Of a stretch of 64,000 bases of DNA, positions 1 to 64,000 are shown in pieces (the stretch's first letter is position 1; each line of letters starts with the position of its first letter). The notes below the pieces were generated by a model, which saw only the letters and a program-made list of their open reading frames with translations, did not search any database and had not been told where the DNA came from. The position numbers were made by a program, and so were the translations under genes. Source of the stretch: Staphylococcus phage vB_SepM_BE08. The stretch lies in the sequence record MT596505.1; one strand, given 5' to 3'.

Positions 1-721
1 CTTGCATTAATTGTACTTGGCGACCTAAAATATTATTAACAAAATCAGCGTGTACACCAATAGGCATGTAAGCATCTGTAGCTGTACCAAAGCCTTTACC
101 GATACGTACTGAAGCTTCGTTTAATGTTTTTTCATCTAATGATTCACCATGAGCGTCAATTACGTTATCTTTATCAATTAATTTAGCTAATCCGTCAAAT
201 TCAAGACCTTCTCCACCTGGTTCTGAAGTTAATGAAGCATCACCATAGAATGAAGCCCACTCAATTGTTTTAGCAACAACTGCGATAGCATCTTCTGTTA
301 AGATTTGTGCTGGGTCTTGAATGTTGTTAACTAAACCACTAGCAATTGACATGTTTTTAGTATCAGAAACGTATTTCATTGATACTGTTCTTTGACGAAT
401 GTTAGGGTCACTTACTGGTGCTACCCCTACTTCACGAACAAAACGTGAATGTCCTACATTACCGTGACGTAAATAAACATCGTATTTAACTACTGTTGAT
501 TCAGCTGGTCTACGTGCAATATCACGATAGAAAATCAAATCATCATTAGTCCATGTTAACATAGAGATTTGGTCGTCTAAAATTTCTCGTCTTAAAGCTC
601 CTGCATCAATTTGTGTTTCAGGAGTAATACCGTGTCCTGTTTGGAACGATTTAACTACTTCTTCTTGGAACGCATCAGCATATTGGTTTTGCTGAGCATT
701 TAATTTTTTTCCGTTAGCCAT
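1..721 (-). CDS. major capsid protein, N-terminal part; the gene continues beyond the window start
   Basis: Minus-strand ORF entering from the window edge with ATG at 721 and an RBS (GAAAGGTGA) upstream. It lies downstream of portal, protease and the acidic protein in the canonical head-gene order, and shares the motif TGHGxTPETQxDAGALRRE with the adjacent protease. Confidence 0.75.
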   Translation of the reverse strand, partial: MANGKKLNAQQNQYADAFQEEVVKSFQTGHGITPETQIDAGALRREILDDQISMLTWTNDDLIFYRDIARRPAESTVVKYDVYLRHGNVGHSRFVREVGVAPVSDPNIRQRTVSMKYVSDTKNMSIASGLVNNIQDPAQILTEDAIAVVAKTIEWASFYGDASLTSEPGGEGLEFDGLAKLIDKDNVIDAHGESLDEKTLNEASVRIGKGFGTATDAYMPIGVHADFVNNILGRQVQLMQ

Positions 722-847
722 AAAAGTTAATCACCTTTCATCTTTTATTATATAAGGTAGGAAGTAGGGTGATTAACCCCTAAATCCTTTTAGTTTTTTT
801 ATTTATTAATTACATTGTATAATATAACACAATTTTGTATACTTTTA

Positions 848-1891
848 TTATTTAATAAAATCTTTGATTAATTCTACGTCATTTTCTGTAGCTCTTTCAG
901 GACTAGCTGTTACGTTAGTGTAAGCTTGACGTAATTTATTTAAATGAGCATAGTTCTTATCTTTACGTGAAGCTTGCTCTTTAAATTTATCCATAAACAC
1001 TTTTCGTTCTTCTTGAGTTAATCCTTCTTCTGAAGTTTCTGCTTCTTCTTGTGAGCTTTCTGTTGATTGTTCTGATTTACCTTCGGATACTTCGTCAGCT
1101 TCTGGTGTTTCAGTATCAATAGACTTATTAACAAAGCCTTCAGCTTTACCTTCTTTTTCTTGTGTAGTTGAAGTTACAGATTTTTGAGTTGTTTCTTCTT
1201 CTTGGTTTCCATCTTCTTTAGTTTCTTCTTCTTGGTTTCCATCTTCTTTAGTTTCTTCAACATTTGTTGCTTCTGTTTCTTTTTTATCTAATACAGCATC
1301 TAACTTATCATTTAATTCTTTAAACTCAGATTTAGTAACAAATTGTTCTTTTTCTTGTGAAATAGCTTCTAAAGATTTTAAAACTGTAGAGAAACCTGTA
1401 AGAATATCTTCATCAGAAATTGATTTAGAAGTTTTTTCTTTTCCTTCTTTTTTATCTTCTTTAGAGTCTTTCTCTTCTTTCTTGTCTTCTTTACCTTCTT
1501 TAGAATCTTCTTTTTCTTCTGAATCTTTATCTTCTTTTTTATTTTTACGTTTCTCGTTATCTTTATCTTCTGTCTTAGTATCTTTATGGTCTACAGGGTC
1601 TTTTGATTCTTTAGTAGACTTTTCTACTGTATCGTCTTTCTCTGGACTTACATCTTCAGTACCTTCTGATTCTAATTTCTCTCCTTCTTCTTGAGCTTCT
1701 TTAGAATCTTCTTCAGTTACCTTTTCAGGTTCTTTATTTTCTGTAGCTTGAGTTTCAGCTGTTTGTGTTTCTGTTTCTTCTACCACATTATCTTTTGTTT
1801 CTGTATCTTCTGTTTTATCTTCTTGAGACTTAGTGATAGATTCATTAAGTTTATCATATTCTTCTAAGATATTTGATAATCCTTTAGCCAT
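848..1891 (-). CDS. highly acidic E/K/D/T-rich protein between protease and capsid; possible scaffold-like head assembly protein
   Basis: 347-aa ORF with low-complexity acidic composition. Its position between prohead protease and MCP is typical for scaffolding. It contains a 30-bp tandem duplication encoding TKEDGNQEEE twice. Confidence 0.55.
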   Translation of the reverse strand: MAKGLSNILEEYDKLNESITKSQEDKTEDTETKDNVVEETETQTAETQATENKEPEKVTEEDSKEAQEEGEKLESEGTEDVSPEKDDTVEKSTKESKDPVDHKDTKTEDKDNEKRKNKKEDKDSEEKEDSKEGKEDKKEEKDSKEDKKEGKEKTSKSISDEDILTGFSTVLKSLEAISQEKEQFVTKSEFKELNDKLDAVLDKKETEATNVEETKEDGNQEEETKEDGNQEEETTQKSVTSTTQEKEGKAEGFVNKSIDTETPEADEVSEGKSEQSTESSQEEAETSEEGLTQEERKVFMDKFKEQASRKDKNYAHLNKLRQAYTNVTASPERATENDVELIKDFIK

Positions 1892-1893
1892 TA

Positions 1894-2664
1894 TTATAAA
1901 TGCTCCTTCCTAATTTGCATTACTGCTAACTCAGCGTCTTTTCTTGAAAGACCTTTAGCAAGCTGTAATGTTATAATGGATTCTTCATAACCCATTTGAT
2001 TAGATTTATTCAAATCTTCTACAATATTATTCCAAGTATCATTAAATTTTTTCAAATCTTTAATCTTAGTTACATATGTTAAGTTTGTAATACTAGATGC
2101 TAAAGATTCTCTACGTAATGCTCCTGCGTCTGTTTGCGTTTCAGGTGTAGTTCCATGTCCTGTTAAGAATGATTTAACAAAACTTTCCCATGTTGCCTCA
2201 GGGTTTGCTGGATTTTTAACTAAAGCGACACCTGTAATTGTTACTTCATCAATAACTCTGTTATCATTTACATTACGTTTTTTTACTGCACCTTCAATAC
2301 TAAAACCTAACTTACGACCACTTCCAGATTTTTCTAATTTCTCTGCTAAGTCTAACATCTTAATAACATTTTCGTTATCTTTAAATAAGTTAGCTTCGAT
2401 ATATAATCCTTTTTCAACATCAACATAGCAATTATCTGTAGGGAAACCTACTACTTCATCTTGATTATGCTCATAGTTAACATAACCGTGCTCTTTAAAA
2501 TAACTTATGTCAATTCCTTTAGGGTTTATAATATCTGATTGTAAATCTAATGCTGGTGTACTAGCCCAGCCTGAAACTTTAGAAAATTGTTCTGTATCCT
2601 CTTTTGTGCTTACAGATTTTGATAAGTCCATAGGAACAAAAGCATTAAACTTCATTTCTTCCAA
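1894..2664 (-). CDS. prohead (head maturation) protease, HK97-like family
   Basis: 256-aa ORF directly downstream of portal. A GFSIEG-type segment and the gene order are typical of HK97-like proteases. It shares a putative cleavage motif with the MCP. Confidence 0.65.
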   Translation of the reverse strand: MEEMKFNAFVPMDLSKSVSTKEDTEQFSKVSGWASTPALDLQSDIINPKGIDISYFKEHGYVNYEHNQDEVVGFPTDNCYVDVEKGLYIEANLFKDNENVIKMLDLAEKLEKSGSGRKLGFSIEGAVKKRNVNDNRVIDEVTITGVALVKNPANPEATWESFVKSFLTGHGTTPETQTDAGALRRESLASSITNLTYVTKIKDLKKFNDTWNNIVEDLNKSNQMGYEESIITLQLAKGLSRKDAELAVMQIRKEHL

Positions 2665-2805
2665 AGGTTTTTACACCTCACTTGTCTAGTTAATTTTATT
2701 ATTTTCTATGTATAATATAACACTTTAAGTTTAATATAATAAAAATAACTAACTAATATGTATATTATACCACATATTAGTTAGTTTACAAAATTAATTT
2801 AATAA

Positions 2806-4536
2806 TTATTTTTTAAAATCTTCAGGTTTTTCGTTATTAGGATTTTTACTTGTTGTCATACCTTGTTGATTTGTATTTGTTTGATTTTTAACTTGTCCGT
2901 CTTTACCTACTTCATTACTTTCTTGTTCTGTATCTTGCTCATTTGTTGTTTCTGTATTTTGGTCTTCTCCTTCTGAGCTTAATACATTTTGCATCATTTC
3001 TAATTTTTCTTTTCTTTGTGCATCTTCATATTGATTTTGTTGGTATATTTGTCCTACTCTTTGTACATATACACCGTTAAGTATAGTGTCTCCGCCTTCG
3101 ATTGGTGGTTCACCTAATTCTTTTCTTACTTCATTAACAGTTAAAGCTACTTCTGCTTTAGCTTTAAGTATTTCTATTTTATCTTTTTCAGATTTAGAAT
3201 CTCCACCAACAAATTGGAATGTATATTTATCTCCATACTCAGATACAATATGTCTATTTATTAAGTCTTCTATAAATCTTAATAAAGGTTGTAATCCTTT
3301 ATTTTGAGAAGCTTGGTGTTTTTTAGACGGGTCTGCTTCGTTTAATGTATTTCCACCTTTAGAACTTGTAGCTCCTCCTCTGTTAGGGAAGTTAATTTCA
3401 GCGGGGTCAATTCCATACAGACTTGAAATAATATTAATAAGATAGTTTAACCATTTCTCAAATTGCATATCATTTGCTGTAGGTGTCATATTTACAAAGT
3501 TAACGTCATCAGCCATCATTACAGGCACTTGCCAACTTCCATTAATACCAGAGAAACTAGATTTCCATTCTCTTTTAAAATTTTCTAATGCATGTTGAGA
3601 TTGTTGTTGGTCTGCTTTTATTTGTAATATACCTCTAGTTGTTCCTCCATGACTAAAGAATCTGTCATTAAAGTTTTCAGTATTATTATAAGCTATAAAT
3701 TCTTTCATAGCTATCTCTACTTCAGAAAGTCCATATCCAGAAGCATTAATATCTGTTCTAGGGTTTCTTATACCCATAGCAAGTTCTCTAGAAGTAAAAT
3801 AAGCTACAACTTTTTTATCTATAACTTGTACAAATCTTTTACCACCTTTTATAATTTTACCCTTCTTATCAGTAGCATAGAATATTGTACTAGGGTCAAC
3901 AGCTATGAACTTATCTAACTTAGTACCATTCTTTTTATTAAATACTTTTTCAAAATTAACTTGGTCGTATAAATAAGTATCTCTAACTATTTTCCTACAG
4001 AAAGTTTGAAAAGAATCTCTATCTACATCTTTATCTCTTCCTGTATTTAATATAAATTCTTCAATTCTTTTAATTTCTTCTTTTTCTTTTTTACCAGGTT
4101 CTGCTTCTAAATCACGCATACGTACTTCAAAACCTAATCCTCTTTCAGAATATCTAGAAGGTTGACAATACATAGCTACCTGATTTGCTCTAGTAAGTAT
4201 AATTGCATTTAGTATAGGATTATTACCAAACTTTTTAAGAACATCATGTAAATTATGCTCATTCTTTGTATAACTTCTTTTATCTCTAAACTCTGGATTA
4301 GTATCCATTAAAGACAAAAAAGGTTCTGCATATGCCTGCTGATTACCATATAGAGATTTTGATATGCTCTTATTTAAATTAACATTATCTTGTTCTATTT
4401 TTTTTATATTAGCTTGTAAATCACTATCTATAGGTACCGCTCCATAACTATCGGTATAGTCTTTACCTAGTCTTAAACTCTTAAATAAATCTGCCAAGTT
4501 ATTTGTCACCACCATTTCTAACCACTGATAATACAA
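2806..4536 (-). CDS. portal protein
   Basis: 576-aa ORF immediately upstream of the prohead protease, with an acidic C-terminal tail. Size and synteny are typical for Twort-like portal proteins. Confidence 0.6.
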   Translation of the reverse strand: MYYQWLEMVVTNNLADLFKSLRLGKDYTDSYGAVPIDSDLQANIKKIEQDNVNLNKSISKSLYGNQQAYAEPFLSLMDTNPEFRDKRSYTKNEHNLHDVLKKFGNNPILNAIILTRANQVAMYCQPSRYSERGLGFEVRMRDLEAEPGKKEKEEIKRIEEFILNTGRDKDVDRDSFQTFCRKIVRDTYLYDQVNFEKVFNKKNGTKLDKFIAVDPSTIFYATDKKGKIIKGGKRFVQVIDKKVVAYFTSRELAMGIRNPRTDINASGYGLSEVEIAMKEFIAYNNTENFNDRFFSHGGTTRGILQIKADQQQSQHALENFKREWKSSFSGINGSWQVPVMMADDVNFVNMTPTANDMQFEKWLNYLINIISSLYGIDPAEINFPNRGGATSSKGGNTLNEADPSKKHQASQNKGLQPLLRFIEDLINRHIVSEYGDKYTFQFVGGDSKSEKDKIEILKAKAEVALTVNEVRKELGEPPIEGGDTILNGVYVQRVGQIYQQNQYEDAQRKEKLEMMQNVLSSEGEDQNTETTNEQDTEQESNEVGKDGQVKNQTNTNQQGMTTSKNPNNEKPEDFKK

Positions 4537-4870
4537 TTGTATTATTAAATGTTAATTCACTTATATTTTTAGGTAAATTAATTTTATATTCAAATGGTTC
4601 TTCTATATAATAAAACATTTTTTTACTTTCTGTTACTAAATCATAATCCTCTAATAATATGTTGTTGTCTTTGTCTAATAAAATAACTCTATTATCTTTT
4701 GTAGCTTCTAATATCATATACTTTTGTTTATCTATAGCAATAAATACAGCAACATGTCTTCCACCAATTTGTCTGTAATAATCAACTATTTCTATCCAAT
4801 TATCTTGCATACCTTGTTGTTTAATAAATTCTTTAGCTTCATCCCATTTACTATCTTTTGAATATATCAC
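4499..4870 (-). CDS. hypothetical protein
   Basis: 123-aa ORF, compactly spaced with its neighbours. Confidence 0.45.
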   Translation of the reverse strand: MIYSKDSKWDEAKEFIKQQGMQDNWIEIVDYYRQIGGRHVAVFIAIDKQKYMILEATKDNRVILLDKDNNILLEDYDLVTESKKMFYYIEEPFEYKINLPKNISELTFNNTIVLSVVRNGGDK

Positions 4871-5237
4871 TATTATCTTCTTCCTTTTTCGTTGCTTTTA
4901 TATTTCTCTCTTTAACGTACTTTTCCATTTTATACCATAAAAAACCAATAATAGTACCTATCGTTCCTGTTCCTACGATAACAAATGGATTATAAAAGCC
5001 ATTATATTTTTCTGTATTTTCTATAGTATTTATAACGTCTATTTTAATAATATCAGATGTTTTTTGAAACATTGAAACTAAAAAATAAAATGATACTAAT
5101 AGTATAACATAATTAATTAATTTTACAAAAAAGGATTTATTTTTTTTAGCACAAGAATATATAAGTATATATAATACACTCAAACTAAGGACAATAACTG
5201 ATAGAGAAGTTATTAAATTAAAATCTATACTGAGCAT
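4851..5237 (-). CDS. small membrane protein
   Basis: 128-aa ORF with three predicted hydrophobic helices. Confidence 0.45.
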   Translation of the reverse strand: MLSIDFNLITSLSVIVLSLSVLYILIYSCAKKNKSFFVKLINYVILLVSFYFLVSMFQKTSDIIKIDVINTIENTEKYNGFYNPFVIVGTGTIGTIIGFLWYKMEKYVKERNIKATKKEEDNSDIFKR

Positions 5238-5313
5238 ATACCCACCTCAAATATGTTATTATACTATATATAATATAACATGCAAAAAAAGGGTAGTATA
5301 TATACCCTTTAAA

Positions 5314-5805
5314 TTACTTATTATCTTCCATTAATTTCTCTTTTTCTTTTTTTAATTTTAACTCTTCTTCTTCTTTAATTCGTTGCTTTTCTTCGTAATT
5401 TTCTCTTAACATAAAGTTTAATCCTAATTGAACTTCATTTCCAGATAGTACATTACTCATATAAAAGTCTTCAATTACAATGTCACCTAAAGGAAGTGCT
5501 TTACCTTTTTTAACATCTTCTTTAATTTTCTCTGTATACTCATCTAAATTAAGACGTTTATTAAATGCAATCTCAAACATTTTATTATGATACTCACCTG
5601 TAAGCTCATCATTTAATCTTGTTTGGAATAATAACATATGTGAATCAAGTTTATTTGGTGGGTCTTGTCTAAACAAGTTTAAAGTCTCATACAGGGTAGC
5701 CATAAGTTTACAAGCTAAATCACTAAAATCCTGTAATGCTTTTTCTTTTTCTTCACCCCTAATAGGTGTAATAGATTCTTCTAATGTTAATGTATTTTTT
5801 TCCAT
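5314..5805 (-). CDS. hypothetical protein
   Basis: 163-aa ORF with an RBS (AGGAGA) upstream. Confidence 0.5.
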   Translation of the reverse strand: MEKNTLTLEESITPIRGEEKEKALQDFSDLACKLMATLYETLNLFRQDPPNKLDSHMLLFQTRLNDELTGEYHNKMFEIAFNKRLNLDEYTEKIKEDVKKGKALPLGDIVIEDFYMSNVLSGNEVQLGLNFMLRENYEEKQRIKEEEELKLKKEKEKLMEDNK

Positions 5806-5966
5806 AATAAATCTCCTTTTAATTTAATAAATCTTTTATATCTTTTTCTATTGATTTTAGTTCTCTTGCAATATTAATTTCATAAATTTTACTTTTTTCT
5901 CTTTTATAATAAAACCTAATATCAATTAAAATAAATAGTATAAGTAAAACAGTATAGACAATAAAA

Positions 5967-6770
5967 TTAAACAAAAACATCATTATCACCTACAAAATTT
6001 TGAACTTCTTTTTTAGTCATTAAATATCTATCTTTAACTTTTTTAAAACCTAGATAATCTATATAATTAATAGCTTCTTTTAATTGTATATCATATATAG
6101 ATATTGCCATTTCATTATCTATACCTAGTTTTATAAGTTCAAATATAGAACGTAATCCTACTCCGCTAGATTCTGGTGAACTAATATATGATTCTAATTT
6201 TATTTCTTTGTCATATAAATTATATTCTGCTATACCTATAACATCCTCACCGTTATTGAATACTTTATAAATAGAAGATGTTTCTTTTAAATGAGATGTA
6301 TTTACACCTTTATTTTTAAGTATAGACAAAGATGTAGCTAATCTTTCTGGATTTACTTTTTCATTTATACCACCATTATCTTCAACTGAAGAACCTATAG
6401 CTGAGTTATTATTAGTTTCAGGTTGTTTATCTTGTTGCTCTTTATCTTTTGAATTTCCGTCTTCGTAAATAGTCATTTCTACTTCTTTGCCGTTTCTAAT
6501 TACTTTACGTTTAACTTTATTCAAATTAGATAAATCTTTATCTCCGCCTTTGGTTATTTTTTCAGTATTTGATTTACAAAACAATACCATATCATAAAAG
6601 CTATTAAAACCATTTGGTTTGTATAAATGTTTATATTTTTTGTTTAATGTTTCTTCGTTATTAATAACTTCATCAAAACTAAAATATTTACCTGTAAGAA
6701 AGTATAGATTATTTTCATCCATACTTTCATTATCTTTTTTCATTATATCATAAATAAACTCATTTGTCAA
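5967..6770 (-). CDS. hypothetical protein
   Basis: 267-aa ORF between the terminase and portal genes. Confidence 0.5.
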   Translation of the reverse strand: MTNEFIYDIMKKDNESMDENNLYFLTGKYFSFDEVINNEETLNKKYKHLYKPNGFNSFYDMVLFCKSNTEKITKGGDKDLSNLNKVKRKVIRNGKEVEMTIYEDGNSKDKEQQDKQPETNNNSAIGSSVEDNGGINEKVNPERLATSLSILKNKGVNTSHLKETSSIYKVFNNGEDVIGIAEYNLYDKEIKLESYISSPESSGVGLRSIFELIKLGIDNEMAISIYDIQLKEAINYIDYLGFKKVKDRYLMTKKEVQNFVGDNDVFV

Positions 6771-6783
6771 ATTAAATCACTAC

Positions 6784-7660
6784 CTAATCTATATAATAGT
6801 TTGTATTACTATTTCCTGAATTATAATTAGTAGTAACAAAAGTAGAATTAAACGCTGTACCATTTCCTTGTTGTATTAACTGTTGTATTCGTGTTAATCC
6901 GATATTTGCATATACACTTGCCTGTGCCCAGTGGTCGTCACCTTTACGTTTAATTACTTGATACATTTCTTCTTTTTTCTCGTCTTCCTCATCCATAATT
7001 AAAACATTTTGCCAATGTTTTAAATATGTTCTAAGGTCATCATCTACTTCTTGATACATACGTATATTTTTTGTTTTTAGTCCTTGGATATAAATCTTAT
7101 TTTGCATAAGCTTATCAACAGTTACCGTATTATCTTTTTCATTAAATTTAGGTCGTAACTGTCCTGTAGAACGTGGACTGGAATTGTAAGTACATCCAAA
7201 AACTTTATCTTCTCCGAAATGGTTTATAAGTTTTAGGACATTATTACCGCTATCCCCATTATCTGCTATAATAATGTCTGGTTCATATTTAGAAATTTCC
7301 CATATAATTGTTTCTAAATCAGCTTCAACCATATTAGGTCTTGTGTTTTTCTTAACAGAAAATAATCTTATTAAATCTTTTTTACCATCAGGCAATACAC
7401 CGTGAACTGTAACCCAGTGGTGATTTCCCCAATCAATTCCTACAGAAATATAAGAATAATTACCTCTGTTAAACATTTGTTTTTTAGCAACAGGTGATTT
7501 ATTTTCAAATACATCCTCTTCAAGAACACGCATTTTAACATCTTCATAAGGCATACCTAAAGAATAGTTATAAAATGCTTGCTTAGAATCTGTGTTCATT
7601 TCTTTTTCTACTAATTGGTCTGCTGAAATCCATACAGCGTTCATTTGAGATATATAATAC
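6784..7660 (-). CDS. terL: terminase large subunit, exon 3 (C-terminal RNase H-like nuclease domain); 5' boundary approximate, frame stays open back to about 7713
   Basis: Nuclease-domain motifs (GIDWG, IIIADNGDSGNN). The reading frame continues upstream of the first Met into intron sequence. Confidence 0.7.
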
Positions 7661-9001
7661 CCTCTAATACCTGAATTATTTTTTGTTCGTTCAGGGTAAC
7701 GACATTCCCCAATTACTACCCCTAGTTTCCTAGTATTTTAAAGGGTTTAGACTATATCATGACTACTTTTTTTGGTTAGTAGTCCCTTGCTTTACATTAC
7801 TTAACATTAATTCTATTTCTTCTTTAACACTATCAAAAGTGTATTTAGTATAAGGTATTTCTAGTAAATAAAAATTATTATTTTTAGAAAATTCCTTTTT
7901 AATTCTATCATTTTTTTGTTGTTTCAAAAAATATTCTTCTCCACCAAATAACTCTACAGGCTTATAATGTTGTTGACCTTGATACTCAATTAAAACATTA
8001 TATTCAGGTAAGTAAAAATCATAAGACAGATTATTTATATTTTTTAGACCTTTGAATTTTTTCTGAGCTTCAAAATTTATATCTAAAGAGTTTAGAACAG
8101 CCTCTACCAATTTCTCACCTCTAGAATAATTGCACTTAGGACATCTTCTACCTCTATAAAACATAAAAGGATAAACTGAATACTCATTACCACATGTATT
8201 ATGTCTTATCTTTACTTTATTTTTAACGCCTGTATACTCTCCTATTAAAGTATATTCACCTTGAGTTACATACTCAATTTCTTTTTTGTACTCTTCTGTT
8301 GTTTTTAAATTATCTTTAGATAACTTATTATTAAGACAACTCTTACATTGTGTACCACTTAATAATGAGTCAGGTCTAATATAATATTCTGAACCACAAG
8401 ATAAATGCTTGACTTTTACTTTATCATTCATGGTTTTATACTCAGTTAAAACTTGATATTTGTTACCATGAATATCTTGTACTTCTTTTAAGAACTGCTC
8501 ATGAGTTTTTCTTTTATTTTTACCTTTTTTAGTATCTGAACATCTTTTGCATTTACCACTTCTCAATAAATATTTAGCTACAGGTTCAAATTCATAACCG
8601 CAAATTTTATGTTTTACTTTGATACGTGAATTTATACCATTATAAGTACTTAAAAGAATAAATTCACTATTAAATTTATCATATAATTCACTTTTAAATT
8701 CTTCATGTGTTTTCTTTTTAGTCAATATATTTCCCTCCTTACCTATTATTTTAATATTTTAATGTTAAGTAATTTTTATCTAGTTCTCACTTATTCCTTT
8801 TAATAAGCTACCTAGAAATTTAGTCGTTAGGCTTTTACTATAATATAATTATATCATATATTGTTATTTTGTCAATAATTAAATTACAGATTTAGCACGG
8901 TTGGTTCCCACTGTCTGTGTATAGTCAGATTTAGGGTTTCTTACCAGTATATTATTTTTCTATACATTATTTTACTATGCCCGTTTAACAAGGTTTTAGG
9001 T
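7661..9001 (-). other. group I intron 2 in terL (boundaries approximate), carrying a homing endonuclease ORF
   Basis: It interrupts the terL reading frame, with a stop codon right after exon 2. It contains a td-like core segment (CCGTGCTAAATCTGTAAT, AACGACTAAATTTCTAG) that is shared almost verbatim with intron 1. Confidence 0.6.
7763..8725 (-). CDS. intron-encoded homing endonuclease with repeated Cys-rich modules and a C-terminal Vsr/DUF559-like PD-(D/E)XK domain
   Basis: 320-aa ORF inside terL intron 2. Three repeats of the form KVKHxxCGxEY...C..C, plus a C-terminal motif YDFYLPEYNVLIEYQGQQHY that matches the C-terminus of the free-standing ORF at 32310..33737. Confidence 0.7.
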   Translation of the reverse strand: MTKKKTHEEFKSELYDKFNSEFILLSTYNGINSRIKVKHKICGYEFEPVAKYLLRSGKCKRCSDTKKGKNKRKTHEQFLKEVQDIHGNKYQVLTEYKTMNDKVKVKHLSCGSEYYIRPDSLLSGTQCKSCLNNKLSKDNLKTTEEYKKEIEYVTQGEYTLIGEYTGVKNKVKIRHNTCGNEYSVYPFMFYRGRRCPKCNYSRGEKLVEAVLNSLDINFEAQKKFKGLKNINNLSYDFYLPEYNVLIEYQGQQHYKPVELFGGEEYFLKQQKNDRIKKEFSKNNNFYLLEIPYTKYTFDSVKEEIELMLSNVKQGTTNQKK

Positions 9002-9004
9002 ATG

Positions 9005-9694
9005 CTAGAAAGTTAACACACCATTATACCATCTATCTAAAGGTTTACCACATTTTTGACATACATATTGGTATGTTCCATCTTGTACTGTTTTTGCTTG
9101 TTCATCAATACCTTCAGGATTAACCAATAATAAGTTACCACTTTGTTCTAAATTATTCTCATCATAAGGAGCATATTTCATCTCGTTATGATAATCACAA
9201 TGTTGACAAACATGTGCATAGTACCATTGGTCTGATTGTTGATATAATTTATGAATACCTACACCTGGAGCTGAAGGTGTTGAGAATCTTCTAACAATGT
9301 GTAATGGTGAACTTGACATAGATTCAAGTGCTGATGATTCAGCAAGTGAGTTAACACGTTCATATTCATCCATAGCTAAAAAGTCAATATCCACACCCTC
9401 AACTGAACCTGGTTTACTACTCGTTCTAAAGAATAGACTAGAGTTTCTTATTTGTTTATACCCTAAAGAATCTTTATCCCAATTTACTATATCTTTAAAA
9501 TATGATTTTTCTAAAACAGGATTAAGCCTTGACTGAACAAATTTCTTAAGTTGCTCTTGTGTTGGAAACGTATACAAACATTTTACATTTTTAAAACTAT
9601 ACATATCTGCAAAATGTACCATTTCCATTACACTCATCTCACTTAATCCAAGCTGACGTGACTTAATTACTGCTTTGTTAGGATGAGTATCATT
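9005..9694 (-). CDS. terL: terminase large subunit, exon 2 (ATPase core); boundaries approximate
   Basis: Walker A-like KSRQLGLSE lies upstream of the first Met, and Walker B-like IDFLAMDEYE is also present. The frame is open from about 9694 to the stop at 9002. Confidence 0.65.
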   Translation of the reverse strand, partial: NDTHPNKAVIKSRQLGLSEMSVMEMVHFADMYSFKNVKCLYTFPTQEQLKKFVQSRLNPVLEKSYFKDIVNWDKDSLGYKQIRNSSLFFRTSSKPGSVEGVDIDFLAMDEYERVNSLAESSALESMSSSPLHIVRRFSTPSAPGVGIHKLYQQSDQWYYAHVCQHCDYHNEMKYAPYDENNLEQSGNLLLVNPEGIDEQAKTVQDGTYQYVCQKCGKPLDRWYNGVLTF

Positions 9695-10019
9695 TCAATT
9701 ACTACCGTTACTTTCGTAATACTTTAACATTCATTTAAGAATCGGTTTAGACTATATCACAACCCTTATTTTTGGTTAAGGGTTCTCTGCTTTACGGAAT
9801 ATTATTCCTCTTATCTATTAAAATAGAAATTTAGTCGTTAGGCATTTACTATAATTCAATTATATCATACATTTTTATTTTGTCAATAATTAAATTATAG
9901 ACTTAGCACGGGATTGCCTCTATCCGTTAGGACTTAGGTTCTCTTACCAGCTTATTCATTATTCAGCTTTGCCCGTTTAACAGAGTTATTCAATACATAT
10001 TACTACATAAGGTCGCAAA
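9695..10019 (-). other. group I intron 1 in terL, about 325 nt with no ORF; boundaries approximate
   Basis: It lies between the exon 1 stop (TAA at 10020-10022) and the exon 2 frame. It has the same conserved core blocks as intron 2 (CCGTGCTAAGTCTATAAT, AACGACTAAATTTCTA). Confidence 0.55.
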
Positions 10020-10022
10020 TAA

Positions 10023-10238
10023 TTATACGATTTTAACTTGCCAAGGTCTATGTGCTTGTGCTTTACTTCTATCTCTGTTAGGTATACTAAATGTAATAGG
10101 ATGTCCTCTAAGTGTATGATATTTCAACATATAAGTACTAGGATTAAGCATATTCAATATATGGTCTAACTGTTCTCTAGTAACTTTTTTAGTTTTAAAA
10201 GTTTCCTGTGTCATTTTTATTAACTCTTTACCATCCAT
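10023..10238 (-). CDS. terL: terminase large subunit, exon 1 (N-terminus)
   Basis: 71-aa ORF (MDGKELIKMTQETF...) ending in a stop at the intron start. The reading frame resumes in exon 2. Confidence 0.65.
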   Translation of the reverse strand: MDGKELIKMTQETFKTKKVTREQLDHILNMLNPSTYMLKYHTLRGHPITFSIPNRDRSKAQAHRPWQVKIV

Positions 10239-10248
10239 AAATATCCTC

Positions 10249-10668
10249 CTAAAATGTTTCTGAGTTTTCTTGATTCATTACTTGCTCTTTTTCTGAAATC
10301 ATATTAGCTATATCGTCTGCTGATAACTCAGATAATTTTTGTAAATCTAGTTGATTACTTTCTTCACTATCACTATCTTGGTCTATAACATTTTCAAAGA
10401 GTTCTTGTTGTTTACCTGATATTTCAGGTATTGCTCCTCCACCTTCTGTAGTAGCTCCTGATAGTTCTTGCATTTGTGAGAATATAACAAAAAGCTTATA
10501 CAAATCATTAGGGTCTTTAACCTCTATTTGATTAGACTCTACTTTATTATTAAAGTCTATCATTAATTTTTGTATACTAGACATAAAACCGTCTGCTATC
10601 ATTTTTCTAGCGTCTTCTTGTTCTGATTTTTTCTTATTTACATTTGTTCTTATATCTTTAACTCCCAT
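10249..10668 (-). CDS. hypothetical acidic protein immediately upstream of terL
   Basis: 139-aa ORF with a 10-nt gap to terL exon 1. Confidence 0.5.
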   Translation of the reverse strand: MGVKDIRTNVNKKKSEQEDARKMIADGFMSSIQKLMIDFNNKVESNQIEVKDPNDLYKLFVIFSQMQELSGATTEGGGAIPEISGKQQELFENVIDQDSDSEESNQLDLQKLSELSADDIANMISEKEQVMNQENSETF

Positions 10669-10672
10669 AATA

Positions 10673-10936
10673 TCACACCAATCCTAAATTTTTATAACAC
10701 GTGTTAATGTCTTGACAAATATCTATATACAGAAGATTGGAGTATCTTATGTGATAGTGATTCTTTTTTGCAAATACTTGACCGTTACTATACTTCATTC
10801 CAGACAAAGGTTCTCCACAAATACCACATACTCTAGTAGGACTAGATATTCTCTTATCACCTTTTCTAATAAGTGTTTTTTTAGGTGCGTCTTTAAAAAT
10901 ACTTCGTCTCTTCTCTTTAATATCTATCTTCTTCAC
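10673..10936 (-). CDS. hypothetical basic protein with a Cys-rich C-terminus
   Basis: 87-aa ORF containing a CxxC motif. It is compactly spaced with neighbours, but the start is uncertain. Confidence 0.35.
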   Translation of the reverse strand: MKKIDIKEKRRSIFKDAPKKTLIRKGDKRISSPTRVCGICGEPLSGMKYSNGQVFAKKNHYHIRYSNLLYIDICQDINTCYKNLGLV

Positions 10937-11288
10937 GTTTTAATCTTTCCTTTACTTTAGCTCTTACTTTTACTTCTTCATAAGATACACCTAATTGCTC
11001 TTCTATTACTTCTTTCATTATCTCTACTTCTTCTCTAGTAACATTTGTTTCTTTTAAAATGTATTCTGGTAGAGGGTCTTCTTTCTTTAAGTATATCTTA
11101 TCTATAAAGTTTGAGCTAGTATATGATAATGCTATACCTGTTATAGCATATATAAGTACTGCTTGAGGTCTTAAACTAAATAGTATTGAAAGTACATTTG
11201 CTATAGATAGTAGTAAAATCAACAAATCTAATACTATTAAAAACTTAAATATAAAATATTTCATGTTATTAGTCAAAATATTTGTCAC
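10917..11288 (-). CDS. small membrane protein
   Basis: 123-aa ORF with two N-terminal TM helices. It is the first gene of the leftward operon. Confidence 0.45.
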   Translation of the reverse strand: MTNILTNNMKYFIFKFLIVLDLLILLLSIANVLSILFSLRPQAVLIYAITGIALSYTSSNFIDKIYLKKEDPLPEYILKETNVTREEVEIMKEVIEEQLGVSYEEVKVRAKVKERLKREEDRY

Positions 11289-11686
11289 TTCCTAATGTTA
11301 AAAAATGTAATACATATACTAATCTAACAAAAAGGTCTTACTATGTTATATTATTGTTGTAATAAAAAATATAACTAATAGGGGTTGCTATATAATGTCA
11401 ATATTATTATTAATAGTATCACTACCCCTTGTCTTTTTTTACTTTACATCAATATCAAGATTAAACTATAGGATAGCTAAAGATATAGTATATAAAAATA
11501 ATATAAATTTACTAAAAAATATTATTTTTATTTTTTTTATATACTTACTATCTATATGTAATCTATATTTTATATTTACACATAAATTATTACCTATTGT
11601 ATGTATGAATTTAGTTATTTTATTATCTGTTGTTATTGTCTTTTTAACCCATGATTAAATAAAAAATTAAGGAGGGTTGTTTTGAA

Positions 11687-12010
11687 GTGACAAAATACAA
11701 AGATATTTTAAAAGTAGAATTTGTGGATGCATTAGCTCACTTTGATACTAATAGAGAGTACTTCCATATTTATCGAATCACTAGGTTACTATCTAATGGC
11801 TCTATTATTTCATTCGATTATTATTACCTTCCTTCCGATGACCCTAATATAGTTAATATAGAGATAGATTTAAAAGAGTTCGGTAAATTAAGATTTGCTA
11901 TTGATGTTAAAACTTCTTATGGTAAAATAGTATCTGAAAAGCATAATAAAGTCATCCAGAATTTTATAGAAAATTATGATGTTCACTCTGTAGCCCCGTT
12001 GAAAGTTTAG
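11687..12010 (+). CDS. hypothetical protein (GTG start)
   Basis: The RBS AAGGAGGG lies 9 nt upstream of the GTG. 107-aa ORF. Confidence 0.5.
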   Translation: MTKYKDILKVEFVDALAHFDTNREYFHIYRITRLLSNGSIISFDYYYLPSDDPNIVNIEIDLKEFGKLRFAIDVKTSYGKIVSEKHNKVIQNFIENYDVHSVAPLKV

Positions 12011-12020
12011 GTGAAAGAAA

Positions 12021-12353
12021 TTGGAAAACGACATTGATACACTATTAAATCAAATAGATAAAATAAGAAATCAAATACAAGAAAAAGGCTACATTGATAA
12101 AGATACTTATTCAAACCTAGAAAAAGAAGTTTCAGAATTACGTAGTATGATTCTTAACCTAGATAAAGATTTAGCTGTTACTAGTGAGAAGCAATCAACA
12201 ATCTATATACAATTAGAAAGATTAGATGAAAAAATAAAAGAATTATCTGAAAGTACAAAGGTAAAAGACGATAAGAAACGTGATACTACAGAAAAAGTAT
12301 TACTTTTGATACTAGGTGCAATATTATCGTTTATATTCAATAAATTTAGTTAG
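12021..12353 (+). CDS. coiled-coil protein with a C-terminal TM helix (TTG start)
   Basis: 110-aa ORF with an AGGTGA RBS upstream. Confidence 0.45.
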   Translation: MENDIDTLLNQIDKIRNQIQEKGYIDKDTYSNLEKEVSELRSMILNLDKDLAVTSEKQSTIYIQLERLDEKIKELSESTKVKDDKKRDTTEKVLLLILGAILSFIFNKFS

Positions 12354-12363
12354 GAGAGTTTTT

Positions 12364-12573
12364 ATGGTAAAATCAATTGAATTAACAATGAATAGTGGTA
12401 AAACATTCTTTTTAATAAGTACTGAAGATGAAAAATACACTCATTCTTCCGTGAACGCAATGTTAAGAGGAAAAAGTAACCCTTCTATAAAAGTCCATAC
12501 TAGTAATGATATTAATTCTGATGTGGTTTATATTAACCCTTTCTTTATTGAATCATTTAAGATTAATTATTAA
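12364..12573 (+). CDS. hypothetical protein
   Basis: ATG preceded by an RBS (TTAGGAGAG). The upstream Met shown in the ORF track is rejected because it overlaps the previous gene. Confidence 0.4.
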   Translation: MVKSIELTMNSGKTFFLISTEDEKYTHSSVNAMLRGKSNPSIKVHTSNDINSDVVYINPFFIESFKINY

Positions 12574-12680
12574 AGGCTAACTTATGTTAGTCTTTTTTTA
12601 TATATCTATTATACCATAAACATCTTGAATATTAAAATTAAACTATCTCAATTTCCAACACTACTAAATATTAATTATTT

Positions 12681-12862
12681 ATTGTTAATATATTTATTAT
12701 TAATAATTAGTATTAGTATATATAAATATATATATATTAGAGTAATCCTTATTTTCCAAATATACAAATTACCTAAATATTCAGAATTCTTTTTCCTTAT
12801 ATATAAATATTGTTAATATATTTGTTATTAATAATTAGTATTAGTATATATAAATAATAGTT
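12681..12862. repeat. two copies of a direct repeat of about 50 bp (ATTGTTAATATATTT[A/G]TTATTAATAATTAGTATTAGTATATATAAATA) in an extremely AT-rich intergenic region
   Basis: Copy 1 is at about 12681-12730 and copy 2 at about 12812-12862. Confidence 0.7.
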
Positions 12863-12962
12863 ATTAGAACTGGTCTTATTTGCCAAATAGTTAAAAAAAC
12901 CTCTAAAACACTTGATATTAAAGGATTTTAATCAAAAATTTAAAAAAGTTTATAAAAAGTGT

Positions 12963-12992
12963 TGACATTTATCAAAAATAAGATTATAATAA
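12963..12992 (+). promoter_or_regulatory. sigma-70-like promoter (TTGACA, 17 nt, TATAAT)
   Basis: TTGACATTTATCAAAAATAAGATTATAAT, located upstream of 13032. Confidence 0.6.
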
Positions 12993-13031
12993 ACTTAACA
13001 ATAAAAAATTAAGAAAAGGATTTGATTAAGT

Positions 13032-13253
13032 ATGAGAAAACAAGTAATGGTATATTCAAAACTAAATTGTAAAGAATGTGGGAACCACTTTATGGTTCCT
13101 AGAAAAAGAGCAAAAAGAAGAGAAGAAGGTCATATCAAAGACTTATATTGTGTAAAATGTAAAAAAACAACAAAACATATTGAGGATAACAGAAGTGAAA
13201 CAGAAAAATTCTGGGATGAATTCCATTCAAATAGAAAATATCAAAAAAATTAA
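13032..13253 (+). CDS. small zinc-ribbon protein (two CxxC pairs)
   Basis: 73-aa ORF containing CKEC...CVKC. An RBS (AAAAGGA) is present. Confidence 0.5.
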   Translation: MRKQVMVYSKLNCKECGNHFMVPRKRAKRREEGHIKDLYCVKCKKTTKHIEDNRSETEKFWDEFHSNRKYQKN

Positions 13254-13283
13254 TAAAAAATTTAAAAAAGTTTTAAAATAAAC

Positions 13284-13312
13284 TTGACACAGGGTTATTT
13301 TTATGTTATGAT
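13284..13312 (+). promoter_or_regulatory. consensus sigma-70-like promoter (TTGACA, 17 nt, TATGAT)
   Basis: TTGACACAGGGTTATTTTTATGTTATGAT, with no ORF downstream. Confidence 0.6.
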
Positions 13313-13319
13313 ATATGTA

Positions 13320-14135
13320 TCAAATAAAACAAATCCCTTACACAACTGTTTTTTCATTACGTTGTTTTCCAGTTCAAACAATAACAGCGTTTGCCTATAA
13401 CTAATGATTAGACTATAAACAAATCAAGAGGAAATTAGTCTATTCCTCTAATATAATTTTAATACAACTAAACATCTGAACATAGTGACTGAATAAGTGA
13501 GTGATGTCACTAAGGTGTAAGAATGTCTTAGGAAGCCTACTAAAGTGTGAGAACCTTTAGAGGTATCCTCAGAGGGATATTTATTCCGAAAGGATTGCTT
13601 AGCACTTGGATATAAGGATTATACGGTAGAGAGACTATCAGTGATGAATCACTAGTCAAGGTCTTAGCGGAATCTTGACTAGTTACGCTACTAAAATCAT
13701 TTACGTGGTTGGAGCCTAGAAATAGGTTTGATAATGATTGTCTTTCGTACAAGTAGCACAAACCCACGATAAAGCTAAAGAAAACAAAAAATATATGTTA
13801 TTTTAATTCTTCACATCGTGTGAAAGTTGGTAAGTAACTGTCCTTACCCCTATACTGTGGAAACACTCATAAAAGTGGACTATGGCTAGCTACCATATAG
13901 AACTTTCTATGACTAGGTTACCTAATAATAATTCTTATATTTTAGTTCCCTGTGAAAAGGGCTATGTTTGGATATTTAGTTGTATTATACAACTAACTTC
14001 TCTTTCATTTTATTATTCTTATCAATGGTTTTTGACTCCTTTACCATTGATAGAGAGAAACCCCTTATAAGAACATATTCATTTGTACAAACAAACACCT
14101 CCTTATAAAAAACAAAAAACTTATAAGGGGTTTTT
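13320..14135 (+). ncRNA. candidate structured non-coding transcript of about 800 nt, or a long leader, running from the promoter to the terminator
   Basis: No credible ORF on either strand. GC content is locally higher than the flanks. Strong hairpins are present (ACTAGTCAAG...CTTGACTAGT, GAGGAA..TTCCTC). It is bounded by a consensus promoter and a hairpin plus T-run terminator. Confidence 0.3.
14062..14135 (+). terminator. rho-independent terminator with a long stem (CCCCTTATAAG...CTTATAAGGGG followed by TTTTT)
   Basis: 11-bp inverted repeat followed by a T-run. Confidence 0.55.
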
Positions 14136-14240
14136 ACATACACATAACCCTAATAACCTGAATATAATTTGCTTGATATTTATATTCAAAAAAAAATAAG
14201 GTAAGTACTTTTTAAAGGTTTTTGTCTCACCTATACATAA

Positions 14241-14606
14241 ATGAAAAAAGGAATTGTTATTGTGGCAAAGAAAAAAACATTAGCTCAAAAAACATATGAA
14301 GATACAGTAAAAGCTAGAAGATGGTTTGCAGGTACTCGAAATGAATTTAATACAGCAAGAGCAAAAAAGAAAAATACTGAAGCTTTTTTAAAACAATCAA
14401 AAGAAGATATTAAAACAGCTAGTGAAAAAGGTAGATTTAGTTGTATATTGTATTATAAAGTATTTAAGTTTAAAGAACCTGTAGAAGGGTATAATAAACA
14501 AGAAATATTATCAGCACTTAAAGAGTTGGATAAAGAAGGATTTAAAACAACATATGAGGATACTCAAGATGGTGTATTAGTGAGTGCTAGATGGGATAAC
14601 GAATAA
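14241..14606 (+). CDS. hypothetical basic protein
   Basis: 121-aa ORF rich in K and R. Confidence 0.5.
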   Translation: MKKGIVIVAKKKTLAQKTYEDTVKARRWFAGTRNEFNTARAKKKNTEAFLKQSKEDIKTASEKGRFSCILYYKVFKFKEPVEGYNKQEILSALKELDKEGFKTTYEDTQDGVLVSARWDNE

Positions 14607-14820
14607 ACAAAAAGGAGTTTTTAATATCGCTACTCAAAAACAACTTTACTTTGTAAATGGACTAATAGGTAAAGCTATTGTTAATGACAAAGTATTAAAT
14701 AAAAGAGATTTATGGAATCAGTTAGACTTATTAAATGATACTAAATTAGAAGACTTAGATAATAAACAAATGTCAAATGTTATTAGTAAATTAAATGAAA
14801 TTAATAATGATATAGAATAA
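14584..14820 (+). CDS. hypothetical protein
   Basis: 78-aa ORF. It overlaps the previous gene, so the start is uncertain. Confidence 0.35.
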   Translation: MLDGITNKQKGVFNIATQKQLYFVNGLIGKAIVNDKVLNKRDLWNQLDLLNDTKLEDLDNKQMSNVISKLNEINNDIE

Positions 14821-14918
14821 CCACCTATTTATGTAGGTGGTTTTCTTATATTAAAATAATTAACGCTTTTTTTGTTATATTAGTTAGTACAAAAATATAA
14901 TAGAAAGGGCGTTTTTTA

Positions 14919-15482
14919 ATGTCTAATAAAGATATGAAAAAACCTACTGTTGTAGGTGGTGTAAACTTATCCACACGTGTACGCAGTAAGACTTTTTGGG
15001 TATCACTTGTAGGTATACTAGTTGGTGTAGTTACTCAAGTAGGTACACTTTTTGGTCTTGATTTAGAAGACCAAGTAGGACAATACTCTGAATTAGCTAC
15101 AGGTATTATTACAGCTTTAGGTATTTTAGGTGTTTTACAAGACCCTAATACTAAAGGAATTAAAGATAGTGGTATTGCACAAACATACACTTCTCGTAGA
15201 GATAGTAAAGACCCTGAACAAGCAATAGATTGGCAAAATAATACAGAATTTGATTTAGGTGTAAAGAAACCTCAAGAGTTTGATACTTCTGAATCTTTCT
15301 CTGATGATAGTGATGAAGAAGAAGTAGATTTAGAAGAAGAAGAAGTAGCTAAAGATGATTCTGTACAAGAAGACACAAATAAACCCCTTGGAGCTGGAAA
15401 AGGAGAGTCTGTAGACTCTATGAAAAACACACCTCTAAATGTAGGTAGTCAATCAGCTAAATCAAAAGGCGGTGAAAAATAA
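14919..15482 (+). CDS. holin
   Basis: 187-aa ORF with two TM helices (FWVSLVGILVGVVTQVGTLFGL, ATGIITALGILGVL) and a charged C-terminal tail. It sits immediately upstream of the endolysin. Confidence 0.75.
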   Translation: MSNKDMKKPTVVGGVNLSTRVRSKTFWVSLVGILVGVVTQVGTLFGLDLEDQVGQYSELATGIITALGILGVLQDPNTKGIKDSGIAQTYTSRRDSKDPEQAIDWQNNTEFDLGVKKPQEFDTSESFSDDSDEEEVDLEEEEVAKDDSVQEDTNKPLGAGKGESVDSMKNTPLNVGSQSAKSKGGEK

Positions 15483-15484
15483 TA

Positions 15485-16939
15485 ATGAAAACTAAAAAAC
15501 AAGCTTTAAAATGGATTTTAAATACTATAGGTCAAGGTATAGATTGGGATAAAATGTATGGGTTTCAATGTATGGATTTAGTTGTTGCTTATTTGTATTA
15601 CGTTACTGACGGAAAAATAGCAATGTGGGGAAATGCTATTGATGCTCCTAAAAATAATTTTAAAGGTACTGCTAAAGTAATTAAAAATTACCCTGCTTTT
15701 AGACCTGAAGAAGGAGATATAGTAGTTTGGTCTTATGGTAATTTTAGTACTTACGGACATATTGCTGTAGTTATAGATGGAGACCCTTACGGTGACTTGC
15801 AATATATCACAGTAGCTGAGCAAAATTGGAATGGTTTAGGACTATACAAACAAGAAGTTACTACAAAACGTATTCATAATTACGATGGTGTATCTCATTT
15901 CATAAGACCTAAGTTCAAAAAAACAGTTAAAAAAGAAGATAACACTCTTACAAAAGAAAAAAACAACAAAAAAACAAAAGGAAAAAAATTAAAAGTATCA
16001 ACACAAAGAATAAACTACACTATGGATAAAAGAGGTTATAAACCTAAATTTGTTGTAATACACAATGATGCTGGTAGTTCTTCTGCACAACAGTATGAAC
16101 AAGGATTAAAAAATGCAGGATACAGTAGATATGCTCAAGGAGTAGCACATGCATACGCTTCTGATGGTTATGTGTGGGAAGCAATATCAGAAGATAGAAT
16201 AGCTTGGCATACAGGCGATGGAACAAACCCAGGAACAGGTAACTTTGAAGGATATGGAATTGAAGTTTGTCAATCTTTAGGAGATAGAAATACTTTCTTA
16301 AAAAATGAGCAAACTGTATTCCAATTTATTGCAGAAAAATTGCAAAAATGGAACTTACCTGCAAATAGAAATACCATCAGACTTCATAATGAATTTATAC
16401 AAACAGAATGTCCCCATGCTTCAGCATATTATCATGCAGGTATGAATACTAAAGTAGATGCTTATACAAAAGAAAGACAATTAAAAATAAAAGATTATTT
16501 CATAAAACAAATTAGAGCATACATGAAAGGAAGTACACCTAAATCTACAGTAGTAAAATCTAGTAAAAATAGTGGTTCTTTACCTAAGAAAAAAGGTAAA
16601 AAACAAAAATTTAAATCAAATATTGGTAAAACATTCGACTTTAATGGATTAAATACCAATACTTGGGGTACTAAATGGTATTATGAAAATAATACATTTA
16701 CATGTAATGCTCGACAAGGTATCATAACAAGAGTAGGTAGTCCGTTTACAAACGCACCTCAAGCAGGTGTTTTATTCTACGGACAAACTGTAACATATAA
16801 TCAAGTAGCTGTTAATCCAAAAGAGCCATTTGTATGGATTTCATGGATTACAAATAATGGTACTGAAGTATGGATGCCTATTGAAGTCTTAGACAGTAAT
16901 AATAAAATTATTGAGCAGTGGGGTACTTTTGGTTGGTAA
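15485..16939 (+). CDS. endolysin with CHAP peptidase, amidase_2 and SH3b cell-wall-binding domains (LysK/PlyTW-like); no intron
   Basis: An N-terminal CHAP domain carries a Cys in FQCMDLV and a downstream His (GHIAVV). The central domain is amidase-2 (VVIHNDAGSS...WHTGDG...ECPH). The C-terminus is SH3b-like. Confidence 0.9.
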   Translation: MKTKKQALKWILNTIGQGIDWDKMYGFQCMDLVVAYLYYVTDGKIAMWGNAIDAPKNNFKGTAKVIKNYPAFRPEEGDIVVWSYGNFSTYGHIAVVIDGDPYGDLQYITVAEQNWNGLGLYKQEVTTKRIHNYDGVSHFIRPKFKKTVKKEDNTLTKEKNNKKTKGKKLKVSTQRINYTMDKRGYKPKFVVIHNDAGSSSAQQYEQGLKNAGYSRYAQGVAHAYASDGYVWEAISEDRIAWHTGDGTNPGTGNFEGYGIEVCQSLGDRNTFLKNEQTVFQFIAEKLQKWNLPANRNTIRLHNEFIQTECPHASAYYHAGMNTKVDAYTKERQLKIKDYFIKQIRAYMKGSTPKSTVVKSSKNSGSLPKKKGKKQKFKSNIGKTFDFNGLNTNTWGTKWYYENNTFTCNARQGIITRVGSPFTNAPQAGVLFYGQTVTYNQVAVNPKEPFVWISWITNNGTEVWMPIEVLDSNNKIIEQWGTFGW

Positions 16940-16953
16940 AAATAATATTTATT

Positions 16954-16984
16954 TTTAGACTAGGATTAAATTCCTAGTCTTTTT
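16954..16984 (+). terminator. rho-independent terminator (GACTAGGATTAAATTCCTAGTC followed by T7)
   Basis: Hairpin followed by a T-run after the endolysin gene. Confidence 0.7.
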
Positions 16985-17045
16985 TTATTGATTTATTTAA
17001 AACATTATGATAAAGTAATTATATAGACAAGAAAAGTTAAATATT

Positions 17046-17075
17046 TAGTTGACTTTTAAGTTTATATGTGTTATA
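17046..17075 (+). promoter_or_regulatory. sigma-70-like promoter (TTGACT, 17 nt, TATAAT)
   Basis: TTGACTTTTAAGTTTATATGTGTTATAAT. Confidence 0.6.
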
Positions 17076-17109
17076 ATGTAATTAATAAATAAAAAAGGAG
17101 TGTAAAAAT

Positions 17110-17331
17110 ATGAATAGACTTAAACACTGGTTTAATAAAAGTGTTCTTAAAAAAGAAAAAGATAAGTATAAAGTATATTTTATTCATAAGAAGTTTGATA
17201 GTAGAGTACCTGTAGTTATAGATGTTGAAGCTACAAGTAAAGTAGACGCAAAAAAGAAGACTTTAAAATTTATTAAAAAGTATGCTTCAGATTCTGGAAA
17301 TTATAAATTTTTGAAAGTAGAATATAAATAG
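17110..17331 (+). CDS. hypothetical basic protein
   Basis: 73-aa ORF with a strong RBS (AAAGGAG). Confidence 0.5.
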   Translation: MNRLKHWFNKSVLKKEKDKYKVYFIHKKFDSRVPVVIDVEATSKVDAKKKTLKFIKKYASDSGNYKFLKVEYK

Positions 17332-17562
17332 GTGATGTTTATGGAAAAAGAGAATAAACCATTAGTATTAAAAAAAGTAAGAGAAGAAAAAGGATACACA
17401 TTAAGAGAATTAGCTTCAGAATTAGGTGTTAATTATTCTGTAATATCATACTGGGAATATGGAAAGAAAAAACCTAGAACAAATAACCAATTAAAATTAG
17501 AAAAAACATTAGGTGTTCCTTTCGAAGAATTATCAAAGGAGTGGGAAGAGCAAGATGAGTAA
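17332..17562 (+). CDS. XRE-family helix-turn-helix transcriptional regulator
   Basis: HTH signature GYTLRELASELGVNYSVISYWE. Confidence 0.75.
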   Translation: MMFMEKENKPLVLKKVREEKGYTLRELASELGVNYSVISYWEYGKKKPRTNNQLKLEKTLGVPFEELSKEWEEQDE

Positions 17563-18151
17563 ATTATCGAAATCAATATTAACAAACAAAAAAATAGAAG
17601 ATTTAATAGATATGGTAGATTCTTTTGAATTACAACAAGTAAGAAAAGTAATCGGTGATGATAATTTTTCTAATATTATTACAATTGTAAATTCTTTAGA
17701 TAATGATTACTCAAAAGTATTACTTGTCGGTGTATTAGATAAATTATTACATTCTACACCTTTAGTAGAGTATGATGACGTGTATACTACGTTACGTAAA
17801 TACGATGAAGCAGAGCTAAAAGAAGAGACAGCTAATTTAATAGTTCAAAATACATTATATGATAATTGTACTATTATACCTGAAAAAGAATTACCTAATA
17901 TAGGTGATTTAGAATCAGTGCAGAATTTAATTAAAGTTATTAATGTACTATCAATTATAGAAACTCCTAGTACAAAAGATTTATTTTCTGTAAGTGAAGA
18001 ATTTTTAAGTATAAAAGAATTAATGAATAACTATGACTTAAATGTAGAAGGTATTATAGATAAATTATATAATTTAGATAAAAATATTGAAGATAAAGAT
18101 AGTTTACCTAAAGATTTAGAAGAATTAATAAAGTATGTAATTGAATATTAA
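17554..18151 (+). CDS. hypothetical protein
   Basis: Start moved from the track Met to the ATG at 17554 (MSKLSKS...), which follows a GGAG-containing RBS. This avoids a long overlap with the xre gene. Confidence 0.5.
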
Positions 18152-18158
18152 AATATAG

Positions 18159-18362
18159 GTGGTTATGTGTATTATGAAAAATTTATTTAAAGTGTTTTTA
18201 GATAATTATGAAGTATTTGTGGTTGCTAATAATGATAAAGAAGCAGAAAACCATTGTTTTAAATTTTTAGATTTTAATAAAATTAGTATAAGTAAAGTAA
18301 AGCAAGTTAAAAGTGATGATATTTATCCTTATTTTGTTAGAGGTAAAAGTTATGCAAGCTAA
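18159..18362 (+). CDS. hypothetical protein
   Basis: 67-aa ORF with an RBS (AGGTGG). Confidence 0.4.
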   Translation: MVMCIMKNLFKVFLDNYEVFVVANNDKEAENHCFKFLDFNKISISKVKQVKSDDIYPYFVRGKSYAS

Positions 18363-18768
18363 ATTATACACAGACGGTAGTTCTAACTATAAATTAGGTA
18401 AAGTTGGAACAGGTGCAGTAATTGTAGATAATAGTAATAACATTTTATCAGAAATAAGTAAGGAAGTTGACAAACCAGAACTCTTAAAGTATAATAATGT
18501 TGCAGGTGAAATACTAGCTTGTTGTTACGGTATAGAAAAGTGTATAGAACTAGGTGTCAAACAAGTAGAAATACATGTAGATTATATCGGATTAATTAAG
18601 TGGTATGATGGAACATGGCATACAAAAAATAATTTTACTAAATTATACGTTAATATGTTAAGAGAATATGGTAAATTTATTGATTTTAATTTTATTAAAG
18701 TTAAAGCACACTCAAACGATAAGTGGAATGAGTACGCTGATAAACTTGCAAAAAAATCTATAAAATAA
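18352..18768 (+). CDS. rnh: ribonuclease H (RNase HI-like)
   Basis: N-terminal YTDGS..GxGAV and C-terminal KVKAHSNDKWNEYADKLA motifs. Confidence 0.75.
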   Translation: MQAKLYTDGSSNYKLGKVGTGAVIVDNSNNILSEISKEVDKPELLKYNNVAGEILACCYGIEKCIELGVKQVEIHVDYIGLIKWYDGTWHTKNNFTKLYVNMLREYGKFIDFNFIKVKAHSNDKWNEYADKLAKKSIK

Positions 18769-18782
18769 AAGGAGAAAAAGTT

Positions 18783-19295
18783 ATGAGAAAAATTAATCCA
18801 GTTGTTAAATTTGAAAAATTAATAAGAACGAGTGATGTAGAAAAGGTTAGTAATTACATTCAAAATAATAATTTACCATTAAATGTAGAAGATAATAATG
18901 ATATTAATGCTATTAATAGATATTTAGTTAGTGATGATGGTAAATTTATTGCTAAATACAATAAAGATAAAAACGCAGTAGGTTTTTATAAAGAAGTAGG
19001 AGATACTGTTAAACATTTAACACATGTTACAAGAGAAGAGCTAGGTAGTACTACTTTCACTATTAAAGAAAAAGAATATATTAATTTAGTAACAGAAGTA
19101 TTACCTCAAGGAGATATTTTATTAAAAACAAGTTATGAAATAGTAACTATTGATAACGATTCTGTATTAGGTTTTATTTCAGATGTAATGTATGATGTAG
19201 ATGATGTTGAAGAGATTATTTACACAGGATTGTCTAGTGGTAGAACTGAAAATGTTATTTTAGATTTTCAATTAGATAAATATTTAAGTAACTAA
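18783..19295 (+). CDS. hypothetical protein
   Basis: 170-aa ORF with an RBS (AAGGAGA). Confidence 0.5.
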   Translation: MRKINPVVKFEKLIRTSDVEKVSNYIQNNNLPLNVEDNNDINAINRYLVSDDGKFIAKYNKDKNAVGFYKEVGDTVKHLTHVTREELGSTTFTIKEKEYINLVTEVLPQGDILLKTSYEIVTIDNDSVLGFISDVMYDVDDVEEIIYTGLSSGRTENVILDFQLDKYLSN

Positions 19296-19322
19296 AAAAA
19301 TAATTTTTAAGGTGGAACTTCG

Positions 19323-20060
19323 ATGTCAAAAGAATTAGAGTATAAATTAAGAGAGTATCCTAATGTTAGATATAATATGTTAAATCATACAGTATTTAAT
19401 GAATTTTTAAATAAAGCTACACAAGAACAATTACAGTTTTGTGAGGATTTCTTTAATGATAAAGTAGAAATTTTATTTAACGAAAGCCCAGCGGGTACAG
19501 GTAAAACTATGTGTAGTGTCGCATGTGCTTATGCAGATTGGTTAAATAAAGGAAAGAAATTAGTATTTATTATTGCTCCAGTTTCAGAAGATTTAGGTAG
19601 TAGACCAGGAAATCAAACAGAAAAAGAAATGGCATATTTTATGGGGTTACATGATGCTATTACAGAATTAAATATGGTACCAGAACAAGTTATAACAGAA
19701 ATGTTACTAATGGATGAAAATCATAAAGAAAACGATTTAGTAGATTGTTGGGTATCTCAAATATCTCATTTATTCTTACGTGGAGGTAACTTAAAAAATG
19801 TTACAGTAGTTATAAATGAAGCTCAAAACTTTAAACGTTCTGAATTGAAAAAAGTATTAACAAGACTACATTCTAACTCTAAATGTATTGTTGAAGGTAA
19901 CTATAGACAAATTGATTTAAGACAAAATAATAAATCTGGATTTGAACCTTATGTAGATTACTTTAAATCAGAGAATTATCAAGGTGCAGTATATCATCAC
20001 TTTACAACTAATTTTAGAAGTAAAATAGCACAGTTTGCAGACAATTTTAATTGGAAATAA
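19323..20060 (+). CDS. phoH: PhoH-family ATPase
   Basis: Walker A (SPAGTGKT) and Walker B (VVINEAQN). Confidence 0.8.
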   Translation: MSKELEYKLREYPNVRYNMLNHTVFNEFLNKATQEQLQFCEDFFNDKVEILFNESPAGTGKTMCSVACAYADWLNKGKKLVFIIAPVSEDLGSRPGNQTEKEMAYFMGLHDAITELNMVPEQVITEMLLMDENHKENDLVDCWVSQISHLFLRGGNLKNVTVVINEAQNFKRSELKKVLTRLHSNSKCIVEGNYRQIDLRQNNKSGFEPYVDYFKSENYQGAVYHHFTTNFRSKIAQFADNFNWK

Positions 20061-20082
20061 AAAATATTAAAAAAAGTATATT

Positions 20083-20112
20083 GACATTTATATCTCCCTG
20101 TTATACAATATA
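20083..20112 (+). promoter_or_regulatory. sigma-70-like promoter (TTGACA, 17 nt, TACAAT) overlapped by an 8-bp inverted repeat (CTCCCTGT...ACAGGGAG)
   Basis: TTGACATTTATATCTCCCTGTTATACAAT. It is followed by a 32-codon ORF (20132-20230) and then MTase 1. Confidence 0.5.
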
Positions 20113-20244
20113 TCATACAGGGAGGCTTTTTATGAATAAACTAACAAAGGAAGAAGTCAAACAAATATATACAAGCACTAAGACACAAGATGACAAATAT
20201 AAAAAGAGTAGAAAGATTAAAAGAATATAAAGGAGAGTAAACTT

Positions 20245-20826
20245 ATGAGTGAAAAATATTTAACAGGAACATCTTTATCAGGAACATCAACTACAAGAGA
20301 TAGGGTAGAGAATGATTATTATGCTACTCCACCAGAGAGCACTTTAAAATTATTAGAAGTAGAGGAATTTAAGGGGAATGTATTAGAACCCTGTTGTGGA
20401 GAAGGACATATATCAGAAGTATTAAAGAAAAAAGGGTTTGAAGTACACTCCAATGATTTAATAAACAGAGGTTATGGGGAAGATAACAAAGACTTTTTAA
20501 AAGAAGGTTTTAGAACTTATGACAATATTATTACAAATCCACCTTATAAGTATGCTAAGGAATTTATTGAAAAGGCATTAAAAATAACAACAGGAAAAGT
20601 AGCTATGTTTTGTAAGATTCAATTATTAGAAGGTGTATCTAGATATGATATGTTTCAAAATTCTCCTTTAAAAACAGTCTATGTATTTACTAAAAGACAG
20701 AACCCTTGGCGTAATGGTAGTCCAGTAGATGAGAATGGTAAAAAATGGGCTAGTACAATGTGCTTTGCATGGTTTGTTTTTGAACATGGTTATGATGGAA
20801 AACCAACGATAGAATGGTTATTATAA
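20245..20826 (+). CDS. DNA N6-adenine methyltransferase (gamma-like class: motif X, then I, then IV)
   Basis: DYYATPP, then EPCCGEGHI (the AdoMet loop), then ITNPPYK (the catalytic NPPY). Confidence 0.7.
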   Translation: MSEKYLTGTSLSGTSTTRDRVENDYYATPPESTLKLLEVEEFKGNVLEPCCGEGHISEVLKKKGFEVHSNDLINRGYGEDNKDFLKEGFRTYDNIITNPPYKYAKEFIEKALKITTGKVAMFCKIQLLEGVSRYDMFQNSPLKTVYVFTKRQNPWRNGSPVDENGKKWASTMCFAWFVFEHGYDGKPTIEWLL

Positions 20827-20835
20827 AAAAAGTAT

Positions 20836-20866
20836 TGACATTGATATAAAAATGATGTAAAATAAA
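20836..20866 (+). promoter_or_regulatory. sigma-70-like promoter (TTGACA, 17 nt, TAAAAT)
   Basis: TTGACATTGATATAAAAATGATGTAAAAT, upstream of MTase 2. Confidence 0.5.
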
Positions 20867-20896
20867 GATATAATAAAAATAAAGGAGATTTAAACT

Positions 20897-21586
20897 ATGA
20901 TTAATTTATTACACGGAGATTGTATAAAACTTATTGAAAAATTAGAGGACAACAGTGTTAATGCTATTATTACAGACCCACCGTATAACATTGCAAAAAA
21001 GAATAATTTTACTACTATGGGTAGAGCAGGTATTGATTTTGGAGATTGGGATAAAGAATTTGATGAAATTGCATGGATTGAAAAAGCAATTCCTAAAATA
21101 AAAAAAGGTGGTAATATTGTAGTATTCTGTGATATGAGACAATTTACACCTATTATAGAAAAAATGGAAAGTTTAGGTTGTGAATTTAAAGATGTTATCC
21201 GTATGGTTAAGTCAAATCCTATGCCTAGAAATAGGGATAGACGTTTTATTTTTGATACAGAATTTGCATTATATTTTATTAAAAAAGGCGCTAAATGGAC
21301 TTTTAATAGATTAGATGAGAAATATGAAAGACCTTTAATTGAGACAACTGTTACACCTAAATCGCAAAAGGTCGATAAAGGACACCCAACACAGAAACCT
21401 CTATATGCTATGGAATGGTTATTAGAGAGACTTACAAATGAAGGCGATACTATTCTTGACCCGTTTATGGGTAGTGGTACTACTGGAGTAGCTTGCCAAA
21501 AATTAAATCGTGATTTTATTGGTTGTGAATTATCCGATGAATATTTTAAAATGGCACAAAAGAGATTACAATATGGACTTAAATAG
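20897..21586 (+). CDS. DNA methyltransferase, beta class N6A/N4C type (DPPY first, FxGSG near the C-terminus)
   Basis: TDPPYN at the N-terminus, LDPFMGSGTTGVAC near the C-terminus. Confidence 0.8.
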   Translation: MINLLHGDCIKLIEKLEDNSVNAIITDPPYNIAKKNNFTTMGRAGIDFGDWDKEFDEIAWIEKAIPKIKKGGNIVVFCDMRQFTPIIEKMESLGCEFKDVIRMVKSNPMPRNRDRRFIFDTEFALYFIKKGAKWTFNRLDEKYERPLIETTVTPKSQKVDKGHPTQKPLYAMEWLLERLTNEGDTILDPFMGSGTTGVACQKLNRDFIGCELSDEYFKMAQKRLQYGLK

Positions 21587-21599
21587 GAGGATAATTTAA

Positions 21600-22415
21600 A
21601 TGGAATTAAATAAAATTTATAATGAAGATTGTTTAGAGGGTATGAATAAAATACCTGATAAATCAGTAGATATGATACTTTGTGATTTACCCTATGAAGT
21701 TACTGCTTTAAAATGGGATAAGATTATACCTTTAGATAAATTATGGGAACAATATGAAAGAATTATTAAAGATAATGGTGCTATTGTTTTAACAGCTACT
21801 CAACCCTTTACAAGTAAACTTGTAATGAGTAATTCTAAATTATTTAAACATGAATGGATTTGGGAAAAACAAAAAGCAAACAACTTCATGGGTGCTAAGT
21901 ATCAACCATTAAAATATCATGAGAATATATTGGTTTTTGGTAAGGGTAAAGTAAATTATTATCCTCAGAAATATAAAGTGTTAGAAGTAGAAGAAATAAT
22001 TGAAATGAATAAAAAAGAATTAACAAACTTAATGAAAACTAGAGATTATGATAGATTTGGAAAAGTAGACAGACGTAAGACAATTAATAACTCTAAAAGT
22101 AATAAAGATTATTTAGGAACAAAAGTAACTAGAAATAGAACAAAAGATACAGGTTATAGAAATCCTAAAAGTGTTTTGAAAATTAATAAAGAGATTAATG
22201 GTTTATTACACCCTACACAAAAACCAGTAGCTTTATTTGAATACTTAATTAAAACATACTCTAACGAGGGAGATACTGTTTTAGATAACTGTATGGGAAG
22301 TGGTACTACTGCTATTGCTTGTTTAAATACTAATAGAAATTATATAGGATTTGAATTAGATGAAGAATATTATAATAAATCTTTAGATAGAATAGAAGAA
22401 CACAAAGGAGAATAA
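21600..22415 (+). CDS. second beta-class N6A/N4C DNA methyltransferase
   Basis: CDLPYE at the N-terminus, LDNCMGSGTTAIAC near the C-terminus. This gene is a paralog of 20897..21586. Confidence 0.8.
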   Translation: MELNKIYNEDCLEGMNKIPDKSVDMILCDLPYEVTALKWDKIIPLDKLWEQYERIIKDNGAIVLTATQPFTSKLVMSNSKLFKHEWIWEKQKANNFMGAKYQPLKYHENILVFGKGKVNYYPQKYKVLEVEEIIEMNKKELTNLMKTRDYDRFGKVDRRKTINNSKSNKDYLGTKVTRNRTKDTGYRNPKSVLKINKEINGLLHPTQKPVALFEYLIKTYSNEGDTVLDNCMGSGTTAIACLNTNRNYIGFELDEEYYNKSLDRIEEHKGE

Positions 22416-22419
22416 AATT

Positions 22420-22680
22420 ATGAAAAAACTATCATACAGTTTTCAAAAAGGTAATTTTTGGAGTAAGTTGTTATGGATTGTTGGATTAACATTATCTCTA
22501 ATTGTTGGTTGGTGCGTAATTGAGAGTATAGGTTTCTTCTTACAGACAACTGTAGGTACAATAGGATTGTTGTGTATTAGTCCTATTGTAGCTTTAGGTA
22601 TTATTGCTTTCAGTATTGTAAAATATCCTAGAGTACGTGAATTAGATTCTTACAGCAAATTTACACAAAAGTATTTATAG
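22420..22680 (+). CDS. small membrane protein with two TM helices
   Basis: 86-aa ORF, hydrophobic. Confidence 0.45.
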   Translation: MKKLSYSFQKGNFWSKLLWIVGLTLSLIVGWCVIESIGFFLQTTVGTIGLLCISPIVALGIIAFSIVKYPRVRELDSYSKFTQKYL

Positions 22681-22695
22681 AAGAGGAGAGAATAG

Positions 22696-23439
22696 ATGGA
22701 AAAATTAGATAAGCCTATAATACTAGAGAATGGTACAACATTTACTCATAAAGAAAAGATAAATAACAGATGGCATTATATAGGAACTTGTGGTGTATGT
22801 AACGAAGGTTATAAAGTAAGAACAAGTGATATTGACAATAAATCGAATGTCATAAAATGCCATTCAAAATGTAAAGGTAATGGCAGGGAATTACCTAATT
22901 ATATTGAGAATGATACACCTATGTATAAACACATAAATGAGGAGCTGTGGCATAATATATTAGGATTCCCAGGATATTGGGTTAATAGAAAAGGAGAAAT
23001 TCTTGGTAGAAAAGGTAAAAAATTAAAATTAGGAAAAAGCACAAAAGGTTATCCTCAAATATTTCTTAAAACAAAACAGGTTAAAAAAGGTTTTAGAATA
23101 CACAGACTTGTTGCAGAGTATTTTATTTATAATGATAATCCAGAAATAAAAAATCAAGTTAATCATATAGATGGCAACAAAGAAAACAATTCAGTAGAAA
23201 ACTTAGAATGGTGTTCTAACAAAGAAAATCATGAACATAAAATGAGAAATAATTTAAATGTTGCTTTAAAAGGTTCAGAACACCATAATAGCGTTTTAAC
23301 AGAGCAGGATGTTATAGATATATTTAAGTCTAAAGAACCATATAATAAATTAATAAAAAAATATAATATTTCTAAATCAACAATATCTTCTATAAAATGT
23401 GGAAGAAATTGGAATCATATAACAAAGGAGATAAAATAA
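22696..23439 (+). CDS. free-standing HNH homing endonuclease (NUMOD4-like N-terminal motif followed by an HNH domain)
   Basis: GYWVNRKGEI, then HRLVAEYF...NHIDGNKENNSVENLEW. Confidence 0.75.
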   Translation: MEKLDKPIILENGTTFTHKEKINNRWHYIGTCGVCNEGYKVRTSDIDNKSNVIKCHSKCKGNGRELPNYIENDTPMYKHINEELWHNILGFPGYWVNRKGEILGRKGKKLKLGKSTKGYPQIFLKTKQVKKGFRIHRLVAEYFIYNDNPEIKNQVNHIDGNKENNSVENLEWCSNKENHEHKMRNNLNVALKGSEHHNSVLTEQDVIDIFKSKEPYNKLIKKYNISKSTISSIKCGRNWNHITKEIK

Positions 23440-24032
23440 TGGTAAATTATATTAAAGATAAAGTTTGTTATCTTGGGGGGCATATACTATCTCAAGGTAT
23501 GGTAGAATATAGACAAAAACAACATGATGAAGTGGAAGGTATTATAGGTATAACACCTTATTCTCCTATTAATGATAAATCAATTAATGATAAGGAAAAT
23601 GCTGTACAAGAAGGTCTTGCAGAAAGGATTCTTAAAAATGATTTTAGAGCTATGCAAGAATCTGATATTTTTGTATTTGATGTATTAAATGAAGGTATTG
23701 GTACAATTGCTGAATTAAGTATTGTTCTAGGTATGAAACATCAAGCAGATAGAACCCTAGCATTAATTGAATCTCAATTACACTATGACCATCCAGAATA
23801 TGATAATGTACATCAAATTGCATCTGAATCTAAAAAAATATTAGAAAAACCTGTTTTAATTTATTGCTCAGATATTCGTCAAGGAAATGGTAAACCATAC
23901 TATGACCCAGATAGAGCTGAATTTAGTACGAACCAATTCGTTTATGGCATGATTTTATCATTAACCAATGGCAAAGGGTTTATGTCTTGGGAAGAGGTTA
24001 AAGAAGAATTAGAATATTTAGGAGGAAATTAA
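23439..24032 (+). CDS. nucleoside 2-deoxyribosyltransferase-like protein
   Basis: KVCYLGG... and D..NEGIGTIAELS segments resemble the NDT active-site region. Start set at the ATG at 23439, which follows AAGGAGA. Confidence 0.55.
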   Translation: MVNYIKDKVCYLGGHILSQGMVEYRQKQHDEVEGIIGITPYSPINDKSINDKENAVQEGLAERILKNDFRAMQESDIFVFDVLNEGIGTIAELSIVLGMKHQADRTLALIESQLHYDHPEYDNVHQIASESKKILEKPVLIYCSDIRQGNGKPYYDPDRAEFSTNQFVYGMILSLTNGKGFMSWEEVKEELEYLGGN

Positions 24033-24100
24033 TATGGATAATGTATCTATTGATTACTCTTTTATTATATTAAGAAATAAAAAAGAATAGAGGAGACGTT

Positions 24101-24736
24101 ATGACAGCTCAAATAATATACAATGATATACCTGTATTACTTGCTATGTTATATGGTATTTTGGTAATTGTAGGGTATATACCAGCTTTAGTATCGTTAG
24201 TAAAAGATAAAAATCTAAATGGAGTTAGTAGTAGTTTTTGGTACTTAATAAGTGTAACTGTAGGTATTAGTTTTTATAATATAATCTTAACTGGAGGAAC
24301 ACGATTTCAAGTAGTATCAATATTCTTAAACTTTCTTTTAGGTGTTGTTTGCTTACTAGTACTTAATTATCGTAAATTTAAATTTCATGGTATAGTTTAT
24401 ACAGTTATATTCTTATTAGCATTATATTTATTTTTAGGATTATTAACTAGTATAGAAATTACACAAACAGTAGCTAGTGTATCTATTGTACTAGCTTATG
24501 TAGGACAAATATATAAATTTGTTAAATCTAAATCTTCTAGTGGTACTAATAAATGGTTATACTTACTTATAGGTGTAGGTTTATTAAGTTTAGTTACAAG
24601 TATGGTTTTAACTGATGTGTCTAATCATATTATTATAACAGAATTAATTAATTTTATTTTAATATTAATTTGTTATTTTATGTCTAATTATTACTATAAA
24701 AGTGGGGTAGATATAAGTGAAAGACGAAGTAAGTAA
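24101..24736 (+). CDS. polytopic membrane protein with two PQ-loop-like repeats (SWEET/PnuC-fold transporter-like)
   Basis: About six TM helices. The PQ-like loops IPALVSLVKDKNLNGVS and VGQIYKFVKSKSSSG are spaced as in 3+1+3 TM transporters. Confidence 0.45.
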   Translation: MTAQIIYNDIPVLLAMLYGILVIVGYIPALVSLVKDKNLNGVSSSFWYLISVTVGISFYNIILTGGTRFQVVSIFLNFLLGVVCLLVLNYRKFKFHGIVYTVIFLLALYLFLGLLTSIEITQTVASVSIVLAYVGQIYKFVKSKSSSGTNKWLYLLIGVGLLSLVTSMVLTDVSNHIIITELINFILILICYFMSNYYYKSGVDISERRSK

Positions 24737-24983
24737 AATGGAAGTAATTTCAAATAATGAAATTATATTTTTAAGTACAATTAATAATATGTACATTAAA
24801 AGTGTAGATGAAGATAACATACCTATTGAATACACTAAAGATATTAAATATGCTCTATCTATACCTAATACAATTAATTTTAAAAATTCAACTAAATATT
24901 TAACTTTAATAACAAATAAATCAGTAATACCTATAAATAAAGTTACAGCTAAAACAACTACTATTACTACAGAAGAACTTTAA
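24717..24983 (+). CDS. hypothetical protein
   Basis: 88-aa ORF ending at the terminator. Confidence 0.35.
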   Translation: MKDEVSKMEVISNNEIIFLSTINNMYIKSVDEDNIPIEYTKDIKYALSIPNTINFKNSTKYLTLITNKSVIPINKVTAKTTTITTEEL

Positions 24984-25004
24984 AAAGTTCTTCTTTTTTT
25001 GTTG
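24966..25004 (+). terminator. rho-independent terminator (GAAGAACTTTAAAAAGTTCTTC followed by T7)
   Basis: Perfect hairpin followed by a T-run. Confidence 0.7.
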
Positions 25005-25061
25005 ACAACTTTATAAGTAAATGTTATAGTAGATATAAGATAAATAAAGGAGGAATTTTAA

Positions 25062-25229
25062 TTGAAACCACTTATCACATTAACACAAGAAGAAACTAAG
25101 TTATTATTAGACTACTTAGAAACATTACAAGATGATATGAGAAATTATGAAGGTATGAGAGAGCTGTATAACCATATACAATCAAAATACAAAATTTCTA
25201 AAGGTATTATAGTTGACAAAAATGAATAG
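25062..25229 (+). CDS. small protein with a TTG start (55 aa)
   Basis: A strong RBS (AAGGAGG) lies 8 nt upstream of the TTG. The ORF is absent from the track because of the non-ATG start. Confidence 0.4.
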   Translation: MKPLITLTQEETKLLLDYLETLQDDMRNYEGMRELYNHIQSKYKISKGIIVDKNE

Positions 25230-25275
25230 CTATGATATACTTAAAAAGTAATAAATTAAAAAAGGAGATATAAAT

Positions 25276-25590
25276 ATGGATAAAGTAGAACTTATTAAGC
25301 AATGGGCAAAAGACAGAAATTTACAAACAGGTAAACCTGAAGGTCAAATGTTAAAATTACTAGAAGAGGCAGGAGAATTAGCTTCAGGTATTGCTAAAAA
25401 CAACGACCATGTAACAAGAGATAGTGTTGGGGATATTTTTGTAGTACTAACAGTACTATGTTTACAGTTAGACATAGATATTGAAGAGTGCATTGATATG
25501 GCGTATGATGAGATAAAAGAAAGACGTGGAAGACTTGTAAAGGGTATATTTGTTAAGGAAGAAGATTTAGATGAAACAGACCGTTATTAA
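25276..25590 (+). CDS. mazG: MazG-like nucleotide pyrophosphohydrolase
   Basis: EEAGEL motif and the all-alpha NTP-PPase pattern. 104 aa. Confidence 0.7.
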   Translation: MDKVELIKQWAKDRNLQTGKPEGQMLKLLEEAGELASGIAKNNDHVTRDSVGDIFVVLTVLCLQLDIDIEECIDMAYDEIKERRGRLVKGIFVKEEDLDETDRY

Positions 25591-26188
25591 TATGGAAGGT
25601 AAGGAATTTAATAATCTAAAAGTTATTAGAAGAAATGGTTCAGATAATAAAGGAAAAGCCTTATGGGATGTTAAATGTCATTGTGGTAATATATTTACTA
25701 CCTCAGGTGCTTCTATCAGAAGCGGAGGAACAAAATCATGCGGTTGCTCTAGGTTAAAATCAGCTAAAAAAATGGGTAAAGATAATAAAACTCATGGAGA
25801 AACTGGTAGTAAACTCTATTCAATCTGGCACGGTATGAAAGCTAGGTGCTATAATAGTAATCATAAAAGTTATGATTACTATGGGGGTAGAGGTATAAAA
25901 GTATGTGACTCTTGGAAAAATTCTTTTGAGAACTTTAGAGATTGGTCACTCAATAACGGATACCAAAAAGAATTATCTATAGAAAGAAAAGATGTAAATG
26001 GTAACTATGAACCAGAAAATTGTAAGTGGGCTACCATGGAAGAGCAAAGCATAAATAGAAGAAATAATGTTTACTTATGGTATGAAGGTAAAGCAATGAC
26101 ACAGTCAGAAATATGCAAATTAACAGGTTTATCTAAATATAAAGTACGTAAAAATTTTAAAATCGTTAAAAGTGAAGACCTTAAATAA
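25571..26188 (+). CDS. HNH endonuclease (AP2-like plus HNH type)
   Basis: LYSIWHGMKARCYN...YGGRGIKVCDSW, followed by SIERKDVNGNYEPENCKWAT. Confidence 0.7.
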   Translation: MKQTVINMEGKEFNNLKVIRRNGSDNKGKALWDVKCHCGNIFTTSGASIRSGGTKSCGCSRLKSAKKMGKDNKTHGETGSKLYSIWHGMKARCYNSNHKSYDYYGGRGIKVCDSWKNSFENFRDWSLNNGYQKELSIERKDVNGNYEPENCKWATMEEQSINRRNNVYLWYEGKAMTQSEICKLTGLSKYKVRKNFKIVKSEDLK

Positions 26189-26310
26189 GGTTAAATTGGA
26201 TAGAAATTGTTATATTATGGGTGTATAAATAATTTATACATTCCATAATATCTTTCCTTTTCCCTTATTACTTTTGTAGTAAGGGTTTTATTTTATATTG
26301 GAGGTATATT

Positions 26311-26727
26311 ATGGATATTAAAGAATTCTTAGAAGGACAACCTAAATCAGAGTATAAGGATAAACAGAAGTTAAAAGAAAGTATTATTAATACAAGTATT
26401 GAGATTACAAAAGTAAACCTAAATGATTTCAGAGAACTAGAAAAGTTATTTGATGATTTAAAAGAATACATCCATATTTTAGAAATTAATTATGGTAAAG
26501 AAACGAATATAGAAATTCCTAGCCACTATTCAGGAACAAAAGATGTTATATCATTCTTAGAAGAACAGTTTACAGCTGAATCTTTTGTTAGCTCTATGGT
26601 GTTTAACATTGTTAAGTATACTACAAGATTAGGTAGAAAAGATGAAGAAGCAAAAGAAATAAGTAAAATTAAAAATTACTATTTAAGATTGCATAACTTT
26701 TTCTTAACAGGTGACTCACTTGGATAG
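26311..26727 (+). CDS. hypothetical protein
   Basis: 138-aa ORF with an RBS (TGGAGG). Confidence 0.5.
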   Translation: MDIKEFLEGQPKSEYKDKQKLKESIINTSIEITKVNLNDFRELEKLFDDLKEYIHILEINYGKETNIEIPSHYSGTKDVISFLEEQFTAESFVSSMVFNIVKYTTRLGRKDEEAKEISKIKNYYLRLHNFFLTGDSLG

Positions 26728-27037
26728 TCAAACATTTAATAATTTAATTTATCTATGTAAGTCTACCTTTAATAGTTTAAAAAATTATGATGTAGTAGAC
26801 CATAATGTTACAACACATGCCACTGACGAAGGGGTTAAAAACTTCTATATAGCTTATGTAAGATTAGAAGGTAACTTTATTCCAGTTCAAATTGATTTAG
26901 AAAAGTTATTAAATAATGATTCTATAGAAAATATGTATAAATATATAATTAAATGTATAAAAATAGAAATACAAAAACACTATTTTAAAACATTTAACCA
27001 AAAAATAGATATTGATAGAATTTTAGATGAGGTATAA
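26711..27037 (+). CDS. hypothetical protein
   Basis: 108-aa ORF. Confidence 0.45.
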   Translation: MTHLDSQTFNNLIYLCKSTFNSLKNYDVVDHNVTTHATDEGVKNFYIAYVRLEGNFIPVQIDLEKLLNNDSIENMYKYIIKCIKIEIQKHYFKTFNQKIDIDRILDEV

Positions 27038-27040
27038 TAT

Positions 27041-27193
27041 ATGAAAAAATTTATTATTTTATTAAGTGTGATTGTTTCAGGTTATTTATTATATAGATAC
27101 TACTATAAATCTGTATTAGAACAAGATGATATAGATACTTATTCAGATATTGATTTTAATAAAGGCGACCATATACATTTAAATAATATTTAA
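27041..27193 (+). CDS. small membrane peptide (50 aa)
   Basis: Sequence MKKFIILLSVIVSGYLLYRYYY... It is followed by a terminator hairpin (AAGGACTA..TAGTCCTT). Confidence 0.4.
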   Translation: MKKFIILLSVIVSGYLLYRYYYKSVLEQDDIDTYSDIDFNKGDHIHLNNI

Positions 27194-27315
27194 AGGACTA
27201 TTAATTTAGTCCTTTAGTATTTAATAGACGCTTAATGTTTTTGTTACTTCTTTGTAATAATTTTATGTTATATTGGTACAGTAGAAAATTTGAAGAACGA
27301 AAGGATTTTTATTTT

Positions 27316-27978
27316 ATGTTTAAAAAATTAGTAGCTCCAATTGTAGTAGCAGGAGCATTATTTACAGTAGGACACTCAGCAGATGCTAGTGAAGTTAATT
27401 TTGAAGATTTAGCTAATAAAGCTCAACATAATAGCCCTGAATTAGTACAACATCCAGTACATGCAGGAGCATACGATTATAATTTTACACGAGAAGGTAT
27501 TAATTATCATTTCTATAGTGATGGTACTCACTTTGGATATGAATGGCACAATACTTTAGTAGAAAATCCAACACAAGACCACTTAACACCTAACCCTAAT
27601 GCTACAACTAATAATACAGTAGCTAAACAAGAACAAGCACCTACACAAGAAGTAGTTAAACGAAATGAAGGTGTTAAATCTTACAGTGCACCGTCTCAAT
27701 CAACTTCATCAGTTAAACTATCAAACGGTAATACACCTGGTTCTGTAGGTTCAAGTGTAGCTCAAGAAATGGCTAAACGTACAGGCGTATCAGCTTCAAC
27801 TTGGGAACACATCATTGCCAGAGAATCTAATGGAGACCCTAATGCACACAACCCTTCAGGAGCACATGGCGTGTTACAGACGATGCCAGGATGGGGAGAT
27901 ACTTCAACAGTACAAGGACAAATCAATGCTGCTGAGAAAGCCTTTAACGCTCAAGGTTTAACAGCTTGGGGTATGTAA
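27316..27978 (+). CDS. secreted transglycosylase-like protein (IsaA/SceD-like SLT domain)
   Basis: Signal peptide MFKKLVAPIVVAGALFTVGHSADA. C-terminal segment WEHIIARESNGDPNAHNPSGAHGVLQTMPGW. Confidence 0.65.
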   Translation: MFKKLVAPIVVAGALFTVGHSADASEVNFEDLANKAQHNSPELVQHPVHAGAYDYNFTREGINYHFYSDGTHFGYEWHNTLVENPTQDHLTPNPNATTNNTVAKQEQAPTQEVVKRNEGVKSYSAPSQSTSSVKLSNGNTPGSVGSSVAQEMAKRTGVSASTWEHIIARESNGDPNAHNPSGAHGVLQTMPGWGDTSTVQGQINAAEKAFNAQGLTAWGM

Positions 27979-28068
27979 TATAAATAATTTAGACCTATGT
28001 AATTAGTTATTACATAGGTCTTTTTTGTTATATTAACCATAGATAAAAAATAGATTGGAGACATGATA

Positions 28069-28410
28069 ATGGCAAAAGTTTTAAGATTGTATGATAGTAC
28101 AGATAAGCTACTTGCAACGTCTGAAGAAGTTACTTCTAATTCAGCATCTGTTCGTATTGATGACCTTAAGCCTGATACAACTTATGAAGCTGGTGACTTT
28201 AAAGTTGCTTGGGTTATTAATGATTCAGAATCCAGTAAGATAGATGTTCCAGGATTCAAAACATTACCTTCTACAAGTGGTAATACAGATGATTCAGTAA
28301 GTCATACTTTAACATTTAACATGTTAAACTTTGATGATAATAACATCACTATAAGTGATGAAGAGCCTGAAGATAAAAATAAAATCTGGTTTAAACCAGT
28401 AGAACAATAA
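28069..28410 (+). CDS. small beta-rich protein, paralog of 29477..29755 (Fn3/Ig-like?)
   Basis: MAKVLRLYDSTDKLLATSEEV...LKPDTTYEAGDFKVA aligns with the later ORF. Confidence 0.5.
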   Translation: MAKVLRLYDSTDKLLATSEEVTSNSASVRIDDLKPDTTYEAGDFKVAWVINDSESSKIDVPGFKTLPSTSGNTDDSVSHTLTFNMLNFDDNNITISDEEPEDKNKIWFKPVEQ

Positions 28411-28429
28411 GTAAAGGGGAAATAATATA

Positions 28430-29008
28430 ATGGCAAATTTATTACCAAGTGTATTTAACAAAGAGACAGGTAAATGGGAAACAATTATTGCTAGACCTGT
28501 AGCACAAGAAGTATTTAAAATTATGAAAGAGGATTATTTAAGAAGCAAAGGTGATATTGGTTATATCTTTATTTCACATGATGAAGGGGATATGCCTGTA
28601 AATTTAATATTATTATATGATACATCTAAAACAGGAACTGAAGTAGTAGATAACCCTGAACGTGTTAAAGAAAATATTAAGTTTAATCTAGACCAATACC
28701 TATTAACTAAAAATAATAATGCTAAGCAATTCCGTATATCAGAATTCAGACAAAGAATTGAAGATTTACATTTAGTTGATATTGATTCTGAATTCTATGT
28801 AGAAGTTATAGATACTGAAGGAGAGAAACACGTTATACCTTCAACAAAAGCATTAACAAATAACTTTGAAATCACAAACGCTCTCTTAGAGGCAGGGAAT
28901 GAAATTAAAGTTAAATATTTCTACAATGGTAATCCTATAGATGACTTCATGTTAGATAAGAAAGTAACAGAAGAAAATAGAGATAGATACCCTAGTGAAT
29001 CACAATAA
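28430..29008 (+). CDS. hypothetical protein
   Basis: 192-aa ORF with an RBS (AAGGGGA). Confidence 0.55.
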   Translation: MANLLPSVFNKETGKWETIIARPVAQEVFKIMKEDYLRSKGDIGYIFISHDEGDMPVNLILLYDTSKTGTEVVDNPERVKENIKFNLDQYLLTKNNNAKQFRISEFRQRIEDLHLVDIDSEFYVEVIDTEGEKHVIPSTKALTNNFEITNALLEAGNEIKVKYFYNGNPIDDFMLDKKVTEENRDRYPSESQ

Positions 29009-29027
29009 TAAATTATTTTTTTAAAAT

Positions 29028-29066
29028 AAACTTGTAAAAATAACAAATGTATGTTATAATGTGATT
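29028..29066 (+). promoter_or_regulatory. sigma-70-like promoter (TTGTAA, 17 nt, TATAAT)
   Basis: TTGTAAAAATAACAAATGTATGTTATAAT, with no ORF downstream for about 400 nt. Confidence 0.5.
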
Positions 29067-29069
29067 ATC

Positions 29070-29415
29070 AGTATCCTAACACCTCTTAATAGTGTGAAAC
29101 ACAGGGTGCAGTTTTTACTTAAAACCTTTTAAGGTTTGACTTACTAGAGAGTACAGTAAGTTGCTTGCGTATTGGCTTTATAAATACGTGTTGGTTCCGA
29201 CATGAAGCTTCTTCATTGTCCGTACTCTATTGACCTATCTACCATGTTGTAGAAAAGGACTACATTAACGTTAATAGAAAATGACCTTAAACCTGCAATT
29301 ACTTATCATAGGAAAACTATGATAAGTCCCTGCTATATAGGTATACTTTAATCAATGTAACCTAGGGACATACGATTGAGTATACTATTATATAGTATAC
29401 ATTGCAGGTTTTTTA
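29070..29415 (+). ncRNA. candidate small or medium non-coding RNA (about 340 nt) between a promoter and a hairpin plus T6 terminator
   Basis: No ORF. Hairpins are present (ACTTACT..AGTAAGT, GTATACTAT..TAGTATAC). It ends ATTGCAGGTTTTTT. Confidence 0.3.
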
Positions 29416-29476
29416 TATAATTAATGTTATATTATCTAGTGTAAGAAAAAATATACGATAAGGGATGAATAACAAC

Positions 29477-29755
29477 ATGGCAAAAAAATTAGTAGCTTAT
29501 AACAAACAAGGTGAGAAATTAGCAACAGGAGAACCAGTAGAATCAGGTAAAGCGACAGTACAATTAACTGGTCTAACACCAGAAACAACTTATGCTAAAG
29601 GTGATTACCAAGTAGCAATTGATGAAGATGGTCGTGAAGGTGGCAAAGTAGACGTACCTGAATTTACAACAAAAGCTAAACCAGTTGCGGAACCAGCAAA
29701 TGTAGAAACTAGAGAAACAACAGATACAACAGCGGACATCTCAGCGGAAGTATAA
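29477..29755 (+). CDS. small beta-rich protein, paralog of 28069..28410
   Basis: MAKKLVAYNKQGEKLATGEPV...LTPETTYAKGDYQVA. The track start at 29465 is also possible. Confidence 0.5.
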   Translation: MAKKLVAYNKQGEKLATGEPVESGKATVQLTGLTPETTYAKGDYQVAIDEDGREGGKVDVPEFTTKAKPVAEPANVETRETTDTTADISAEV

Positions 29756-29772
29756 ATAGGAGGAATTAATCA

Positions 29773-29946
29773 ATGGAAAATGTATCACAAGAATTTCTAG
29801 CTAATTTAGCTCTAAATCATCAAAGTGCTTTAAATGAAAAACCATTAAAAGACGGAGATTATGATATTAGTTTTACATTAAACAATGTTCATTATTCTTT
29901 TAGTCAAAAAGATGGTTATTGGAAATGGTCGTTTAACGACAAGTAA
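29773..29946 (+). CDS. small protein (57 aa)
   Basis: Strong RBS (TAGGAGGAATTAAT). It is followed by a terminator. Confidence 0.4.
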   Translation: MENVSQEFLANLALNHQSALNEKPLKDGDYDISFTLNNVHYSFSQKDGYWKWSFNDK

Positions 29947-29952
29947 GTATTA

Positions 29953-29987
29953 AGGACTAGGATTCATTTCCTAGTCCTTATTTTTTA
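29953..29987 (+). terminator. rho-independent terminator (AGGACTAGGATTCATTTCCTAGTCCT followed by T6)
   Basis: Hairpin of the same CTAGG-palindrome family as the one at 16954. Confidence 0.7.
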
Positions 29988-29998
29988 GGAGGTCACTA

Positions 29999-30361
29999 AT
30001 GGAATTAGAAAAATTTTTATATATGTATAAAGCTCACGTAAATCGTGTTGTAGATGGTGATACAATTGTCGTTACCATAGACCACGGAATGAGAGTATAT
30101 TCAGAACAAAGAGTAAGAATTTTAGGTGTCGATACACCTGAGAGAGGACAAGAAAATTTTAAAAAGGCTTCTGAATTTACAAGAAGTAAATTAGAAAATA
30201 AAGAAGTTATAATACAAACTTATAAAGATGATTCTTTTGGTAGATATTTAGCTAACGTATATTTCCAAGAAGAAGGTACGTATAAAAATATATCCGTAGA
30301 ACTTATAAGCAAAGGGTTAACTAAACAAAATAGTAAGTGGAACAATACATTAAAAGACTAG
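29999..30361 (+). CDS. thermonuclease (staphylococcal nuclease / SNase-like)
   Basis: VDGDT...RILGVDTPE Ca-binding and catalytic motif of the SNase fold. Confidence 0.7.
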   Translation: MELEKFLYMYKAHVNRVVDGDTIVVTIDHGMRVYSEQRVRILGVDTPERGQENFKKASEFTRSKLENKEVIIQTYKDDSFGRYLANVYFQEEGTYKNISVELISKGLTKQNSKWNNTLKD

Positions 30362-30448
30362 TTATTTACTAGTCTTTTTTTTATTTTTAGTTGACAGATA
30401 TAGTTATTTATGGTATACTTTATTTAATAATTAATAAGAGAGGTGTAA

Positions 30449-30759
30449 TGATGAGTAACTTAGGTGATAAACTTAATCAAGTAACAGAAGAGAAAATAAA
30501 TAATCAATGTTTATCAGAGTACAAAGATAAAATTTTAAAATTTATAACTAACAAATTATATGAAGAAGCAAATAAAGGTAAATATAGTACAAATATAAGC
30601 TTATATCATGTTTATTCACATTTTGATATTTATCCTTCTAGTCAATTTACATTTGATATTTTAAATTATTTTAGACGTAATGGTGTTAGTGTTTACATTA
30701 AATATATAGATTCCGAATACCCTCACACTTTATACTATGAATTTAGTTGGGGAAAATAA
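30449..30759 (+). CDS. hypothetical protein
   Basis: Start set at the ATGATG that follows the RBS AGAGGTG. The track start at 30391 is rejected. Confidence 0.45.
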
Positions 30760-30798
30760 CTTTAAATTAGTAAAAAATAATAGAAAGTAGGTATAGTA

Positions 30799-31383
30799 AT
30801 GTATATTATTGTAGGACAAGATTTTGATGTAATTGATTACCAAGAAGTTTATACTGATTATAATGTATGTTTAGCAAACACAGAAAATGAAGCAAAAAAA
30901 ATTGTAGATTATTTAAATAAAAATACTTATGAAGGAGATTTATTTAAGTATATTAAAATATCTAGCTATTCTTTAGAAGAATTAAAAAATAAACATAGAT
31001 ATTATCATGTTTATGGTTATATTACTTTAGAACGTCAAAACCATGTATTTAAAGTTAAAGATAGTTCAATTAATAATTTAGATTATTACCCTTTCTTAGA
31101 ATATTTAAGTGAAGATGAAATTCTAGAAAATAATGAATACTATATGTATGAGTCTGGTGATGATAGGGTACCATATAAAATACATTGTTACAGTGTAAAT
31201 AAAAATAAAATTGATGTTAATATTGAACTACCTTTATCTCGAGATAAAGAAGAAACAAATAAACAATTTAAATTACTAGAAAATAAAATAAAATCAATTG
31301 TAGATAATATAGCTAAAGAAGATATACGTTCATCAAACAAATATAAACAAGAGATTGAAAATTTAAGTAAGGGAGAATTATAA
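30799..31383 (+). CDS. hypothetical protein
   Basis: 194-aa ORF. Confidence 0.5.
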   Translation: MYIIVGQDFDVIDYQEVYTDYNVCLANTENEAKKIVDYLNKNTYEGDLFKYIKISSYSLEELKNKHRYYHVYGYITLERQNHVFKVKDSSINNLDYYPFLEYLSEDEILENNEYYMYESGDDRVPYKIHCYSVNKNKIDVNIELPLSRDKEETNKQFKLLENKIKSIVDNIAKEDIRSSNKYKQEIENLSKGEL

Positions 31384-31385
31384 TT

Positions 31386-31640
31386 ATGCGTTTATATCAA
31401 GCAGAACACGATAATTGTGAGCAATATGAAGACAATTATTCTTATAGAGAAAATAAAGCTTATACAAATAAGGATAACTTAATTAAACGTATTAAAGAAG
31501 AAGGGTACGAAGAAAAAAGAAGCGGTTACCTTCAAGATGGGTACATTTATTACCATAAAGATAATATAGAAGATGTACCTCTTTTTAAGGAAGATATGAT
31601 TATAATCCATGAATTAGAAATTGTTAAAGAAAATACTTAA
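31386..31640 (+). CDS. hypothetical protein
   Basis: 84-aa ORF, translationally coupled to the previous gene. Confidence 0.45.
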   Translation: MRLYQAEHDNCEQYEDNYSYRENKAYTNKDNLIKRIKEEGYEEKRSGYLQDGYIYYHKDNIEDVPLFKEDMIIIHELEIVKENT

Positions 31641-31698
31641 CATAAAGATATTTTTTATAGTATAATAAAGGAAAAGATACTAGAAGGAGAGAATTATA

Positions 31699-32277
<579 letters not shown>

Positions 32278-32286
32278 TACTTATAT

Positions 32287-32316
32287 TTTATAAATAAAAG
32301 CAAGAGTTTTTATCTC
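32287..32316. terminator. bidirectional terminator hairpin (AAAGCAAGAG..CTCTTGCTTT) at the junction of the convergent blocks
   Basis: 10-bp inverted repeat flanked by T-runs on both strands. Confidence 0.6.
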
Positions 32317-33737
32317 TTGCTTTTTAAATTATCTATTTTACTTTGCAATATATCTATTTCTTTTTGGTAATCTCTTATTTCAAATTCATAAGCTTCATAT
32401 TCTATCTGATTTAATTTTTTTAATTTATTTATATACTCTCTTACAACTTTTTTATTTAATTTAGATTCTATAGATATTTCTTTTAAAGTTAAATTTTTTT
32501 CATATAATTTTTTAACTAATAAAATATTATCTGTATCATAGAAAGAGTTTTTGAAAACATTAAACCAATTAACATCAGTATTATATAAAGAAGAGTTTTT
32601 AATACTATTTTTAATGTATTCAAAGTCAGAAAGCTCAGCATTTATCTCTACATATTTAATACTATTATTAAGAACCGCGTCTTTTTTCTCTTTATCTACT
32701 CTTTGTTGTTCCTCTAAAGTTAGTTTAAATCTAGCACCTTCTCTTAACTCTTTATAATGTTGAGCACCATGAACTTCTATTACACAATCTAAATTTGGTA
32801 AATAGAAATCATACCTTCTTCTTTTTAAGAAATCAAAAGTCTTTTCTTGTATATAAGAAATACCTAACTCATCTAAGTAAGCTTTAACGACTTTTTCTGG
32901 ATAACTTCTTTTTATATTAAATTTACTTTTGTTTTCTTTATTTTTACTTTTTAATTCCGCACAATAACCACAATTTTTTTGTACTCCATTTAAAAAATGG
33001 TCTACTCTAACCTTCTTAACTGTACCGCAAGTTAAACACTTAACTTTAAACATATTTCTTGTATTTATAGTACCATCCTTATTTATAAACTCTTCATTAA
33101 AATAATCAACTATCTCATAGTTATTATTTACTTCACCTATTAAATTTTTATTAGCATCAGAGTTCTTGTTAGCTAAATAAGATATATTACAAGTAAAGAA
33201 ATTATACTCATTATATAACCTATTTTTATTATCATGTTCTAATCTTATATAACCAATTTCTTTACCCTTATTATTATATTTAGTAAAATAGTCTAAGATA
33301 GTGACGTAACCCTTATAGTTATTAAATTCAAAGTAAACATCACAACCAATACTATTTTTTAAATCTACTTTACCATTATTTTTTAGCGGTAAGCTTTCAT
33401 AATACATCTTTCTTTTAGCTGATTCTTTACTGTGTCCTAATTTATCACCTACTATACTTTTAAGTGATACATTTAAAAAACTTTCTTTATTTATAACATA
33501 ATATTTATTATCATACTTTAATTTTAAACGAGCTTTTTTATTATCTTTAGTACTAGGTAAATATTCTTCTATTACTATATAACCTTTAACACCTATATAC
33601 TCAAAAGGAACTTCTGTATTATTACATTTTTTAAAATCATATACTTCTTTTCCAGATGGTTGTATTTTAGTAGGTACATTATTTAAGTCTATGTAACAAG
33701 GTTTATTATTTTTATATACTTTAATTATTTTATCCAT
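32310..33737 (-). CDS. free-standing homing endonuclease-like protein with repeated N-terminal modules, a Zn-ribbon and a Vsr/DUF559-like nuclease domain
   Basis: CLTCGTVKKVRVDHFLNGVQKNCGYC, then YDFYLPNLDCVIEVHGAQHY. This C-terminus is homologous to that of the intron HEG at 7763..8725. Confidence 0.65.
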   Translation of the reverse strand: MDKIIKVYKNNKPCYIDLNNVPTKIQPSGKEVYDFKKCNNTEVPFEYIGVKGYIVIEEYLPSTKDNKKARLKLKYDNKYYVINKESFLNVSLKSIVGDKLGHSKESAKRKMYYESLPLKNNGKVDLKNSIGCDVYFEFNNYKGYVTILDYFTKYNNKGKEIGYIRLEHDNKNRLYNEYNFFTCNISYLANKNSDANKNLIGEVNNNYEIVDYFNEEFINKDGTINTRNMFKVKCLTCGTVKKVRVDHFLNGVQKNCGYCAELKSKNKENKSKFNIKRSYPEKVVKAYLDELGISYIQEKTFDFLKRRRYDFYLPNLDCVIEVHGAQHYKELREGARFKLTLEEQQRVDKEKKDAVLNNSIKYVEINAELSDFEYIKNSIKNSSLYNTDVNWFNVFKNSFYDTDNILLVKKLYEKNLTLKEISIESKLNKKVVREYINKLKKLNQIEYEAYEFEIRDYQKEIDILQSKIDNLKSKR

Positions 33738-34039
33738 TTAATATTTCTCCTTATTATTTTTTATCCTAGGTATAGTATAATATAACAAAAATTAACGGGG
33801 AAGGGTATGAGTACATAAGAAAGTTATTTATTATTTTTTTTGTTGACTTTTGTAGATTATAGTTTATTTTTAAGGTGGTTTATAGGGAACCTGAGGTAGG
33901 TATACTAGGGTATTATTACACCCCTTGTTTATGGCAATTTATAACGGGGCGTATATATAAAAAAATTATACAATATCATAGATATATTAATTCACTCTTT
34001 AACTATTCCTTTTTATATTTATTTATAAAAATTTTTTTA

Positions 34040-34092
34040 TTTTATATTTTTAAAAACAAAAAAATACAAAGGGAATTATTCCCCTTTGTACT
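34040..34092 (-). terminator. rho-independent terminator on the minus strand (CAAAGGGGAATAATTCCCTTTG followed by a T-run)
   Basis: Hairpin followed by TATTTTTTTGTTTTT, reading on the minus strand. Confidence 0.55.
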
Positions 34093-34354
34093 CTCTTACT
34101 AATATCTCTAGTTCTTCATCTTCTATTGTTTCTAAGTCTTCTAGTTGTTCATCTATTGAAGCATTTTCAATGCTTAACGCTTCTGTTAGCTCTTCATATG
34201 TTAAGCTCTCATTGATAGCTTCTAATCGTTCTCTAGACAATTCTTTCAGTTCTTCTAATAGTTCTGTTTGTCTTCTTTCTTCTTCTCTTTCTTGTTGCTC
34301 TTGTTCTCTCTCAGATTGTAAATACTCGATTTCATATTGTTCTAATGTTTTCAT
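34076..34354 (-). CDS. very acidic coiled-coil protein (92 aa)
   Basis: Consensus early promoter upstream (TTGACA, 18 nt, TATAAT at about 34386-34415) and RBS AAGGAG. Confidence 0.5.
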   Translation of the reverse strand: MKTLEQYEIEYLQSEREQEQQEREEERRQTELLEELKELSRERLEAINESLTYEELTEALSIENASIDEQLEDLETIEDEELEILVREYKGE

Positions 34355-34385
34355 TTAAATACAACTCCTTTGATTTGTTAATTAC

Positions 34386-34416
34386 ATTATAGCATTATAT
34401 GTTAGATATTGTCAAC
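34386..34416 (-). promoter_or_regulatory. early promoter with UP element (AAAAAACC TGTTGACA, 18 nt, TATAAT); representative of about 22 copies
   Basis: Reverse complement of the plus strand reads AAAAAAACCTGTTGACAATATCTAACATATAATGCTATAAT. Confidence 0.6.
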
Positions 34417-34424
34417 AGGTTTTT

Positions 34425-34562
34425 TTAATCTTTTTCAATAACATATTTAACAATGTTATTATCGAGTTTGTGCTCAATATCTACCATTGAACAGTTAGGA
34501 GTTACCTCTTCACGTGTGACTCTCACAGCCTCGTCAAGAGCTCTTTTTGTTTCCTCGTTCAT
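34425..34562 (-). CDS. small protein (45 aa)
   Basis: MNEETKRALDEAV... with an RBS (AAGGAATTGAATAC). Confidence 0.3.
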   Translation of the reverse strand: MNEETKRALDEAVRVTREEVTPNCSMVDIEHKLDNNIVKYVIEKD

Positions 34563-34621
34563 TTGTATTCAATTCCTTTCTTTTCTTTAATATGAAGCTA
34601 TAAGGTGCCTTATAACTAATA

Positions 34622-34969
34622 CTAGAATTCTTCTACCTCTTCAACCATTTCAAAATATTGTTCTTGCTCTGCTGTTGGTTCTTGTCCTTGTTTTACTAAA
34701 ATCCAACCACTCTCTGGCACATGTTGAATCATTCCTGTTCTTTCATGTGCTTGTTTCCAAAAGTCTTCTGTGTATCTGTCTATATCGTCAAACAATACCT
34801 CAATTATACGATGGTCTTCTGTACGACAACCGTCATAAAACATGCCACTGATTAAAGTACCATCATCTAAGATGTAAATTGCTTCATCTAAATTCTCTGT
34901 AGTTTCTACGCCTTCCGCTTCAAATAGTTCAATAATTTCTTCATTTGTTAATGTTCTCATTACTAACAA
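34622..34969 (-). CDS. hypothetical acidic protein
   Basis: 115-aa ORF. An early promoter (TGTTGACA) lies at about 35014-35019 on the reverse strand. Confidence 0.55.
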   Translation of the reverse strand: MLVMRTLTNEEIIELFEAEGVETTENLDEAIYILDDGTLISGMFYDGCRTEDHRIIEVLFDDIDRYTEDFWKQAHERTGMIQHVPESGWILVKQGQEPTAEQEQYFEMVEEVEEF

Positions 34970-35049
34970 CTCCCTTTTCTTTATATATCTATAATAACAT
35001 GATATATAAATGTTGTCAACACTTTTTTATTTAAAATATTAAACGGAAA

Positions 35050-35334
35050 TTATTCCGCTTCTTCTTGCATAGCAATAAAATCATTATATTTTTCTTCATT
35101 ATCTGTATAAGTAATTATCAAATCTGAAGACCATTCATTTAAATAAACCTCTTCAATAATTGCATATTTACGAACGATACGACCAAATTTTATTTTTTCT
35201 TGGCTATTGTCTATTGTGAATTCATCCGCAAGTGAGCCGATGAATCTATTAACCTCTAACCCCCAATCTGAACATTGTTCAACTAAATTTTCCGCAATTT
35301 CTAGTGTAATTTGTTTCTTAATATCTTTTTTCAT
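35050..35334 (-). CDS. hypothetical protein
   Basis: 94-aa ORF with an early promoter at about 35390. Confidence 0.5.
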   Translation of the reverse strand: MKKDIKKQITLEIAENLVEQCSDWGLEVNRFIGSLADEFTIDNSQEKIKFGRIVRKYAIIEEVYLNEWSSDLIITYTDNEEKYNDFIAMQEEAE

Positions 35335-35406
35335 TTGTAATAATTCCTTTCTTAACTTTCTATAATTATAATATCATGTTATAGTTACGTTGTCAATAGT
35401 TTTTTT

Positions 35407-35736
35407 TTAAATTTCTAAATATCTTTTTTTGTCTGTATCTGGGTTGTGAATTTCAATTTTTAAAGTTGTATCATTATTAAATACTGAGCAAATTGTTTCA
35501 TTATCTAAATTCATTAATTTGTTGTTAATTACATAATCAAAAATTTCATCCATTAGTTTATCTTCTTTTTCAGTGTTTGGCTTATCTTCATATAAATCCT
35601 TACCATCGTTAAAGTTTTCAATATCCATAAAGTTATAGTTTGATAAAAATTCATTTTTGAAATTTGTCATAGTAATCAATTCCTCTCTTGTTTTAATTTC
35701 TATATTTATATTAACATGTATTATGTAAGGTGTCAA
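35407..35736 (-). CDS. hypothetical protein
   Basis: 109-aa ORF with tandem early promoters upstream (about 35731 and 35823). Confidence 0.5.
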   Translation of the reverse strand: MTPYIIHVNINIEIKTREELITMTNFKNEFLSNYNFMDIENFNDGKDLYEDKPNTEKEDKLMDEIFDYVINNKLMNLDNETICSVFNNDTTLKIEIHNPDTDKKRYLEI

Positions 35737-35843
35737 TACCTTTTTTTATTTTTTTCTGTAAGGTGTGGGAGTTTTCCGCTCCCTTAACCTTACATCTTTA
35801 TATTATCATAGTTTCAAATTACTGTCAATAGTTTTTTTAAAAT

Positions 35844-36182
35844 TTATTCTACAAATTCTATAGGCTCAATTTCCCCGTCTTCTAGTAGTTCATTGTAGCG
35901 TTCTACAATTTCATTGTAATTGTCTTTCAATAGTTCTTTATAGTCTAGGTTGTCTAAGCTGTCTAAGTTACCGTAAACGTTAATCGTGAAATAATCATCA
36001 TTCCAATCAAACTCTCCAAAGTGTGCCATTCTTAAGATTTCAGTAACTGATGTGTCTACTAAAATATCGTCTAGTTCATCCATTGGATTATAGTCAAATT
36101 CTTCTAAACTGTCATCCCATGCGTTAACCTCTCTTACGATTTCTTTTAATTGTTCTACTGTGTATTTTTTCATTTTAATCAA
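35844..36182 (-). CDS. hypothetical acidic protein
   Basis: 112-aa ORF with tandem early promoters upstream (about 36242 and 36333). Confidence 0.5.
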   Translation of the reverse strand: MIKMKKYTVEQLKEIVREVNAWDDSLEEFDYNPMDELDDILVDTSVTEILRMAHFGEFDWNDDYFTINVYGNLDSLDNLDYKELLKDNYNEIVERYNELLEDGEIEPIEFVE

Positions 36183-36489
36183 TTCCTTTTCTTTGTTTTT
36201 GTTTTTCTTTCTATAATTATAATACCATGTGCTTTAGTTTCTGTCAATACTTTTTTTAAAGTTTTTTTTATTTTTTTCTGTAAGGTGTTTCCTTAACCTT
36301 ACAACTATATAATATCAAATAGTGAAGAGATTGTCAACACTATTTGATAAAAATATTTATACTATCTTGAATACTAATCAAGTAATCAAGAGTAGTTATA
36401 ATAGTTGTGCCACCTACTAAGGTAACCAAAGCGTCAGTTAATTCTGTGCTTTTATATGATTTGTTTTTATATTTAAATTTAATCATTTT

Positions 36490-36738
36490 TTAAGCTCCTT
36501 TTTTTATATATTTTGTTTTATTATCATTAAGAATAAGTTTAACACATTTAGGAGTAGTAGATATTTCTTTTGTTCCTGTGCCATATAGATTTAAACATGA
36601 TAAATTTATTTTATAGAACAAATCATCACATTCTTCAATGTTAGACCATTGAGAAACATCAGGTGTTATAGTTCCCTGCTCTTTAATTCTTTCGTATGTG
36701 TCGGCTATATAGTTTTTATAATTATTCATTTGTAACAA
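36490..36738 (-). CDS. hypothetical protein
   Basis: 82-aa ORF with an early promoter at about 36787. Confidence 0.45.
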   Translation of the reverse strand: MLQMNNYKNYIADTYERIKEQGTITPDVSQWSNIEECDDLFYKINLSCLNLYGTGTKEISTTPKCVKLILNDNKTKYIKKGA

Positions 36739-36808
36739 TTCCTTTCTTTATTTGTTAAGTTAATAATAACATGTGTTGGGGTTGAGTGTCAACCCCTTTA
36801 TTTAATTT

Positions 36809-36949
36809 TTATTTTTGTAACTCTTCTAGTTCTTTTTTAGCTTTCTTAATCTCTCTTCTTGCTTCCGCTTCTTCTTTCTTAGTAAGGTCTTGGAATTCCA
36901 ATTCCATTTCTAAGTTCTCGATAATGCTTTCTAGTTCTAATTCTCTCAT
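36809..36949 (-). CDS. small coiled-coil protein (46 aa)
   Basis: MRELELESIIENLEMELEF... Promoter at about 37007. The leader and RBS are identical to those of the neighbouring gene (TTGTAACAATTCCTTTCTTTATTTGTTAAGTTAATAAT). Confidence 0.35.
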   Translation of the reverse strand: MRELELESIIENLEMELEFQDLTKKEEAEARREIKKAKKELEELQK

Positions 36950-37339
36950 TTGTAACAATTCCTTTCTTTATTTGTTAAGTTAATAATATCATAAAGGCTT
37001 GAGAGTGTCAAGCCTTTATTTAATTTTTTTATTGTGGAAATCTTCCAGTATCTTCTAGCGTTTCATTACCTTTGAACGTTGGGTAATATTCTAATTCTTC
37101 CACCCATTCGTTAAATTCTACACTATCTAATAATTGGTCTAAATTCATTTCTATCAATTCCTTTTCTGTTTGATTTGTTATCTTTATATTAACATGTAAG
37201 TTTCAGATTGTCAACACATTTTATTAATTTTTTTATTTCTTTTTTTTTGTGTTGTTCCCTGTTCCTTACAAATACTATTATATCAAATATACTATATAAG
37301 TCAATAGTTTTTTAAAAGAAAAAAGTGTAAAATTTACCT

Positions 37340-37386
37340 ATTGACAAATGGTAGTTTTTAATATATAATAGAAGTGATGACCTTTT
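37340..37386 (+). promoter_or_regulatory. plus-strand promoter (TTGACA, 17 nt, TATAAT) with a conserved downstream box GAAGTGATGAC and an upstream operator-like GTGTAAAATTTACC; it is antisense relative to the early block
   Basis: CCTATTGACAAATGGTAGTTTTTAATATATAATAGAAGTGATGACC. A near-identical unit recurs at 40166-40225. Confidence 0.45.
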
Positions 37387-37593
37387 TTAGTATAAGAATA
37401 AAATTAAATAATTTTTTTATTTAATAAAAATTAGGTTAGGTCTTTCCTGTTACCCCTCTTGGGCAACTCTGGTATCTCTACAATTATTATTATACAGTAG
37501 TAAGCAAATAAAGTCAATAGATATTTAAAAGAAATTTTACACCTTAAATTTTAATATATAAAAAATGAATATAAATTTAAACAAACAAAATAA

Positions 37594-37619
37594 CCTAGGA
37601 ATTTAATCCTAGGTTATTC
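37594..37619. terminator. bidirectional terminator palindrome AACCTAGGAATTTAATCCTAGGTT
   Basis: Perfect 10-bp arms. The same palindrome occurs at 39053-39075. Confidence 0.55.
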
Positions 37620-37629
37620 TATAACTTTT

Positions 37630-38199
37630 TTAATTATTTTCATTGAATTCTTTAAATAATTCTAATTGATTATTTTTAAAATCAGTTATATATTTATAAC
37701 CTTTTCTAACTGCTTTTAAATCTTTAAACATATAATATAAACTGTCTTGTAATTCTTCAAATTCTGCTTGCAAGTCGTCTTGCAAGTCTTCTATATCGTC
37801 ATTCAAGTTACTGTAATATTCTTCAAAGTTATCTGATAGGAATACGTCTTCAAGCTCATTTAATCCATAGCCTAGAACGTCAAATATATCTTCATTGTCT
37901 TGTACGTCAAATAATTCAAAGTCAGTCATTACGCTTTTAGGTACGATTTTGAATGATGAAGTTGTTCCTAGTTGTTCTGTTTCTAACCCATTGTCTTTTA
38001 GGTATTCTGTAAATTCATCAAATTCAAGCTCACAGAAGCTATTAAACATTCTCATATCTTCTTCAGTTTCTAAAGTGAAAGCAACATCATGAAGCTTCAC
38101 ATTTGTATAGCCTAGCTTTTCTACATGTTTTTTAATATTCATAAATTGTTTATTTAATTTTTCTGTTTCTTTTTTAATTTCATTATATAGTTTTTTCAT
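37630..38199 (-). CDS. hypothetical acidic protein (189 aa)
   Basis: Early promoter at about 38294. The conserved leader is ACAAGGTTAAGGAA...AAATAAAAAAATTATAGAATTTGAAGGGAA, followed by ATG. Confidence 0.55.
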   Translation of the reverse strand: MKKLYNEIKKETEKLNKQFMNIKKHVEKLGYTNVKLHDVAFTLETEEDMRMFNSFCELEFDEFTEYLKDNGLETEQLGTTSSFKIVPKSVMTDFELFDVQDNEDIFDVLGYGLNELEDVFLSDNFEEYYSNLNDDIEDLQDDLQAEFEELQDSLYYMFKDLKAVRKGYKYITDFKNNQLELFKEFNENN

Positions 38200-38310
38200 T
38201 TAAATCAGTTCCCTTCAAATTCTATAATTTTTTTATTTGCTTTAGGTCATTTCCTTAACCTTGTGTCTTAATAATAACATGTTGTGTTTAAGTTGTCAAT
38301 AGTTATTTTG

Positions 38311-38442
38311 AATATTTTACAATTTTATTTGCTTTCAAAAATGTAACATCTTGACGGTAGTTTTTTAATTCTTCTGCAAAATTTTCATTATTTTTCATAC
38401 CGATTAATTTTAAAGTTGTTGTAATTTTTTTCATTTAAATCA
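38311..38442 (-). CDS. small basic protein (43 aa)
   Basis: MKKITTTLKLIGMKNNENF... Its promoter (at about 38547), leader and RBS are identical to those of the previous gene. Confidence 0.35.
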
Positions 38443-39122
38443 ATTCCCTTCAAATTCTATAATTTTTTTATTTAATTTCTTTAGGTTAGAAGCGGTTGAC
38501 CGCTTCCTTAACCTTACAATTATATAATATCATAGTTTCAAGTGACTGTCAACACTTTTTAAAAAATTAATTCTTTTTCTTTTTTACTATCCATATACAT
38601 TTTTATTTCACAACATAACCAAAGTGTTATCATTTGTAACAACCCCTAATTAATAATTTTTTTATATAATTCTTGTAAGGTTTGTTATTTCTTTCCCTTA
38701 CAACTATTATATTACTACACATTAAAACCAATTGCAACCCCTAAATGCAAATTTTTTTAAGAAAAAAAATAATAAAAAAGTTGGTAAAACCCCTTTACAA
38801 ATACCGTAGAATTTGTTATTCTATATATAGAAAGAAAGCGGTGACCTGCATCCATGTCCGCTATATAAATGAAGTTGTAGGGGGAAAGACCAACCCTAAA
38901 CCTTTTTATATAAAAAAGTTATTTAATTTTATTTTTATATTAAAAAAAGATTCCCACTCTATTATAGCATTTTTAATATAATATTGTCAAGTGTTAATTT
39001 TACACCTTTATTTTTATTATATAATTTTTTTATATAAATTTAAAAAATAAAAAACCTAGGAATTTAATCCTAGGCTTAATATTATTTAATATAATTTTTT
39101 TTTATTTAATTCAGAAGCGGTA

Positions 39123-39404
39123 TTATTTAACCGCTTCTATTTCCTTAACTGTTTCTAGTGCCCATTTGATAGTTTCTTCAATGTTGTAGCTTTGGAACAC
39201 TACACCGCCACCGAACCATTTGGCAGTGTACTTTTTAAAACCGTATAGCTTGTTAATATCGTCATAATCCCAAAGGCTAATACCTAGGTCGCTAAAGTGT
39301 ACTACATATCTAGGGTTTCCGTTATTATCATTTTCAATTCTGAACACTGTAATCTCGTTTCCATTTACTGTCACTGTTTCTTCATATTTAAAATTCTTTT
39401 TCAT
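39123..39404 (-). CDS. hypothetical protein
   Basis: 93-aa ORF with an early promoter at about 39499. Confidence 0.5.
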   Translation of the reverse strand: MKKNFKYEETVTVNGNEITVFRIENDNNGNPRYVVHFSDLGISLWDYDDINKLYGFKKYTAKWFGGGVVFQSYNIEETIKWALETVKEIEAVK

Positions 39405-39607
39405 TTAAATCAAATCCTTTTCTATATATTTTTTATTAAATTTCTATTCCGTGTGCTTGATTACCTTACATCTTTATATTACCATGTATCTTATAAGCTG
39501 TCAACACCTTTTTTTAATTTTTTTATTTTTTTTCTTGTTGTTGTTGTTTCCTTTTCCCTTACAAGTATTATTATAGCAAATAGGGGTTTTGATTGCAACC
39601 CCTAATT

Positions 39608-39925
39608 TTAAATTATTTCATCAAAAACAATTTCCCCGTTATCAATAACGATAACGCCACCTTGTACAATAAAGAAAGTTAACCCTTTATATTCCCGTGC
39701 TATTCCGTAATCATAAGGCGTTTTACCAAATAGCTTATTTCTTTTATAAAAAGTAATATCTTCACTATATAAGCCACTAGGTACATGTACAGTCAATTCT
39801 GGATGCCAACCTGTACCCCCTAAATCGTTTCGGTATAAGTTTTTGGACTTATAACCATCATAACCAAATGTTTCCATTATATTATTTGCAATTAATTCTA
39901 TATTATTTTTATACAATATTATCAA
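39608..39925 (-). CDS. hypothetical protein
   Basis: 105-aa ORF. Confidence 0.45.
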   Translation of the reverse strand: MIILYKNNIELIANNIMETFGYDGYKSKNLYRNDLGGTGWHPELTVHVPSGLYSEDITFYKRNKLFGKTPYDYGIAREYKGLTFFIVQGGVIVIDNGEIVFDEII

Positions 39926-40501
39926 TTCCTTTCTGTGAATTACTGTAATTATATATTACCATTTATCTTATGATTAATCAATAGATTTACATGAATTTAT
40001 TTAAATTTTTTTATTGGTCTGTTTTCTACTATTATATGAAGAAACTGGAAAATAGGTTAAAATAAAATTAGATTGTGTACAACAAGATCTCACCATAAAA
40101 AAATTATTCTATAAAAAAATTATAGAAATATAATGTACCTGTCATGATCCATTTATAAACAGAAATAAGGTGTAAAATTGCCTATTGATTTTGAACATGG
40201 TTTATTATATAATGGAAGTGATGACTATCTTTAAGTTAATAAATATATTATATAAAAAAATTATATAATACCCTTTTTTTATAACCCACCCACCACTCCA
40301 ATTATTATGTTAAGGCATTTTTGCCAATTTGTCAAGAGGTAAATTTTACACTTTTTTCTTTTGTAAATAGTGTAAAATTGCCCTAAAAACTTTTAAAATT
40401 ATATTTACAAATACGGTAATATGCTGTAATATATTAAGTGTAGTAAGCAAGGGAAACAAATTCCCACTACAAATATTATATAAAAAAGGAATTGATTAAA
40501 A

Positions 40502-40723
40502 ATGAAAAACGTTAAAAATTTAAAAAATTGGTTAAAAAGAAATGATTATGATTTTGAAGAATACAACACGCCAGACGGTTGTGGGAGCACATTGAAAGGG
40601 ATTATCATTCATAACATTGAATTTGCTACTGAGAATGATGAACTAGTTGCTCTATTCCCTGATGGTGATTATGAACACATGACAAACAGACAAGCTTATA
40701 ACTTTATAAGAAAAAACATTTAA
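40502..40723 (+). CDS. hypothetical protein
   Basis: 73-aa ORF with RBS AAAGGAATTGA and an upstream promoter (TTTACA, 17 nt, TAATAT). Confidence 0.45.
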   Translation: MKNVKNLKNWLKRNDYDFEEYNTPDGCGSTLKGIIIHNIEFATENDELVALFPDGDYEHMTNRQAYNFIRKNI

Positions 40724-40755
40724 TAAAAAAATTAATTAAAAAGGAATGAATTATA

Positions 40756-40956
40756 ATGACACATATTAAAGTAGATAAAAGAAAATCATTAAATAAAAAT
40801 ATAAAAGAAAATGGATTAAAAAAAGAATTAAATAAAAATAGTGGAAAAATAAAAATAAAAGAAAGTTTATTAAGAAAAGCAAAAAGAAATAATGATATAG
40901 AAAAAATTAATAAACTAGAAAATGAATTAAAAAAATTATATAATCAATTAGACTAG
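40756..40956 (+). CDS. hypothetical lysine-rich protein
   Basis: 66-aa ORF with RBS AAAGGAATGA. It is followed by a terminator (GACTAGGGAAAACCCTAGTC followed by T5). Confidence 0.4.
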   Translation: MTHIKVDKRKSLNKNIKENGLKKELNKNSGKIKIKESLLRKAKRNNDIEKINKLENELKKLYNQLD

Positions 40957-41009
40957 GGAAAACCCTAGTCTTTTTATGTTCTATATCTTATATCTTTTTT
41001 AGGGGAAAT

Positions 41010-41186
41010 CCGTACGATACTACTTGCTATTTTTAGGGGAAAATCGACACCAGACTACTTGAAACAACTAGCCTTTTTCATACAATACTACTTACTAATT
41101 ATGTATATTTATAAGAATATTTGAATAAAATTCATGCAATACTACTTACATTATATAGTTAATATATAAACAATACTACTTGAATA
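41010..41186. repeat. five direct repeats of ATACTACTT(G/A) spaced 32-52 bp apart (iteron-like)
   Basis: Copies at about 41015, 41053, 41085, 41137 and 41173. An inverted GTAGT lies just downstream at 41197. Confidence 0.6.
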
Positions 41187-41734
41187 TATAATAGTATTCA
41201 GGAAGGTAGTGGGTAGATTAACCCCCTAGTATTAAAAAAGATATTAATACTAGAGCTAAATCATATTTCAGTTTAGGCTAGGTCTAGTTTCATTTTTGTT
41301 AATATTTTTACACGCACTCTTATCCACGCAACCTAACTTAATAGGTTAATACTACCCCGTTCATATTGAACCTAAGAGTCCTCCCTGTCCTTTATTGCTT
41401 GGTAGACACCACCAACTATGGTAGAAGGTATAGTGTATCTATACCTACAAAGTATAAGCATTGCATATCTTATACCCGCCCTGTGAGTTTTATGCAGGTG
41501 CTCGTGGCTCACTATCACCACATCATTGTCGCTATTCCTATAGGTTCCTATGCATGACCTATACTCATCAGCTCTTTATCTTATTGTACTTATACTATAC
41601 CATACTTTTAATATCAGGTCAAGTAAAAAATGATAACTTTTACTTATTACTTATTATAAGTTTATCTTATTGTAAATAAAACCTTTTTGAAATTTTTGAG
41701 TACCCTATTGTAAAAATTTTTAAGGGGGTATCAT

Positions 41735-41826
41735 CCTAAATTTTTTAAGGTCTTCATCCTAAAAAAATAAGACCGCTTCATCCTATTTAAGTGAAGCGGT
41801 TTAACCTAAATATACTTCATCTTAAA
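41735..41826. repeat. four direct repeats of TTCATCCTA spaced 18-37 bp apart, plus a hairpin ACCGCTTCA..TGAAGCGGT, immediately upstream of a plus-strand promoter
   Basis: ATCATCCTAAA, CTTCATCCTAAA, CTTCATCCTATTT and CTTCATCTTAAAA. Confidence 0.55.
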
Positions 41827-41832
41827 AAATTA

Positions 41833-41861
41833 TTGACAATCTAATTATCCTATAGTATAAT
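41833..41861 (+). promoter_or_regulatory. sigma-70-like promoter (TTGACA, 17 nt, TATAAT)
   Basis: TTGACAATCTAATTATCCTATAGTATAAT. Confidence 0.55.
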
Positions 41862-41903
41862 TAACTTAACAAATTAAATTTATTAAGAAAGGAGTTAATA
41901 CAT

Positions 41904-41984
41904 ATGATTAACTTTTTAATTGGAGTATTTGTAGGTGGAACATTAGTATTAATCGAGAATGTAATTATGAATAAATATATGTAG
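41904..41984 (+). CDS. 26-aa hydrophobic peptide
   Basis: MINFLIGVFVGGTLVLIENVIMNKYM, with the RBS AAGGAG 8 nt upstream. Confidence 0.3.
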   Translation: MINFLIGVFVGGTLVLIENVIMNKYM

Positions 41985-41995
41985 GAGTGATACAA

Positions 41996-42181
41996 ATGTC
42001 TTTAAGTACATTATTTGGAACTATAGGAGTTATTTTATTAGCAATTGTATTTTTAATAGTGACTATTGAAGCTATTATTGAATTAATAAAAGAGAAAATG
42101 TATATACAGTTAGTTATTTTCTTATTATTAGTATTAGGTTTAATATCATTAATATTAGCATCTATATTCAAATATTATTAA
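41996..42181 (+). CDS. 61-aa membrane peptide with two TM helices
   Basis: RBS AGGAGTGA. It is followed by a terminator (AAGCGGTTAATATACCGCTT followed by T7). Confidence 0.4.
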   Translation: MSLSTLFGTIGVILLAIVFLIVTIEAIIELIKEKMYIQLVIFLLLVLGLISLILASIFKYY

Positions 42182-42268
42182 TTTCATTTGAAGCGGTTAA
42201 TATACCGCTTTTTTTAATACATAAAAATAAGACCACTCATTTGAAGTGGTCTTATTAGTATACTTATA

Positions 42269-42604
42269 TTACTTCATACCTTTAAAAAATTTATTTAATT
42301 TAATCTTTTCTTTTTCTTCTTTTTCAAGTCTTTCTTTATTTTTTTCATCATAGAAATCAATTAATTCGTAAATAGTATCAAACTTAGTTAATTTCTTTTT
42401 AAAATTTCTACCTTTAAGTGTGTTTAATTCAAACATTTCAACATAGTTACCCTTTGATATAGTAACAATACCTCCTTCTTTATCAAAAACACACTCTACA
42501 CCATACTCATCATTAGTTATAGTATAATAAGTATTATACCCTACATAACTTTTTCTTCCACGTTCTTTAATATAATTTTTAAATCCAATAATATCAATAT
42601 CCAT
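42269..42604 (-). CDS. hypothetical protein, tandem paralog of 42745..43089
   Basis: N-terminal segments align between the two: MDIDIIGFKNYIKERGR and MEFDSIDLKNYIDKYGR. Confidence 0.5.
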   Translation of the reverse strand: MDIDIIGFKNYIKERGRKSYVGYNTYYTITNDEYGVECVFDKEGGIVTISKGNYVEMFELNTLKGRNFKKKLTKFDTIYELIDFYDEKNKERLEKEEKEKIKLNKFFKGMK

Positions 42605-42744
42605 TTGTATAATCTCCTTTATATTTAATACCCTTAGCTTAAGGACTTTAAAAGTCTATATGAAACGGTAATATTTTTCTAGTACTATTTATCCTAGAAA
42701 CAATACCGCTTCTATATAAGGCTATAAACACCTTTAGAATTAAT

Positions 42745-43089
42745 CTAGCTTAAAAATTCTTTAACACTTGATTCAATTCTTCTTTGTCTTCTCTTTTCTT
42801 CATTTTCTTTTCTAGTAAGGTCTTCATATAAATCATCAATTAAATCAAATACGTTAGAATGTAATTCAATATCTTTGTTAAGTTGTTCTAATTTATCTAA
42901 AGCACTAAGGTCTACCTTTAATATAGTTTTTCCATTTTTACAAAATAGTAAATAACCAGAAAAAATATTTAGTTCTTTATACTGTATCTCATAACCTTTA
43001 CCTAAGTCAATAGTTTTTGATAATTTTTTATCATCTACTCTACCATACTTATCAATATAATTCTTTAAGTCTATACTATCAAATTCCAT
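42745..43089 (-). CDS. hypothetical protein, tandem paralog
   Basis: See 42269..42604. Early promoter at about 43145. Confidence 0.5.
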   Translation of the reverse strand: MEFDSIDLKNYIDKYGRVDDKKLSKTIDLGKGYEIQYKELNIFSGYLLFCKNGKTILKVDLSALDKLEQLNKDIELHSNVFDLIDDLYEDLTRKENEEKRRQRRIESSVKEFLS

Positions 43090-43175
43090 AATTTAATCTC
43101 TCCTTTAAACTTTATATATAAATGATACCATGATACTTATACTTTGTCAACACTTTTATTTAAAGGCTCTACTAC

Positions 43176-43850
43176 TTAATCAATTGTAGTACCTAAAAAG
43201 AATTGATAAGCATTAAAAATATTCCTTTTTTCTTTCTCATTATCTTTATTCATTTCTAATCCTTTTTCTAAAAACTCTTCTAAATTACCTTTCCAGCAAC
43301 CAGCAAATATTTTATCTTGCTCTGGTAAATACGTTACTTTACCTGCAAATGTACCTATATTGTCAATTGAATATACTTCTAGTCCTTCAGTACATCGGGT
43401 ATTAGCTTGAGATAAATTAACATCTTCTAGATTACAATTTTCTAAATGAGCGTTATCTAAATTAACATTCTTTAAACTAGCATTTTTAAAATCAACACAT
43501 CTTAAATAAGAACTATCTAAATTAGCACCATATAAGTTAGCATTTTTCAAATTAACACTATTTAAGTCAATATTTTCTAAATTAGAAAAACTTATAATAG
43601 CCTTTGTTAAATCCATCTTTACTAAATCAGCATCTTTTAAAGTAGAAAAACTTAAATCAGAGTAACTTAAATCTACATTACTTAAAATAGAACAACTTAA
43701 ACTAGAGTACCTTAAATCAGAATTACTTAAATCTAAATTTCTTAAGTTATAACCATTTAATTCTAACTTTTCCCCTTTGTTATCATCTTCTAACCATTCT
43801 TTATGCAATTCAATTTTATTGTTTAATTCTTCTTGTGTAATTTTTTTCAT
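43176..43850 (-). CDS. pentapeptide-repeat protein (Qnr/MfpA-like right-handed quadrilateral beta-helix; candidate DNA mimic)
   Basis: Runs of A(D/N)LxX pentapeptides, for example NANLYGANLDSSYLRCVDFKNASLKNVNLDNAHLENCNLEDVNLSQAN. RBS AAGGAGAAG. Early promoter at about 43906. Confidence 0.7.
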   Translation of the reverse strand: MKKITQEELNNKIELHKEWLEDDNKGEKLELNGYNLRNLDLSNSDLRYSSLSCSILSNVDLSYSDLSFSTLKDADLVKMDLTKAIISFSNLENIDLNSVNLKNANLYGANLDSSYLRCVDFKNASLKNVNLDNAHLENCNLEDVNLSQANTRCTEGLEVYSIDNIGTFAGKVTYLPEQDKIFAGCWKGNLEEFLEKGLEMNKDNEKEKRNIFNAYQFFLGTTID

Positions 43851-43924
43851 TAATATCTTCTCCTTTTATTAAGTATATCTATATACTACACTATTATTTA
43901 TCAAGTGTCAATACCTTTTAATAA

Positions 43925-43953
43925 AATAATTTACTTGACAACTAATATTACTT
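43925..43953 (+). promoter_or_regulatory. plus-strand promoter (TTGACA, 17 nt, TATAAT) driving a three-gene plus-strand islet
   Basis: TTGACAACTAATATTACTTATGCTATAAT. Confidence 0.55.
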
Positions 43954-44023
43954 ATGCTATAATAGTAGTATAATCAATAAGGAGGAATAATATGGAATTT
44001 ACAATAGTTTTAATAAAGGTATA

Positions 44024-44218
44024 TTGCTATTATACAGAGATAATATTCAAGTAGAAACAGTAGATTTAGGTAAAGAGGAAGAAAGAAATGAATTTGAAAA
44101 AGTTTTATTCTCTCAAGATAATATCTATGATTTAATTGATGTATACTATTTTAAGTACATTGAAGCGGAAGAAGAAAGAGAAAACACACTTGAAAAAATA
44201 GAAAAATATTTTGAATAA
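44024..44218 (+). CDS. small acidic protein
   Basis: 64-aa ORF. Start uncertain. Confidence 0.35.
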   Translation: MLLYRDNIQVETVDLGKEEERNEFEKVLFSQDNIYDLIDVYYFKYIEAEEERENTLEKIEKYFE

Positions 44219-44293
44219 TAATTACTAGACCTCTTGTCAAGAGGCCTTTTCTATGTTATACTTATAGTATAATAAATAAGGAGGAGTTACATA

Positions 44294-44554
44294 ATGATTG
44301 AACTTAATAAAGTTACAGGAGAAGAAAGTGTTAATGTAGGAGATTTAGTACAAGACGACTATACAGGTGATATAGGTATTGTAATTAAACAAGACTTTAA
44401 TAGTACTTCAAGTATTTATAATGTACTAATACTAGATACAATAAATGAAGAACACAGTTTACTATACCTAGAACCTAAAACATTATATGATATATCAAAA
44501 GACTTTACTGTAATACAAAAGAAAAATAACTATAAACTTAATATAGAGTATTAG
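44294..44554 (+). CDS. hypothetical protein, tandem paralog of 44573..44839
   Basis: Shared segment SIYNV(L/M)(I/L)LDT...Y(K/N)(L/I)(N/K)IEY. RBS AAGGAGGAG. Confidence 0.5.
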   Translation: MIELNKVTGEESVNVGDLVQDDYTGDIGIVIKQDFNSTSSIYNVLILDTINEEHSLLYLEPKTLYDISKDFTVIQKKNNYKLNIEY

Positions 44555-44572
44555 TATAAGGAGGTATAAATA

Positions 44573-44839
44573 ATGATTGAAGTAGTAAAAAAGAAAAGTA
44601 CTAGACCATTACAAGATGGAGATTTATTATATGACAGTGATTTAGATATGTATGGCTTTATAATTAAAGAAGATACCAGTAATTATGAAAGCATATATAA
44701 TGTCATGTTACTTGATACTAACTCAAAAAAGCCTGAATTATATTTCTCTGAGCCTATAACACTAGAAGAAATAGAAGAGTTTGGATTTAATCTAGTAAGT
44801 AAAAAAGGTAACTATAATATTAAGATAGAATACAGTTAA
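44573..44839 (+). CDS. hypothetical protein, tandem paralog
   Basis: RBS AAGGAGG. It is followed by a hairpin (GTACCGCTTC..GAAGCGGTAC followed by T6). Confidence 0.5.
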   Translation: MIEVVKKKSTRPLQDGDLLYDSDLDMYGFIIKEDTSNYESIYNVMLLDTNSKKPELYFSEPITLEEIEEFGFNLVSKKGNYNIKIEYS

Positions 44840-45221
44840 TACTACATGGACTATACATTAGAATAGTTTAACTATATATTAGAACAATTGAATAGTATAT
44901 CAGAATAGTTGAGTACCGCTTCAGTAATATAGAAGCGGTACTTTTTTGTTTATTATTAAGTTGTATACAATAGTAATGTAATGTTTAAATATACTATAGT
45001 AGTAATATAAATAAATTATAGTAAACAGGTAACGTCAAAACAGGTCAAGACAACGAATAGGACAGACAAAAAAATCCTAGGGTAATTGGTTTACTTTTTT
45101 CTTTTTTTCTATATACTTTTAATTTTTCCTTATTTATACTATATGGTTTTCTTCTCTCCTTTTATCTCCTCTCTTCTACTTTTTTAAATAACTCTACCTA
45201 CATATCTATTTTTTTATCTAT

Positions 45222-45246
45222 ATATATATATATATATATATATGTC
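45222..45246. repeat. (TA)12 dinucleotide microsatellite
   Basis: CTATATATATATATATATATATATATG. Confidence 0.9.
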
Positions 45247-45392
45247 TATATACTTTATTCCTCCCTTTTAATAATCAAAGAGTAATAATACAAAGAATAG
45301 GAGTTTTATTTATATATTAATAAGTAATAAGTAATTAGTTTCTTTTTTCCTTGGTTTTCTTTTTTTTTCTTATTTTATTTAAAGTCAACATT

Positions 45393-45413
45393 ATTATTAT
45401 TATTATTACTATA
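45393..45413. repeat. (ATT)7 trinucleotide microsatellite
   Basis: CATTATTATTATTATTATTAC. Confidence 0.85.
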
Positions 45414-45808
45414 CCTCATCCCTATTTCTTCTATATTACTTTATTAATAAAACCCCTATATATACTACTTATACATAAGGGTCTTTACTTATATTATTCT
45501 TATTCTACTTGTACATACTTACTTAACTGATAAATAATTTTTTTATGTTATTCTATTCATAATTATTTACTATATAATTTAGCTAAAGTTTCAAGCGGTA
45601 ATTCAATTAATTCCCCACTAAATAATAAATCTTTTACTTTTTTAGGTACAGATACATGATAATCTAAGTTTAAACTATTTATGATTTCACTAGCTTTCCA
45701 GTTTAATTCAATTTTATACATAGAATTTTCTCTAACCTTTTGATGTAACTTTTTAATAAGTTCTGGTTTATGAGTTAAATGTTGAAACTATGCCTAATGA
45801 TTTTAATT

Positions 45809-46051
45809 TCATTTATTAATCCTCCTTCTAATTTTAGCATAATCCCACAGCTGTTTATATTCTGGAATAACAGGTAATAAATAATACTTATCTGTACTAT
45901 TCTTATTTAGTTTCTTCAAAACTCTTTTTGCTTTCTTTTTATTAGGGAATATTCTTGGCGTTATCTTAGTTAAAATAGTAAAATCTTTATACTTCTTATC
46001 ATAAAAAGCAATTGAGTGTTCAAGTTCTGTAGCTATAACATATTTAGTCAT
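45809..46051 (-). CDS. hypothetical basic protein
   Basis: 80-aa ORF with RBS AGGAGGA. Confidence 0.45.
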   Translation of the reverse strand: MTKYVIATELEHSIAFYDKKYKDFTILTKITPRIFPNKKKAKRVLKKLNKNSTDKYYLLPVIPEYKQLWDYAKIRRRINK

Positions 46052-46146
46052 TATTAATCCTCCTTATTAAATTTACCTTTATTATACAACAAAACCTCAA
46101 CTATGTCAATAGCTTAAGTTTTTTTATAATAATCACAGCTCCTTTT

Positions 46147-46539
46147 TTAACTATCTATAAAGTTATTCAATTTTATTTCTCTATCTCTAGCTTCTATTCT
46201 TTCTTTTCTATCTCTTTCTTTCTCACGTTTTTCAATTCTTTTTTGAGTATCTAAATGTTCTTTTAGGCAATAATGTAAAAAATCCATTAACGTTTCACAA
46301 TGTTTATATTTTTCATAATCAGTATTCATTTTATGACTAAGAACACCTGCATAATGACCATGTGTGATAAATGCAATAACCTCACCTTTATAGAGGACAT
46401 TAATCCCAGAGGGGAGTATGTCACCTAGCTGGCAATCTCGATATTTAATTTTAAATCCTTGTTCACGCATTGTTTCAGTTTGTATATTACCTAACTCTTT
46501 AACCTTATCTACTAAAGCGTCAAACACTTTAAATTCCAT
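46147..46539 (-). CDS. hypothetical protein
   Basis: 130-aa ORF with RBS AAGGAGAGG. Confidence 0.5.
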   Translation of the reverse strand: MEFKVFDALVDKVKELGNIQTETMREQGFKIKYRDCQLGDILPSGINVLYKGEVIAFITHGHYAGVLSHKMNTDYEKYKHCETLMDFLHYCLKEHLDTQKRIEKREKERDRKERIEARDREIKLNNFIDS

Positions 46540-46552
46540 TACTACCTCTCCT

Positions 46553-46996
46553 TTAGCTTAAATACATACCAATCTTAGGTTCTGATAGTTTATTTCTATA
46601 TTCTAGGAAACTAAGACTTATATGTTCTATATTATATTCATGATGTTTTACTTTAAAGAAAAGGTAAAAGGCATCTGCAATATCGTTATCGTAATTTGAA
46701 AAGAAATCTTCAATTTCAAAAGTTGCACCATCTATGTTTATAGACATAATAGTACTTATATCAGACTTGTTAAACAAATGTAATCTCTCTACTAATGCTT
46801 TATACTTCTGAATTAAATGCTTATCATTAATAGTTGCACGAAGTATATTAGTAAAACTATAGCTGTAATCATTATTTTTCAACGTTTCACGTATACTAAA
46901 ATCTAAATCTGACACAAATAGAGATAATAGTTCTCTTGTATGCTCTAATTCTTCCTTTTTGTTTTTATTTATTAATTCTTTAATATCAATAGTCAT
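46553..46996 (-). CDS. hypothetical protein
   Basis: 147-aa ORF with RBS AAGGAGAATGG. Confidence 0.5.
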   Translation of the reverse strand: MTIDIKELINKNKKEELEHTRELLSLFVSDLDFSIRETLKNNDYSYSFTNILRATINDKHLIQKYKALVERLHLFNKSDISTIMSINIDGATFEIEDFFSNYDNDIADAFYLFFKVKHHEYNIEHISLSFLEYRNKLSEPKIGMYLS

Positions 46997-47016
46997 TATC
47001 CATTCTCCTTTACTTT

Positions 47017-47355
47017 TTATCTATTTGCCACTTTAATCAGTTCATCTATTAAATTGCTTACTTTTTTAATTTCTTCTAAACCAGAAAATTCAAGACAAAT
47101 TCTTTCAAATTCTCTATGGTTTACGATAGGTTCTGCATTATTATAAACCACATCTCTACTATTCTCATATCCATTTTCAATGATAAGTGCTAAATAACCA
47201 TCTTCAGTTTTTGCTGTTTTAAGTATATTCTTATTTTTTTCTATGATGATAGAAGAAGTCATTACATCATCATATTTAATTATTTTTTTATTATCTTCCT
47301 TTGCTTCATCTTCAGTTAAAGTATCGTAAATAACTTCTTTCCAAACATTAGTCAT
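47017..47355 (-). CDS. hypothetical protein
   Basis: 112-aa ORF with RBS AAGGAGAATGA. Confidence 0.5.
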   Translation of the reverse strand: MTNVWKEVIYDTLTEDEAKEDNKKIIKYDDVMTSSIIIEKNKNILKTAKTEDGYLALIIENGYENSRDVVYNNAEPIVNHREFERICLEFSGLEEIKKVSNLIDELIKVANR

Positions 47356-47373
47356 TATTCATTCTCCTTTATG

Positions 47374-47829
47374 TTACTTCCTTTTATTTTTTACATAATC
47401 CATTTGTTTTTGGTATAACCCATCGTCTTTTTCTTTTTCCATTAATAAAGGTAATACAGTATTATAAGCATAATCATTTATTTTTCTTCTATTTTTAGAT
47501 AATTTAATTCTATTGCCTACACTATTACCATATTTTACTCTTAAATCATCACATTTATCAGCTAAAAATTCAAAAGGTGCTGTTATAATACTAAAAATAA
47601 AGTAAACACCTTCTAATATATACTCAGGAATTTTTAAAAAGAAAGCTTTAATACTATGAATACATCTTTCTCTCTTCCATTTTTTAATTAGCTTTTTTAA
47701 ATAAGGTCTATGTTCTTTAGCAATTTCTAATTGTTCTTCGTTTAAGAAATCAGAATTATCATTAACGATATACTCTCCAAAAGCACTATAAACTTCATTT
47801 TTAATTCTTTTTACCATAATACTATTCAC
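47374..47829 (-). CDS. hypothetical protein with a central TM helix
   Basis: 151-aa ORF with RBS AGGAGTGAA. Confidence 0.5.
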   Translation of the reverse strand: MNSIMVKRIKNEVYSAFGEYIVNDNSDFLNEEQLEIAKEHRPYLKKLIKKWKRERCIHSIKAFFLKIPEYILEGVYFIFSIITAPFEFLADKCDDLRVKYGNSVGNRIKLSKNRRKINDYAYNTVLPLLMEKEKDDGLYQKQMDYVKNKRK

Positions 47830-47832
47830 TCC

Positions 47833-48069
47833 TTAGTTTTTATCATCTCCAACAGTAGCAAACGCAATTCTTAAAGCTAATCTTTCCATAATATGTGATA
47901 GTGATTTATCTAGAAATTTGTCAAATTCATCTCTATATTCTTCTATTACATCTAAAACTTCTTCATCTTCTTTACTATCAAACTCAGTCATAATATCCCA
48001 AATATTTATATCATACTTACTATTTTTTAATACTTGCATAACTTTATCATAATCAATTCTATTACTCAT
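47833..48069 (-). CDS. hypothetical acidic protein
   Basis: 78-aa ORF, translationally coupled to its neighbours. Confidence 0.45.
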   Translation of the reverse strand: MSNRIDYDKVMQVLKNSKYDINIWDIMTEFDSKEDEEVLDVIEEYRDEFDKFLDKSLSHIMERLALRIAFATVGDDKN

Positions 48070-48071
48070 AA

Positions 48072-48491
48072 CTACTTCTCCTCCTCTTTTATATTAATAA
48101 TTAATTCGTCAAAACCATGTATATAGGTATATGATTGATAATTATTATTATCATCACCATATCCCTCTTCATAAGGAACAGCTATTGTTTGTCTTGATTC
48201 GTCAGAATATACTAATGTAACATGAGCAATATCATCAAATTCAGTAAGTCTATTGAATATTACTTCCTCATTTTCAAAATTAAAAGGGTTATATCGTAAT
48301 TTTGTCGATTTTTTTACAATAAAGTAAATATCTTGTGCACTTTTATACGTTTCTACTTCCTCGTCTTCATAATTTAAATGTTCAATACTATCAGAAATAC
48401 CTTTAATATGAAGACCTCTAATATATTTTGATTGTATTTCCATACTATCGCAATTTTCAAATGTTAAAATAATACTTTTTAATTTACTCAT
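48072..48491 (-). CDS. hypothetical protein
   Basis: 139-aa ORF with RBS AAGGAGAATAT. Confidence 0.5.
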   Translation of the reverse strand: MSKLKSIILTFENCDSMEIQSKYIRGLHIKGISDSIEHLNYEDEEVETYKSAQDIYFIVKKSTKLRYNPFNFENEEVIFNRLTEFDDIAHVTLVYSDESRQTIAVPYEEGYGDDNNNYQSYTYIHGFDELIINIKEEEK

Positions 48492-48522
48492 ACTATATTC
48501 TCCTTAATTTTTTAAATATCAA

Positions 48523-48723
48523 CTAAATTATTTTATTAGCTTTCTCTAATGCTAACATTAGTTCAGTCATTACATCCCTTTTTTCAGAATTAGAAACGGG
48601 TAAATCAAGATACTCTTTAATAATTTTATGTGCCTGAACATAACTTAAGTCATCAATATTTTCTGATTTACTTACTACTTTATTTGCTTTATCATGTAAA
48701 TTTTTAATTTGTTTATTATTCAT
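48523..48723 (-). CDS. hypothetical protein
   Basis: 66-aa ORF with RBS AAGGAGAGG. Confidence 0.4.
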   Translation of the reverse strand: MNNKQIKNLHDKANKVVSKSENIDDLSYVQAHKIIKEYLDLPVSNSEKRDVMTELMLALEKANKII

Positions 48724-48735
48724 AATTACCTCTCC

Positions 48736-49182
48736 TTAATTTATATTAACATATCTACGAACGAATTTCTTAATATTTACTTTTGTAGAATGTTTATACC
48801 ATTTCTTTAAATGAATGTCATAACCTTGAAGTATAAAGTACTTAATACCATTTCCTAAATGTATTTCTGTTTCAATAGCCTGGTCTTTAAACCTTGACTT
48901 TGCATAACCATTTTTAATACTAAATATTCTAGTCGTGTCTTGCCAACGTTTAGGAGTTTCTTCAAACATGTATTCTAAGATAGGATAATGGTTTTTATTA
49001 TCAAAACTTAAAGTGTTTTTATATAAATATGCTTTCCTATTCTCAATTTCTATTGGAATAGGGTTTTGAGAAAACCAAGCACACTTATCATTATTCTCTT
49101 TTTTAATAACAAGAACACCATAATCTAAACTAGCCATTCTAATCACCTTTTCCTTTATATTAAGTATATTTATAATATACAC
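48736..49182 (-). CDS. hypothetical protein
   Basis: 148-aa ORF with early promoter at about 49197. Confidence 0.5.
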   Translation of the reverse strand: MYIINILNIKEKVIRMASLDYGVLVIKKENNDKCAWFSQNPIPIEIENRKAYLYKNTLSFDNKNHYPILEYMFEETPKRWQDTTRIFSIKNGYAKSRFKDQAIETEIHLGNGIKYFILQGYDIHLKKWYKHSTKVNIKKFVRRYVNIN

Positions 49183-49368
49183 TATATTTATACAGTTGTC
49201 AATAGTTATTTTTAAGTGTTTTTAGAGCTTTATAGTGTTGTTTTATTATTTAGGTACATTTATACCTAAAATTTATTAGATATTCTGTATGCTTCTTATA
49301 TAAGCTTTGTGTAGGTATAAAAATAACCTTTACATATTAGTAAAGGTTATTTGTTATTTAAACATTAT

Positions 49369-49773
49369 TTATTTTACCAATTCTCCATCTTTCCAAATGA
49401 GTGTCATTGTGTCATCTTCATTAACTAAATATATACATTTAGTAACAATACGGTTAGAAGTGTACCCTAGAATATCATTAATACTTACAGATTTATGAAT
49501 ATCCGGAAATTTTGATTTTGTGTAATCTAAATTTGTATATATTTCTAAGACAGAATCTAGTTTTGTTTTTTCTGTAATTTCTTCTTCAACTTCAACTGTG
49601 AAAGTTTCATCTTTATTAATTGGGTCATCTATAAATACTGTTTGAAAACGATTAAACCTCACACAACTATTATCAAGGTTGCTATAAAATGTTTTTTCTT
49701 TAATATTGTTCTTCCAAACATATTCAATCAATTCTGGTAATGCCATTTCTATTTTTCTTTTAATTTTAACCAT
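49369..49773 (-). CDS. hypothetical protein, paralog of 50044..50460
   Basis: Shared pattern M(V/I)KIK(R/K)(K/E)I(E/T)M(A/S)L(P/D)ELI...EEEITE(K/G)TKL. Confidence 0.5.
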   Translation of the reverse strand: MVKIKRKIEMALPELIEYVWKNNIKEKTFYSNLDNSCVRFNRFQTVFIDDPINKDETFTVEVEEEITEKTKLDSVLEIYTNLDYTKSKFPDIHKSVSINDILGYTSNRIVTKCIYLVNEDDTMTLIWKDGELVK

Positions 49774-49784
49774 AATATCTCTCC

Positions 49785-50051
49785 TTAGTCTATAAAATCA
49801 TACGTTTGTTTAAAAATATATGGTTTAACCGCATAAAACTCACCTTGTACACCTTTCACAACATAGTCTCCTTCAGATACTCCTAGAGTTCCTTCTAATG
49901 TATCAATACCGAAAAGAATATCAAAATTAACCTCATCATAAAAAGGATGAGCTTTACCATTAGTCCAGTCACAAATTTCTTGTTTGTTTTCATCTCCATT
50001 ATACTGAATATATTCAACTTCTACTGGTTTCTTTTTTGCTTTTTTAATCAT
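49785..50051 (-). CDS. hypothetical protein
   Basis: 88-aa ORF between the two paralogs. Confidence 0.45.
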   Translation of the reverse strand: MIKKAKKKPVEVEYIQYNGDENKQEICDWTNGKAHPFYDEVNFDILFGIDTLEGTLGVSEGDYVVKGVQGEFYAVKPYIFKQTYDFID

Positions 50052-50460
50052 TGTTTATATCTCCTTTACTATCACATACATTCATGTAAATCAATGACAT
50101 TGACATATCTTCTTGTACTAAATACAAACATTTAGTCTTAAATTCATCTTGGTTATTTGTAATAATTTCATTAATACTTTTACTACGGTGTATAGTAGAA
50201 CAAACTTCTCCTGAATAAGTATTATAATATAATTCTAATATAACTTCTAACTTTGTTCCTTCAGTAATTTCTTCTTCAATCTCTACAGATATGTTACTAT
50301 CTATATTAAAGCAACCACTAACTGATATGTCTCCAAACATATCAAAACTAACTATATCTCCAAAATTATTTTTATAATCTTTTGAAGTTATATTATTTTC
50401 TTTTGCCCATTTAATTAGTTCATCTAAACTCATTGTAATTTCTTTTTTAATTTTTATCAC
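50044..50460 (-). CDS. hypothetical protein, paralog of 49369..49773
   Basis: See 49369..49773. Confidence 0.5.
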   Translation of the reverse strand: MIKIKKEITMSLDELIKWAKENNITSKDYKNNFGDIVSFDMFGDISVSGCFNIDSNISVEIEEEITEGTKLEVILELYYNTYSGEVCSTIHRSKSINEIITNNQDEFKTKCLYLVQEDMSMSLIYMNVCDSKGDINND

Positions 50461-50560
50461 GAGTTATACCTCCTATATTTTTTATTACCAACTTACTCTT
50501 TCTAATCGTTTTTGATAATATGGTAACTCATCATAGAATTCTCTAGCTTCTGTCTTCCTT

Positions 50561-50764
50561 TTAATCCTTCTTTTTAAACTTTAAAGTCACTACATCTCTA
50601 AAATGTTTATTTCTTGTATGCGTTTCTGAAAGTTTATAATTAGTTATCATTTCAATAACTTCATAGTCTACTAGGTTCAGACGAGATATATGAATATTAG
50701 TTTCATCTTTTCCGTCAAATAATCTTTTTAATATTTTTATTGTTGGTTGCTCAAAGTTTTTCAT
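50561..50764 (-). CDS. hypothetical protein
   Basis: 67-aa ORF with RBS AAAGGGG. Confidence 0.4.
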   Translation of the reverse strand: MKNFEQPTIKILKRLFDGKDETNIHISRLNLVDYEVIEMITNYKLSETHTRNKHFRDVVTLKFKKKD

Positions 50765-50796
50765 TTTTTAACCCCTTTTGATTAAGTATTGTCTCA

Positions 50797-51195
50797 TTAA
50801 TGTTTCACCACTGGATAATGAATATCTTTTATTTTTAACGAACATATGCTGTAATAAAAATCACCGTTACCTGCATCTGCATAACATTCACCCTGTGCTA
50901 TAGGGTTTTGGTTATGATATAAAACAACAGTAGCCAAACTTTCTGATTCAGCACTCCATGTATCAAACTTTTGTTGTTCTCTCTCATTCTCTATTTTAAC
51001 ATTTGTAATAACTGCATCTAGTTTTACATTAGTCCATTCTCCACCAGCACTTGCACAACAATCTTGTTCACTTTCCACTATTTCTACAAGAGTGCCATCA
51101 TCTAAAGTCAATGTTTTATCAGTCCATTCCTTGACTTTTTTATATAACAATTGTTTTTTTATTTCCTTAAATTCTTTATAATTAATTTTATACAT
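50797..51195 (-). CDS. hypothetical protein
   Basis: 132-aa ORF with RBS AGTATGGAGTGAA. Confidence 0.5.
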   Translation of the reverse strand: MYKINYKEFKEIKKQLLYKKVKEWTDKTLTLDDGTLVEIVESEQDCCASAGGEWTNVKLDAVITNVKIENEREQQKFDTWSAESESLATVVLYHNQNPIAQGECYADAGNGDFYYSICSLKIKDIHYPVVKH

Positions 51196-51223
51196 TTATA
51201 TTCACTCCATACTTAGTATTTAT

Positions 51224-51577
51224 TTAGTGTTCTTCTATTTTTTCACTCATTGATTGAATAATGTGTAATACCATAGTTGCTAAATCGTTTTTTACATCAT
51301 CACCAGTATAAACATTAGCTAGTGTGTCGCAAAGCGGACATGTACCATAAAAATCCGATGTCGTTATATCCGGAACACCATCTACTTTAGATTTAAAAGT
51401 ACAAAATATTTGTCCTTGATAATCTCCTAAATATCTAACAATAGGTGTAGTATTATGTGTATCTTTTAAAACCAGTTCTCCTGCTAATTGATGTAAATCT
51501 TCATAAAAATAATGATTATTAGTATCTATGTGCTTTTTAATTTCTTTTGTAGTGATTCCTTTAGCATTTTCAATCAT
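51224..51577 (-). CDS. hypothetical Cys-containing protein
   Basis: 117-aa ORF containing a CPLC motif. RBS GGAGGAATAATAA. Confidence 0.5.
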   Translation of the reverse strand: MIENAKGITTKEIKKHIDTNNHYFYEDLHQLAGELVLKDTHNTTPIVRYLGDYQGQIFCTFKSKVDGVPDITTSDFYGTCPLCDTLANVYTGDDVKNDLATMVLHIIQSMSEKIEEH

Positions 51578-51580
51578 TTA

Positions 51581-51799
51581 TTATTCCTCCATGTTTTTTA
51601 TAATATTAATTATATCTAAGTACATATTAATATATTTATCCATTAATTTTAATTGTTTTTGGTATAAATCTGTATCTATAGTTGAATCTATACTACAACA
51701 TTGAGCTATAAAATCTTCTTTATAATTAACAATATTGGAAAGTTCCTTAAGTAATACTTCTATCGGTTCTCTTACATACGTTAATTTACTTTCGACCAT
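51581..51799 (-). CDS. hypothetical protein
   Basis: 72-aa ORF. Confidence 0.4.
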   Translation of the reverse strand: MVESKLTYVREPIEVLLKELSNIVNYKEDFIAQCCSIDSTIDTDLYQKQLKLMDKYINMYLDIINIIKNMEE

Positions 51800-51819
51800 A
51801 ATTGTGTTACTAACACTCC

Positions 51820-52113
51820 TTATTCAACTTCAAATCCATTTTTAACTAGTTCTTTTCTGAAATACTTAACTGCTTCTACTGCTTCATTATAAGTATTTAT
51901 ATGTTCTTCCATTTCTTCTAATGCAAGAACACCAGGACTACTTGTTCCAATTTTGAAATATGTTTCTACACCCATATCACTTTTACCATAACCGTGAATA
52001 TCTGTATGAGGTTTTGTTCTATCAATAGGTGTTACTTTAAGAATTCTAATATACTCACTCCCTAATACTGTTAATTTATAGTTACCAAATTCCGTTTCAA
52101 ATTGTTTTTCCAT
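51820..52113 (-). CDS. hypothetical protein
   Basis: 97-aa ORF with RBS AAAAGGAGATTGA and a promoter at about 52168. Confidence 0.5.
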   Translation of the reverse strand: MEKQFETEFGNYKLTVLGSEYIRILKVTPIDRTKPHTDIHGYGKSDMGVETYFKIGTSSPGVLALEEMEEHINTYNEAVEAVKYFRKELVKNGFEVE

Positions 52114-52203
52114 AATATCAATCTCCTTTTTACTTGTTAAATCAATCTTAACATATAAAAATTATAATGTCAACAGCTAAATAAAAAAAAGGAGTAAGTT
52201 TCC

Positions 52204-52704
52204 CTACTTCTTTATTATACTAATATCTAAAAAATCATTATCTCTTATTTTATGGTTTTTAATATTAATATTTTTATTATTTTCAAGACTAATTTTATCT
52301 CCTGATTCTATGTTTTTACTGTGTCTAGAATTAATAACATACAATTCATTTTTTGCATCTTTAAAGTATATTTTTTGCTCTATTGCATCTCTATCATCTA
52401 CTTTTGGTTCAAAGTTTTCTACTTCTGTTACTTTAGTATAACCTTTTGTTTCATAAATTTTATCTTTTACAAGTAAATAATTCATTGTTAAACCAAAGAT
52501 AATAACACCAAATACTAATGGAGGTACAACTATAGAATGAAGTATAAAAGATGAAGATAATTTTATTTTTTCTACACTTAAAAAGAATATTGAAAAAACA
52601 ATAATAGCAAATATAGATATAGTAATACCTTCTACAATAAGGTCAGTATTAAAGTTTTCTTTTAAAAACTCAAAATAACCTATATCTACTTTATTTATAT
52701 CCAT
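52204..52704 (-). CDS. membrane protein with two TM helices
   Basis: 166-aa ORF with RBS AAGGAGGATTT. Confidence 0.5.
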   Translation of the reverse strand: MDINKVDIGYFEFLKENFNTDLIVEGITISIFAIIVFSIFFLSVEKIKLSSSFILHSIVVPPLVFGVIIFGLTMNYLLVKDKIYETKGYTKVTEVENFEPKVDDRDAIEQKIYFKDAKNELYVINSRHSKNIESGDKISLENNKNINIKNHKIRDNDFLDISIIKK

Positions 52705-52705
52705 A

Positions 52706-53188
52706 TTAAATCCTCCTTATACTTTTTAGTAACTCATTATACTCATAAACATATCCTTTAACTTTTGAATGTTCTAATAACGATACAATATAATTTGAAC
52801 TAGACTCACTTTCAAAGTCTTCTGTTGAAACATCTGTATGATTAATTCTAAAATCAGATAAATAGATGCGTTCTTTTCCCCCTACTAAATCAACATTAAC
52901 TACAGCTCTATTAATAATACTTGAAGCACTCTCTGAATCATTTATATTTAAAAGTACTTCATCTTCAAATTCAATAATTGCTTTATCATAAATTTCTTTA
53001 TTATCTATATCGTTAACACCACTATAAAATAAAATATTTACATGGTCTGTAACATCTGCAATCATACCTGATTCTTCATCATAATTTAAATCTCCAGCAA
53101 GTACAGTACCATTAGGAAGTAAGCAAACATCACAGTAATCAATGAATTCTTTGTTCATTGTATTCCAAACTATATATTTAAAAGTCAT
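52706..53188 (-). CDS. hypothetical protein
   Basis: 160-aa ORF with RBS AAAGGAGTT. Confidence 0.5.
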   Translation of the reverse strand: MTFKYIVWNTMNKEFIDYCDVCLLPNGTVLAGDLNYDEESGMIADVTDHVNILFYSGVNDIDNKEIYDKAIIEFEDEVLLNINDSESASSIINRAVVNVDLVGGKERIYLSDFRINHTDVSTEDFESESSSNYIVSLLEHSKVKGYVYEYNELLKSIRRI

Positions 53189-53212
53189 TTATATTTAACT
53201 CCTTTTTAATTA

Positions 53213-53413
53213 TTACTGATTAGGTAAACCAGCTTCTAGACATTCATTATATGCTCTTTCGTTATCAATTTCTGTTCTATAATAATCAATAATTTGTCCG
53301 ATTTCAAGATGTGTCATTTTGTTAATTTCACTAGCTTTATATATTTCATCATCTTTTAATCCGTATTCTTTTTGTAATCCTTGCACATATTTAATTTGTT
53401 TCTTTGTAGCCAT
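53213..53413 (-). CDS. hypothetical protein
   Basis: 66-aa ORF with RBS AAGAAGGATGA. Confidence 0.4.
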   Translation of the reverse strand: MATKKQIKYVQGLQKEYGLKDDEIYKASEINKMTHLEIGQIIDYYRTEIDNERAYNECLEAGLPNQ

Positions 53414-53602
53414 TATAGGTCATCCTTCTTTTTTAGTTTTGAATTCTTTATGCATTTTATCCCAAGATTCTGCTTTTCTATACACTTCTTCTATTTCTTT
53501 ATCTATATCATCACTATAAGAACCATATATTATATCTAAGACATCTTGTTTTTCTTTATAGTTAATATCATAAATGTTATATGACATTACTAAGTTCCTC
53601 CT

Positions 53603-53890
53603 TTATTTAAAGTATAAATTAGATAAAAGTGCTAATTCCTTAATCTCTTTTCTACTAGTTAAACTTAAGTGTTTCTTTTTATTGCCTTTTATAATATCTA
53701 TCTCGTATAACCAACCATCAAAGTATGGCTTGCTTAAATGCTTCATTAATTCTCTTTCTAAATAAATAGGGTGGTCTGCTTTAATGTATACACACTTAGA
53801 ACTAGGTAAATACATTGAATACCTAAGTTGTTGTTGCTCAATCTTTTTTTCTGGGATATCGTTAAACCAATCCATAATACGATGCCACAT
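53603..53890 (-). CDS. hypothetical protein
   Basis: 95-aa ORF, coupled to the upstream membrane protein gene. Confidence 0.45.
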   Translation of the reverse strand: MWHRIMDWFNDIPEKKIEQQQLRYSMYLPSSKCVYIKADHPIYLERELMKHLSKPYFDGWLYEIDIIKGNKKKHLSLTSRKEIKELALLSNLYFK

Positions 53891-54310
53891 TTAATCTTTC
53901 CCCTCCTTTATTGTTTTAATTATTATTACTATAACACCTATCACAATAATTGTCAATATAATATATAAAAATAATATTGGATGAATAAAACATAATGCTA
54001 ATATTGAAAATATACAACCACCTAATATACCACAGAACAATAACTTATACCATTTAACTTTTTCTTCTTGATTAAAATCATCAAGAAAAAGAATAACTAT
54101 ACTAAATACAGAAAAAAACCAAATAATAGCTGGTATGGTTAAAAAATATGACTGAATATTGAAATGATTTAATATTAAACTAGGAAGTATTGCAATAAAA
54201 GATATTACACCGAGTATAATAACAATTCCAGCCAAAACTAATAACACTAATATTACAGGTAATAGTAAATATTCCCACAAATTTTTAAATAATCTTTTAA
54301 TAAAATTCAT
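53891..54310 (-). CDS. polytopic membrane protein (about 4 TM helices)
   Basis: 139-aa ORF with RBS AAGGAGGAAAAT. Confidence 0.5.
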   Translation of the reverse strand: MNFIKRLFKNLWEYLLLPVILVLLVLAGIVIILGVISFIAILPSLILNHFNIQSYFLTIPAIIWFFSVFSIVILFLDDFNQEEKVKWYKLLFCGILGGCIFSILALCFIHPILFLYIILTIIVIGVIVIIIKTIKEGKD

Positions 54311-54328
54311 ATTTTCCTCCTTTTTAAA

Positions 54329-54547
54329 CTACTTTAAGTAGTCTGTAAATTCATTTATTATTGTATCCTTATTACTGATATACAACATGTTGTCGTACTT
54401 AACATCATATATTTCAATAAACTCAAATGAATCCAAATCATCTTTTTTATTTAATAAATCAGACAAATTATTAAACTTAAGTACTACATCATCCATCCCT
54501 CCTGCTGGGTAATATTCAGAATAACTAAATAGTAAAAATCTATACAT
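54329..54547 (-). CDS. hypothetical protein
   Basis: 72-aa ORF with RBS AGGAGGAAAT. Confidence 0.4.
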   Translation of the reverse strand: MYRFLLFSYSEYYPAGGMDDVVLKFNNLSDLLNKKDDLDSFEFIEIYDVKYDNMLYISNKDTIINEFTDYLK

Positions 54548-54592
54548 AATATTTCCTCCTATAAAAATGATTTTTTTAAAATTTATTTAATA

Positions 54593-54808
54593 TTATAAAA
54601 TTTTTAAAATATTATCTGATTCATCTACTACTAATATATTTTCGTGTTTTATAGGTACATAAACACCGTCTATTTTTACAACAGGTTCATATGTAAAATA
54701 ACTACCTAATGAACTCTCTCCTGTATCACAATCTACAGTTTTAATCATTGGATAAGCAAGACTTCTTTCGTATATCCATTTTTCTATATCTACTTTAATT
54801 TCTCTCAT
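54593..54808 (-). CDS. hypothetical protein
   Basis: 71-aa ORF with RBS AAGGAGAAAT. Confidence 0.4.
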   Translation of the reverse strand: MREIKVDIEKWIYERSLAYPMIKTVDCDTGESSLGSYFTYEPVVKIDGVYVPIKHENILVVDESDNILKIL

Positions 54809-54836
54809 TATAATTTCTCCTTATAAAATGTATATT

Positions 54837-55346
54837 TTAAATCCTTTCAATTGTATCAGTGTTTAAATTCAAATAATACTTTACCTTTTTATTTAATCCT
54901 CCTTTAGTAAAACCTTCAGATGTTCCTTGCCCTTGCATATAAAAATACTTAAACAGTTCATTATTGTATCGTAAGTATATATCCATACCGAAATATGTTT
55001 CAATATAAAATGGAGGATATTCCATCACATTATCATTGTAAAAGTTATTGATATACTTACAAATAGATTCTAACTTTTGATGCATAAACTCTTCACTTGA
55101 ATATAGATGTTTATACTTATCTTTATAGAGATACAGAATATCTTCTGTTGAGATACTTCCGAGTATCTCAATTGTCTCAGTAAACATTTTATTTAAATCA
55201 AAATCTTTGTTTTTGGCTTTCTTTAAAATTAAATTTCTTCTATTTTCTTTTTCTTTTAATCCATTATTAATGCTTTCTATTTGTTCATCAGTCATATTTG
55301 ATATATTTTTCAATATTTTATCAAATTTGTCATCTATATTACTCAT
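54837..55346 (-). CDS. hypothetical protein
   Basis: 169-aa ORF with RBS AAGGAGCGATAC. Confidence 0.5.
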   Translation of the reverse strand: MSNIDDKFDKILKNISNMTDEQIESINNGLKEKENRRNLILKKAKNKDFDLNKMFTETIEILGSISTEDILYLYKDKYKHLYSSEEFMHQKLESICKYINNFYNDNVMEYPPFYIETYFGMDIYLRYNNELFKYFYMQGQGTSEGFTKGGLNKKVKYYLNLNTDTIERI

Positions 55347-55378
55347 ATAGTATCGCTCCTTATAAAATGATTCTTTTA

Positions 55379-55573
55379 TTACCTCATATATTTATTCCTA
55401 TTTACTGTACTTGGTTTTGGTAGCTTATCAATGTCATATTGCTTTACATCTTCATGCATATATGTTTTTAATAATTTATCATTCTTTATAATGTATTTGC
55501 TATAATCTTTACTACTATTAAATTCTAAATGGCTTTTATCTTTTAAATTTTCTTTTTTCTTACCTTTTTCCAT
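55379..55573 (-). CDS. hypothetical basic protein
   Basis: 64-aa ORF with RBS AAAGGAGTTTT and a promoter at about 55628. Confidence 0.4.
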   Translation of the reverse strand: MEKGKKKENLKDKSHLEFNSSKDYSKYIIKNDKLLKTYMHEDVKQYDIDKLPKPSTVNRNKYMR

Positions 55574-55648
55574 ATTTAAAACTCCTTTACTTTATTGTAG
55601 TCTAAGTATATAACAAAAAACACCCAGTGTCAAGGGTGTTTTTATAAT

Positions 55649-56758
55649 TTATTCAATATATTCAATATTATCTTTAGTTTCTAATATACCTTTTGCTGTA
55701 TTATATACTAACTCAGGTTTATCTTCGACATCAAATGGAACAATGTTTTTACTTTTATCAAGTTCAAACTTTATTTTACTCATTAAGTCTTTAAAACCTA
55801 CAAAATAACCTTTTCTTTCATCTAGATTATTCTTTTGATACGTGTATGTTCTATCAAAAGGTTTAACAAAGAATCTATAAGTATTTCTGCCTTTAACATA
55901 GTTAAATGATATTGCGTGACTTTCATAATATCTAATACTTGTTTCTTGTAAGATATAACCATTAATAGGTATTTTTGTAATACTATCAAAAGCATCTTGG
56001 AAATCAGATAAATCATATAATAAGTCATTTGTATAAGATTTAATAGTTTCTAATACATTATTTTCAGTAACAAATACGTATTTTAAATCACGAGTAGTAA
56101 AACTAGGAATACATATAGCTTCTTTAACATCTCTAAAATTCCCTTTAGAAGATAATATTATTTCATTTATTTTTTGTTCTCTATCAGGAACTAATCCTAT
56201 AATTAAAGGTATATTATTATATTTCAATTCTACATTAATACTCTGACTTTCTATAATATATGGTTTAACTATTTCTTTAATTTTTTGAAAACTTTTGATT
56301 TTATTCTCTACAGAAGTTATATTATAGTTTATTTCTTTAAAAATAGAACTTAATGCTTTATGTGCTTTATAACCATCTAAAGTATAATCCAAATCATAAA
56401 TACTCATTAAAAAATAAGATAAAACTTTTTTGTTTAAGCTATTATAAATTTCTAGATTTAAACTAGGATTTTTATACGAACAATCTAGTTTTAGTAAAAA
56501 TTTAAAATTTTCATGTCCGTATTTACGTGTACGTTCAAGACTATACTTAGAGTAGTCACTAACTTCTACTAAATCAAAGTCCAAATCTTCTTTGATTTTA
56601 TTTACTAAACTTTTAGCAATATCATACTTGGAAAATAGGAACATATCATCTTTTTTCTTTATTGTTGGTTCTGGTTTAGACTCGAGAAATGCAAAAATTA
56701 CACTAAAAATAACTAAAAAAACTACGAAAACTATCATCATACCTAATACAATTTTCAT
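55649..56758 (-). CDS. membrane-anchored protein with an N-terminal TM helix (369 aa)
   Basis: RBS AAAGGAGTG. Hydrophobic N-terminus MKIVLGMMIVFVVFLVIFSVIFAF. Confidence 0.55.
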   Translation of the reverse strand: MKIVLGMMIVFVVFLVIFSVIFAFLESKPEPTIKKKDDMFLFSKYDIAKSLVNKIKEDLDFDLVEVSDYSKYSLERTRKYGHENFKFLLKLDCSYKNPSLNLEIYNSLNKKVLSYFLMSIYDLDYTLDGYKAHKALSSIFKEINYNITSVENKIKSFQKIKEIVKPYIIESQSINVELKYNNIPLIIGLVPDREQKINEIILSSKGNFRDVKEAICIPSFTTRDLKYVFVTENNVLETIKSYTNDLLYDLSDFQDAFDSITKIPINGYILQETSIRYYESHAISFNYVKGRNTYRFFVKPFDRTYTYQKNNLDERKGYFVGFKDLMSKIKFELDKSKNIVPFDVEDKPELVYNTAKGILETKDNIEYIE

Positions 56759-56811
56759 TATTTATACACTCCTTTGTAATTATTTTCATTAGTATCTTCT
56801 CCTTTTATTTT

Positions 56812-57321
56812 TTATGAAAATACATCTTTCATTTTGTTATAAGCATCTAATAGTTTATTATATTCTTGTTTAGAAATAGTTACTTTTTCTTGTATACTTG
56901 ATTTTTTAAAATGTTCTTCATAATCTCGTTTACAAGGTCTAACAATATAATCAATTTGTTTCTTTGGAAAGAGGTGTTTTTCTACGGGTTTATTTCCTTT
57001 ACCATCTCTATTTTGAGTAATAACAGCTACGTTATCAAAATTATGGTTGTAAACAATGATACCATTGAATCCAAATATAGATATTTTTTCTGATACAAAT
57101 ATATCCCCTTCTCTATAATCGTCAGTTTTTAATAATTCTTTGGACTTAATGATTTTCCAAGAATTAGGTAATTTCTCGTATTTCATTCTACTAGCATTTA
57201 ACTTAGTTGTATATTTATTTAAAGTTAATCGTTTTACATAATTAGATACTAGATTTGTGGATTGGTACCCATTAATATTGTTACTTTTTATAAATTTTCC
57301 TACGTAATCATTTAAATACAT
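56812..57321 (-). CDS. hypothetical protein
   Basis: 169-aa ORF with RBS AAAGGAGAAAAT. Confidence 0.5.
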   Translation of the reverse strand: MYLNDYVGKFIKSNNINGYQSTNLVSNYVKRLTLNKYTTKLNASRMKYEKLPNSWKIIKSKELLKTDDYREGDIFVSEKISIFGFNGIIVYNHNFDNVAVITQNRDGKGNKPVEKHLFPKKQIDYIVRPCKRDYEEHFKKSSIQEKVTISKQEYNKLLDAYNKMKDVFS

Positions 57322-57761
57322 GTTTTATTTTCTCCTTTATAAATTTTCTAAATGGTATTTGTAAGAACGTTTTACTTTGTTTAGCTCTTCTAATGCTTTA
57401 TTTAAACATACAGTATTGATAAGACCATTAGTGTCTAATTTTAAGTACTCTACATCAGTAATAATTCTTTCTAAAGAATTCACATACTCCTTTAATTGCT
57501 CTTCACTTTCCATTATATAACTCCTTTCTATATACCTAATGCTATTAAGATAAGGCTTACTAAGATAAGCACTACCATAATTAACATTATTAATAGAGGT
57601 ATGGCTTCTTCTTTATTTCCATCTTTAAATAGTTTAATTACTTCTACTAAAACACTAAAACAAATAGCTAAGTAAAATAAAGCTAATACACTTGCTAAAA
57701 TAATAAAACCTATAACTTTTACTCCTCCTTATTTATTATATATAAACTATAACATAAAAAA

Positions 57762-57800
57762 AGACCCCTGTCAATAGGGGTCAGTAAAAAATTTTAATAC
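57762..57800. terminator. bidirectional terminator hairpin (GACCCCTGTCAATAGGGGTC); it also embeds a TGTCAA early-promoter core
   Basis: Perfect 8-bp stem flanked by A and T runs. Confidence 0.5.
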
Positions 57801-57833
57801 TATTTTAGATTAACAATCGGTTCTTTATCTATA

Positions 57834-58646
57834 TTATTTATGTCTCATATCTAATATAGCATTTCCTGAATCTGGTAATGTGATAGGTGTATCACCTTTC
57901 CATTTTTCGATAAGTTGTTTTTGTAGTAACTCATCTGTTAATGATTCTTCTACAATTTCATTTGCTTTCTTAGTACCTTTTGCTTCAATTTCTTTACGTT
58001 CAGCTTCTTCTTTAGCAATTTGTTTGTCAACTTTCTTTCTCTCTAATTCTTGATTTGCTTTAACACGACTGTCAATTGCTTTTTGAGTATTTTTATCTGC
58101 TTTTGGAGAACTTAAAGCAATATCTTCAACAATAAAACCTTGACCTTTAAGATTTTCTTCAAGTTTATCTAAAGTAGATTTTTTAATTTCACTTGTTTTA
58201 ACACCGAAAGCATCAATTACTGAGTATTTAGAAACAGATTGACGTACGTTATCTTGTACTCTTGAACGTAAATAACCTTTTTCTAGCTGTTCAATATCTG
58301 CACTACCAAAACGATTAAATAATTCAACTGCTTTTGAGCTATCAACTTTATAGTTTACATCAATATCTAAATTAAGGTTTTTACCATCTGACGTTGATAC
58401 ATTCATATCTTTGTAGCTGATAGTTTGTGTTCTTGTAGGATATTCATTTACTCTGTTCATAGGTGCTACTAAGTGCCAGCCAGGACTTAGAGTATTATCC
58501 TTAACACCTTTAGGTGAGTATACAACACCTACTGTTCCTTGCGGTACTCTTTCAATACTTAGAAACGCAATTATAATTGCTACAATAATAATAATACCGC
58601 CTATAGTTAATCCTAAACCTGCTTTTACTTTACTTTCCATAATCAT
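57834..58646 (-). CDS. SPFH / band-7 (stomatin/prohibitin/HflKC-like) membrane protein
   Basis: N-terminal TM helix, then RVPQGTVGVVYSPKGV...LSPGWHLVAP, and a C-terminal coiled coil that is K- and E-rich. RBS AAGGAGA. Confidence 0.7.
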   Translation of the reverse strand: MIMESKVKAGLGLTIGGIIIIVAIIIAFLSIERVPQGTVGVVYSPKGVKDNTLSPGWHLVAPMNRVNEYPTRTQTISYKDMNVSTSDGKNLNLDIDVNYKVDSSKAVELFNRFGSADIEQLEKGYLRSRVQDNVRQSVSKYSVIDAFGVKTSEIKKSTLDKLEENLKGQGFIVEDIALSSPKADKNTQKAIDSRVKANQELERKKVDKQIAKEEAERKEIEAKGTKKANEIVEESLTDELLQKQLIEKWKGDTPITLPDSGNAILDMRHK

Positions 58647-58915
58647 TCTCCTTTTTTAATATCTTTATGAAGTTTTTTTAACTCTGATATTTCTTCTTCA
58701 AGTTCTTTAATTTGAGATACACTCGATGTTGATGATTCTAATGCTTCTTTTTCATGGTTTTTTAATTCAATCTCATAGTCAACCATTTTTAATCTCTTAT
58801 TAATTTCTCTTTTCTCTATTTCTTTCCTTACATACTCAAATAGCTTAGTTGCTCCAATAATTATACCTAGTATGATTACTACAAAAATTAAAGCAACTAA
58901 TAGTAACCAAGCCAT
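58643..58915 (-). CDS. small membrane protein with a coiled coil (possible NfeD-like partner of the SPFH protein)
   Basis: 90-aa ORF with an N-terminal TM helix and a 4-nt overlap with the SPFH gene. Confidence 0.45.
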   Translation of the reverse strand: MAWLLLVALIFVVIILGIIIGATKLFEYVRKEIEKREINKRLKMVDYEIELKNHEKEALESSTSSVSQIKELEEEISELKKLHKDIKKGE

Positions 58916-58985
58916 ATATACCTAACCTACTTTCTTCTCTTTAACTATTCTTGTTTAAGTTTATCTTTTTGTTCAGGTGTTAACA

Positions 58986-61322
58986 TTAACTATCTCTCCA
59001 AACTTGATTTATTTCATTATGAGTTCTTCCTGTTTCATTTTTTGCAAATTCTTCTTGCATTTTTCTTAAAGTGATAATATCTGTATTCTTAAGTTCTTTT
59101 CTAGTTAAATTAGAATAATCACGAACCCAGTAATAAAAAGCTCTTAAACTTTCGTTTTCTTGTAAAATTCTTTGAATAGGTCGTCTATCATTACCTTTAG
59201 CTAAGCTTTCTACGATACCTCTCATGTATTTCCAGTCATTATAGTACTTAGATTTATACTTAAACATAAAACCATTTGAATCTTCAAATACATATCCTTC
59301 ATGTTTAATATCTAAAGAATTATGATTATTCTTATACCAATCATAAAACTCTACCCAAGTATCGAACATAAGAGACCATGATTTAAAAGGTACTCCGATA
59401 GATAAAGCAAATGTATAAGTATTGGAATAACTTTCTTTTTTGAATTCTAAAGTATTATGAATAATATCTAATAAAACGATATGACTTTTATCATATTCAA
59501 TGATATGTGGGTCGTTTTCAATATCAATAACTTCAAACACTAAAGTTCTATCATGTTCTTTAAGATACTTAACGATTGTTTCTACTTGAATATCATCAAA
59601 CTGCTTATCAAATAAATCTTTAAACCATAGAGCATAATCATTATTATGCTTACTTAAATGTGTTTTTGATTTACTACAAAAGACTAAATCATCAATGTTA
59701 GAATCAAAGTAAACTAAACCTAAATAACCATTCTCTTTTTTATAACCATATAACGGAAATTTAATAATATCAGGTAATGCATCTAATTTTGTCTCAGGTC
59801 TTTCATTAATATTGAAAAATTTATTATAACCTCTACCTAAAATTTTATTTACTAGAGTATCAATAAATAATCCTCTAGCACTTACTGTTAATTGGTTCCA
59901 TCTTTTTTTATCAAATGCTTTTTTAGTAAAGTTAACAGATACTACATAATTGTACTGTTCAATGACTTTGATAGATTTTTTCTCTTCTTTAGCTAAACTT
60001 AAATATTTATCTACTGTTAAATCTTTATCAATTGATTTTAAATAGTCTTCATTAACTAAGAACTTATGATTAAATTTTTCATTTTTAATTAATACGGGGT
60101 CAATAGAGTTGTCACTATTAATCGTTACTGCTCTTAAGTAACCACCTTTTTCAACTCTACCTTCTAAGTTGATAGAATTTTTTGTTAAATCTAAACGTTC
60201 ACGATATAAATTTCTATGACCGTGAATCTGAATAACTGAACTATCTTTCCATTTACTGTCTACATCAAATTCATAACTACCTACACCATTAATAAGTTGA
60301 TGTGTTGATACTTTATTTAAATTATCTAACATATTAGGTAAGATACCACCATGATTAATAACATAGTACTGTCCTCTATAATTAAAGTATAGAACTTGTT
60401 GTAAGTTTCTTAAAATAGCACGTACTCGTTTAGGTGTAATACCATTATCAAGGAAAGATTTTAACGTGTACACAAAACCTCTAGCTTTAAATACATCTAA
60501 GGCTAATTTAAATAGTTTAGTTTTATCATCACTAACTTCATGGAGCTCTTTATACGTATCTGTATCTAAGTGAGCATACCTACGTAAATGTCTTTCATGA
60601 TTACCTTCTAATAATTCTACATTGTCTAAGTTATGGATAAGTTCTAAATAATCAAAAGTTTCTTTAGGTTCTAAACCTCTATCAAAGTAATCTCCTACAA
60701 AAATGAATAATTCGTTAGGGTGGTCTACAATGTAGTTATAACTAGCAAATTCATTTAAAGCTGTGAAACAAGAATGTACATCACCGATAACATGAATTTT
60801 ATCATAATGATTTACTTCCATAAAATCTTTATCCCACTCAAGAGAATCTAATACTTCTTCAGGTTTTAATTCTTTTGCAACGCTAGGAATATGCTCATGT
60901 TGTAGTCTTTCATAAATATTCTCAATAACTTCTACAGGAACTTGTTTTAATTTTTCCCTTTGGTTATTACGTTCAATTAATGTGTCTAAGTCTTCTTCTA
61001 AGGTTACTACATAAACACGATAACCATATACTTTAGCTAACTTCTCATATCGTTTAATTAATTTACCTGTAGAGTGTGTAGCATCAATTACAGTAAATTC
61101 ACCATTACTCATACGATTCTCTAAAATTTCAAATAATGTTTTCCAAACTAGATTATCTTTATCTTGAGTAATCGCTATTCTACCTTCTTCATTATAGATA
61201 GGTGAACCGAATTGTAATCTTAAAGTGTCTGGACTTAATGTGTAATTTTCTAGTCCTTTCTCTTTAATAAAAGTAGATTTACCTACACCTGGTACACCTC
61301 TCATTAATAATAATTGTTTCAT
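58986..61322 (-). CDS. trifunctional polynucleotide 5'-kinase / 2',3'-phosphoesterase / RNA ligase (Pnkp-like RNA end-healing and sealing enzyme)
   Basis: N-terminal P-loop kinase (GVPGVGKST, then DTLR). Central calcineurin-like metallophosphoesterase (GDVHS, GDYFDRG, GNHE). C-terminal nucleotidyltransferase-like motifs (KENGYLG as motif I KxNG, EGYVFE, FKYKSKYY as motif V KxK). RBS AAGGAGAGG. Confidence 0.7.
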   Translation of the reverse strand: MKQLLLMRGVPGVGKSTFIKEKGLENYTLSPDTLRLQFGSPIYNEEGRIAITQDKDNLVWKTLFEILENRMSNGEFTVIDATHSTGKLIKRYEKLAKVYGYRVYVVTLEEDLDTLIERNNQREKLKQVPVEVIENIYERLQHEHIPSVAKELKPEEVLDSLEWDKDFMEVNHYDKIHVIGDVHSCFTALNEFASYNYIVDHPNELFIFVGDYFDRGLEPKETFDYLELIHNLDNVELLEGNHERHLRRYAHLDTDTYKELHEVSDDKTKLFKLALDVFKARGFVYTLKSFLDNGITPKRVRAILRNLQQVLYFNYRGQYYVINHGGILPNMLDNLNKVSTHQLINGVGSYEFDVDSKWKDSSVIQIHGHRNLYRERLDLTKNSINLEGRVEKGGYLRAVTINSDNSIDPVLIKNEKFNHKFLVNEDYLKSIDKDLTVDKYLSLAKEEKKSIKVIEQYNYVVSVNFTKKAFDKKRWNQLTVSARGLFIDTLVNKILGRGYNKFFNINERPETKLDALPDIIKFPLYGYKKENGYLGLVYFDSNIDDLVFCSKSKTHLSKHNNDYALWFKDLFDKQFDDIQVETIVKYLKEHDRTLVFEVIDIENDPHIIEYDKSHIVLLDIIHNTLEFKKESYSNTYTFALSIGVPFKSWSLMFDTWVEFYDWYKNNHNSLDIKHEGYVFEDSNGFMFKYKSKYYNDWKYMRGIVESLAKGNDRRPIQRILQENESLRAFYYWVRDYSNLTRKELKNTDIITLRKMQEEFAKNETGRTHNEINQVWRDS

Positions 61323-61339
61323 AATTACCTCTCCTTTTA

Positions 61340-61603
61340 TTATTTAATACTAATAAATTCTATACTGTTTAAAGGTACCCAAACATCGTCTTCTGTTGAA
61401 TTACTTGCAAAAAATAGTGAAAATGTATCAGCGTCACAGTTTTTTAACAACTTAATAAGACTATCTCTCTCTTCAATTGAAACATTAATATCCATATATT
61501 TCCCACTTTTTAGAGCTACTGTGACTTTATATTGTTTTTCTTCTTTAAAATTTTCCATATTATTCATTGAAATATCTCCTTTATTTTTTGATATATACAT
61601 CAT
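61340..61603 (-). CDS. hypothetical protein
   Basis: 87-aa ORF with RBS AAAGGAGATATT. Confidence 0.45.
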   Translation of the reverse strand: MMYISKNKGDISMNNMENFKEEKQYKVTVALKSGKYMDINVSIEERDSLIKLLKNCDADTFSLFFASNSTEDDVWVPLNSIEFISIK

Positions 61604-61928
61604 ATTTAGTGTCTAATTCTCTATTACCTGTTATGAAATAAATTTTACTTTTCTTTGATACTGTATATGTTGTTTTCTTTATATAACTTTTATTACTCTC
61701 ATGTGCTTTTACGTCAACAGAAGATACTGATGCTATTTCATTGAATTGTTCTGCTGAAATTACTGATACATTTTTATCTTTTAAAGCTACTTCTTTAGGT
61801 AAAATAATAGTTACTCCTATTAGTAAAATACCTATAAATCCTAAAAATTCAAAACTTTTTTTTCTCTTTTTTATCCCTACGTACCATGATACTACTGTTA
61901 GAATTAAAATAATAAAATAAAAAATCAT
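61581..61928 (-). CDS. membrane protein with two TM helices
   Basis: 115-aa ORF with RBS AAAGGAGGTATATT. Confidence 0.5.
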   Translation of the reverse strand: MIFYFIILILTVVSWYVGIKKRKKSFEFLGFIGILLIGVTIILPKEVALKDKNVSVISAEQFNEIASVSSVDVKAHESNKSYIKKTTYTVSKKSKIYFITGNRELDTKYDVYIKK

Positions 61929-61981
61929 AATATACCTCCTTTAACTTAACTATAAACTATAATAACTTTTTTGTCAAGTAC

Positions 61982-62551
61982 TTATTTAAACTCAATTAAA
62001 TCTTTATGTACATCTTCAGGTTCTAAATAATACTTTTTAGCGGTTTTAGTTATGCCTATTAGTTTATCATTTGTGTTATCCTTATCTACAATCAAACTAT
62101 TAATTTGCTCTTGTATAATATTTTTCGTATTAGGGTTCTTTGTTTTAATTTTACTTATTTCTTTTTCATAAATTTTAATTTGAATATCATTACGTTTTTT
62201 GATTAAAGGTCTAACTTCTTTATTTAACTTACGTTTAATAAAATCACTAATATCATCTCTAGTATCCTTTATAGATTCCCAATCAGCTTCATTATCACTC
62301 ATAATAGTAATAATATTTAAGTGTTTATCAATAACAAGTTTATGCTCTTTAAATACATAAACTTCTCGACCCTTTTCTTGTTGTGTAACATAAGTAGCTT
62401 TATTTAAAGCTTGAGCTACCCACTCTTTTGCTTTCTCTCTTGATGAGTTTTCTACACGCATTAAAAATCTTTCATATGCATGGTTTGTTATATTTACGTG
62501 TTTACTTAAAATAGGTTTTTTTCTTTCCACTATATTTAGCATGTTTAACAT
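61982..62551 (-). CDS. hypothetical protein
   Basis: 189-aa ORF with RBS AGGAGATG and an early promoter at about 62596. Confidence 0.5.
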   Translation of the reverse strand: MLNMLNIVERKKPILSKHVNITNHAYERFLMRVENSSREKAKEWVAQALNKATYVTQQEKGREVYVFKEHKLVIDKHLNIITIMSDNEADWESIKDTRDDISDFIKRKLNKEVRPLIKKRNDIQIKIYEKEISKIKTKNPNTKNIIQEQINSLIVDKDNTNDKLIGITKTAKKYYLEPEDVHKDLIEFK

Positions 62552-62634
62552 CTCCTTATTTGTTATGTCTTAATGATACTATAATTTATATTAGATGTCA
62601 ATACTTTTTATAAAAAAAGAAGTGTAGTTTTATA

Positions 62635-62958
62635 CTACACTTCATCCACTACATTTTGTGCTTCTTTAAACATTGTATCTTCTAAGTTATAAATCTCACT
62701 TAAAGTAAATTGCAATGCGTCACTAATTCTAGATAGTGCAATTCTTTCAGTAACTTTAATATTTAATTTAGTAAAGTGTTGTTTTACTAGTCCGTTATCT
62801 GTTTCTAATACCGTATCTCCATTAACTTTAATTACAAATTCGTTATTATCTTTGAGTAGTCGTAATGAACCTACATCAAAAGATTCTAACAATTTAACAA
62901 TACTATTTAAAATACTTAACTCTGATTCTTTTAATACTGATAATTTTTCATTATTCAT
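62635..62958 (-). CDS. hypothetical protein
   Basis: 107-aa ORF with RBS AAGGAGTGAATT. Confidence 0.5.
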   Translation of the reverse strand: MNNEKLSVLKESELSILNSIVKLLESFDVGSLRLLKDNNEFVIKVNGDTVLETDNGLVKQHFTKLNIKVTERIALSRISDALQFTLSEIYNLEDTMFKEAQNVVDEV

Positions 62959-62961
62959 ATA

Positions 62962-63462
62962 TTAATTCACTCCTTCTTTGTAATGAATTGAATAGCCTTC
63001 TACTTGAGATAATAAGAATTCTAAATCTACAGTTGAGTCATGTTCTTTAAACTCGATTAAAAATGTATTATTTCTATCACTTTTAAATGCATGTTTGAAT
63101 TTATTAATCTCATTTTCTAAACTATAAACATCATTTTTATTTACTTTAATAACTTTACCACTCTTCAAGTTGATAACGAGTTCGGTTGGTCTTTTAATGA
63201 TGTCAGCATATGTTTCTAGTTCTCTCTTTTGTTTTTCGTGATACTGAATTACTAACGTTAAATCAGAACCTTTTAGACCTTCTTTATTAAAGTTAGCATT
63301 TAAGTCATTACCATTAGATAGTGTGACATGGTTGTCTAGTTTTCTACTTTCTCTAATAATTAAGTCCTCATCTTGTAAATGAATAATGATACTTCCTTTA
63401 CGTACTTCATAATTATATCCATACTGGCTTAACTTATCTTCAATTAAATCTTGATATAACAT
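62962..63462 (-). CDS. hypothetical protein
   Basis: 166-aa ORF with RBS AAAGGTGGAAAAT. Confidence 0.5.
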   Translation of the reverse strand: MLYQDLIEDKLSQYGYNYEVRKGSIIIHLQDEDLIIRESRKLDNHVTLSNGNDLNANFNKEGLKGSDLTLVIQYHEKQKRELETYADIIKRPTELVINLKSGKVIKVNKNDVYSLENEINKFKHAFKSDRNNTFLIEFKEHDSTVDLEFLLSQVEGYSIHYKEGVN

Positions 63463-63815
63463 TATTTTTCCACCTTTTTCTTTATTAAATTATCTATATC
63501 AGGTTCATTAAATGATTTAATAATATATCTACCTTTCTTATTAAAAATAACATCAAAGAAACCATCATCTTGTAACCTAATAACTGCTTCAATATTAAAC
63601 TGCTTTAACTTTTTAAATATTTCTGTTGTCATAGGTGATTCAAAAACAAAAACAACATCTTTATTTTTTTGTTTATTAACATGTTTTTTATTGAAGTTTG
63701 TAATACTACCATAACATAATTTATTTTTCTTGTCAATACCTTTAAAGTATTTTTTCATAGAATCATTTAAGTATGGTTCTTCTTGTTTTTTATACGGAAA
63801 TGCTACTATAATCAT
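63462..63815 (-). CDS. hypothetical protein
   Basis: 117-aa ORF with RBS AAAGGATATAGAAG, overlapping the stop of the upstream gene. Confidence 0.5.
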   Translation of the reverse strand: MIIVAFPYKKQEEPYLNDSMKKYFKGIDKKNKLCYGSITNFNKKHVNKQKNKDVVFVFESPMTTEIFKKLKQFNIEAVIRLQDDGFFDVIFNKKGRYIIKSFNEPDIDNLIKKKVEK

Positions 63816-64000
63816 CTTCTATATCCTTTCAAATATAATATCTTATGAAAATACTCTATTGCTCTGTGTGCTTTAGCTATTGTTGTAGCGTACTCTAATA
63901 ATTCATTTTCTGATAGAGGTTTTTCTGTATCTCTTTTTATATCTGCTACTAAGTTTACTTTATCTAAACCATCATCATAAATAACAGGAGCATATTCTAA
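63812..64000 (-). CDS. 3' end of a gene whose start lies beyond the window (partial)
   Basis: The frame is open to the window edge (...IKRDTEKPLSENELLEYATTIAKAHRAIEYFHKILYLKGYRR*). Its stop overlaps the next ATG (ATGA). Confidence 0.45.
   Translation of the reverse strand, partial: LEYAPVIYDDGLDKVNLVADIKRDTEKPLSENELLEYATTIAKAHRAIEYFHKILYLKGYRR

Follow-up and report, generated by a model that had tools for sequence, protein, structure and literature searches.

A divergent ROOL-family RNA, orthologous to Kayvirus lncRNA2, in a Sepunavirus of Staphylococcus

The window analyzed here, a 64,000-nt stretch of the genome of Staphylococcus phage vB_SepM_BE08 (sequence record MT596505.1), belongs to the Sepunaviruses and has 99.6% identity to phage phiIPLA-C1C. 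The locus under study adjoins an extremely AT-rich, untranscribed gap (12574-13031), the counterpart of which in phage K has been proposed as an origin (PMC9241854). The gap is followed on the plus strand by the gene of a basic, 73-aa zinc-ribbon protein (13032-13253), a promoter that we call P1 (13284-13312), a 140-nt leader, a 528-nt core (13460-13987) and a genus-specific trailer of 150 nt that runs to 14135; an ORF (14241-14606) and the genes for holin (14919) and endolysin (15485) lie beyond. The region was previously described as richer in G+C than its surroundings, and this is indeed the case, with 0.33-0.39 between 13400 and 13900 against 0.15-0.27 in the flanks. Its sequence is shared by 266 Staphylococcus/Mammaliicoccus phage records, mostly without annotation there, although small CDSs have been placed over it in GenBank in Quidividi (Quidividi_062-064), JS1, 184DA and MSShimriz1.

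The first-pass annotation saw no credible ORF in these 0.8 kb. Both ORFs that it named do exist (13540-13767 on the minus strand, 75 aa; 13882-14070 on the plus strand, 62 aa), and neither is conserved: among 20 orthologs the longest stop-free stretch changes in strand, frame, position and length (35-104 codons), and on this basis the region holds no conserved ORF. The search by eye for tRNAs had also come back empty, and ARAGORN agrees, with no tRNA or tmRNA gene in the entire 64-kb window, nor is there any Rfam tRNA match. The accompanying remark that related phages hold tRNAs nearby is likewise correct. Phage K has three, roughly 330 nt downstream of the homologous RNA, and tRNAs also lie downstream of the RNA in 184DA, PSU5, JS1, V1SC04, Golestan and CF5 and upstream of it in A511; in other genera, downstream tRNA genes stand in place of the Sepunavirus trailer.

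P1 consists of a -35 box TTGACA and a -10 box TATGAT separated by a 17-nt spacer containing TG, and thus has 11 of 12 consensus positions and an extended -10, as befits what had been called a textbook promoter. It is kept at the equivalent site in all Twortvirinae orthologs, with transcription predicted to start at about 13319, and in Sepunavirus it is the sole recognizable promoter upstream of the core. The leader that follows contains a conserved module (13345-13390, plus strand) present in a single copy per genome. In this module, helix B pairs ACGTTGTT (13359-13366) with AACAGCGT (13383-13390), and the helix B loop CAGT (13370-13373) is complementary to ACTG upstream (13345-13348). The leader helices were checked sequence by sequence (MAFFT misaligns helix A), and helix B covaries, occurring in at least five versions (ACATTGTT/AACAATGT, AAAATTGTT/AACAATTTT, AGTGGTT/AACCACT, CCTTACC/GGTAAGG and CTTTTTA/TAAAAAG). 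The CAGT/ACTG pairing, helix A, may form an H-type pseudoknot with it; because helix A hardly varies (the Twort clade has ACTAGG/CCTAGT), this pseudoknot is an unproven candidate. Several genera carry a U-run and then a second promoter, P2, after helix B, and in Baoshanvirus-like phages the leader module is located downstream of the core.

Where other genera carry the terminator and P2, the alignment reveals a mutually exclusive hairpin pair specific to Sepunavirus (13409-13448, plus strand): TAGACTA (13409-13415) with TAGTCTA (13436-13442) versus GAGGAA (13428-13433) with TTCCTC (13443-13448). The second of these was already listed in the first-pass annotation and is real, and in phage PG-2021_23 the first is replaced by CCGACTT/AAGTCGG. 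The fold of this segment is weak (-8.8 kcal/mol, z = -1.3), and the pair might conceivably work as an attenuator or read-through switch.

A covariation check across Twort-like genomes had been suggested earlier and was carried out here on 20 phages. The curated structure of the core comprises 149 pairs in 21 helices, at which 96.9% of cells are paired, compared with 36-41% when the partners are slid. Double (compensatory) changes occur at 88 of the 149 pairs, against 15-26 in the slid controls, and the covariation score reaches 0.456, compared with 0.04-0.09 for slid partners. In the RNAalifold prediction there are 138 pairs, of which 77 are compensatory, and the core has a minimum free energy of -154.3 kcal/mol (z = -6.31). 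The excess of G-U over A-C cells (325 versus 28) identifies the plus strand as the RNA strand; on the opposite strand pairing drops to 85.9%. In other staphylococcal phages the core measures 525-587 nt.

Downstream of the core, the trailer (13988-14135, plus strand) is kept only in Sepunavirus and folds with -32.6 kcal/mol (z = -5.7). It contains a hairpin (14020-14029 with 14043-14052) and a terminator-like stem of 12 bp (14060-14071 with 14120-14131) followed by U5 (14131-14135), which is supported by folding (z = -5.8) and which the consensus scan did not call because of its 48-nt loop; an alternative 10-bp hairpin (14099-14108/14121-14130, 12-nt loop) reuses the same 3' arm. The earlier account of a terminator hairpin with U5 ending at 14135 therefore stands, except that the stem has 12 bp from 14060 rather than 11 bp from 14062. 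The promoter-to-terminator unit proposed at the same time is borne out at its two ends, although the conserved RNA is not the whole of its approximately 850 nt, being confined to the 528-nt core.

Few RNAs of bacteria and phages are as large and elaborate as ROOL and GOLLD, of which the examples studied come from metagenomes or a Lactobacillus megaplasmid. ROOL was described by Weinberg et al. in 2017 (PMC5737381), and the 2025 cryo-EM work of Kretsch et al. revealed that ROOL and GOLLD both form RNA-only cages exceeding the ribosome in size, with ROOL env-120 being a D4 homo-octamer with a disordered linker inside (PMC12286853). The Rfam ROOL model (RF03087) matches the window at 13466-13978 on the plus strand with 65.8 bits (E 5.7e-13) over model positions 1-574 of 574. 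This is below the Rfam gathering score of 99.1, which is a curation cut-off and not a biological property, and the RNA therefore lies outside ROOL as Rfam currently delimits the family. It took a scan restricted to the 551-nt core to bring up this match: the Rfam scan of the whole window at the gathering score gave no matches, and a scan of 1.5 kb at E <= 10 gave noise only and no ROOL.

Models built from either group of sequences recognize the other. An HMM built from staphylococcal sequences only matched 22 loci (E from 4.5e-10), and when 16 of these were scanned with Rfam, 14 proved to be ROOL (105-333 bits) at the same places and in the same orientation, while an HMM built only from 13 certified ROOLs matches 13688-13838 (E 4.3e-15). 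The covariance model R1, also staphylococcal only, finds every ROOL locus tested at full length (E 2.7e-11 to 2.5e-4), and on those ROOL sequences 80% of cells are paired compared with 38-48% when slid, a percentage that is inflated as the alignment (A5) was fitted to the model. A loose pattern, GTTGN{30,50}AAGTAGCNNAAANCNAC, returned mostly chance matches; nhmmer was used to pick true homologs. The core is thus a previously unrecognized, distant member of ROOL. Taking together the non-coding nature, structure, strand, orthology to lncRNA2 (see below) and ROOL homology observed here, we are highly confident that 13460-13987 on the plus strand encodes a stand-alone, 528-nt ncRNA that is a divergent member of this family.

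The resemblance extends to the order of motifs, which in ROOL as here begins with GUGA..GA and a hairpin, continues with a GAAA-loop hairpin followed by GAUAAU/GUAUAA, then GUAcAAGUAGC, UUCU..GUGAAAGUU and a hairpin with a ..GCU.. loop, and finishes with a GNRA-like hairpin at the 3' end. The general plan looks alike too, with one long helix that brings the ends together, a variable A-rich linker, pseudoknots and probably a multitude of junctions; both are encoded by phages, the RNAs of relatives of the present phage adjoin tRNA genes, and neither has a known protein partner. There are also differences. ROOL averages 581 nt against 528 nt here, three pseudoknots have been described for it whereas two are recovered here, and beside the 21 strongly covarying helices and two covarying pseudoknots there are two hairpin regions of the ROOL consensus (model positions ~109-135 and ~210-232) without a counterpart, so the contacts that hold a cage together may differ or be absent. 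Typical ROOL loci are near tRNAs, whereas this 64-kb window has none, and the known settings of ROOL are the rumen, Lactobacillales and prophages, whereas the RNA described here is carried by Herelleviridae that infect Staphylococcus and Listeria and are strictly lytic. GOLLD (RF01998) is similar in its occurrence in phages and tRNA islands, its large size and its high expression during lysis, and unrelated to the present RNA in sequence and fold; the window, K, Twort and A511 all lack an Rfam match to it at E <= 10. Group I/II introns, RNase P, 6S, OLE, HEARO and raiA, together with GOLLD, were without a match in the region at E <= 10 and in the window at the gathering score.

The closing helix, formed by 13460-13485 and 13962-13987 (plus strand), has 25 pairs, of which 11 have changed on both sides, and is 98.4% paired; in the Baoshanvirus-like clade (L033, L026, L025) its sequence is wholly different and pairing is retained. 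Conservation beyond the genus stops at its 3' strand, and in the Rfam ROOL consensus it corresponds to the helix lying outermost. The long hairpin (13651-13683, plus strand) has a conserved loop, UCUUAGCGGAA, and 11 pairs, nine of them double-changed (98.6% paired); it is the hairpin ACTAGTCAAG/CTTGACTAGT picked out in the first reading of the sequence, with 13651-13663 facing 13670-13683, and is among the best-covarying helices of the structure. Four loop nucleotides, AGCG (13666-13669), pair with CGCU (13686-13689) just 3' of the hairpin to give the pseudoknot PK1 (13666-13689, plus strand; 100% paired, two of four pairs covarying), which is GGUG/CACC in CF5 and AGUG/CACU in Twort. Its place is taken in Listeria phage A511 by GUAAGUA/UACUUAC and in the ROOL consensus by a loop GUGGcAa followed by UgCCAA; the covariation would fit a contact within one chain or between chains alike. 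The second pseudoknot, PK2 (13704-13768, plus strand), joins CGUGG (13704-13708) to CCACG (13764-13768), is 100% paired with two of five pairs covarying, crosses the long helix 13629-13640/13735-13746, and reads UGUAG/CUACA in A511.

An A-rich linker (13769-13806, plus strand) comes immediately after PK2. It is variable in length and sequence, gap-rich and unalignable between genera, and has no conserved pairing; it aligns to the A-rich unpaired stretch of the ROOL model that corresponds to the disordered linker inside the cage in cryo-EM (PMC12286853). Closer to the 3' end, the hairpin UAUGG/CCAUA (13881-13897, plus strand; five of six pairs covarying) presents a self-complementary loop, CUAGCUA. 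The central AGCU (13888-13891) is found in most phages and in A511, with UGCA in Sciuriunavirus and CGCU in Twort, and is a candidate for a symmetric loop-loop contact between copies of the RNA.

The RNA is the ortholog of a Kayvirus transcript that has been named lncRNA2 in vB_SauM-515A1 (PMC7698491) and phage K (PMC11598898) and lnc002/lnc001 in phage K (PMC9241854). Positions 38008-38806 of K align to the region and are flanked by the same zinc-ribbon gene; P1 and the leader are shared as well, and the core can be aligned end to end with compensatory changes. The core predicted in K (38,007-38,590) encloses the transcript reported from RNA-seq, 38,024-38,566, 543 nt (PMC11598898). Kayviruses differ in having a terminator and P2 (L003:2677) between leader and core and three downstream tRNAs, both of which Sepunavirus lacks. 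Three Kayvirus RNA-seq studies describe the ortholog as a discrete and very abundant transcript (PMC7698491, PMC9241854, PMC11598898): lncRNA2 amounts to 8.4-9% of CPM (PMC7698491), has its own early promoter (PMC9241854), and together with lncRNA1 makes up 27% of phage K RNA-seq reads (PMC11598898). By analogy with this literature on its orthologs, the present RNA would have an early promoter and be very abundant. The Kayvirus papers deal with expression and a positional resemblance to GOLLD/ROOL only, without evidence from structure or homology, and the RNA-seq paper on the Sepunavirus SEP1 contains nothing on the locus. With covariation, a z-score of -6.3, strand asymmetry, no conserved ORF and RNA-seq of orthologs all in agreement, the original proposal of a large structured ncRNA, as opposed to a gene or a tRNA, is well founded.

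A further ortholog is found in Listeria phage A511 (L043:2565-3116), which scores 87.5 bits (E 2.4e-16) with the Rfam ROOL model and is also matched by the A2 profile (E 6.7e-6) and by R1 (E 3.3e-17). The two pseudoknots and a closing helix, here about 20 bp long, are preserved with different sequences. The A511 RNA coincides with the ORF-free region 26,236-26,727 of phage CKA15, which is among the most transcribed parts of that genome, its transcription rising until the end of infection (PMC12282133). The CKA15/A511-like RNA is closer to the consensus ROOL than the present one (87.5 against 65.8 bits). The authors of the CKA15 study retracted the CDS calls on this RNA because these had no RBS and no homolog, and proposed a Y RNA, with no link made to ROOL or to Kayvirus lncRNA2 (PMC12282133).

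The zinc-ribbon gene is a syntenic neighbor in these phages, although its position differs: in every Staphylococcus locus it immediately precedes the RNA, whereas in A511 it is directly downstream, the RNA there coming directly after tRNA-Pro. Its product matches PHROG 1257, "ribosome associated inhibitor A; zinc finger" (E 6.5e-25), and no Pfam family above the cut-off; a role in the function of the RNA is only a candidate. A search for related loci with this single protein returned close relatives only, and no RNA was found in the surroundings of the zinc-ribbon genes of Bacillus phage Riley and Staphylococcus phage PG-2021_14. We considered and rejected the protein as a general ROOL partner, as no homolog was found beside 21 metagenomic ROOL loci within the flanking sequence available for them. 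The metagenomic loci differ from the present one in lacking both this gene and the leader module, and the module was not found beside the non-staphylococcal ROOLs examined.

As a homolog of ROOL, the RNA could still operate as a monomer or small oligomer and never close into a cage, for example by being made in abundance and titrating a host RNA-binding protein, a ribonuclease or a defence sensor as a decoy or sponge. The lack of two consensus ROOL elements and a length about 50 nt below the family average (PMC5737381) speak for this, and high expression from an early promoter suits a stoichiometric decoy equally well (PMC7698491, PMC9241854). However, the elements that align with ROOL (the PK1-type loop contact, self-complementary loop, closing helix and variable linker) have been kept, and the fact that ROOL and the unrelated GOLLD both build cages (PMC12286853) suggests that the cage is the selected property; we therefore hold a decoy to be unlikely, albeit with a substantial chance of being right. 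Y RNAs are about 100-200 nt long and have a tRNA-like domain. A scaffold of this type for Ro60/Rsr, with the terminal stem binding Rsr and the complex acting with RtcB in RNA repair or decay, is the interpretation suggested for the CKA15 transcripts (PMC12282133); the A511 RNA does have a Ro60-like "RNA-binding protein" (gp178) about 1 kb away and an RtcB ligase in its vicinity, and an end-to-end stem is a feature of Y RNAs. Yet the 64-kb window has no Rsr homolog (best tblastn E 0.19), the present RNA is approximately five times larger than Y RNAs, and it matches ROOL and not the Rfam YrlA/Y RNA models. The sequence of the closing helix is freely replaceable, moreover, which argues against a sequence-specific Ro site, and we have rejected this explanation as very improbable.

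The remaining explanations would dispense with a stand-alone RNA altogether. The "unusually long structured leader" of the first-pass annotation would make the region a cis-regulator of the ORF at 14241-14606, the holin and the endolysin, with which it shares its orientation; Sepunavirus has just one promoter ahead of everything, and the hairpins at 13409-13448 are mutually exclusive. For the core this is unsupported, since the hairpin with U5 stands between the RNA and the next ORF and ROOL homologs stand alone. In other genera, moreover, the core is followed by tRNA genes or different ORFs, in A511 by unrelated genes, and the lysis genes are late whereas the promoter of the RNA is early (PMC9241854), leaving a leader with no more than a slim chance. 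It is even less probable that the region encodes small proteins, as in several GenBank records: short ORFs (29-75 codons) are present and other groups have annotated such ORFs, but none is conserved in strand, frame or position in the 20 orthologs, the substitutions in helices are compensatory, and such CDSs were withdrawn by the CKA15 authors (PMC12282133), and protein coding was rejected for want of a conserved ORF. A DNA-level element, such as a replication origin or a packaging or recombination site, might be thought of here because the region adjoins the AT-rich gap that is an origin candidate in phage K (PMC9241854). The pairing is nevertheless strand-specific, no other part of related genomes is transcribed as highly as this region, and it has homology to a known RNA family; on the strand asymmetry we rejected a DNA element, the probability of which appears negligible.

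We return to a ROOL RNA that, by homology, probably forms an octameric cage. Transcription would proceed from the early sigma-70 promoter at 13284 through the 140-nt leader with its hairpin/pseudoknot module, and the transcript would reach no further than the U5 hairpin at 14135; in most other Twort-like genera the leader would be terminated, with a restart at P2, 5-10 nt before the core. The core is expected to fold on its own, forming some 20 helices and two or more pseudoknots, and the fold is closed by the 25-bp end-to-end helix, at which processing may occur. This helix probably shields the RNA from exonucleases, and we propose that such protection is the reason that the core accumulates and the flanks and downstream tRNAs do not. 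As in env-120, a hollow cage made of RNA alone could then arise from approximately eight copies held together by loop-loop and A-minor contacts; the variable linker at 13769-13806 would lie inside, and PK1 and the self-complementary AGCU loop are candidate inter-chain contacts. As for cargo, the guess that we prefer is some component of the translation or tRNA apparatus, which the cage would sequester or shelter while the phage grows lytically. A broader and more speculative proposal, to which we give a low probability, is that the Herelleviridae of Staphylococcus and Listeria harbor a distinct, streamlined ROOL lineage that is core to lytic infection and not an accessory of prophage tRNA islands, in which a three-part module (the small RNA of the P1 leader, the ROOL cage and the adjacent PHROG 1257 zinc-ribbon protein, annotated as ribosome-associated) would capture or shelter part of the translation or tRNA machinery.

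These results mean that the top ncRNA of the therapeutic Kayviruses, lncRNA2, its Sepunavirus counterpart and the top "mystery" transcript of P100/A511-like Listeria phages are one family, ROOL, and three separate literatures are thereby connected. They also place ROOL in well-characterized, strictly lytic and tractable phages, whose genomes can be edited, whose infections are synchronous and for which time-resolved RNA-seq already exists, so that deletion, compensatory-mutation and pull-down experiments become straightforward; if the three-part lytic module is true, the function of ROOL could be worked out by genetics in K, SEP1 or A511. For annotation, the consequence is that the Rfam gathering score and default filters miss the Herelleviridae branch of ROOL, that several GenBank records carry spurious small CDSs over the RNA, and that the annotations of therapy phages omit their most expressed gene. 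A blastn comparison of the other Kayvirus RNA, lncRNA1, brought up neither a resemblance to lncRNA2 nor an ortholog in the window; the ORF-poor segment at its expected position (36739-37629) was considered as an RNA gene and set aside, as it looks like small minus-strand genes with terminators. The 3' end of lncRNA1 itself comes almost to the gathering score of DUF3800-I.

The conserved element downstream of the first promoter, P1, is a stand-alone, non-coding and highly structured RNA of the plus strand with its core at 13460-13987, and it represents a divergent, hitherto unlinked branch of the ROOL family (Rfam RF03087) rather than a new kind of RNA. Window positions 13000-14400 share 99.6% identity with Staphylococcus phage phiIPLA-C1C (Herelleviridae, Twortvirinae, Sepunavirus), in which the stretch from a 73-aa zinc-ribbon gene to a hypothetical gene, followed by holin and endolysin, is unannotated; in the window these neighbors lie at 13032-13253 and 14241-14606, respectively. 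The first-pass annotation proposed a textbook promoter (TTGACA-17-TATGAT) at 13284-13312, and this is borne out: 11 of its 12 positions agree with the consensus, and the -10 is extended by TG. Its description of a region richer in G+C than its flanks, lacking tRNAs and credible ORFs, also agrees with our results: G+C is 0.33-0.39 over 13400-13900 compared with 0.15-0.27 around it, ARAGORN found no tRNA in the whole 64 kb, and the two ORFs it named are present but none is conserved across 20 orthologs, among which the longest open stretch differs in strand, frame, place and length. The long hairpin is real, at 13651-13683. The finding is real and the description of the unit stands, although the conserved element covers less than the 13284-14135 originally delimited.

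By sensitive blastn, 266 phage records contain the region; all belong to Twort-like phages of Staphylococcus or Mammaliicoccus, among them phage K (38008-38806) and Twort, and annotation is nearly always missing. Several GenBank records draw three to six small "hypothetical protein" CDSs over the RNA (window 13284-14135), some with ribosome-binding sites (Quidividi_062-064, MSShimriz1, 184DA, JS1 and V1SC04; loci L002, L006, L015, L019 and L020), and none of these is conserved. Immediately upstream of the zinc-ribbon gene's promoter, 12574-13031 is ORF-free with a G+C of only 15-16%; its phage K counterpart is that phage's only untranscribed region and proposed replication origin (PMC9241854).

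An alignment of 20 representatives from at least six genera resolves four parts: P1 (kept in all of them), a leader, the core and a 3' trailer. For the core, the RNAalifold prediction has 138 pairs, with compensatory changes in 77. Our curated structure comprises 149 pairs in 21 helices, including two pseudoknots from a covariation scan; the alignment used to test it extends to a divergent IMG/VR clade. In this alignment 96.9% of cells are paired, compared with 36-41% in controls whose 3' partners are slid 1-3 columns; two-sided changes occur at 88 pairs versus 15-26 in these slid controls, the covariation score is 0.456 versus 0.04-0.09, and none of 500 shuffles attains any observed measure. 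The 25-bp closing helix (13460-13485 with 13962-13987) is 98.4% paired with 11 covarying pairs, and in the divergent clade its sequence is wholly different while pairing is kept. Both pseudoknots, PK1 (loop AGCG 13666-13669 with CGCU 13686-13689) and PK2 (CGUGG 13704-13708 with CCACG 13764-13768), show 100% pairing, and two positions covary in each. The single-sequence fold of the core reaches -154.3 kcal/mol (z = -6.3). There are 325 G-U pairs compared with 28 A-C combinations, and the structure therefore belongs to the plus-strand transcript rather than to the DNA or the opposite strand. Covariation, stable fold, strand asymmetry and the lack of a conserved ORF together vindicate the initial reading of a large structured ncRNA.

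Homology of the core to ROOL is apparent from searches in both directions. When IMG/VR and GTDB genomes were scanned with a loose motif, mostly chance loci were returned; from these, nhmmer with a Staphylococcus-only profile picked 22 (E 4.5e-10 to 0.1), and 14 of the 16 scanned with Rfam carry a ROOL call (105-333 bits) with matching position and orientation, usually inside tRNA arrays. Conversely, the ROOL model matches the window RNA at 13466-13978 over model positions 1-574 (65.8 bits, E 5.7e-13, with the 551-nt core scanned alone), a score below the Rfam gathering score of 99.1; scans of longer stretches did not detect the RNA. An HMM trained exclusively on 13 certified ROOLs finds 13688-13838 (E 4.3e-15) as well as Twort, CF5, SEP1, A511 and K. 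A covariance model from the staphylococcal central domain alone (R1) recovers all ROOL loci over their full length (E 2.7e-11 to 2.5e-4), along with Listeria phage A511 (E 3.3e-17); in the R1-aligned ROOL and A511 sequences 80% of cells pair versus 38-48% when slid, although this alignment is fitted to the model, which favors pairing. The ROOL consensus and the window RNA share conserved motifs in the same order, and the unstructured stretch of ROOL is the aligned counterpart of the A-rich variable linker at 13769-13806. The window RNA differs in lacking counterparts of consensus elements at model positions ~109-135 and ~210-232, in a length ~50 nt short of the 581-nt family average (PMC5737381), and in a window without the tRNAs of the consensus setting. 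This connects ROOL with lytic phages that are medically relevant and amenable to genetics, and exposes a blind spot of standard annotation.

Two loci, L054:5495-6067 (E 1.5e-62) and L222:284-844 (E 7.3e-42), are clearly ROOL by profile HMM; both were absent from Rfam scans at the gathering score and at E <= 10, and speed filters therefore lose real family members. On L222, an uncultured Bacilli MAG contig, a 6S RNA and a group II intron fragment are present as well.

The core is the ortholog of Kayvirus lncRNA2, already known as a transcript. Three Kayvirus RNA-seq studies report an ORF-free, extremely abundant RNA at exactly this place (PMC7698491, PMC9241854, PMC11598898). In vB_SauM-515A1, lncRNA2 is 525 nt long, is transcribed from an early promoter and accounts for 8.4-9% of CPM (PMC7698491); in phage K, lnc002/lnc001, between gp191 and tRNA gt004, has an early promoter to itself and tops the read counts (PMC9241854). 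The phage K RNA was also mapped to 38,024-38,566 (543 nt) and, together with lncRNA1, the second abundant Kayvirus RNA, makes up 27% of reads; no terminator is evident for it, and tRNAs downstream are far less abundant (PMC11598898). The K core predicted from our alignment, 38,007-38,590, encloses it. These papers noted a resemblance to GOLLD/ROOL as positional only (PMC7698491, PMC9241854, PMC11598898), and a 2023 review asserted sequence similarity with data not given (PMC10383478). Within the literature searched, ROOL, GOLLD and Staphylococcus occur together only in two Kayvirus papers.

The zinc-ribbon neighbor has homologs in Listeria and Bacillus Herelleviridae, and in A511, where 660 nt separate tRNA-Pro from the zinc-ribbon gene, this gap is matched by the Staphylococcus profile (E 6.7e-6). 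The ROOL model matches this RNA at full length (87.5 bits, E 2.4e-16). By eye it retains the long helix, PK2, the GAAA-loop hairpin, AAGUAGC..AAAUCUACA and the UAAGGUAGCUCCUUA hairpin; PK1 is retained with other sequence (GUAAGUA/UACUUAC), and the closing helix is ~20 bp. All 53 P100/A511-like genomes carry the RNA. Its position is that of region 26,236-26,727 of phage CKA15, among that genome's most transcribed and rising until the end of infection (ONT-cappable-seq and RNA-seq; PMC12282133), where small CDS calls were withdrawn and the authors suggested Y RNAs (PMC12282133). In A511 (L043:2436-7189) the ROOL-like RNA comes straight after tRNA-Pro and adjoins the zinc-ribbon gene, with a Ro60-like "RNA-binding protein" (gp178) ~1 kb away and a tRNA splicing ligase (RtcB) nearby; two more ORF-free gaps of ~620-660 nt lie between tRNAs upstream. 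Staphylococcus phage PG-2021_14 and Bacillus phage Riley encode the zinc ribbon with no ROOL-like RNA within 3 kb.

ROOL was found by comparative genomics in 2017 (PMC5737381). In Ligilactobacillus salivarius it equals 16S rRNA in abundance yet is non-essential, and cryo-EM shows a D4 homo-octameric RNA-only cage ~280 Å across, held by kissing loops and A-minor contacts with a disordered linker inside, which its authors suggest may encapsulate tRNAs, ribosomes or other molecules (PMC12286853); the main text and supplements examined make no mention of Staphylococcus or Listeria phages. The orthologs are transcribed from early sigma-70 promoters and accumulate to a large share of all RNA (PMC7698491, PMC9241854, PMC11598898). 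In Sepunavirus, transcription probably starts at ~13319 and reads through the leader, and the terminal helix would define and protect the mature core, which would explain why Kayvirus coverage stops at this helix despite no evident terminator. By analogy with ROOL, eight copies may assemble into a cage, with PK1 and a self-complementary loop (AGCU 13888-13891; UGCA in Sciuriunavirus, CGCU in Twort) as candidate inter-chain contacts. That such a cage might sequester or shelter something translation-related is a guess to which we assign low probability.

Other readings fare less well. The RNA could instead act as a monomeric decoy, which we regard as possible but rather doubtful. A Y-RNA/Ro60 role, as the CKA15 suggestion would imply, is unlikely in staphylococcal phages: the window lacks an Rsr homolog, YrlA gives no match and the RNA does not have the size of a Y RNA. 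A leader acting in cis is contradicted by the 3' terminator stem with U5, by the stand-alone core and by other genera with tRNA genes downstream, small proteins by the lack of an ORF conserved across the 20 orthologs, and a DNA element by the excess of G-U over A-C.

The leader, between P1 and the core, combines an invariant 5' stretch, CCUUACACA, with a small module at 13345-13390, in which helix B has at least five covarying versions and the loop possibly pairs with an upstream ACUG as an H-type pseudoknot. Most genera have a terminator after the module and, just a few nucleotides upstream of the core, a second promoter, P2 (L003:2677 in phage K). In Sepunavirus P2 is absent and replaced by two mutually exclusive hairpins (13409-13448), so transcription of the core must start at P1. 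The module of Baoshanvirus-like phages, containing ..CUGUUUUU..UUUUCCAGUAUAAAACAAUAAC.., lies ~250 nt downstream of the ROOL core rather than upstream (L033:4737-4795; L044:4457; L046:4501), and it is therefore a separable, independent small RNA element. These phages also have an extra ORF after the zinc-ribbon gene.

The 3' trailer (13988-14135, plus strand) is conserved within Sepunavirus only; tRNA genes take its place in other genera. The terminator with U5 proposed at its end is supported by folding (z = -5.8), but the stem has 12 bp (14060-14071 with 14120-14131) rather than 11; the consensus scan is silent on it because its loop is 48 nt. The 3' arm, CUUAUAAGGGG, has a second upstream complement at 14099-14108, giving an alternative 10-bp stem with a 12-nt loop. 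A sequence resembling anti-Shine-Dalgarno occurs in each of the two C-rich arms and in the loop of the hairpin before them, ACUCCUUU (~14034-14041).

For lncRNA1 (K 13,688-14,215), blastn detects no similarity to lncRNA2, and no ortholog was found in the window. Its 3' end resembles Rfam DUF3800-I RNA (L034:633-769, minus strand, or NC_005880.2 ~13,632-13,768) at 43.4 bits against a gathering score of 44.2. Roughly where its counterpart would be expected, window 36739-37629 has no Rfam match at the gathering score; these 891 nt hold no ORF of at least 70 aa, fold with z = -5.9 and contain repeated reverse-strand units of ribosome-binding site plus terminator, typical of small minus-strand genes.

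Follow-up and report, generated by a model that had tools for sequence, protein, structure and literature searches.

A repeated promoter-upstream box in the terminal-repeat early region of Staphylococcus phage vB_SepM_BE08

UP elements and class-I sites of the E. coli rrnB P1 type are located upstream of the -35 hexamer and comprise proximal and distal subsites for the C-terminal domain of the alpha subunit of RNA polymerase (alpha-CTD); UP elements tolerate A/T changes. Face-to-face promoter switches drive opposing operons with known repressors in coliphage 186 (pR/pL) and in pCF10 (prgQ/prgX), and pseudoknots or stabilisers are found in the 5' leaders of phage early RNAs, as in the T4 gene 32 leader and the SP82 polypurine stabiliser. 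Kayviruses and Sepunaviruses rank among the foremost candidates for phage therapy of staphylococci, and the control of their immediate-early 'host takeover' region is poorly understood. T4-type phages carry PeSL (promoter-early stem-loop), regulatory cassettes composed of a terminator hairpin and a strong early promoter (PMC2839356, PMC4122927). For phage K, Finstrlova et al. speculated that the Cro/CI-like gp201 shuts off early promoters.

We analysed a window of 64,000 nt from Staphylococcus phage vB_SepM_BE08 (MT596505.1), a Sepunavirus (Twortvirinae) of Staphylococcus epidermidis; the window is its terminal-repeat (tre) early region. Newly defined here are a conserved promoter-upstream box specific to the immediate-early region, a family of gene-free cassettes with face-to-face promoters, and a pseudoknot RNA, supported by covariation and missing from Rfam, that overlaps the phage K sncRNA snc002. 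Like UP elements and class-I sites, the box lies upstream of -35 on the promoter strand, is A/T-rich with phased A-tracts, and may move in steps of ~10 bp, judging by two displaced copies; it differs in its invariant GTGT core, in the retention of all 10 positions, as in a protein site, and in its Gram-positive host. Cro/CI (XRE-type) operators are likewise short repeated motifs near promoters, and the genome does encode an HTH_3 protein, but the box lacks a conserved dyad, stays clear of the core promoter, and in most genera occurs only once.

The cassettes share with PeSL a repeated terminator hairpin and strong early promoter, a location in a variable region of small early genes, and breakpoints of insertion, deletion or rearrangement between close relatives that fall in the repeats. 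Sequence and phage family are unrelated, making this an analogy only, and in BE08 the shared stretch is 10-11 bp, two promoters stand face to face, there is no ORF, and inversion is seen. As in 186 and pCF10, two convergent promoters of unequal strength have overlapping predicted transcripts, with the potential for transcriptional interference and antisense pairing. BE08 differs in that neither predicted transcript is coding and that terminators or other promoters bound the cassettes. Finally, the pseudoknot RNA resembles the T4 gene 32 leader and the SP82 stabiliser in having a structured extreme 5' end, then a polypurine tract and a long A/U-rich stretch. This likeness is one of features; no ORF follows in BE08 and there is no Rfam match.

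Box copies and the promoters they precede

The first-pass annotation had reported a repeated motif at six sites, and an exact 10-mer, GTGTAAAATT (the box), is present at all six, no more than 4 nt from the places it named. The motif search it proposed returned a frequency far above expectation, with six exact copies in 37325-40379 and ~0.05 expected there. Expectation for the exact 10-mer is 0.75 per 64 kb and 0.054 in 37001-40500, giving a Poisson P(>=6) of ~3e-11, which must be read with the caveat that the copies are paralogous and thus not independent events. Searching with a 15-mer and up to 2 mismatches yielded 5 matches versus 0.37 expected, a number attained in 0/100 shuffles. Intergenic copies are restricted to this 3-kb stretch: a seventh copy, at 27481 on the minus strand, falls within a 247-aa ORF without an adjoining promoter, and phage Terranova, a relative of 98% identity, has none in its other 95 kb. 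The clustered copies, all exact matches to the 10-mer, are:

37325-37334, plus strand: box copy 1, with the -35 of promoter P_A1 6 nt downstream
37533-37542, minus strand: box copy 2, with the -35 of P_A2 15 nt downstream
38996-39005, minus strand: box copy 3, with the -35 of P_B1 5 nt downstream
40170-40179, plus strand: box copy 4, with the -35 of P_C1 5 nt downstream
40342-40351, minus strand: box copy 5, with the -35 of P_C2 6 nt downstream
40370-40379, plus strand: box copy 6, with the -35 of the operon promoter 24 nt downstream

Copies 4 and 6 are direct repeats, copy 3 is orthologous to the only box in phage K (4947), and the -35 of a divergent promoter (37304, minus strand) lies 20 nt from copy 1. 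The promoters that follow the boxes are of the sigma-A type, as predicted from sequence:

37341-37369, plus strand: P_A1, TTGACA-17-TATAAT (12/12), then AGAAGTGATGAC
37489-37517, minus strand: P_A2, TTGACT-17-TATAAT (11/12), facing P_A1
38961-38990, minus strand: P_B1, TTGACA-18-TATAAT (12/12, with TG), antisense to the pseudoknot RNA
40185-40213, plus strand: P_C1, TTGATT-17-TATAAT, transcript start GGAAGTGATGAC (40214-40225)
40307-40335, minus strand: P_C2, TTGACA-17-TAACAT, facing P_C1, RNA start GGAGUGGUGGGUGGG
40404-40432, plus strand: operon promoter, TTTACA-17-TAATAT, serving ORFs 40502-40723 and 40756-40956

All six copies precede a promoter on their own strand and lie upstream of its -35, in agreement with the earlier proposal of a conserved cis element attached to promoters. 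Box and -35 are 5-6 bp apart in four copies, while the remaining two have gaps of 15 and 24 bp, placing the box at about -42 to -51 or further upstream, clear of the -35 and -10 hexamers, the spacer and +1. Agreement with the consensus is 10-12 of 12 positions for five of these promoters and 9/12 for the sixth. The two plus-strand promoters described previously (TTGACA or TTGATT, 17 nt, TATAAT) are indeed present, at 37341-37369 and 40185-40213. They had been thought to point against genes or into ORF-free DNA; the orientation against genes does not apply to the promoter at 40185, which is aimed at the plus-strand ORFs 40502-40956. Only one of the six box promoters leads genes, namely these ORFs, and 5/6 lead none. 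The description of two ~60-bp units as near-identical was overstated, as their identity is ~73%, centred on the box, the hexamers and the GAAGTGATGAC start. Among all six 68-bp units (from 6 nt upstream of the box to 62 nt past its first base), pairwise identity is 56-73%, and the box itself is identical at 10/10 positions in every unit.

An AGTG transcript start co-occurs with the box within the window. The predicted P_A1 transcript starts with GAAGTGATGACC and continues into a T-run (37371-37387), and that of P_B1 has a AGAGTGGGAATC start with a T-run next. The predicted P_A2 RNA consists of a GUAGAGAUACC start, the hairpin GUUGCCC-AAGAG-GGGUAAC, and then AGGAAAGACC, and the leader of the operon promoter has a AAGTGTAGTAAGC start and a 5' hairpin. 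Ordinary tre promoters carry an A-tract and then GTG, GTA or CTA directly against the -35, with GTG in this position in 5/20 ordinary tre promoters of this phage. Box promoters therefore look like an upstream shift of this element by about one helical turn, with a second A-tract (AAAATT).

Convergent promoter cassettes and a predicted pseudoknot RNA

The box promoters belong to three ORF-less cassettes (A, B and C), each with two face-to-face promoters around an AT-rich palindromic centre. Their main features are:

37335-37532: cassette A interior, 198 bp between two inverted box copies
37404-37424: AT-only palindrome, TTAAATAA-N5-TTATTTAA, inside cassette A
37585-37622, bidirectional: CTAGG hairpin terminator, ending the ORF at 37630-38199 (minus strand)
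38794-38822, plus strand: promoter P_B2, TTTACA-17-TATTCT, upstream of the pseudoknot RNA and without an exact box
38829-38905, plus strand: small RNA predicted for cassette B (inferred ends), with an H-type pseudoknot in its 5' part
39052-39077, minus strand: CTAGG hairpin terminator of treK (39123-39404, minus strand), ~45 nt upstream of box copy 3
40180-40379: cassette C, 200 bp, between direct box copies 4 and 6

The predicted transcribed regions of the convergent promoters overlap. No conserved ORF is present in the cassettes; leaderless and tiny ORFs were considered, and neither phage K nor cassette B conserves them. Both CTAGG terminators lie ~45 nt from a box promoter, with the same layout in phage K, and the terminator at 37585-37622 together with box copy 2 forms a terminator-plus-promoter unit. 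The terminator at 39053 had been assigned as the end of a plus-strand transcript; it lies upstream of the minus-strand promoter of the box at 38996 and does not follow a plus-strand box promoter, and that assignment was overstated.

Cassette B is orthologous to the treL-treM spacer in phage K and has the same gene neighbours, treK/treL on one side and treN on the other. The phage K cassette likewise contains the box, a promoter, a GAAGTGAAGACC start, an AT-rich centre, the pseudoknot and an opposing promoter; phage K has one cassette and one box, in contrast to the three cassettes and six boxes of BE08. In the record of phage ISP (FR852584), both convergent promoters are annotated. The published phage K sncRNA snc002 lies within the orthologous cassette, on the strand opposite the box promoter (PMC9241854), and in that work the box, the antisense promoter and the pseudoknot all go undescribed.

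The pseudoknot is predicted to form from S1, AGCGG (38837-38841) with CCGCU (38858-38862), and S2, CCUGCAU (38845-38851) with UUGUAGG (38875-38881), and is followed by the polypurine tract GGGAAAGACC. In the cassette B and phage K RNA opposite the box promoter, 97.6% of the cells of its 12 pairs are paired, with compensatory changes in 6/12 pairs; 0/500 shuffles equalled this, and slid registers reached at most 51% paired. Moreover, an invariant central G.U pair is possible on this strand only. The covariation shows selection on the RNA. Rfam covariance models gave no relevant match at E<=5 for the window region and four orthologous loci. The predicted pseudoknot RNA is previously undescribed and overlaps the published, uncharacterised snc002. 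Together with the cassettes' lack of a conserved ORF and the presence of snc002 in the phage K ortholog, the covarying pseudoknot fits the earlier suggestion of non-coding or antisense transcripts.

The orthologous box promoter of Kayvirus 515A1 has a PhagePromoter score of 1.0 and is not among the promoters supported by RNA-seq. It is also absent from the phage K promoter table, and the opposite strand (snc002) is the one reported in phage K. This missing support suggests that the box promoter may be silent, may be repressed, or may yield short or unstable RNA.

Conservation and possible roles of the box

The exact box stands 5 nt from TTGACA in phages K, S24, V1SC01, YCP, Stab22, PG17, NHSP6, V1SA12 and RODI, and also in the Sciuriunavirus PG33. 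In these cross-genus promoters, the sequences of the 5-nt gap and the 17-nt spacer vary while the box stays exact. The position upstream of the -35, in one orientation relative to the promoter, is common to all orthologs. Similarly, in cassette C the -35 decays (TTGATT in BE08, TTTATT and TTGCTT in relatives) next to an intact box, and the 15- and 24-nt gaps are kept in length among Sepunaviruses and vary in sequence. Many promoters of the GAAGTGAnGAC type in other phages have CTTAAAATT, TTTTAAATT or nothing similar in place of the exact box, indicating that the box is not obligatory. Separately, the Kayvirus late promoter (TGTTATATTA) was considered as a match and set aside; the box has AAAATT for the near-invariant TATATT of the 12 published late promoters.

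On balance, we favour, with middling confidence, the proposal that GTGTAAAATT works as an upstream element at a particular subset of the early, host sigma-A promoters in the tre region of staphylococcal Twortvirinae. We infer this function from the position and conservation of the box. It would act on RNA polymerase from one face of the helix, either as a UP-like site for alpha-CTD or as the site of a monomeric factor touching polymerase, and might set the strength or timing of these promoters. The gaps of 5-6, 15 and 24 nt differ by steps of roughly one helical turn, a possible phasing that rests on the two displaced copies. Since the copies are paralogous, this positional regularity may be partly inherited rather than independently selected. 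The AAAATT and the upstream A-run are UP-like and the invariant GTGT is not, with box-less relatives carrying CTTAAAATT or TTTTAAATT there. A pure UP element would not usually contain an unvarying GTGT, which makes recognition by a sequence-specific protein no less likely than by alpha-CTD. Box promoters may give rise to antisense or non-coding RNAs that regulate the opposing RNA by polymerase collision or RNA pairing; in cassette B, P_B1 is oriented antisense to the conserved pseudoknotted small RNA. The box, the antisense promoter and the pseudoknot offer targets for mutagenesis in testing how early transcription is tuned.

The first-pass annotation had instead envisaged a palindromic operator with dimeric-repressor geometry, with the XRE-family regulator at 17332 as a candidate binder. 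Cassettes that are switches controlled by a phage repressor, such as the XRE/Cro-type protein at 17332-17562, would fit a strong promoter that is silent while facing a weaker one; in Kayvirus RNA-seq, the orthologous perfect-consensus promoter shows no coverage step and the opposing snc002 is detected. Loss of short RNAs in library preparation could, however, also account for that negative result. The regulator part of the proposal stands insofar as the ORF at 17332 encodes a genuine HTH_3 protein, and the role speculated for gp201 of phage K is of the same kind, but no link between the box and the XRE protein was found. Inverted box pairs 170-210 bp and 28 bp apart could allow looping, although with a single copy in phage K and most other genera looping is not general. 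The palindrome TGTAAAATTTAC, attributed to every copy, is found in only 2 or 3 of 6, and these copies are partly palindromic. What is kept in more than 20 diverged copies is the asymmetric 10-mer alone; the would-be second half-site of 5-6 nt varies freely (gacta, gatac, aaggc, aacac, ggtac, gccta, taccta) and is conserved in no lineage. The box also ends 5-24 nt upstream of the -35 in 6/6 copies and does not overlap the core promoter. With no conserved dyad, and with the box off the -35 and -10, spacer and start in all six copies, an operator for a dimeric HTH protein of the XRE/Cro type, and with it repressor control of the cassettes, appears unlikely.

Alternatively, the box might have no function of its own and be part of a duplicated promoter cassette, kept alike by recent duplication or gene conversion. 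All copies do occur in paralogous cassettes within 3 kb, and box-less relatives of these promoters function, or are at any rate retained, in other phages. We regard this as improbable, given a 10-mer invariant across genera despite diverged spacers, gaps and even -35 hexamers, and 68-bp units that have diverged to the extent described above around an unchanged box.

The box is also a recombination breakpoint between relatives, as judged by comparing their genomes. The cassette A interior is exactly inverted between its inverted boxes relative to PG-2021_1, BE25, BE05 and BE04 (88.6% identical when reverse-complemented, against 52.7% in the same orientation). SEP1, BE05 and BE04 lack cassette C and have a lone box at the junction, and the site of cassette A is occupied in Terranova by another cassette, one without a box. 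The inversion (37335-37532) and the presence/absence (40180-40379) are thus both bounded by box copies. They show reshuffling between close therapeutic phages, which bears on annotation and genome stability.

These rearrangements raise the possibility that the box is primarily a recombination site, marking the ends of invertible or excisable promoter cassettes, with its promoter neighbourhood secondary. We doubt this strongly. The inverted segment is only 88.6% identical, which makes the inversion old rather than a switch thrown often; each terminal repeat of a Kayvirus has one copy, which hence has no recombination partner; and no invertase or integrase is found in the Terranova annotation, which has only general recombination genes and, elsewhere in the genome, an IS605-type transposase. 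Rare homologous recombination at the box, the longest identical stretch common to the cassettes and the sole perfectly conserved 10-11 bp, explains the same breakpoints, as in PeSL. Little more than a slight chance attaches to the bolder version, in which the boxes are crossover sites of a programmed rearrangement by which a strictly lytic phage flips or excises small promoter cassettes in its terminal repeat; the inverted repeats do flank a segment found in both orientations, between genomes only. If true, such rearrangement would change which face-to-face early promoter reads toward the downstream tre genes and would constitute an inverton-like switch in a virulent Herelleviridae phage.

Least probable, to the point of being scarcely credible, is that the cassettes act as DNA, as an origin-like or polymerase-trapping element in which strong promoters and sequences resembling DnaA boxes flank an AT-rich palindrome: an AT-only palindrome does lie at the centre of each cassette, the box reverse complement TTTTACACY resembles by sequence reading the relaxed DnaA box TTWTNCACA, and the consensus promoter appears silent in RNA-seq, but the box departs from the strict DnaA box TTATCCACA at three positions, convergent transcription would give positive supercoiling between the promoters and disfavour melting, and the pseudoknot covariation shows selection on RNA.

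Box copies and their promoters

The asymmetric 10-mer GTGTAAAATT, here called the box, has seven exact matches in the 64-kb window, of which six are intergenic and fall within a 3.5-kb region; the seventh (27481, minus strand) lies within a 247-aa ORF. The expectation for an exact 10-mer is 0.75 per window and 0.054 in the 3.5-kb region, and a longer 15-mer with up to two mismatches gave 5 matches against 0.37 expected. No box was found in the other 95 kb of Terranova. The claim of a repeated motif made in the first-pass annotation is confirmed.

The 4-kb stretch around the copies is 93-99% identical to Staphylococcus epidermidis Sepunaviruses (Herelleviridae, Twortvirinae), including BE25, Terranova, phiIBB-SEP1 and PG-2021_1. 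It belongs to the terminal-repeat-encoded (tre) early region, a block of small genes in which ORF 39123-39404 (minus strand) was identified as TreK by Pfam. In Terranova and SEP1 the annotation here is limited to promoters, terminators and small genes for hypothetical proteins, and the motif-containing stretches carry no annotation in either record. Scans for tRNAs and Rfam families gave no relevant match, and a full-text literature search with the motif sequence returned no relevant paper.

Each intergenic copy has a sigma-A-type promoter next to it on the same strand (6/6, in the orientation of the motif); two of these promoters had been recognized in the first pass.

Intergenic box copies and adjoining promoters (hexamers and spacer; gap from box to -35 in nt)
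37325 (+), box; promoter 37341 (+), TTGACA-17-TATAAT, gap 6
37533 (-), box; promoter 37517 (-), TTGACT-17-TATAAT, gap 15
38996 (-), box; promoter 38990 (-), TTGACA-18-TATAAT, gap 5
40170 (+), box; promoter 40185 (+), TTGATT-17-TATAAT, gap 5
40342 (-), box; promoter 40335 (-), TTGACA-17-TAACAT, gap 6
40370 (+), box; promoter 40404 (+), TTTACA-17-TAATAT, gap 24

At gaps of 5-6 nt the box covers about -42 to -51; at the longer gaps it sits farther upstream by one or two helical turns. Promoters stand face to face in three units: 37341 (+) against 37517 (-) in cassette A, 38794 (+) (TTTACA-17-TATTCT) against 38990 (-) in cassette B, and 40185 (+) against 40335 (-) in cassette C. No conserved ORF was found in any cassette, and an AT-only palindrome is central in each. 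The sixth box lies ahead of the promoter for plus-strand ORFs 40502-40956. The two plus-strand promoters noted earlier, with their GAAGTGATGAC start, are present as described; the units around them, which had been called near-identical, share only ~73% identity overall, and the terminator at 39053, thought to end a plus-strand transcript, is downstream of no plus-strand box promoter.

RNAs from the box promoters showed no significant structure (z-scores +0.3 to -1.7). The only significant fold (z = -3.8) was found in the opposing, minus-strand transcript of cassette C; the cassette is a large imperfect palindrome, and the fold is the panhandle that results. This RNA (window 40214-40302, minus strand) starts with GGAGUGGUGGGUGGG and pairs with its own 3' end as a long panhandle; its G-runs could form a two-tetrad G-quadruplex.

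Conservation and nature of the box

All 233 phage records that matched cassette B belong to Twortvirinae of staphylococci or Mammaliicoccus. The counterpart of the cassette in phage K lies between treL and treM (K 4947-5170) and has the same layout. An exact box 5 nt from TTGACA was present in K, S24, V1SC01, YCP, Stab22, PG17, NHSP6, V1SA12, RODI and the Sciuriunavirus PG33. Among these promoters the 17-nt spacer diverges, as does the 5-nt gap (gacta, gactg, gatac, aaggc, aacac, aaccc, ggtac). This pattern indicates that constraint acts on the asymmetric 10-mer only and that the supposed second palindrome half is unconstrained. In relatives, cassette C has a decayed -35 (TTTATT, TTGCTT) and an intact box. 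The box is not universal: in an unbiased list of promoters sharing the 'RAGTG' transcript start, several have CTTAAAATT or TTTTAAATT in its place, or no similar sequence at all.

In ordinary tre promoters an A-tract and GTG, GTA or CTA abut the -35 box, so that the box promoters look as if this element had moved by about one turn and gained a second A-tract. Together with the position of the box and the constraint on the 10-mer, this likeness favors an upstream promoter element that works on RNA polymerase from a single face of the helix, perhaps as an UP-like site, perhaps bound by a monomeric factor. The palindromic operator for a dimeric repressor that was originally proposed appears less likely than such an element, as it fails both on symmetry, the second half being unconserved, and on position, upstream of the -35. 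The XRE protein named as its candidate binder is encoded by a genuine ORF (17332-17562) that is unlinked to the box. The idea of regulated promoters survives in spirit, as non-coding or antisense promoters; the mechanism, a palindromic operator bound by XRE, does not.

Other readings were discarded. Comparison with 12 published late promoters ruled out a Kayvirus late promoter. Leaderless or tiny peptides read from GTG ATG ACC in the GAAGTGATGAC box were rejected since start codon and frame are unconserved in phage K and cassette B. No hexamer 16-18 nt from the reverse complement of the box (TTTACA) is usable as a -10, which rules it out as the -35 of a divergent promoter, and a DnaA box or origin is a weak candidate, with three mismatches to the strict consensus and no supporting context.

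Our best reading is that a conserved upstream promoter box would serve face-to-face, ORF-less early cassettes, that one cassette encodes a new pseudoknotted RNA, and that the box doubles as a recombination breakpoint; we infer these functions of box and cassettes.

Stab22 (locus L131, 232-470), RODI (L141, 149-420), PG17 (L132) and NHSP6 (L143) have two or three promoter units of the 'GAAGTGAnGAC + T-run' type, in tandem or facing each other, and some of these units lack the box. Differences of this kind among Twortvirinae indicate that cassette copy number and arrangement vary widely between genera. An IMG/VR scan for box-N4-7-TTGA returned only single chance matches on unrelated contigs and was uninformative.

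A predicted pseudoknotted RNA in cassette B

The alignment of cassette B and K RNAs contains two crossing helices. S1 is AGCGG/CCGCU (variants AGUGG/CCACU, AGAGG/CCUCU and AGCGC/GCGCU), and S2, 7 bp long, pairs the S1 loop with a segment further downstream (variants GGAGCCU/AGGUUCC, CCCGCCU/AGGUGGG, CCAGCCU/AGGUUGG, GUUGCCU/AGGUAAC and CCUGCAU/UUGUAGG). In a 7-sequence alignment, 97.6% of cells are paired, with compensatory changes at 6 of the 12 pairs; none of 500 shuffles reached this, and slid registers paired in at most 51% of cells. At its invariant center, S2 has a G.U pair when read from the strand opposite the box promoter; read from the other strand, this position is an A.C mismatch. 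The structure is therefore assigned to the strand of snc002, a small RNA reported at K 5022-5067, minus strand (Finstrlova et al., PMC9241854), which lies within the K cassette opposite to the box promoter. Loops on this strand (3 nt, 5-7 nt and an A-rich 12-13 nt) are typical of an H-type pseudoknot.

38837-38881 (+), pseudoknot, ~8 nt downstream of where the 38794 promoter is predicted to start transcription

It has no match in Rfam, and an IMG/VR scan for further variants found three true homologs, none of them a variant not already found. Given the strand of the pseudoknot, the box promoter of cassette B is predicted to fire antisense to a conserved structured RNA, on which it may act by collision, pairing or otherwise.

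Literature backing for cassette transcription is partial. Both convergent promoters are annotated in the ISP record and predicted in 515A1 (scores 1.0 and 0.81); neither is among the RNA-seq-supported promoters of 515A1, and neither appears in the phage K promoter table.

A riboswitch-like competition between S2 and a terminator is possible in the window copy; the idea was dropped because conservation of this terminator does not extend to K or S24. The 78-aa ORF 38745-38981 (plus strand; hypothetical protein BE25_0008 in BE25), which overlaps the promoter and the pseudoknot RNA, is of low complexity, has no phage K counterpart and is probably a mis-annotation. ISP ORF142, likewise of low complexity, overlapping promoters and unconserved between genera, was judged spurious.

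In phage K (L003, 5100-5170), the -35 of the pseudoknot-RNA promoter (TTGACC) is located within the loop of GAAAAGGGTTGACCTTTTC, the hairpin that terminates treM, so that terminator and promoter overlap on opposite strands.

Rearrangements at the box and neighboring repeats

The 198-bp interior of cassette A, between its inverted boxes, is the reverse complement of the PG-2021_1 segment (88.6% identity as reverse complement, 52.7% direct). The flanks are colinear, with identity extending right up to the boxes, and the PG-2021_1 orientation is common to BE25, BE05 and BE04. Cassette C (40180-40379) is missing from SEP1, BE05 and BE04, which have one box at the junction, and Terranova has a different face-to-face cassette, without the box, at the cassette A site. 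The likeliest cause is rare homologous recombination within the one stretch that does not vary. Programmed inversion at the box could also reverse a cassette; it is less likely, as the Terranova annotation yielded no recombinase candidate and the degree of divergence points to an old event. These rearrangements resemble recombination at the promoter-early stem-loop (PeSL) promoter-terminator cassettes of T4-type phages (PMC2839356, PMC4122927), a likeness that extends to a terminator hairpin ~45 nt from a box promoter.

The CTAGG terminators at window 37590-37613 and 39055-39074 contain an identical 20-mer, CCTAGGAATTTAATCCTAGG, and each is joined to a box copy by a similar 45-nt AT-rich linker; terminator and box thus make up a duplicated unit.

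Just right of cassette C, an ORF-poor stretch (window 40995-41195) contains five iteron-like direct repeats of (A)ATACTACTT(G/A), at 41017, 41052 (GACTACTT), 41085, 41139 and 41173, spaced 34-68 nt apart. It contains 4 of the 6 exact 9-mers of this repeat in the window and may serve as a binding array for a protein or as an origin. The array is followed by the palindrome CTAGTATTAA-N8-TTAATACTAG (41226-41253). Three copies of CTTCATCCTA (41752-41824) lie just upstream of a consensus promoter at 41833 (+).

The tre early mRNAs of the minus strand (window 34400-39600) all have leaders, for example 38520->38470, 37275->37250 and 39565->39530, that start with a polypurine GTAAGG... tract and a hairpin, such as GTAAGGTTAAGGAAGCGGTCAACCGCTTCTAACCTAAAG, followed by an A/U-rich stretch with TTAAATAAAAAAATTAT and then the ribosome-binding site. 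We take them to resemble the 5' mRNA stabilizers described for SPO1/SP82-type phages.

Follow-up and report, generated by a model that had tools for sequence, protein, structure and literature searches.

A putative structured RNA gene and neighbouring direct repeats in a gene-free region of the Sepunavirus vB_SepM_BE08

The Twort-like phages of staphylococci are among the foremost candidates for therapeutic use, yet most of their early and terminal-repeat sequence still lacks an explanation. These phages use a terminase; in phage phi29, a structured RNA, the pRNA, is an essential part of the motor of this protein-primed podovirus. On the Bacillus plasmid pLS20, a Rep-less origin of 1.1 kb lies beside the partition operon. 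ROOL, GOLLD and HEARO, like the lnc001, lnc002 and snc RNAs of phage K, are stand-alone, highly structured, abundant-promoter RNAs carried by mobile elements; those of phage K belong to the small RNAs of its terminal-repeat region (PMC9241854). Repeats of 12 bp have been documented at the boundaries of that long terminal repeat (LTR; PMC6022877), those of its left junction being the TAAGTACCTGGG / CCCAGGTACTTA system (Lobocka 2012, as cited in PMC6022877).

We analysed a stretch of 64,000 nt (the window) of Staphylococcus phage vB_SepM_BE08 (MT596505.1), a Sepunavirus, Twort-like myophage of S. epidermidis with about 99.5% identity to vB_SepM_BE25. A preliminary description had pointed to a gene-free region of 0.9 kb in which two iteron families accompany a G+C-richer core, and had considered it a replication origin, a regulatory hub or the site of a non-coding RNA. 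No protein gene was indeed found there, and the core differed in composition as described, with a G+C content of 0.38-0.44 across 41300-41600 versus 0.12-0.30 on either flank. Regulatory hub is a fair description, as a span of 900 nt contains two divergent promoters together with three hairpins resembling terminators (Table 1). A tRNA/tmRNA scan returned none. We consider it likely that the locus is an intergenic control region centred on an independent structured-RNA gene, that the RNA is a trans-acting accessory and that the repeats are not plasmid-type iterons.

Table 1. Features of the region in window coordinates
Feature	Position	Strand	Basis
Hairpin terminator	40950..40971		promoter/terminator scan; annotated as terminator in Terranova and SEP1
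Repeat family 1, five copies of (C/U)AAGTAGTAT; plus strand reads ATACTACTT	41017..41181	-	repeat searches
Inverted copy AATAGTATT	41190..41198	+	sequence reading; inverted repeat I14
Probable RNA 3' extension	41205..41348	-	identity to CF5, shared motif, folding
Putative structured RNA, conserved core, ~234 nt	41349..41582	-	covariance model R1, covariation, RNAalifold
Two copies of TATCTTATTGTA	41577-41588, 41663-41674		repeat families D3, D10
RNA promoter, TTGACC, 17 nt, TGgTATAGT (extended -10)	41594..41622	-	scan 10/12 with TG; alignment
Repeat family 2, (C)TTCATCCTA(AA)	41730..41824	+	2 exact copies, 2 with one mismatch
Intrinsic terminator, hairpin ACCGCTTCA..TGAAGCGGT, then CUUAUUUUUUU on minus strand	41772..41800	-	read from sequence
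Sigma-70 consensus promoter, TTGACA-17-TATAAT, for rightward small genes	41833..41861	+	scan 12/12
Two small hydrophobic-peptide genes (26 aa and 61-64 aa), swappable cassette	41904..42181	+	ORF list, ribosome-binding sites

Comparison among phages strongly supports the view that the core, read on the minus strand, is a gene for a highly folded non-coding RNA that has not been described before and has a promoter of its own. This was the alternative that the preliminary description had kept for the core, and it now rests on covariation and strand-specific G-U pairs, on the conservation of the promoter and on the lack of any conserved ORF. The predicted RNA comprises helices H1, H2, Pa, Pb, H5, Pc, Pd, Po, Pe and Pf and pseudoknots Pk and Pk2. 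The covariance model built on it (R1) scored 255.6 bits on the core and 175-257 bits at 18 other phage loci, and RNAalifold returned 49 pairs, 18 of them compensatory. In an alignment of 13 sequences, which had been fitted to the model and holds only about six independent lineages, so that shared ancestry inflates the shuffle statistics, pairing cells amounted to 90.3% (80.2% when shuffled), the covariation score was 0.296 (shuffled, 0.136) and 25 of the 64 pairs carried double changes (shuffled, 15.0+/-2.0), a count reached in 0 of 500 shuffles. When the structure was slid along the alignment as a control, pairing fell to 37-45% and double-change pairs to 2-5.

Covariation was seen at five of the seven pairs of helix Pa and three of the four of Pb, while the Pf hairpin reads GUUCA/UGAAC, GAUUA/UAAUC, GAUUC/GAAUC, UGUAC/GUACA or UGUGC/GCACA depending on the lineage, and one position of Pk2 is occupied by U-A, A-U or G-U. 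H1, Pe and most of Pk2 are invariant, and covariation thus neither supports nor contradicts them; Pb, Pk and H5 cross one another, so that not all three can be confirmed. Overall, the comparison supports two pseudoknots in the predicted RNA. The AUGAG/GGAA internal loop was considered as a kink-turn, but its register does not fit the standard arrangement of a 3-nt bulge plus G-A/A-G; it is possibly a tandem sheared G-A loop.

The RNA was assigned to the minus strand because of invariant G-U pairs at columns 14-49 and 164-209. The fold z-score of the 396-nt sequence was -3.3 on that strand and -1.5 on the plus strand. The -35 element, 17-nt spacer, TGn and -10 element of the RNA promoter are kept in all lineages of the alignment, with TTGACA/TATATT in CF5, TTGACT/TATAGT in PG-2021_10 and TTTACA/TATACT in BS1. 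Judging from the position of this promoter alone, the RNA would start near 41587. It probably extends to about 41205 through a lineage-specific 3' domain, in which we noted a hairpin closed by CUAG/CUAG (41253-41226), a G-run directly after it (41225-41221) and a long-range helix of GGGGUAGUAUUAACC with GGUUAAUCUACCC. Identity to CF5 stays at 80% down to 41185, and the CUAG-hairpin-GGGG motif occurs in all lineages of the alignment, the inner stems being different.

The scan detected no canonical minus-strand terminator between 41349 and 40971; in BS1-type homologues, a covarying hairpin is followed by UUUAAAC. The hairpin at 40950-40971 closes the convergent plus-strand genes at 40502-40956, and it is the first hairpin for minus-strand transcription leaving the RNA and the repeats. 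It was one of the two terminators said to bound the region and was found to be one; the other, at 41772-41800, has its U-run on the minus strand. Host RNA polymerase would transcribe the RNA once the DNA has entered the cell, through the 3' domain and possibly across the AAGUAGUAU repeat tail as far as the 40971 hairpin.

In some records, automatic annotation places proteins in the core (BE25_0239/0240; Terranova_012 / Twillingate_011, 'putative membrane protein'), and plus-strand ORFs do exist at 41366-41557 and 41461-41679, so a core encoding one or two small proteins had to be weighed. The preliminary description had judged these ORFs implausible, and they proved to start with TTG, to have no ribosome-binding site and to be unconserved among the homologues, where indels are mostly of 1 nt and the longest open frames switch strand and frame from lineage to lineage. 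Substitutions across the core homologues showed no 3-nt periodicity, the ORFs matched no PHROG family, and most records leave the region unannotated. Moreover, Twillingate_011 overlies the RNA promoter and 5' end on the opposite strand. Given the unconserved frames and the missing PHROG match we rejected a protein-coding core, which we regard as improbable in the extreme. Several records would thus mis-annotate the RNA as small 'membrane protein' ORFs, one of which, Twillingate gp11, has been included among the candidate proteins of an anti-CRISPR screen.

Searches against Rfam 15, whose families include 6S, SRP, tmRNA, T-box, group I intron and hammerhead, gave no match at the gathering score over the entire window, only chance-level matches at E<=10 over 40700-42300, none of them over the core, and no match at five homologous loci. 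ROOL, GOLLD and HEARO are among the families that the RNA does not match in sequence or structure, although it resembles them and the phage K RNAs in being a stand-alone, highly structured, abundant-promoter RNA on a mobile element. At ~240-390 nt it is also shorter than the orphan large RNAs, and it is not adjoined by tRNA genes.

The same searches bear on the idea that a mobile element left the core behind or uses it as a target, the core being, for example, a decayed group I intron or a ribozyme associated with a homing endonuclease. Group I introns abound in Twort-like phages, and in SEP1 and Quidividi an HNH endonuclease gene occupies the slot of the module. The core also holds CUGAUGAG...GGAA, reminiscent of a hammerhead core, its conserved CUGAUGAG and GGAAUAG segments lying either side of hairpin Pa. 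However, no intron or ribozyme family was matched even at E<=10, and the RNA has its own promoter and interrupts no gene. A hammerhead core is incompatible with the structure, since CUG (columns 12-14) and UAG (columns 49-51) pair with each other in helix H2 and covary; in addition, the 3' strand reads GGAAU and not GAAA. The hammerhead was therefore rejected, and an intron or ribozyme relic appears very unlikely.

Homologues of the RNA were found in at least four Twortvirinae lineages, every time in unannotated gaps of about 1 kb. Core identity was 74-80% in the Silviavirus-like CF5, the PG-2021_10 group and Baoshanvirus (BS1, Golestan, JDF86 and PSU4). Twillingate, Terranova and C1C also carry the RNA. 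SEP1 and Quidividi do not: they lack 41094-41792, retaining sequence up to 41093/41047 and again from 41793/41822, with the HNH gene between. In phage K, nhmmer and the covariance model showed the RNA to be absent from 1-15000 and 138800-140400. The presence or absence of the RNA thus separates otherwise near-identical therapeutic phages, and the natural RNA-minus phages make a loss-of-function comparison easy.

From its position in an early, variable region, its dispensability and analogy, we suggest that the RNA is an accessory molecule of the host take-over or counter-defence type, working in trans by binding a protein or a ligand. No AcrIIIA1 homologue adjoining the locus was found in the window by tblastn. 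The phi29 pRNA is comparable in being a phage-encoded structured RNA gene near terminal sequences and in using loop-mediated tertiary pairing, but close relatives lack the RNA described here. With its conservation, its pseudoknots and a strong promoter of its own, this RNA would be a new player in the early or terminal-repeat region.

The direct repeats to the left of the RNA had been described as five and evenly spaced. The five copies are real, whereas the spacing (35, 33, 54 and 34 nt) is only approximately even. All lie on the plus strand, where ATACTACTT is exact at 41017, 41085, 41139 and 41173 and a variant, AGACTACTT, starts at 41052; read on the minus strand, the copies start at their plus-strand ends, 41025, 41060, 41093, 41147 and 41181. 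Four of the six exact copies of ATACTACTT in the entire 64-kb window fall in the region, a concentration for which window-wide chance estimates are post hoc, both repeat motifs having been picked from the region itself. The conserved cores are of 9 nt and sit inside degenerate units of 33-35 nt with 62-75% identity, the two leftmost copies belonging to longer units of 32-35 nt, TTTTTTAGGGGAAAT..ACTACTTG, that carry TTTTTAGGGGAAA (family D1). The inverted GTAGT noted beyond the last direct copy is present as AATAGTATT and pairs with that copy (41173-41181) into an A/U-rich hairpin. Similar repeats flank the RNA in PG-2021_10, and family 1 is kept in the phages with an HNH endonuclease gene in the RNA's place. 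These repeats could serve a phage protein as DNA sites or else form the 3' tail of the RNA.

Direct repeats next to A+T-rich DNA and promoters are shared with iteron-type origins such as plasmid origins or lambda ori, and it was on this likeness that the region had been proposed as an origin with initiator-binding iterons. That proposal was not supported. The locus differs from such origins in that no initiator gene is adjacent, the neighbouring ORFs encoding small proteins of unknown function, and the family 1 repeats are 9-nt cores in degenerate units rather than near-identical iterons of 17-22 bp; in addition, the core is a structured RNA according to the evidence above. The module is missing from SEP1, Quidividi and the searched stretches of phage K, and all three phages replicate; the dispensable and mosaic character of the RNA locus, with an HNH gene replacing it in relatives, argues against an essential origin. 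Plasmid-type iterons are not supported for either repeat family, family 1 being akin to the AAGTA repeats of phage K with their spacing of about 34 nt.

The origin hypothesis can also be framed around the RNA: host polymerase would make it as a primer or origin RNA comparable to ColE1 RNAII, and its G-rich segments would form a persistent hybrid from which leading-strand synthesis starts. ColE1 RNAII and pLS20-type origins offer some likeness, namely a structured RNA of several hundred nucleotides made by host polymerase with conserved G-runs, and the 3' domain of the phage RNA recurs in structured elements of about 500 nt beside parA on plasmids without a typed replicon. These elements are an indirect point in favour of replication, a role that they would fit better than an accessory one. 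We confirmed a gene-free gap of 1.3 kb adjoining alp7A on pLS20, but a sequence profile of the plasmid elements recovered neither this gap nor the phage RNA (nhmmer). The phage copy appears, moreover, to be accessory. Whether through iterons or through a primer RNA, we judge a replication origin at this locus to be decidedly improbable, and we retain the reading of an independent accessory RNA gene.

The plasmid elements themselves deserve description. The 3' domain of the RNA consists of GGUG-N4-CUACC, then AAAGGNCAGGGNGG, then a hairpin, then GGURG. Generalized to GGUG-N4-C(U/G)ACC, a spacer, A(A/C)NGGNNAGGGNGG, 7-8 nt, a hairpin of 4-6 bp and GGU(A/G)G, a pattern that we defined here, it was found in all phage lineages and plasmid subtypes. 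Outside phages, six matches to the pattern share 5-7 of seven extra positions and the other 15 share 0-4, and a pseudoknot position covaries in the phage and plasmid groups alike. The elements with this domain are conserved, about 500 nt long and divergent from parA, lying about 0.5 kb upstream of it beside tandem iterons, on Enterococcus and Virgibacillus plasmids and on a metagenomic contig (L032) that combines parA with phage-like genes. In the six carrier plasmid records for which typing was retrieved from tables that are themselves incomplete, a replicon type was absent except in pY3-3. Rfam gave no match on the plasmid element, and the literature on DUF5388 plasmids and MOBT single-strand origins yielded nothing usable.

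These observations allow a broader proposal: pseudoknotted RNAs on Firmicutes mobile elements would form a larger family, so far undescribed, of which the phage RNA is one branch. The plasmid members, which adjoin parA and iterons with no initiator gene found beside parA, would be the replicon, their RNA serving as a host-polymerase primer or origin RNA, a Gram-positive counterpart of ColE1 RNAII or of a pLS20-type origin. The RNA beside the terminal-repeat-type repeats of the phage would then be a captured origin RNA of this kind. We regard this proposal as unlikely. Over its full length, the R1 phage model scored only 18.5 bits on one plasmid subtype (L035 and L060) and 3.2 bits on the other (L059). 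The link to parA-adjacent elements, which include those of optrA-carrying resistance plasmids, suggests a shared mobile-element RNA module, with a function that could be replication, maintenance or counter-defence.

The likeness of family 1 to phage K raises another question, which concerns the repeats alone and is compatible with the RNA gene. Family 1 could mark the left LTR junction, as a physical genome end or a packaging-recognition site. The terminal repeat would then begin at about 41016, after the last copy, and run leftward to about 33.88 kb, giving it a length of about 7.1 kb, with the RNA as the last gene ahead of it. In phage K, AAGTACC occurs three times at a spacing of 35 nt directly before the LTR start and once, inverted, at the right boundary, and elsewhere in the 16.6 kb examined at one place only (14456). 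The two arrays have in common an AAGTA core repeated about every 34-35 nt, the same orientation with respect to gene order and a TTTTTNGGGGAAAA motif next to them, and their units are similar (TAAGTAGTATTGTATG here, TAAGTACCTTTGTTATG in K). Furthermore, TTTTWGGGGAAAA occurs in the window only at 40997 and 41031 and in K 1-15000 only beside the right LTR boundary. The window is inverted relative to phage K, homologues of TreK/gp010 lie to the left of the array (tblastn), and a homologue of the right-boundary region of K was located at 33.85-33.99 kb. The 77-nt end overlap of the BE25 contig falls exactly on 41017-41093, both ends on repeat edges, although this record is a raw SPAdes contig and the break may be an arbitrary opening of a circular assembly.

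Several findings speak against such a junction. The array here differs from that of K in having five degenerate copies, one gap of 54 nt and no clear inverted partner: no exact inverted copy was found at 33.9 kb, and near there no plus-strand AAGTAGT occurs, only a degenerate AGGTAGGTAT. In PG-2021_10, the RNA and repeats are flanked on both sides by DNA homologous to the K LTR (K 5095-3081 and K 1675-472), which places the module inside a K-type terminal repeat. In the window, small early-type genes with consensus promoters go on to 45.2 kb, and a second AAGTA cluster with TGTTGACT at ~45.2-45.4 kb, directly before a long run of same-strand genes, has a context that fits the K junction better than that of family 1. 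When the longer phiSA_BS2 record was searched for duplicated flanks as an LTR marker, each flank was found once, and literature searches retrieved no published Sepunavirus termini. We therefore hold the junction to be possible but doubtful; for Sepunavirus, whose genome termini have yet to be mapped, the array does supply a specific hypothesis.

To the right of the RNA, family 2 had been described as four direct repeats of TTCATCCTA. Two copies are exact, at 41753 and 41777, and these are the only exact ones in the window; the other two, at 41730 and 41816, carry one mismatch each. Family 2 sits in the spacer that separates the two divergent promoters and is lineage-specific, with no equivalent in CF5, PG-2021_10 or BS1 in the alignment. 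One of its copies is overlapped by the minus-strand terminator, at whose counterpart a leftward gene ends in Terranova-type phages; homology to Terranova ends at 41802, adjoining Terranova_011 on the minus strand. These phages carry a different cassette in place of 41803 to 42267. The perfect consensus promoter and the two tiny hydrophobic peptides noted downstream of family 2 were borne out, the peptides corresponding to ORFs at 41904-41984 and 41987/41996-42181 with AGGAG/GGAG ribosome-binding sites; their counterpart in Quidividi and SEP1 is annotated as 'membrane protein'. Finally, the RNA promoter lies between the two copies of TATCTTATTGTA, one at about +5 and the other at about -75, and TTATCTTAT is partially conserved in PG-2021_10 and CF5.

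The G+C-richer core of the locus is very probably a structured RNA gene, encoded on the minus strand (41582 to 41349). A preliminary description of 40978-41862 had favoured an iteron-type replication origin, with a non-coding RNA as the fallback. All the elements that it listed were found in the window, including the flanking terminator, the perfect promoter and the raised G+C content (0.38-0.44 across 41300-41600 against 0.12-0.30 in the surroundings), and it was the fallback that was upheld by a conserved promoter, covariation, invariant G-U pairs and open frames that are not kept between lineages. The region itself belongs to Sepunavirus, Twort-like myophages of Staphylococcus epidermidis, BLAST giving 99.5% identity to vB_SepM_BE25 and 97-99% to Terranova, Twillingate, phiIPLA-C1C and phages 80A, 80B and 110. 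By tblastn, the window runs opposite to the phage K map, and the matches to K gp010, gp011 and gp022, the latter being K's first gene past the right terminal-repeat boundary, place the RNA locus among the small 'terminal-repeat-type' genes of the early region.

Conservation was observed across genera: DNA identity over 41374-41674 is 74-80% in CF5 (Silviavirus), the PG-2021_10 group and Baoshanvirus (BS1, BS2, Golestan101, JDF86 and PSU4). Each homologue lies inside an unannotated gap of ~1 kb, and pattern scans recovered further copies from IMG/VR and metagenomes. The RNA promoter is present in all lineages with its 17-nt spacer and TGn extension unchanged, and a second promoter copy is found upstream in BS1-type phages. 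Sequence conservation and the predicted fold extend, in Sepunavirus and CF5-type phages, to ~41205, a stretch holding a CUAG-closed hairpin and then a G-run, common to all lineages; no convincing 3' terminator of the RNA was found. A protein-coding core was rejected, as the longest open frames switch strand and frame from lineage to lineage. Core indels are mostly of single nucleotides, substitutions lack periodicity and the core ORFs, already judged implausible in the preliminary description, had no match in PHROG. On the opposite strand, a 41-aa 'putative membrane protein' (Twillingate_011 / Terranova_012; 41554-41676, plus strand) covers the 5' end of the RNA along with its promoter and is probably not a gene. 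Listed as Twillingate 'gp11', this ORF call was among the six anti-CRISPR candidates ('gap 1') of PMC11662646. No homologue of AcrIIIA1 (Twillingate gp17) was found in the window.

Features of the RNA locus, its surroundings and the related plasmid element (window coordinates unless a record is named)
Feature	Position	Strand or direction	Remark
K gp022 match	31386-31640	+	tblastn
K gp011 (TreK) match	39123-39404	-	tblastn
K gp010 match	39608-39925	-	tblastn
Terminator	40950-40971		
ATACTACTT, exact (family 1)	41017, 41085, 41139, 41173	+	four of six exact copies in 64 kb
AGACTACTT, variant family 1 copy	41052		
RNA promoter, TTGACC-17-TGgTATAGT	41622-41594	leftward	
TTCATCCTA, exact (family 2)	41753, 41777		only these; one-mismatch copies at 41730, 41816
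Hairpin	41772-41800		U-run on minus strand
Perfect promoter	41833-41861		
Plasmid element	L060:3790-4330		E. faecalis pJXZ076-25K; also L059, L061, L063-L067, L035:7000-8083, L032:2100-3600

The minus strand folds better than its shuffles (z = -3.3), unlike the plus strand (z = -1.5). RNAalifold on 11 sequences gave 49 pairs, 18 of them compensatory, and R1, a covariance model of the phage RNA (232 positions, 57 pairs), scored 175-257 bits on 19 phage copies. Covariation, a check proposed in the preliminary description, was counted on the 13-sequence alignment of R1 with a 64-pair structure including two pseudoknots: paired cells amounted to 90.3% against 80.2% in shuffles, and 25 pairs had changed on both sides against 15.0+/-2.0, with 0 of 500 shuffles reaching the observed value, statistics that overstate independence because independent lineages number only about six and the alignment had itself been fitted to R1. 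The slid controls are unaffected by this: with partners moved by 1-3 columns, pairing drops to 37-45% and 2-5 pairs changed on both sides are left. The best-supported helices are Pa (UAUAGGU/ACCUAUA, GAUAGAA/UUCUAUC, UACACAU/AUGUGUA), Pb, H2 and Pd. The 3' hairpin Pf, misregistered by MAFFT, is evident on inspection (GUUCA/UGAAC, GAUUA/UAAUC, GAUUC/GAAUC, UGUAC/GUACA, UGUGC/GCACA). The sense strand is fixed, since read from the opposite strand the invariant G-U pairs would turn into A-C mismatches. No description of the phage RNA was found in the literature searched and no Rfam 15 family matches it; the feature is of a known kind, the family new. A hammerhead reading of CUGAUGAG...GGAA was ruled out, as CUG and UAG pair together in H2.

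The origin reading was not supported. The locus lacks the defining features of iteron origins that were examined, its likeness to ColE1 RNAII and pLS20-type origins is by analogy only, and the RNA module is absent from the close relatives SEP1 and Quidividi, which match the window up to 41093/41047 and again from 41793/41822. No copy was detected in phage K within 1-15000 and 138800-140400 (LTR, or long terminal repeat, region and junction). Because close relatives do without the region, an essential origin is unlikely. In Quidividi (Quidividi_011, L002:2434-3381) and SEP1 (SEP1_141, L006:2434-3012), exactly this slot is taken by a minus-strand HNH homing-endonuclease gene, truncated in SEP1 and with its left junction inside the repeat array, which suggests that the RNA gene was replaced through endonuclease activity. 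Terranova-type phages match 40000-41802 and then carry a different cassette instead of the promoter and two small peptide genes. The window cassette (41803-42267) comprises a consensus promoter, two small hydrophobic-peptide genes and two terminators; its Terranova-type replacement, with breakpoints at 41802 and 42268, carries a leftward gene. Left of the phiSA_BS1 RNA gap, L007:200-651 ('ribosome associated inhibitor A; zinc finger domain' in RefSeq) recurs with 90-96% identity in ~240 records of Staphylococcus phages, Kayvirus among them; in Baoshanvirus this widely conserved early gene adjoins the RNA slot.

The five copies of repeat family 1 (41017-41181) exist as described, four exact and one variant, but their even spacing is only approximate (35/33/54/34 nt). 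Copies 1 and 2 sit in 32-35-nt units starting TTTTTTAGGGGAAA, and the RNA-sense strand reads (C/U)AAGTAGTAT. The array resembles the repeats at the left LTR junction of phage K, which was experimentally derived and whose boundary motif is documented (PMC6022877). Taken together, the following points make an LTR junction or a packaging-recognition array attractive as an interpretation. K has three ACTAAGTACC repeats there, 35 nt apart, the last abutting the LTR start, and the units are similar (TAAGTAGTATTGTATG in the window, TAAGTACCTTTGTTATG in K). In 16.6 kb of K examined, the K motif occurs at the junctions and at one other site only (14456); TTTTWGGGGAAAA is found in the window only at family 1 and in K 1-15000 only next to the right LTR boundary. 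A homologue of that right-boundary region is present at 33.85-33.99 kb (33845-33990, minus strand; GGGGTGTAATAATACCCTAGTATACCTACCTCAGGT...AAAGTCAACA) and probably represents one LTR boundary of the phage. Moreover, the raw SPAdes contig of BE25 (OQ355703.1) has a 77-nt terminal self-overlap that is exactly 41017-41093, spanning repeat copies 1 to 3 with no extra base on either side, both ends at repeat edges; this is suggestive, being seemingly too exact for random opening of a circle. In PG-2021_10, however, the RNA and similar repeats are flanked on both sides by K-LTR-homologous DNA (K 5095-3081 and 1675-472), so the module there lies inside a K-type repeat. At 45.38-45.56 kb, directly before a long same-strand gene run, the window has another AAGTA cluster, accompanied by TGTTGACT, whose context is closer to that of K's junction. 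Given these two points, we consider the junction reading of family 1 rather unlikely. The gene-free gap 45200-45560 is a candidate alternative left LTR junction; it contains an (AT)n microsatellite, a copy of AAAGTCAACA in the opposite orientation to that at 33.85 kb, and AAGTA-type repeats at 45433, 45462 and 45502 (plus strand), followed directly by a long minus-strand gene run. SEP1 and Quidividi keep the family 1 repeats without the RNA, so that the repeats are, at least in part, a DNA feature in their own right; they may in addition form a transcribed 3' tail of the RNA.

Repeat family 2 has the four reported copies, of which only two are exact. They occupy the 210-nt spacer separating two divergent promoters, one overlapping the minus-strand hairpin, whose U-run indicates that it terminates leftward transcription. 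Alignment with other lineages confined the family to this one, and it may be the operator set of the divergent promoters.

Collection scans with the pattern CCCTGNCCTTT..GGTAG..CACC returned phages, chance hits and contigs agreeing with the phage RNA in block and flanks far above chance: of 7 unconstrained positions, six non-phage matches share 5-7 and the remaining 15 share 0-4. A hairpin and then GGURG follow at phage spacing in three of these six, and R1 aligned full-length to two (18.5 bits), with hairpins at equivalent places; on the other plasmid subtype it reached only 3.2 bits. The underlying element is ~500 nt long, conserved, evidently structured and undescribed, with no Rfam match. 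It resides on plasmids of Enterococcus faecalis, E. hirae, E. mundtii, E. lactis, E. faecium and Virgibacillus, and a Vagococcus plasmid was among its BLAST matches. In all cases examined except one (E. faecium plasmid L066, in a gap away from parA), it lies in a ~1 kb gene-free gap, divergent from parA and ~0.5 kb upstream of that gene, an arrangement also seen in a metagenomic contig (L032) with parA and phage-like genes. Tandem iterons flank it (ATATGATAAAAGATAA; GTATTCAA in another subtype). Among six carrier plasmid records with retrieved typing, only pY3-3 has a typed replicon, and no theta-type initiator gene was found beside parA in one plasmid inspected in full. A plasmid sequence profile finds neither the phage RNA nor the pLS20 origin gap. 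The 3' domain of the element matches the phage RNA, and covariation at one pseudoknot position is common to phages (U-A, A-U, G-U) and plasmids (A-U, G-C). A common 3' domain is likely; full homology is unproven. The plasmid element is the only evidence able to revive an origin or primer-RNA function.

We propose that the RNA would be transcribed early by the host sigma-A polymerase and fold into a compact pseudoknotted body, leaving unpaired conserved G-rich segments (AAAGGNCAGGGNGG, GGGGNAG) free for binding. Its role could then be that of an accessory factor in host take-over or counter-defence, acting in trans on a protein of the host or the phage; such a role is consistent with the variable early region around it, and we assign this functional class tentatively. 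The combined statement of a structured RNA gene with such a role is likely, because its core claims (promoter, structured RNA, strand, dispensability and no known family) are the demonstrated ones. Orphan structured RNAs of mobile elements are among the closest comparisons, although the phage RNA is not a member, and phi29 pRNA resembles it by analogy only. Adjoining the TreK homologue, the gene-free stretch 38817-39106 shares 73% identity across 295 nt (E = 3e-46) with K intergenic 4850-5170, the site of a strong promoter and of snc002, a reported small RNA, and may be a second conserved non-coding element.
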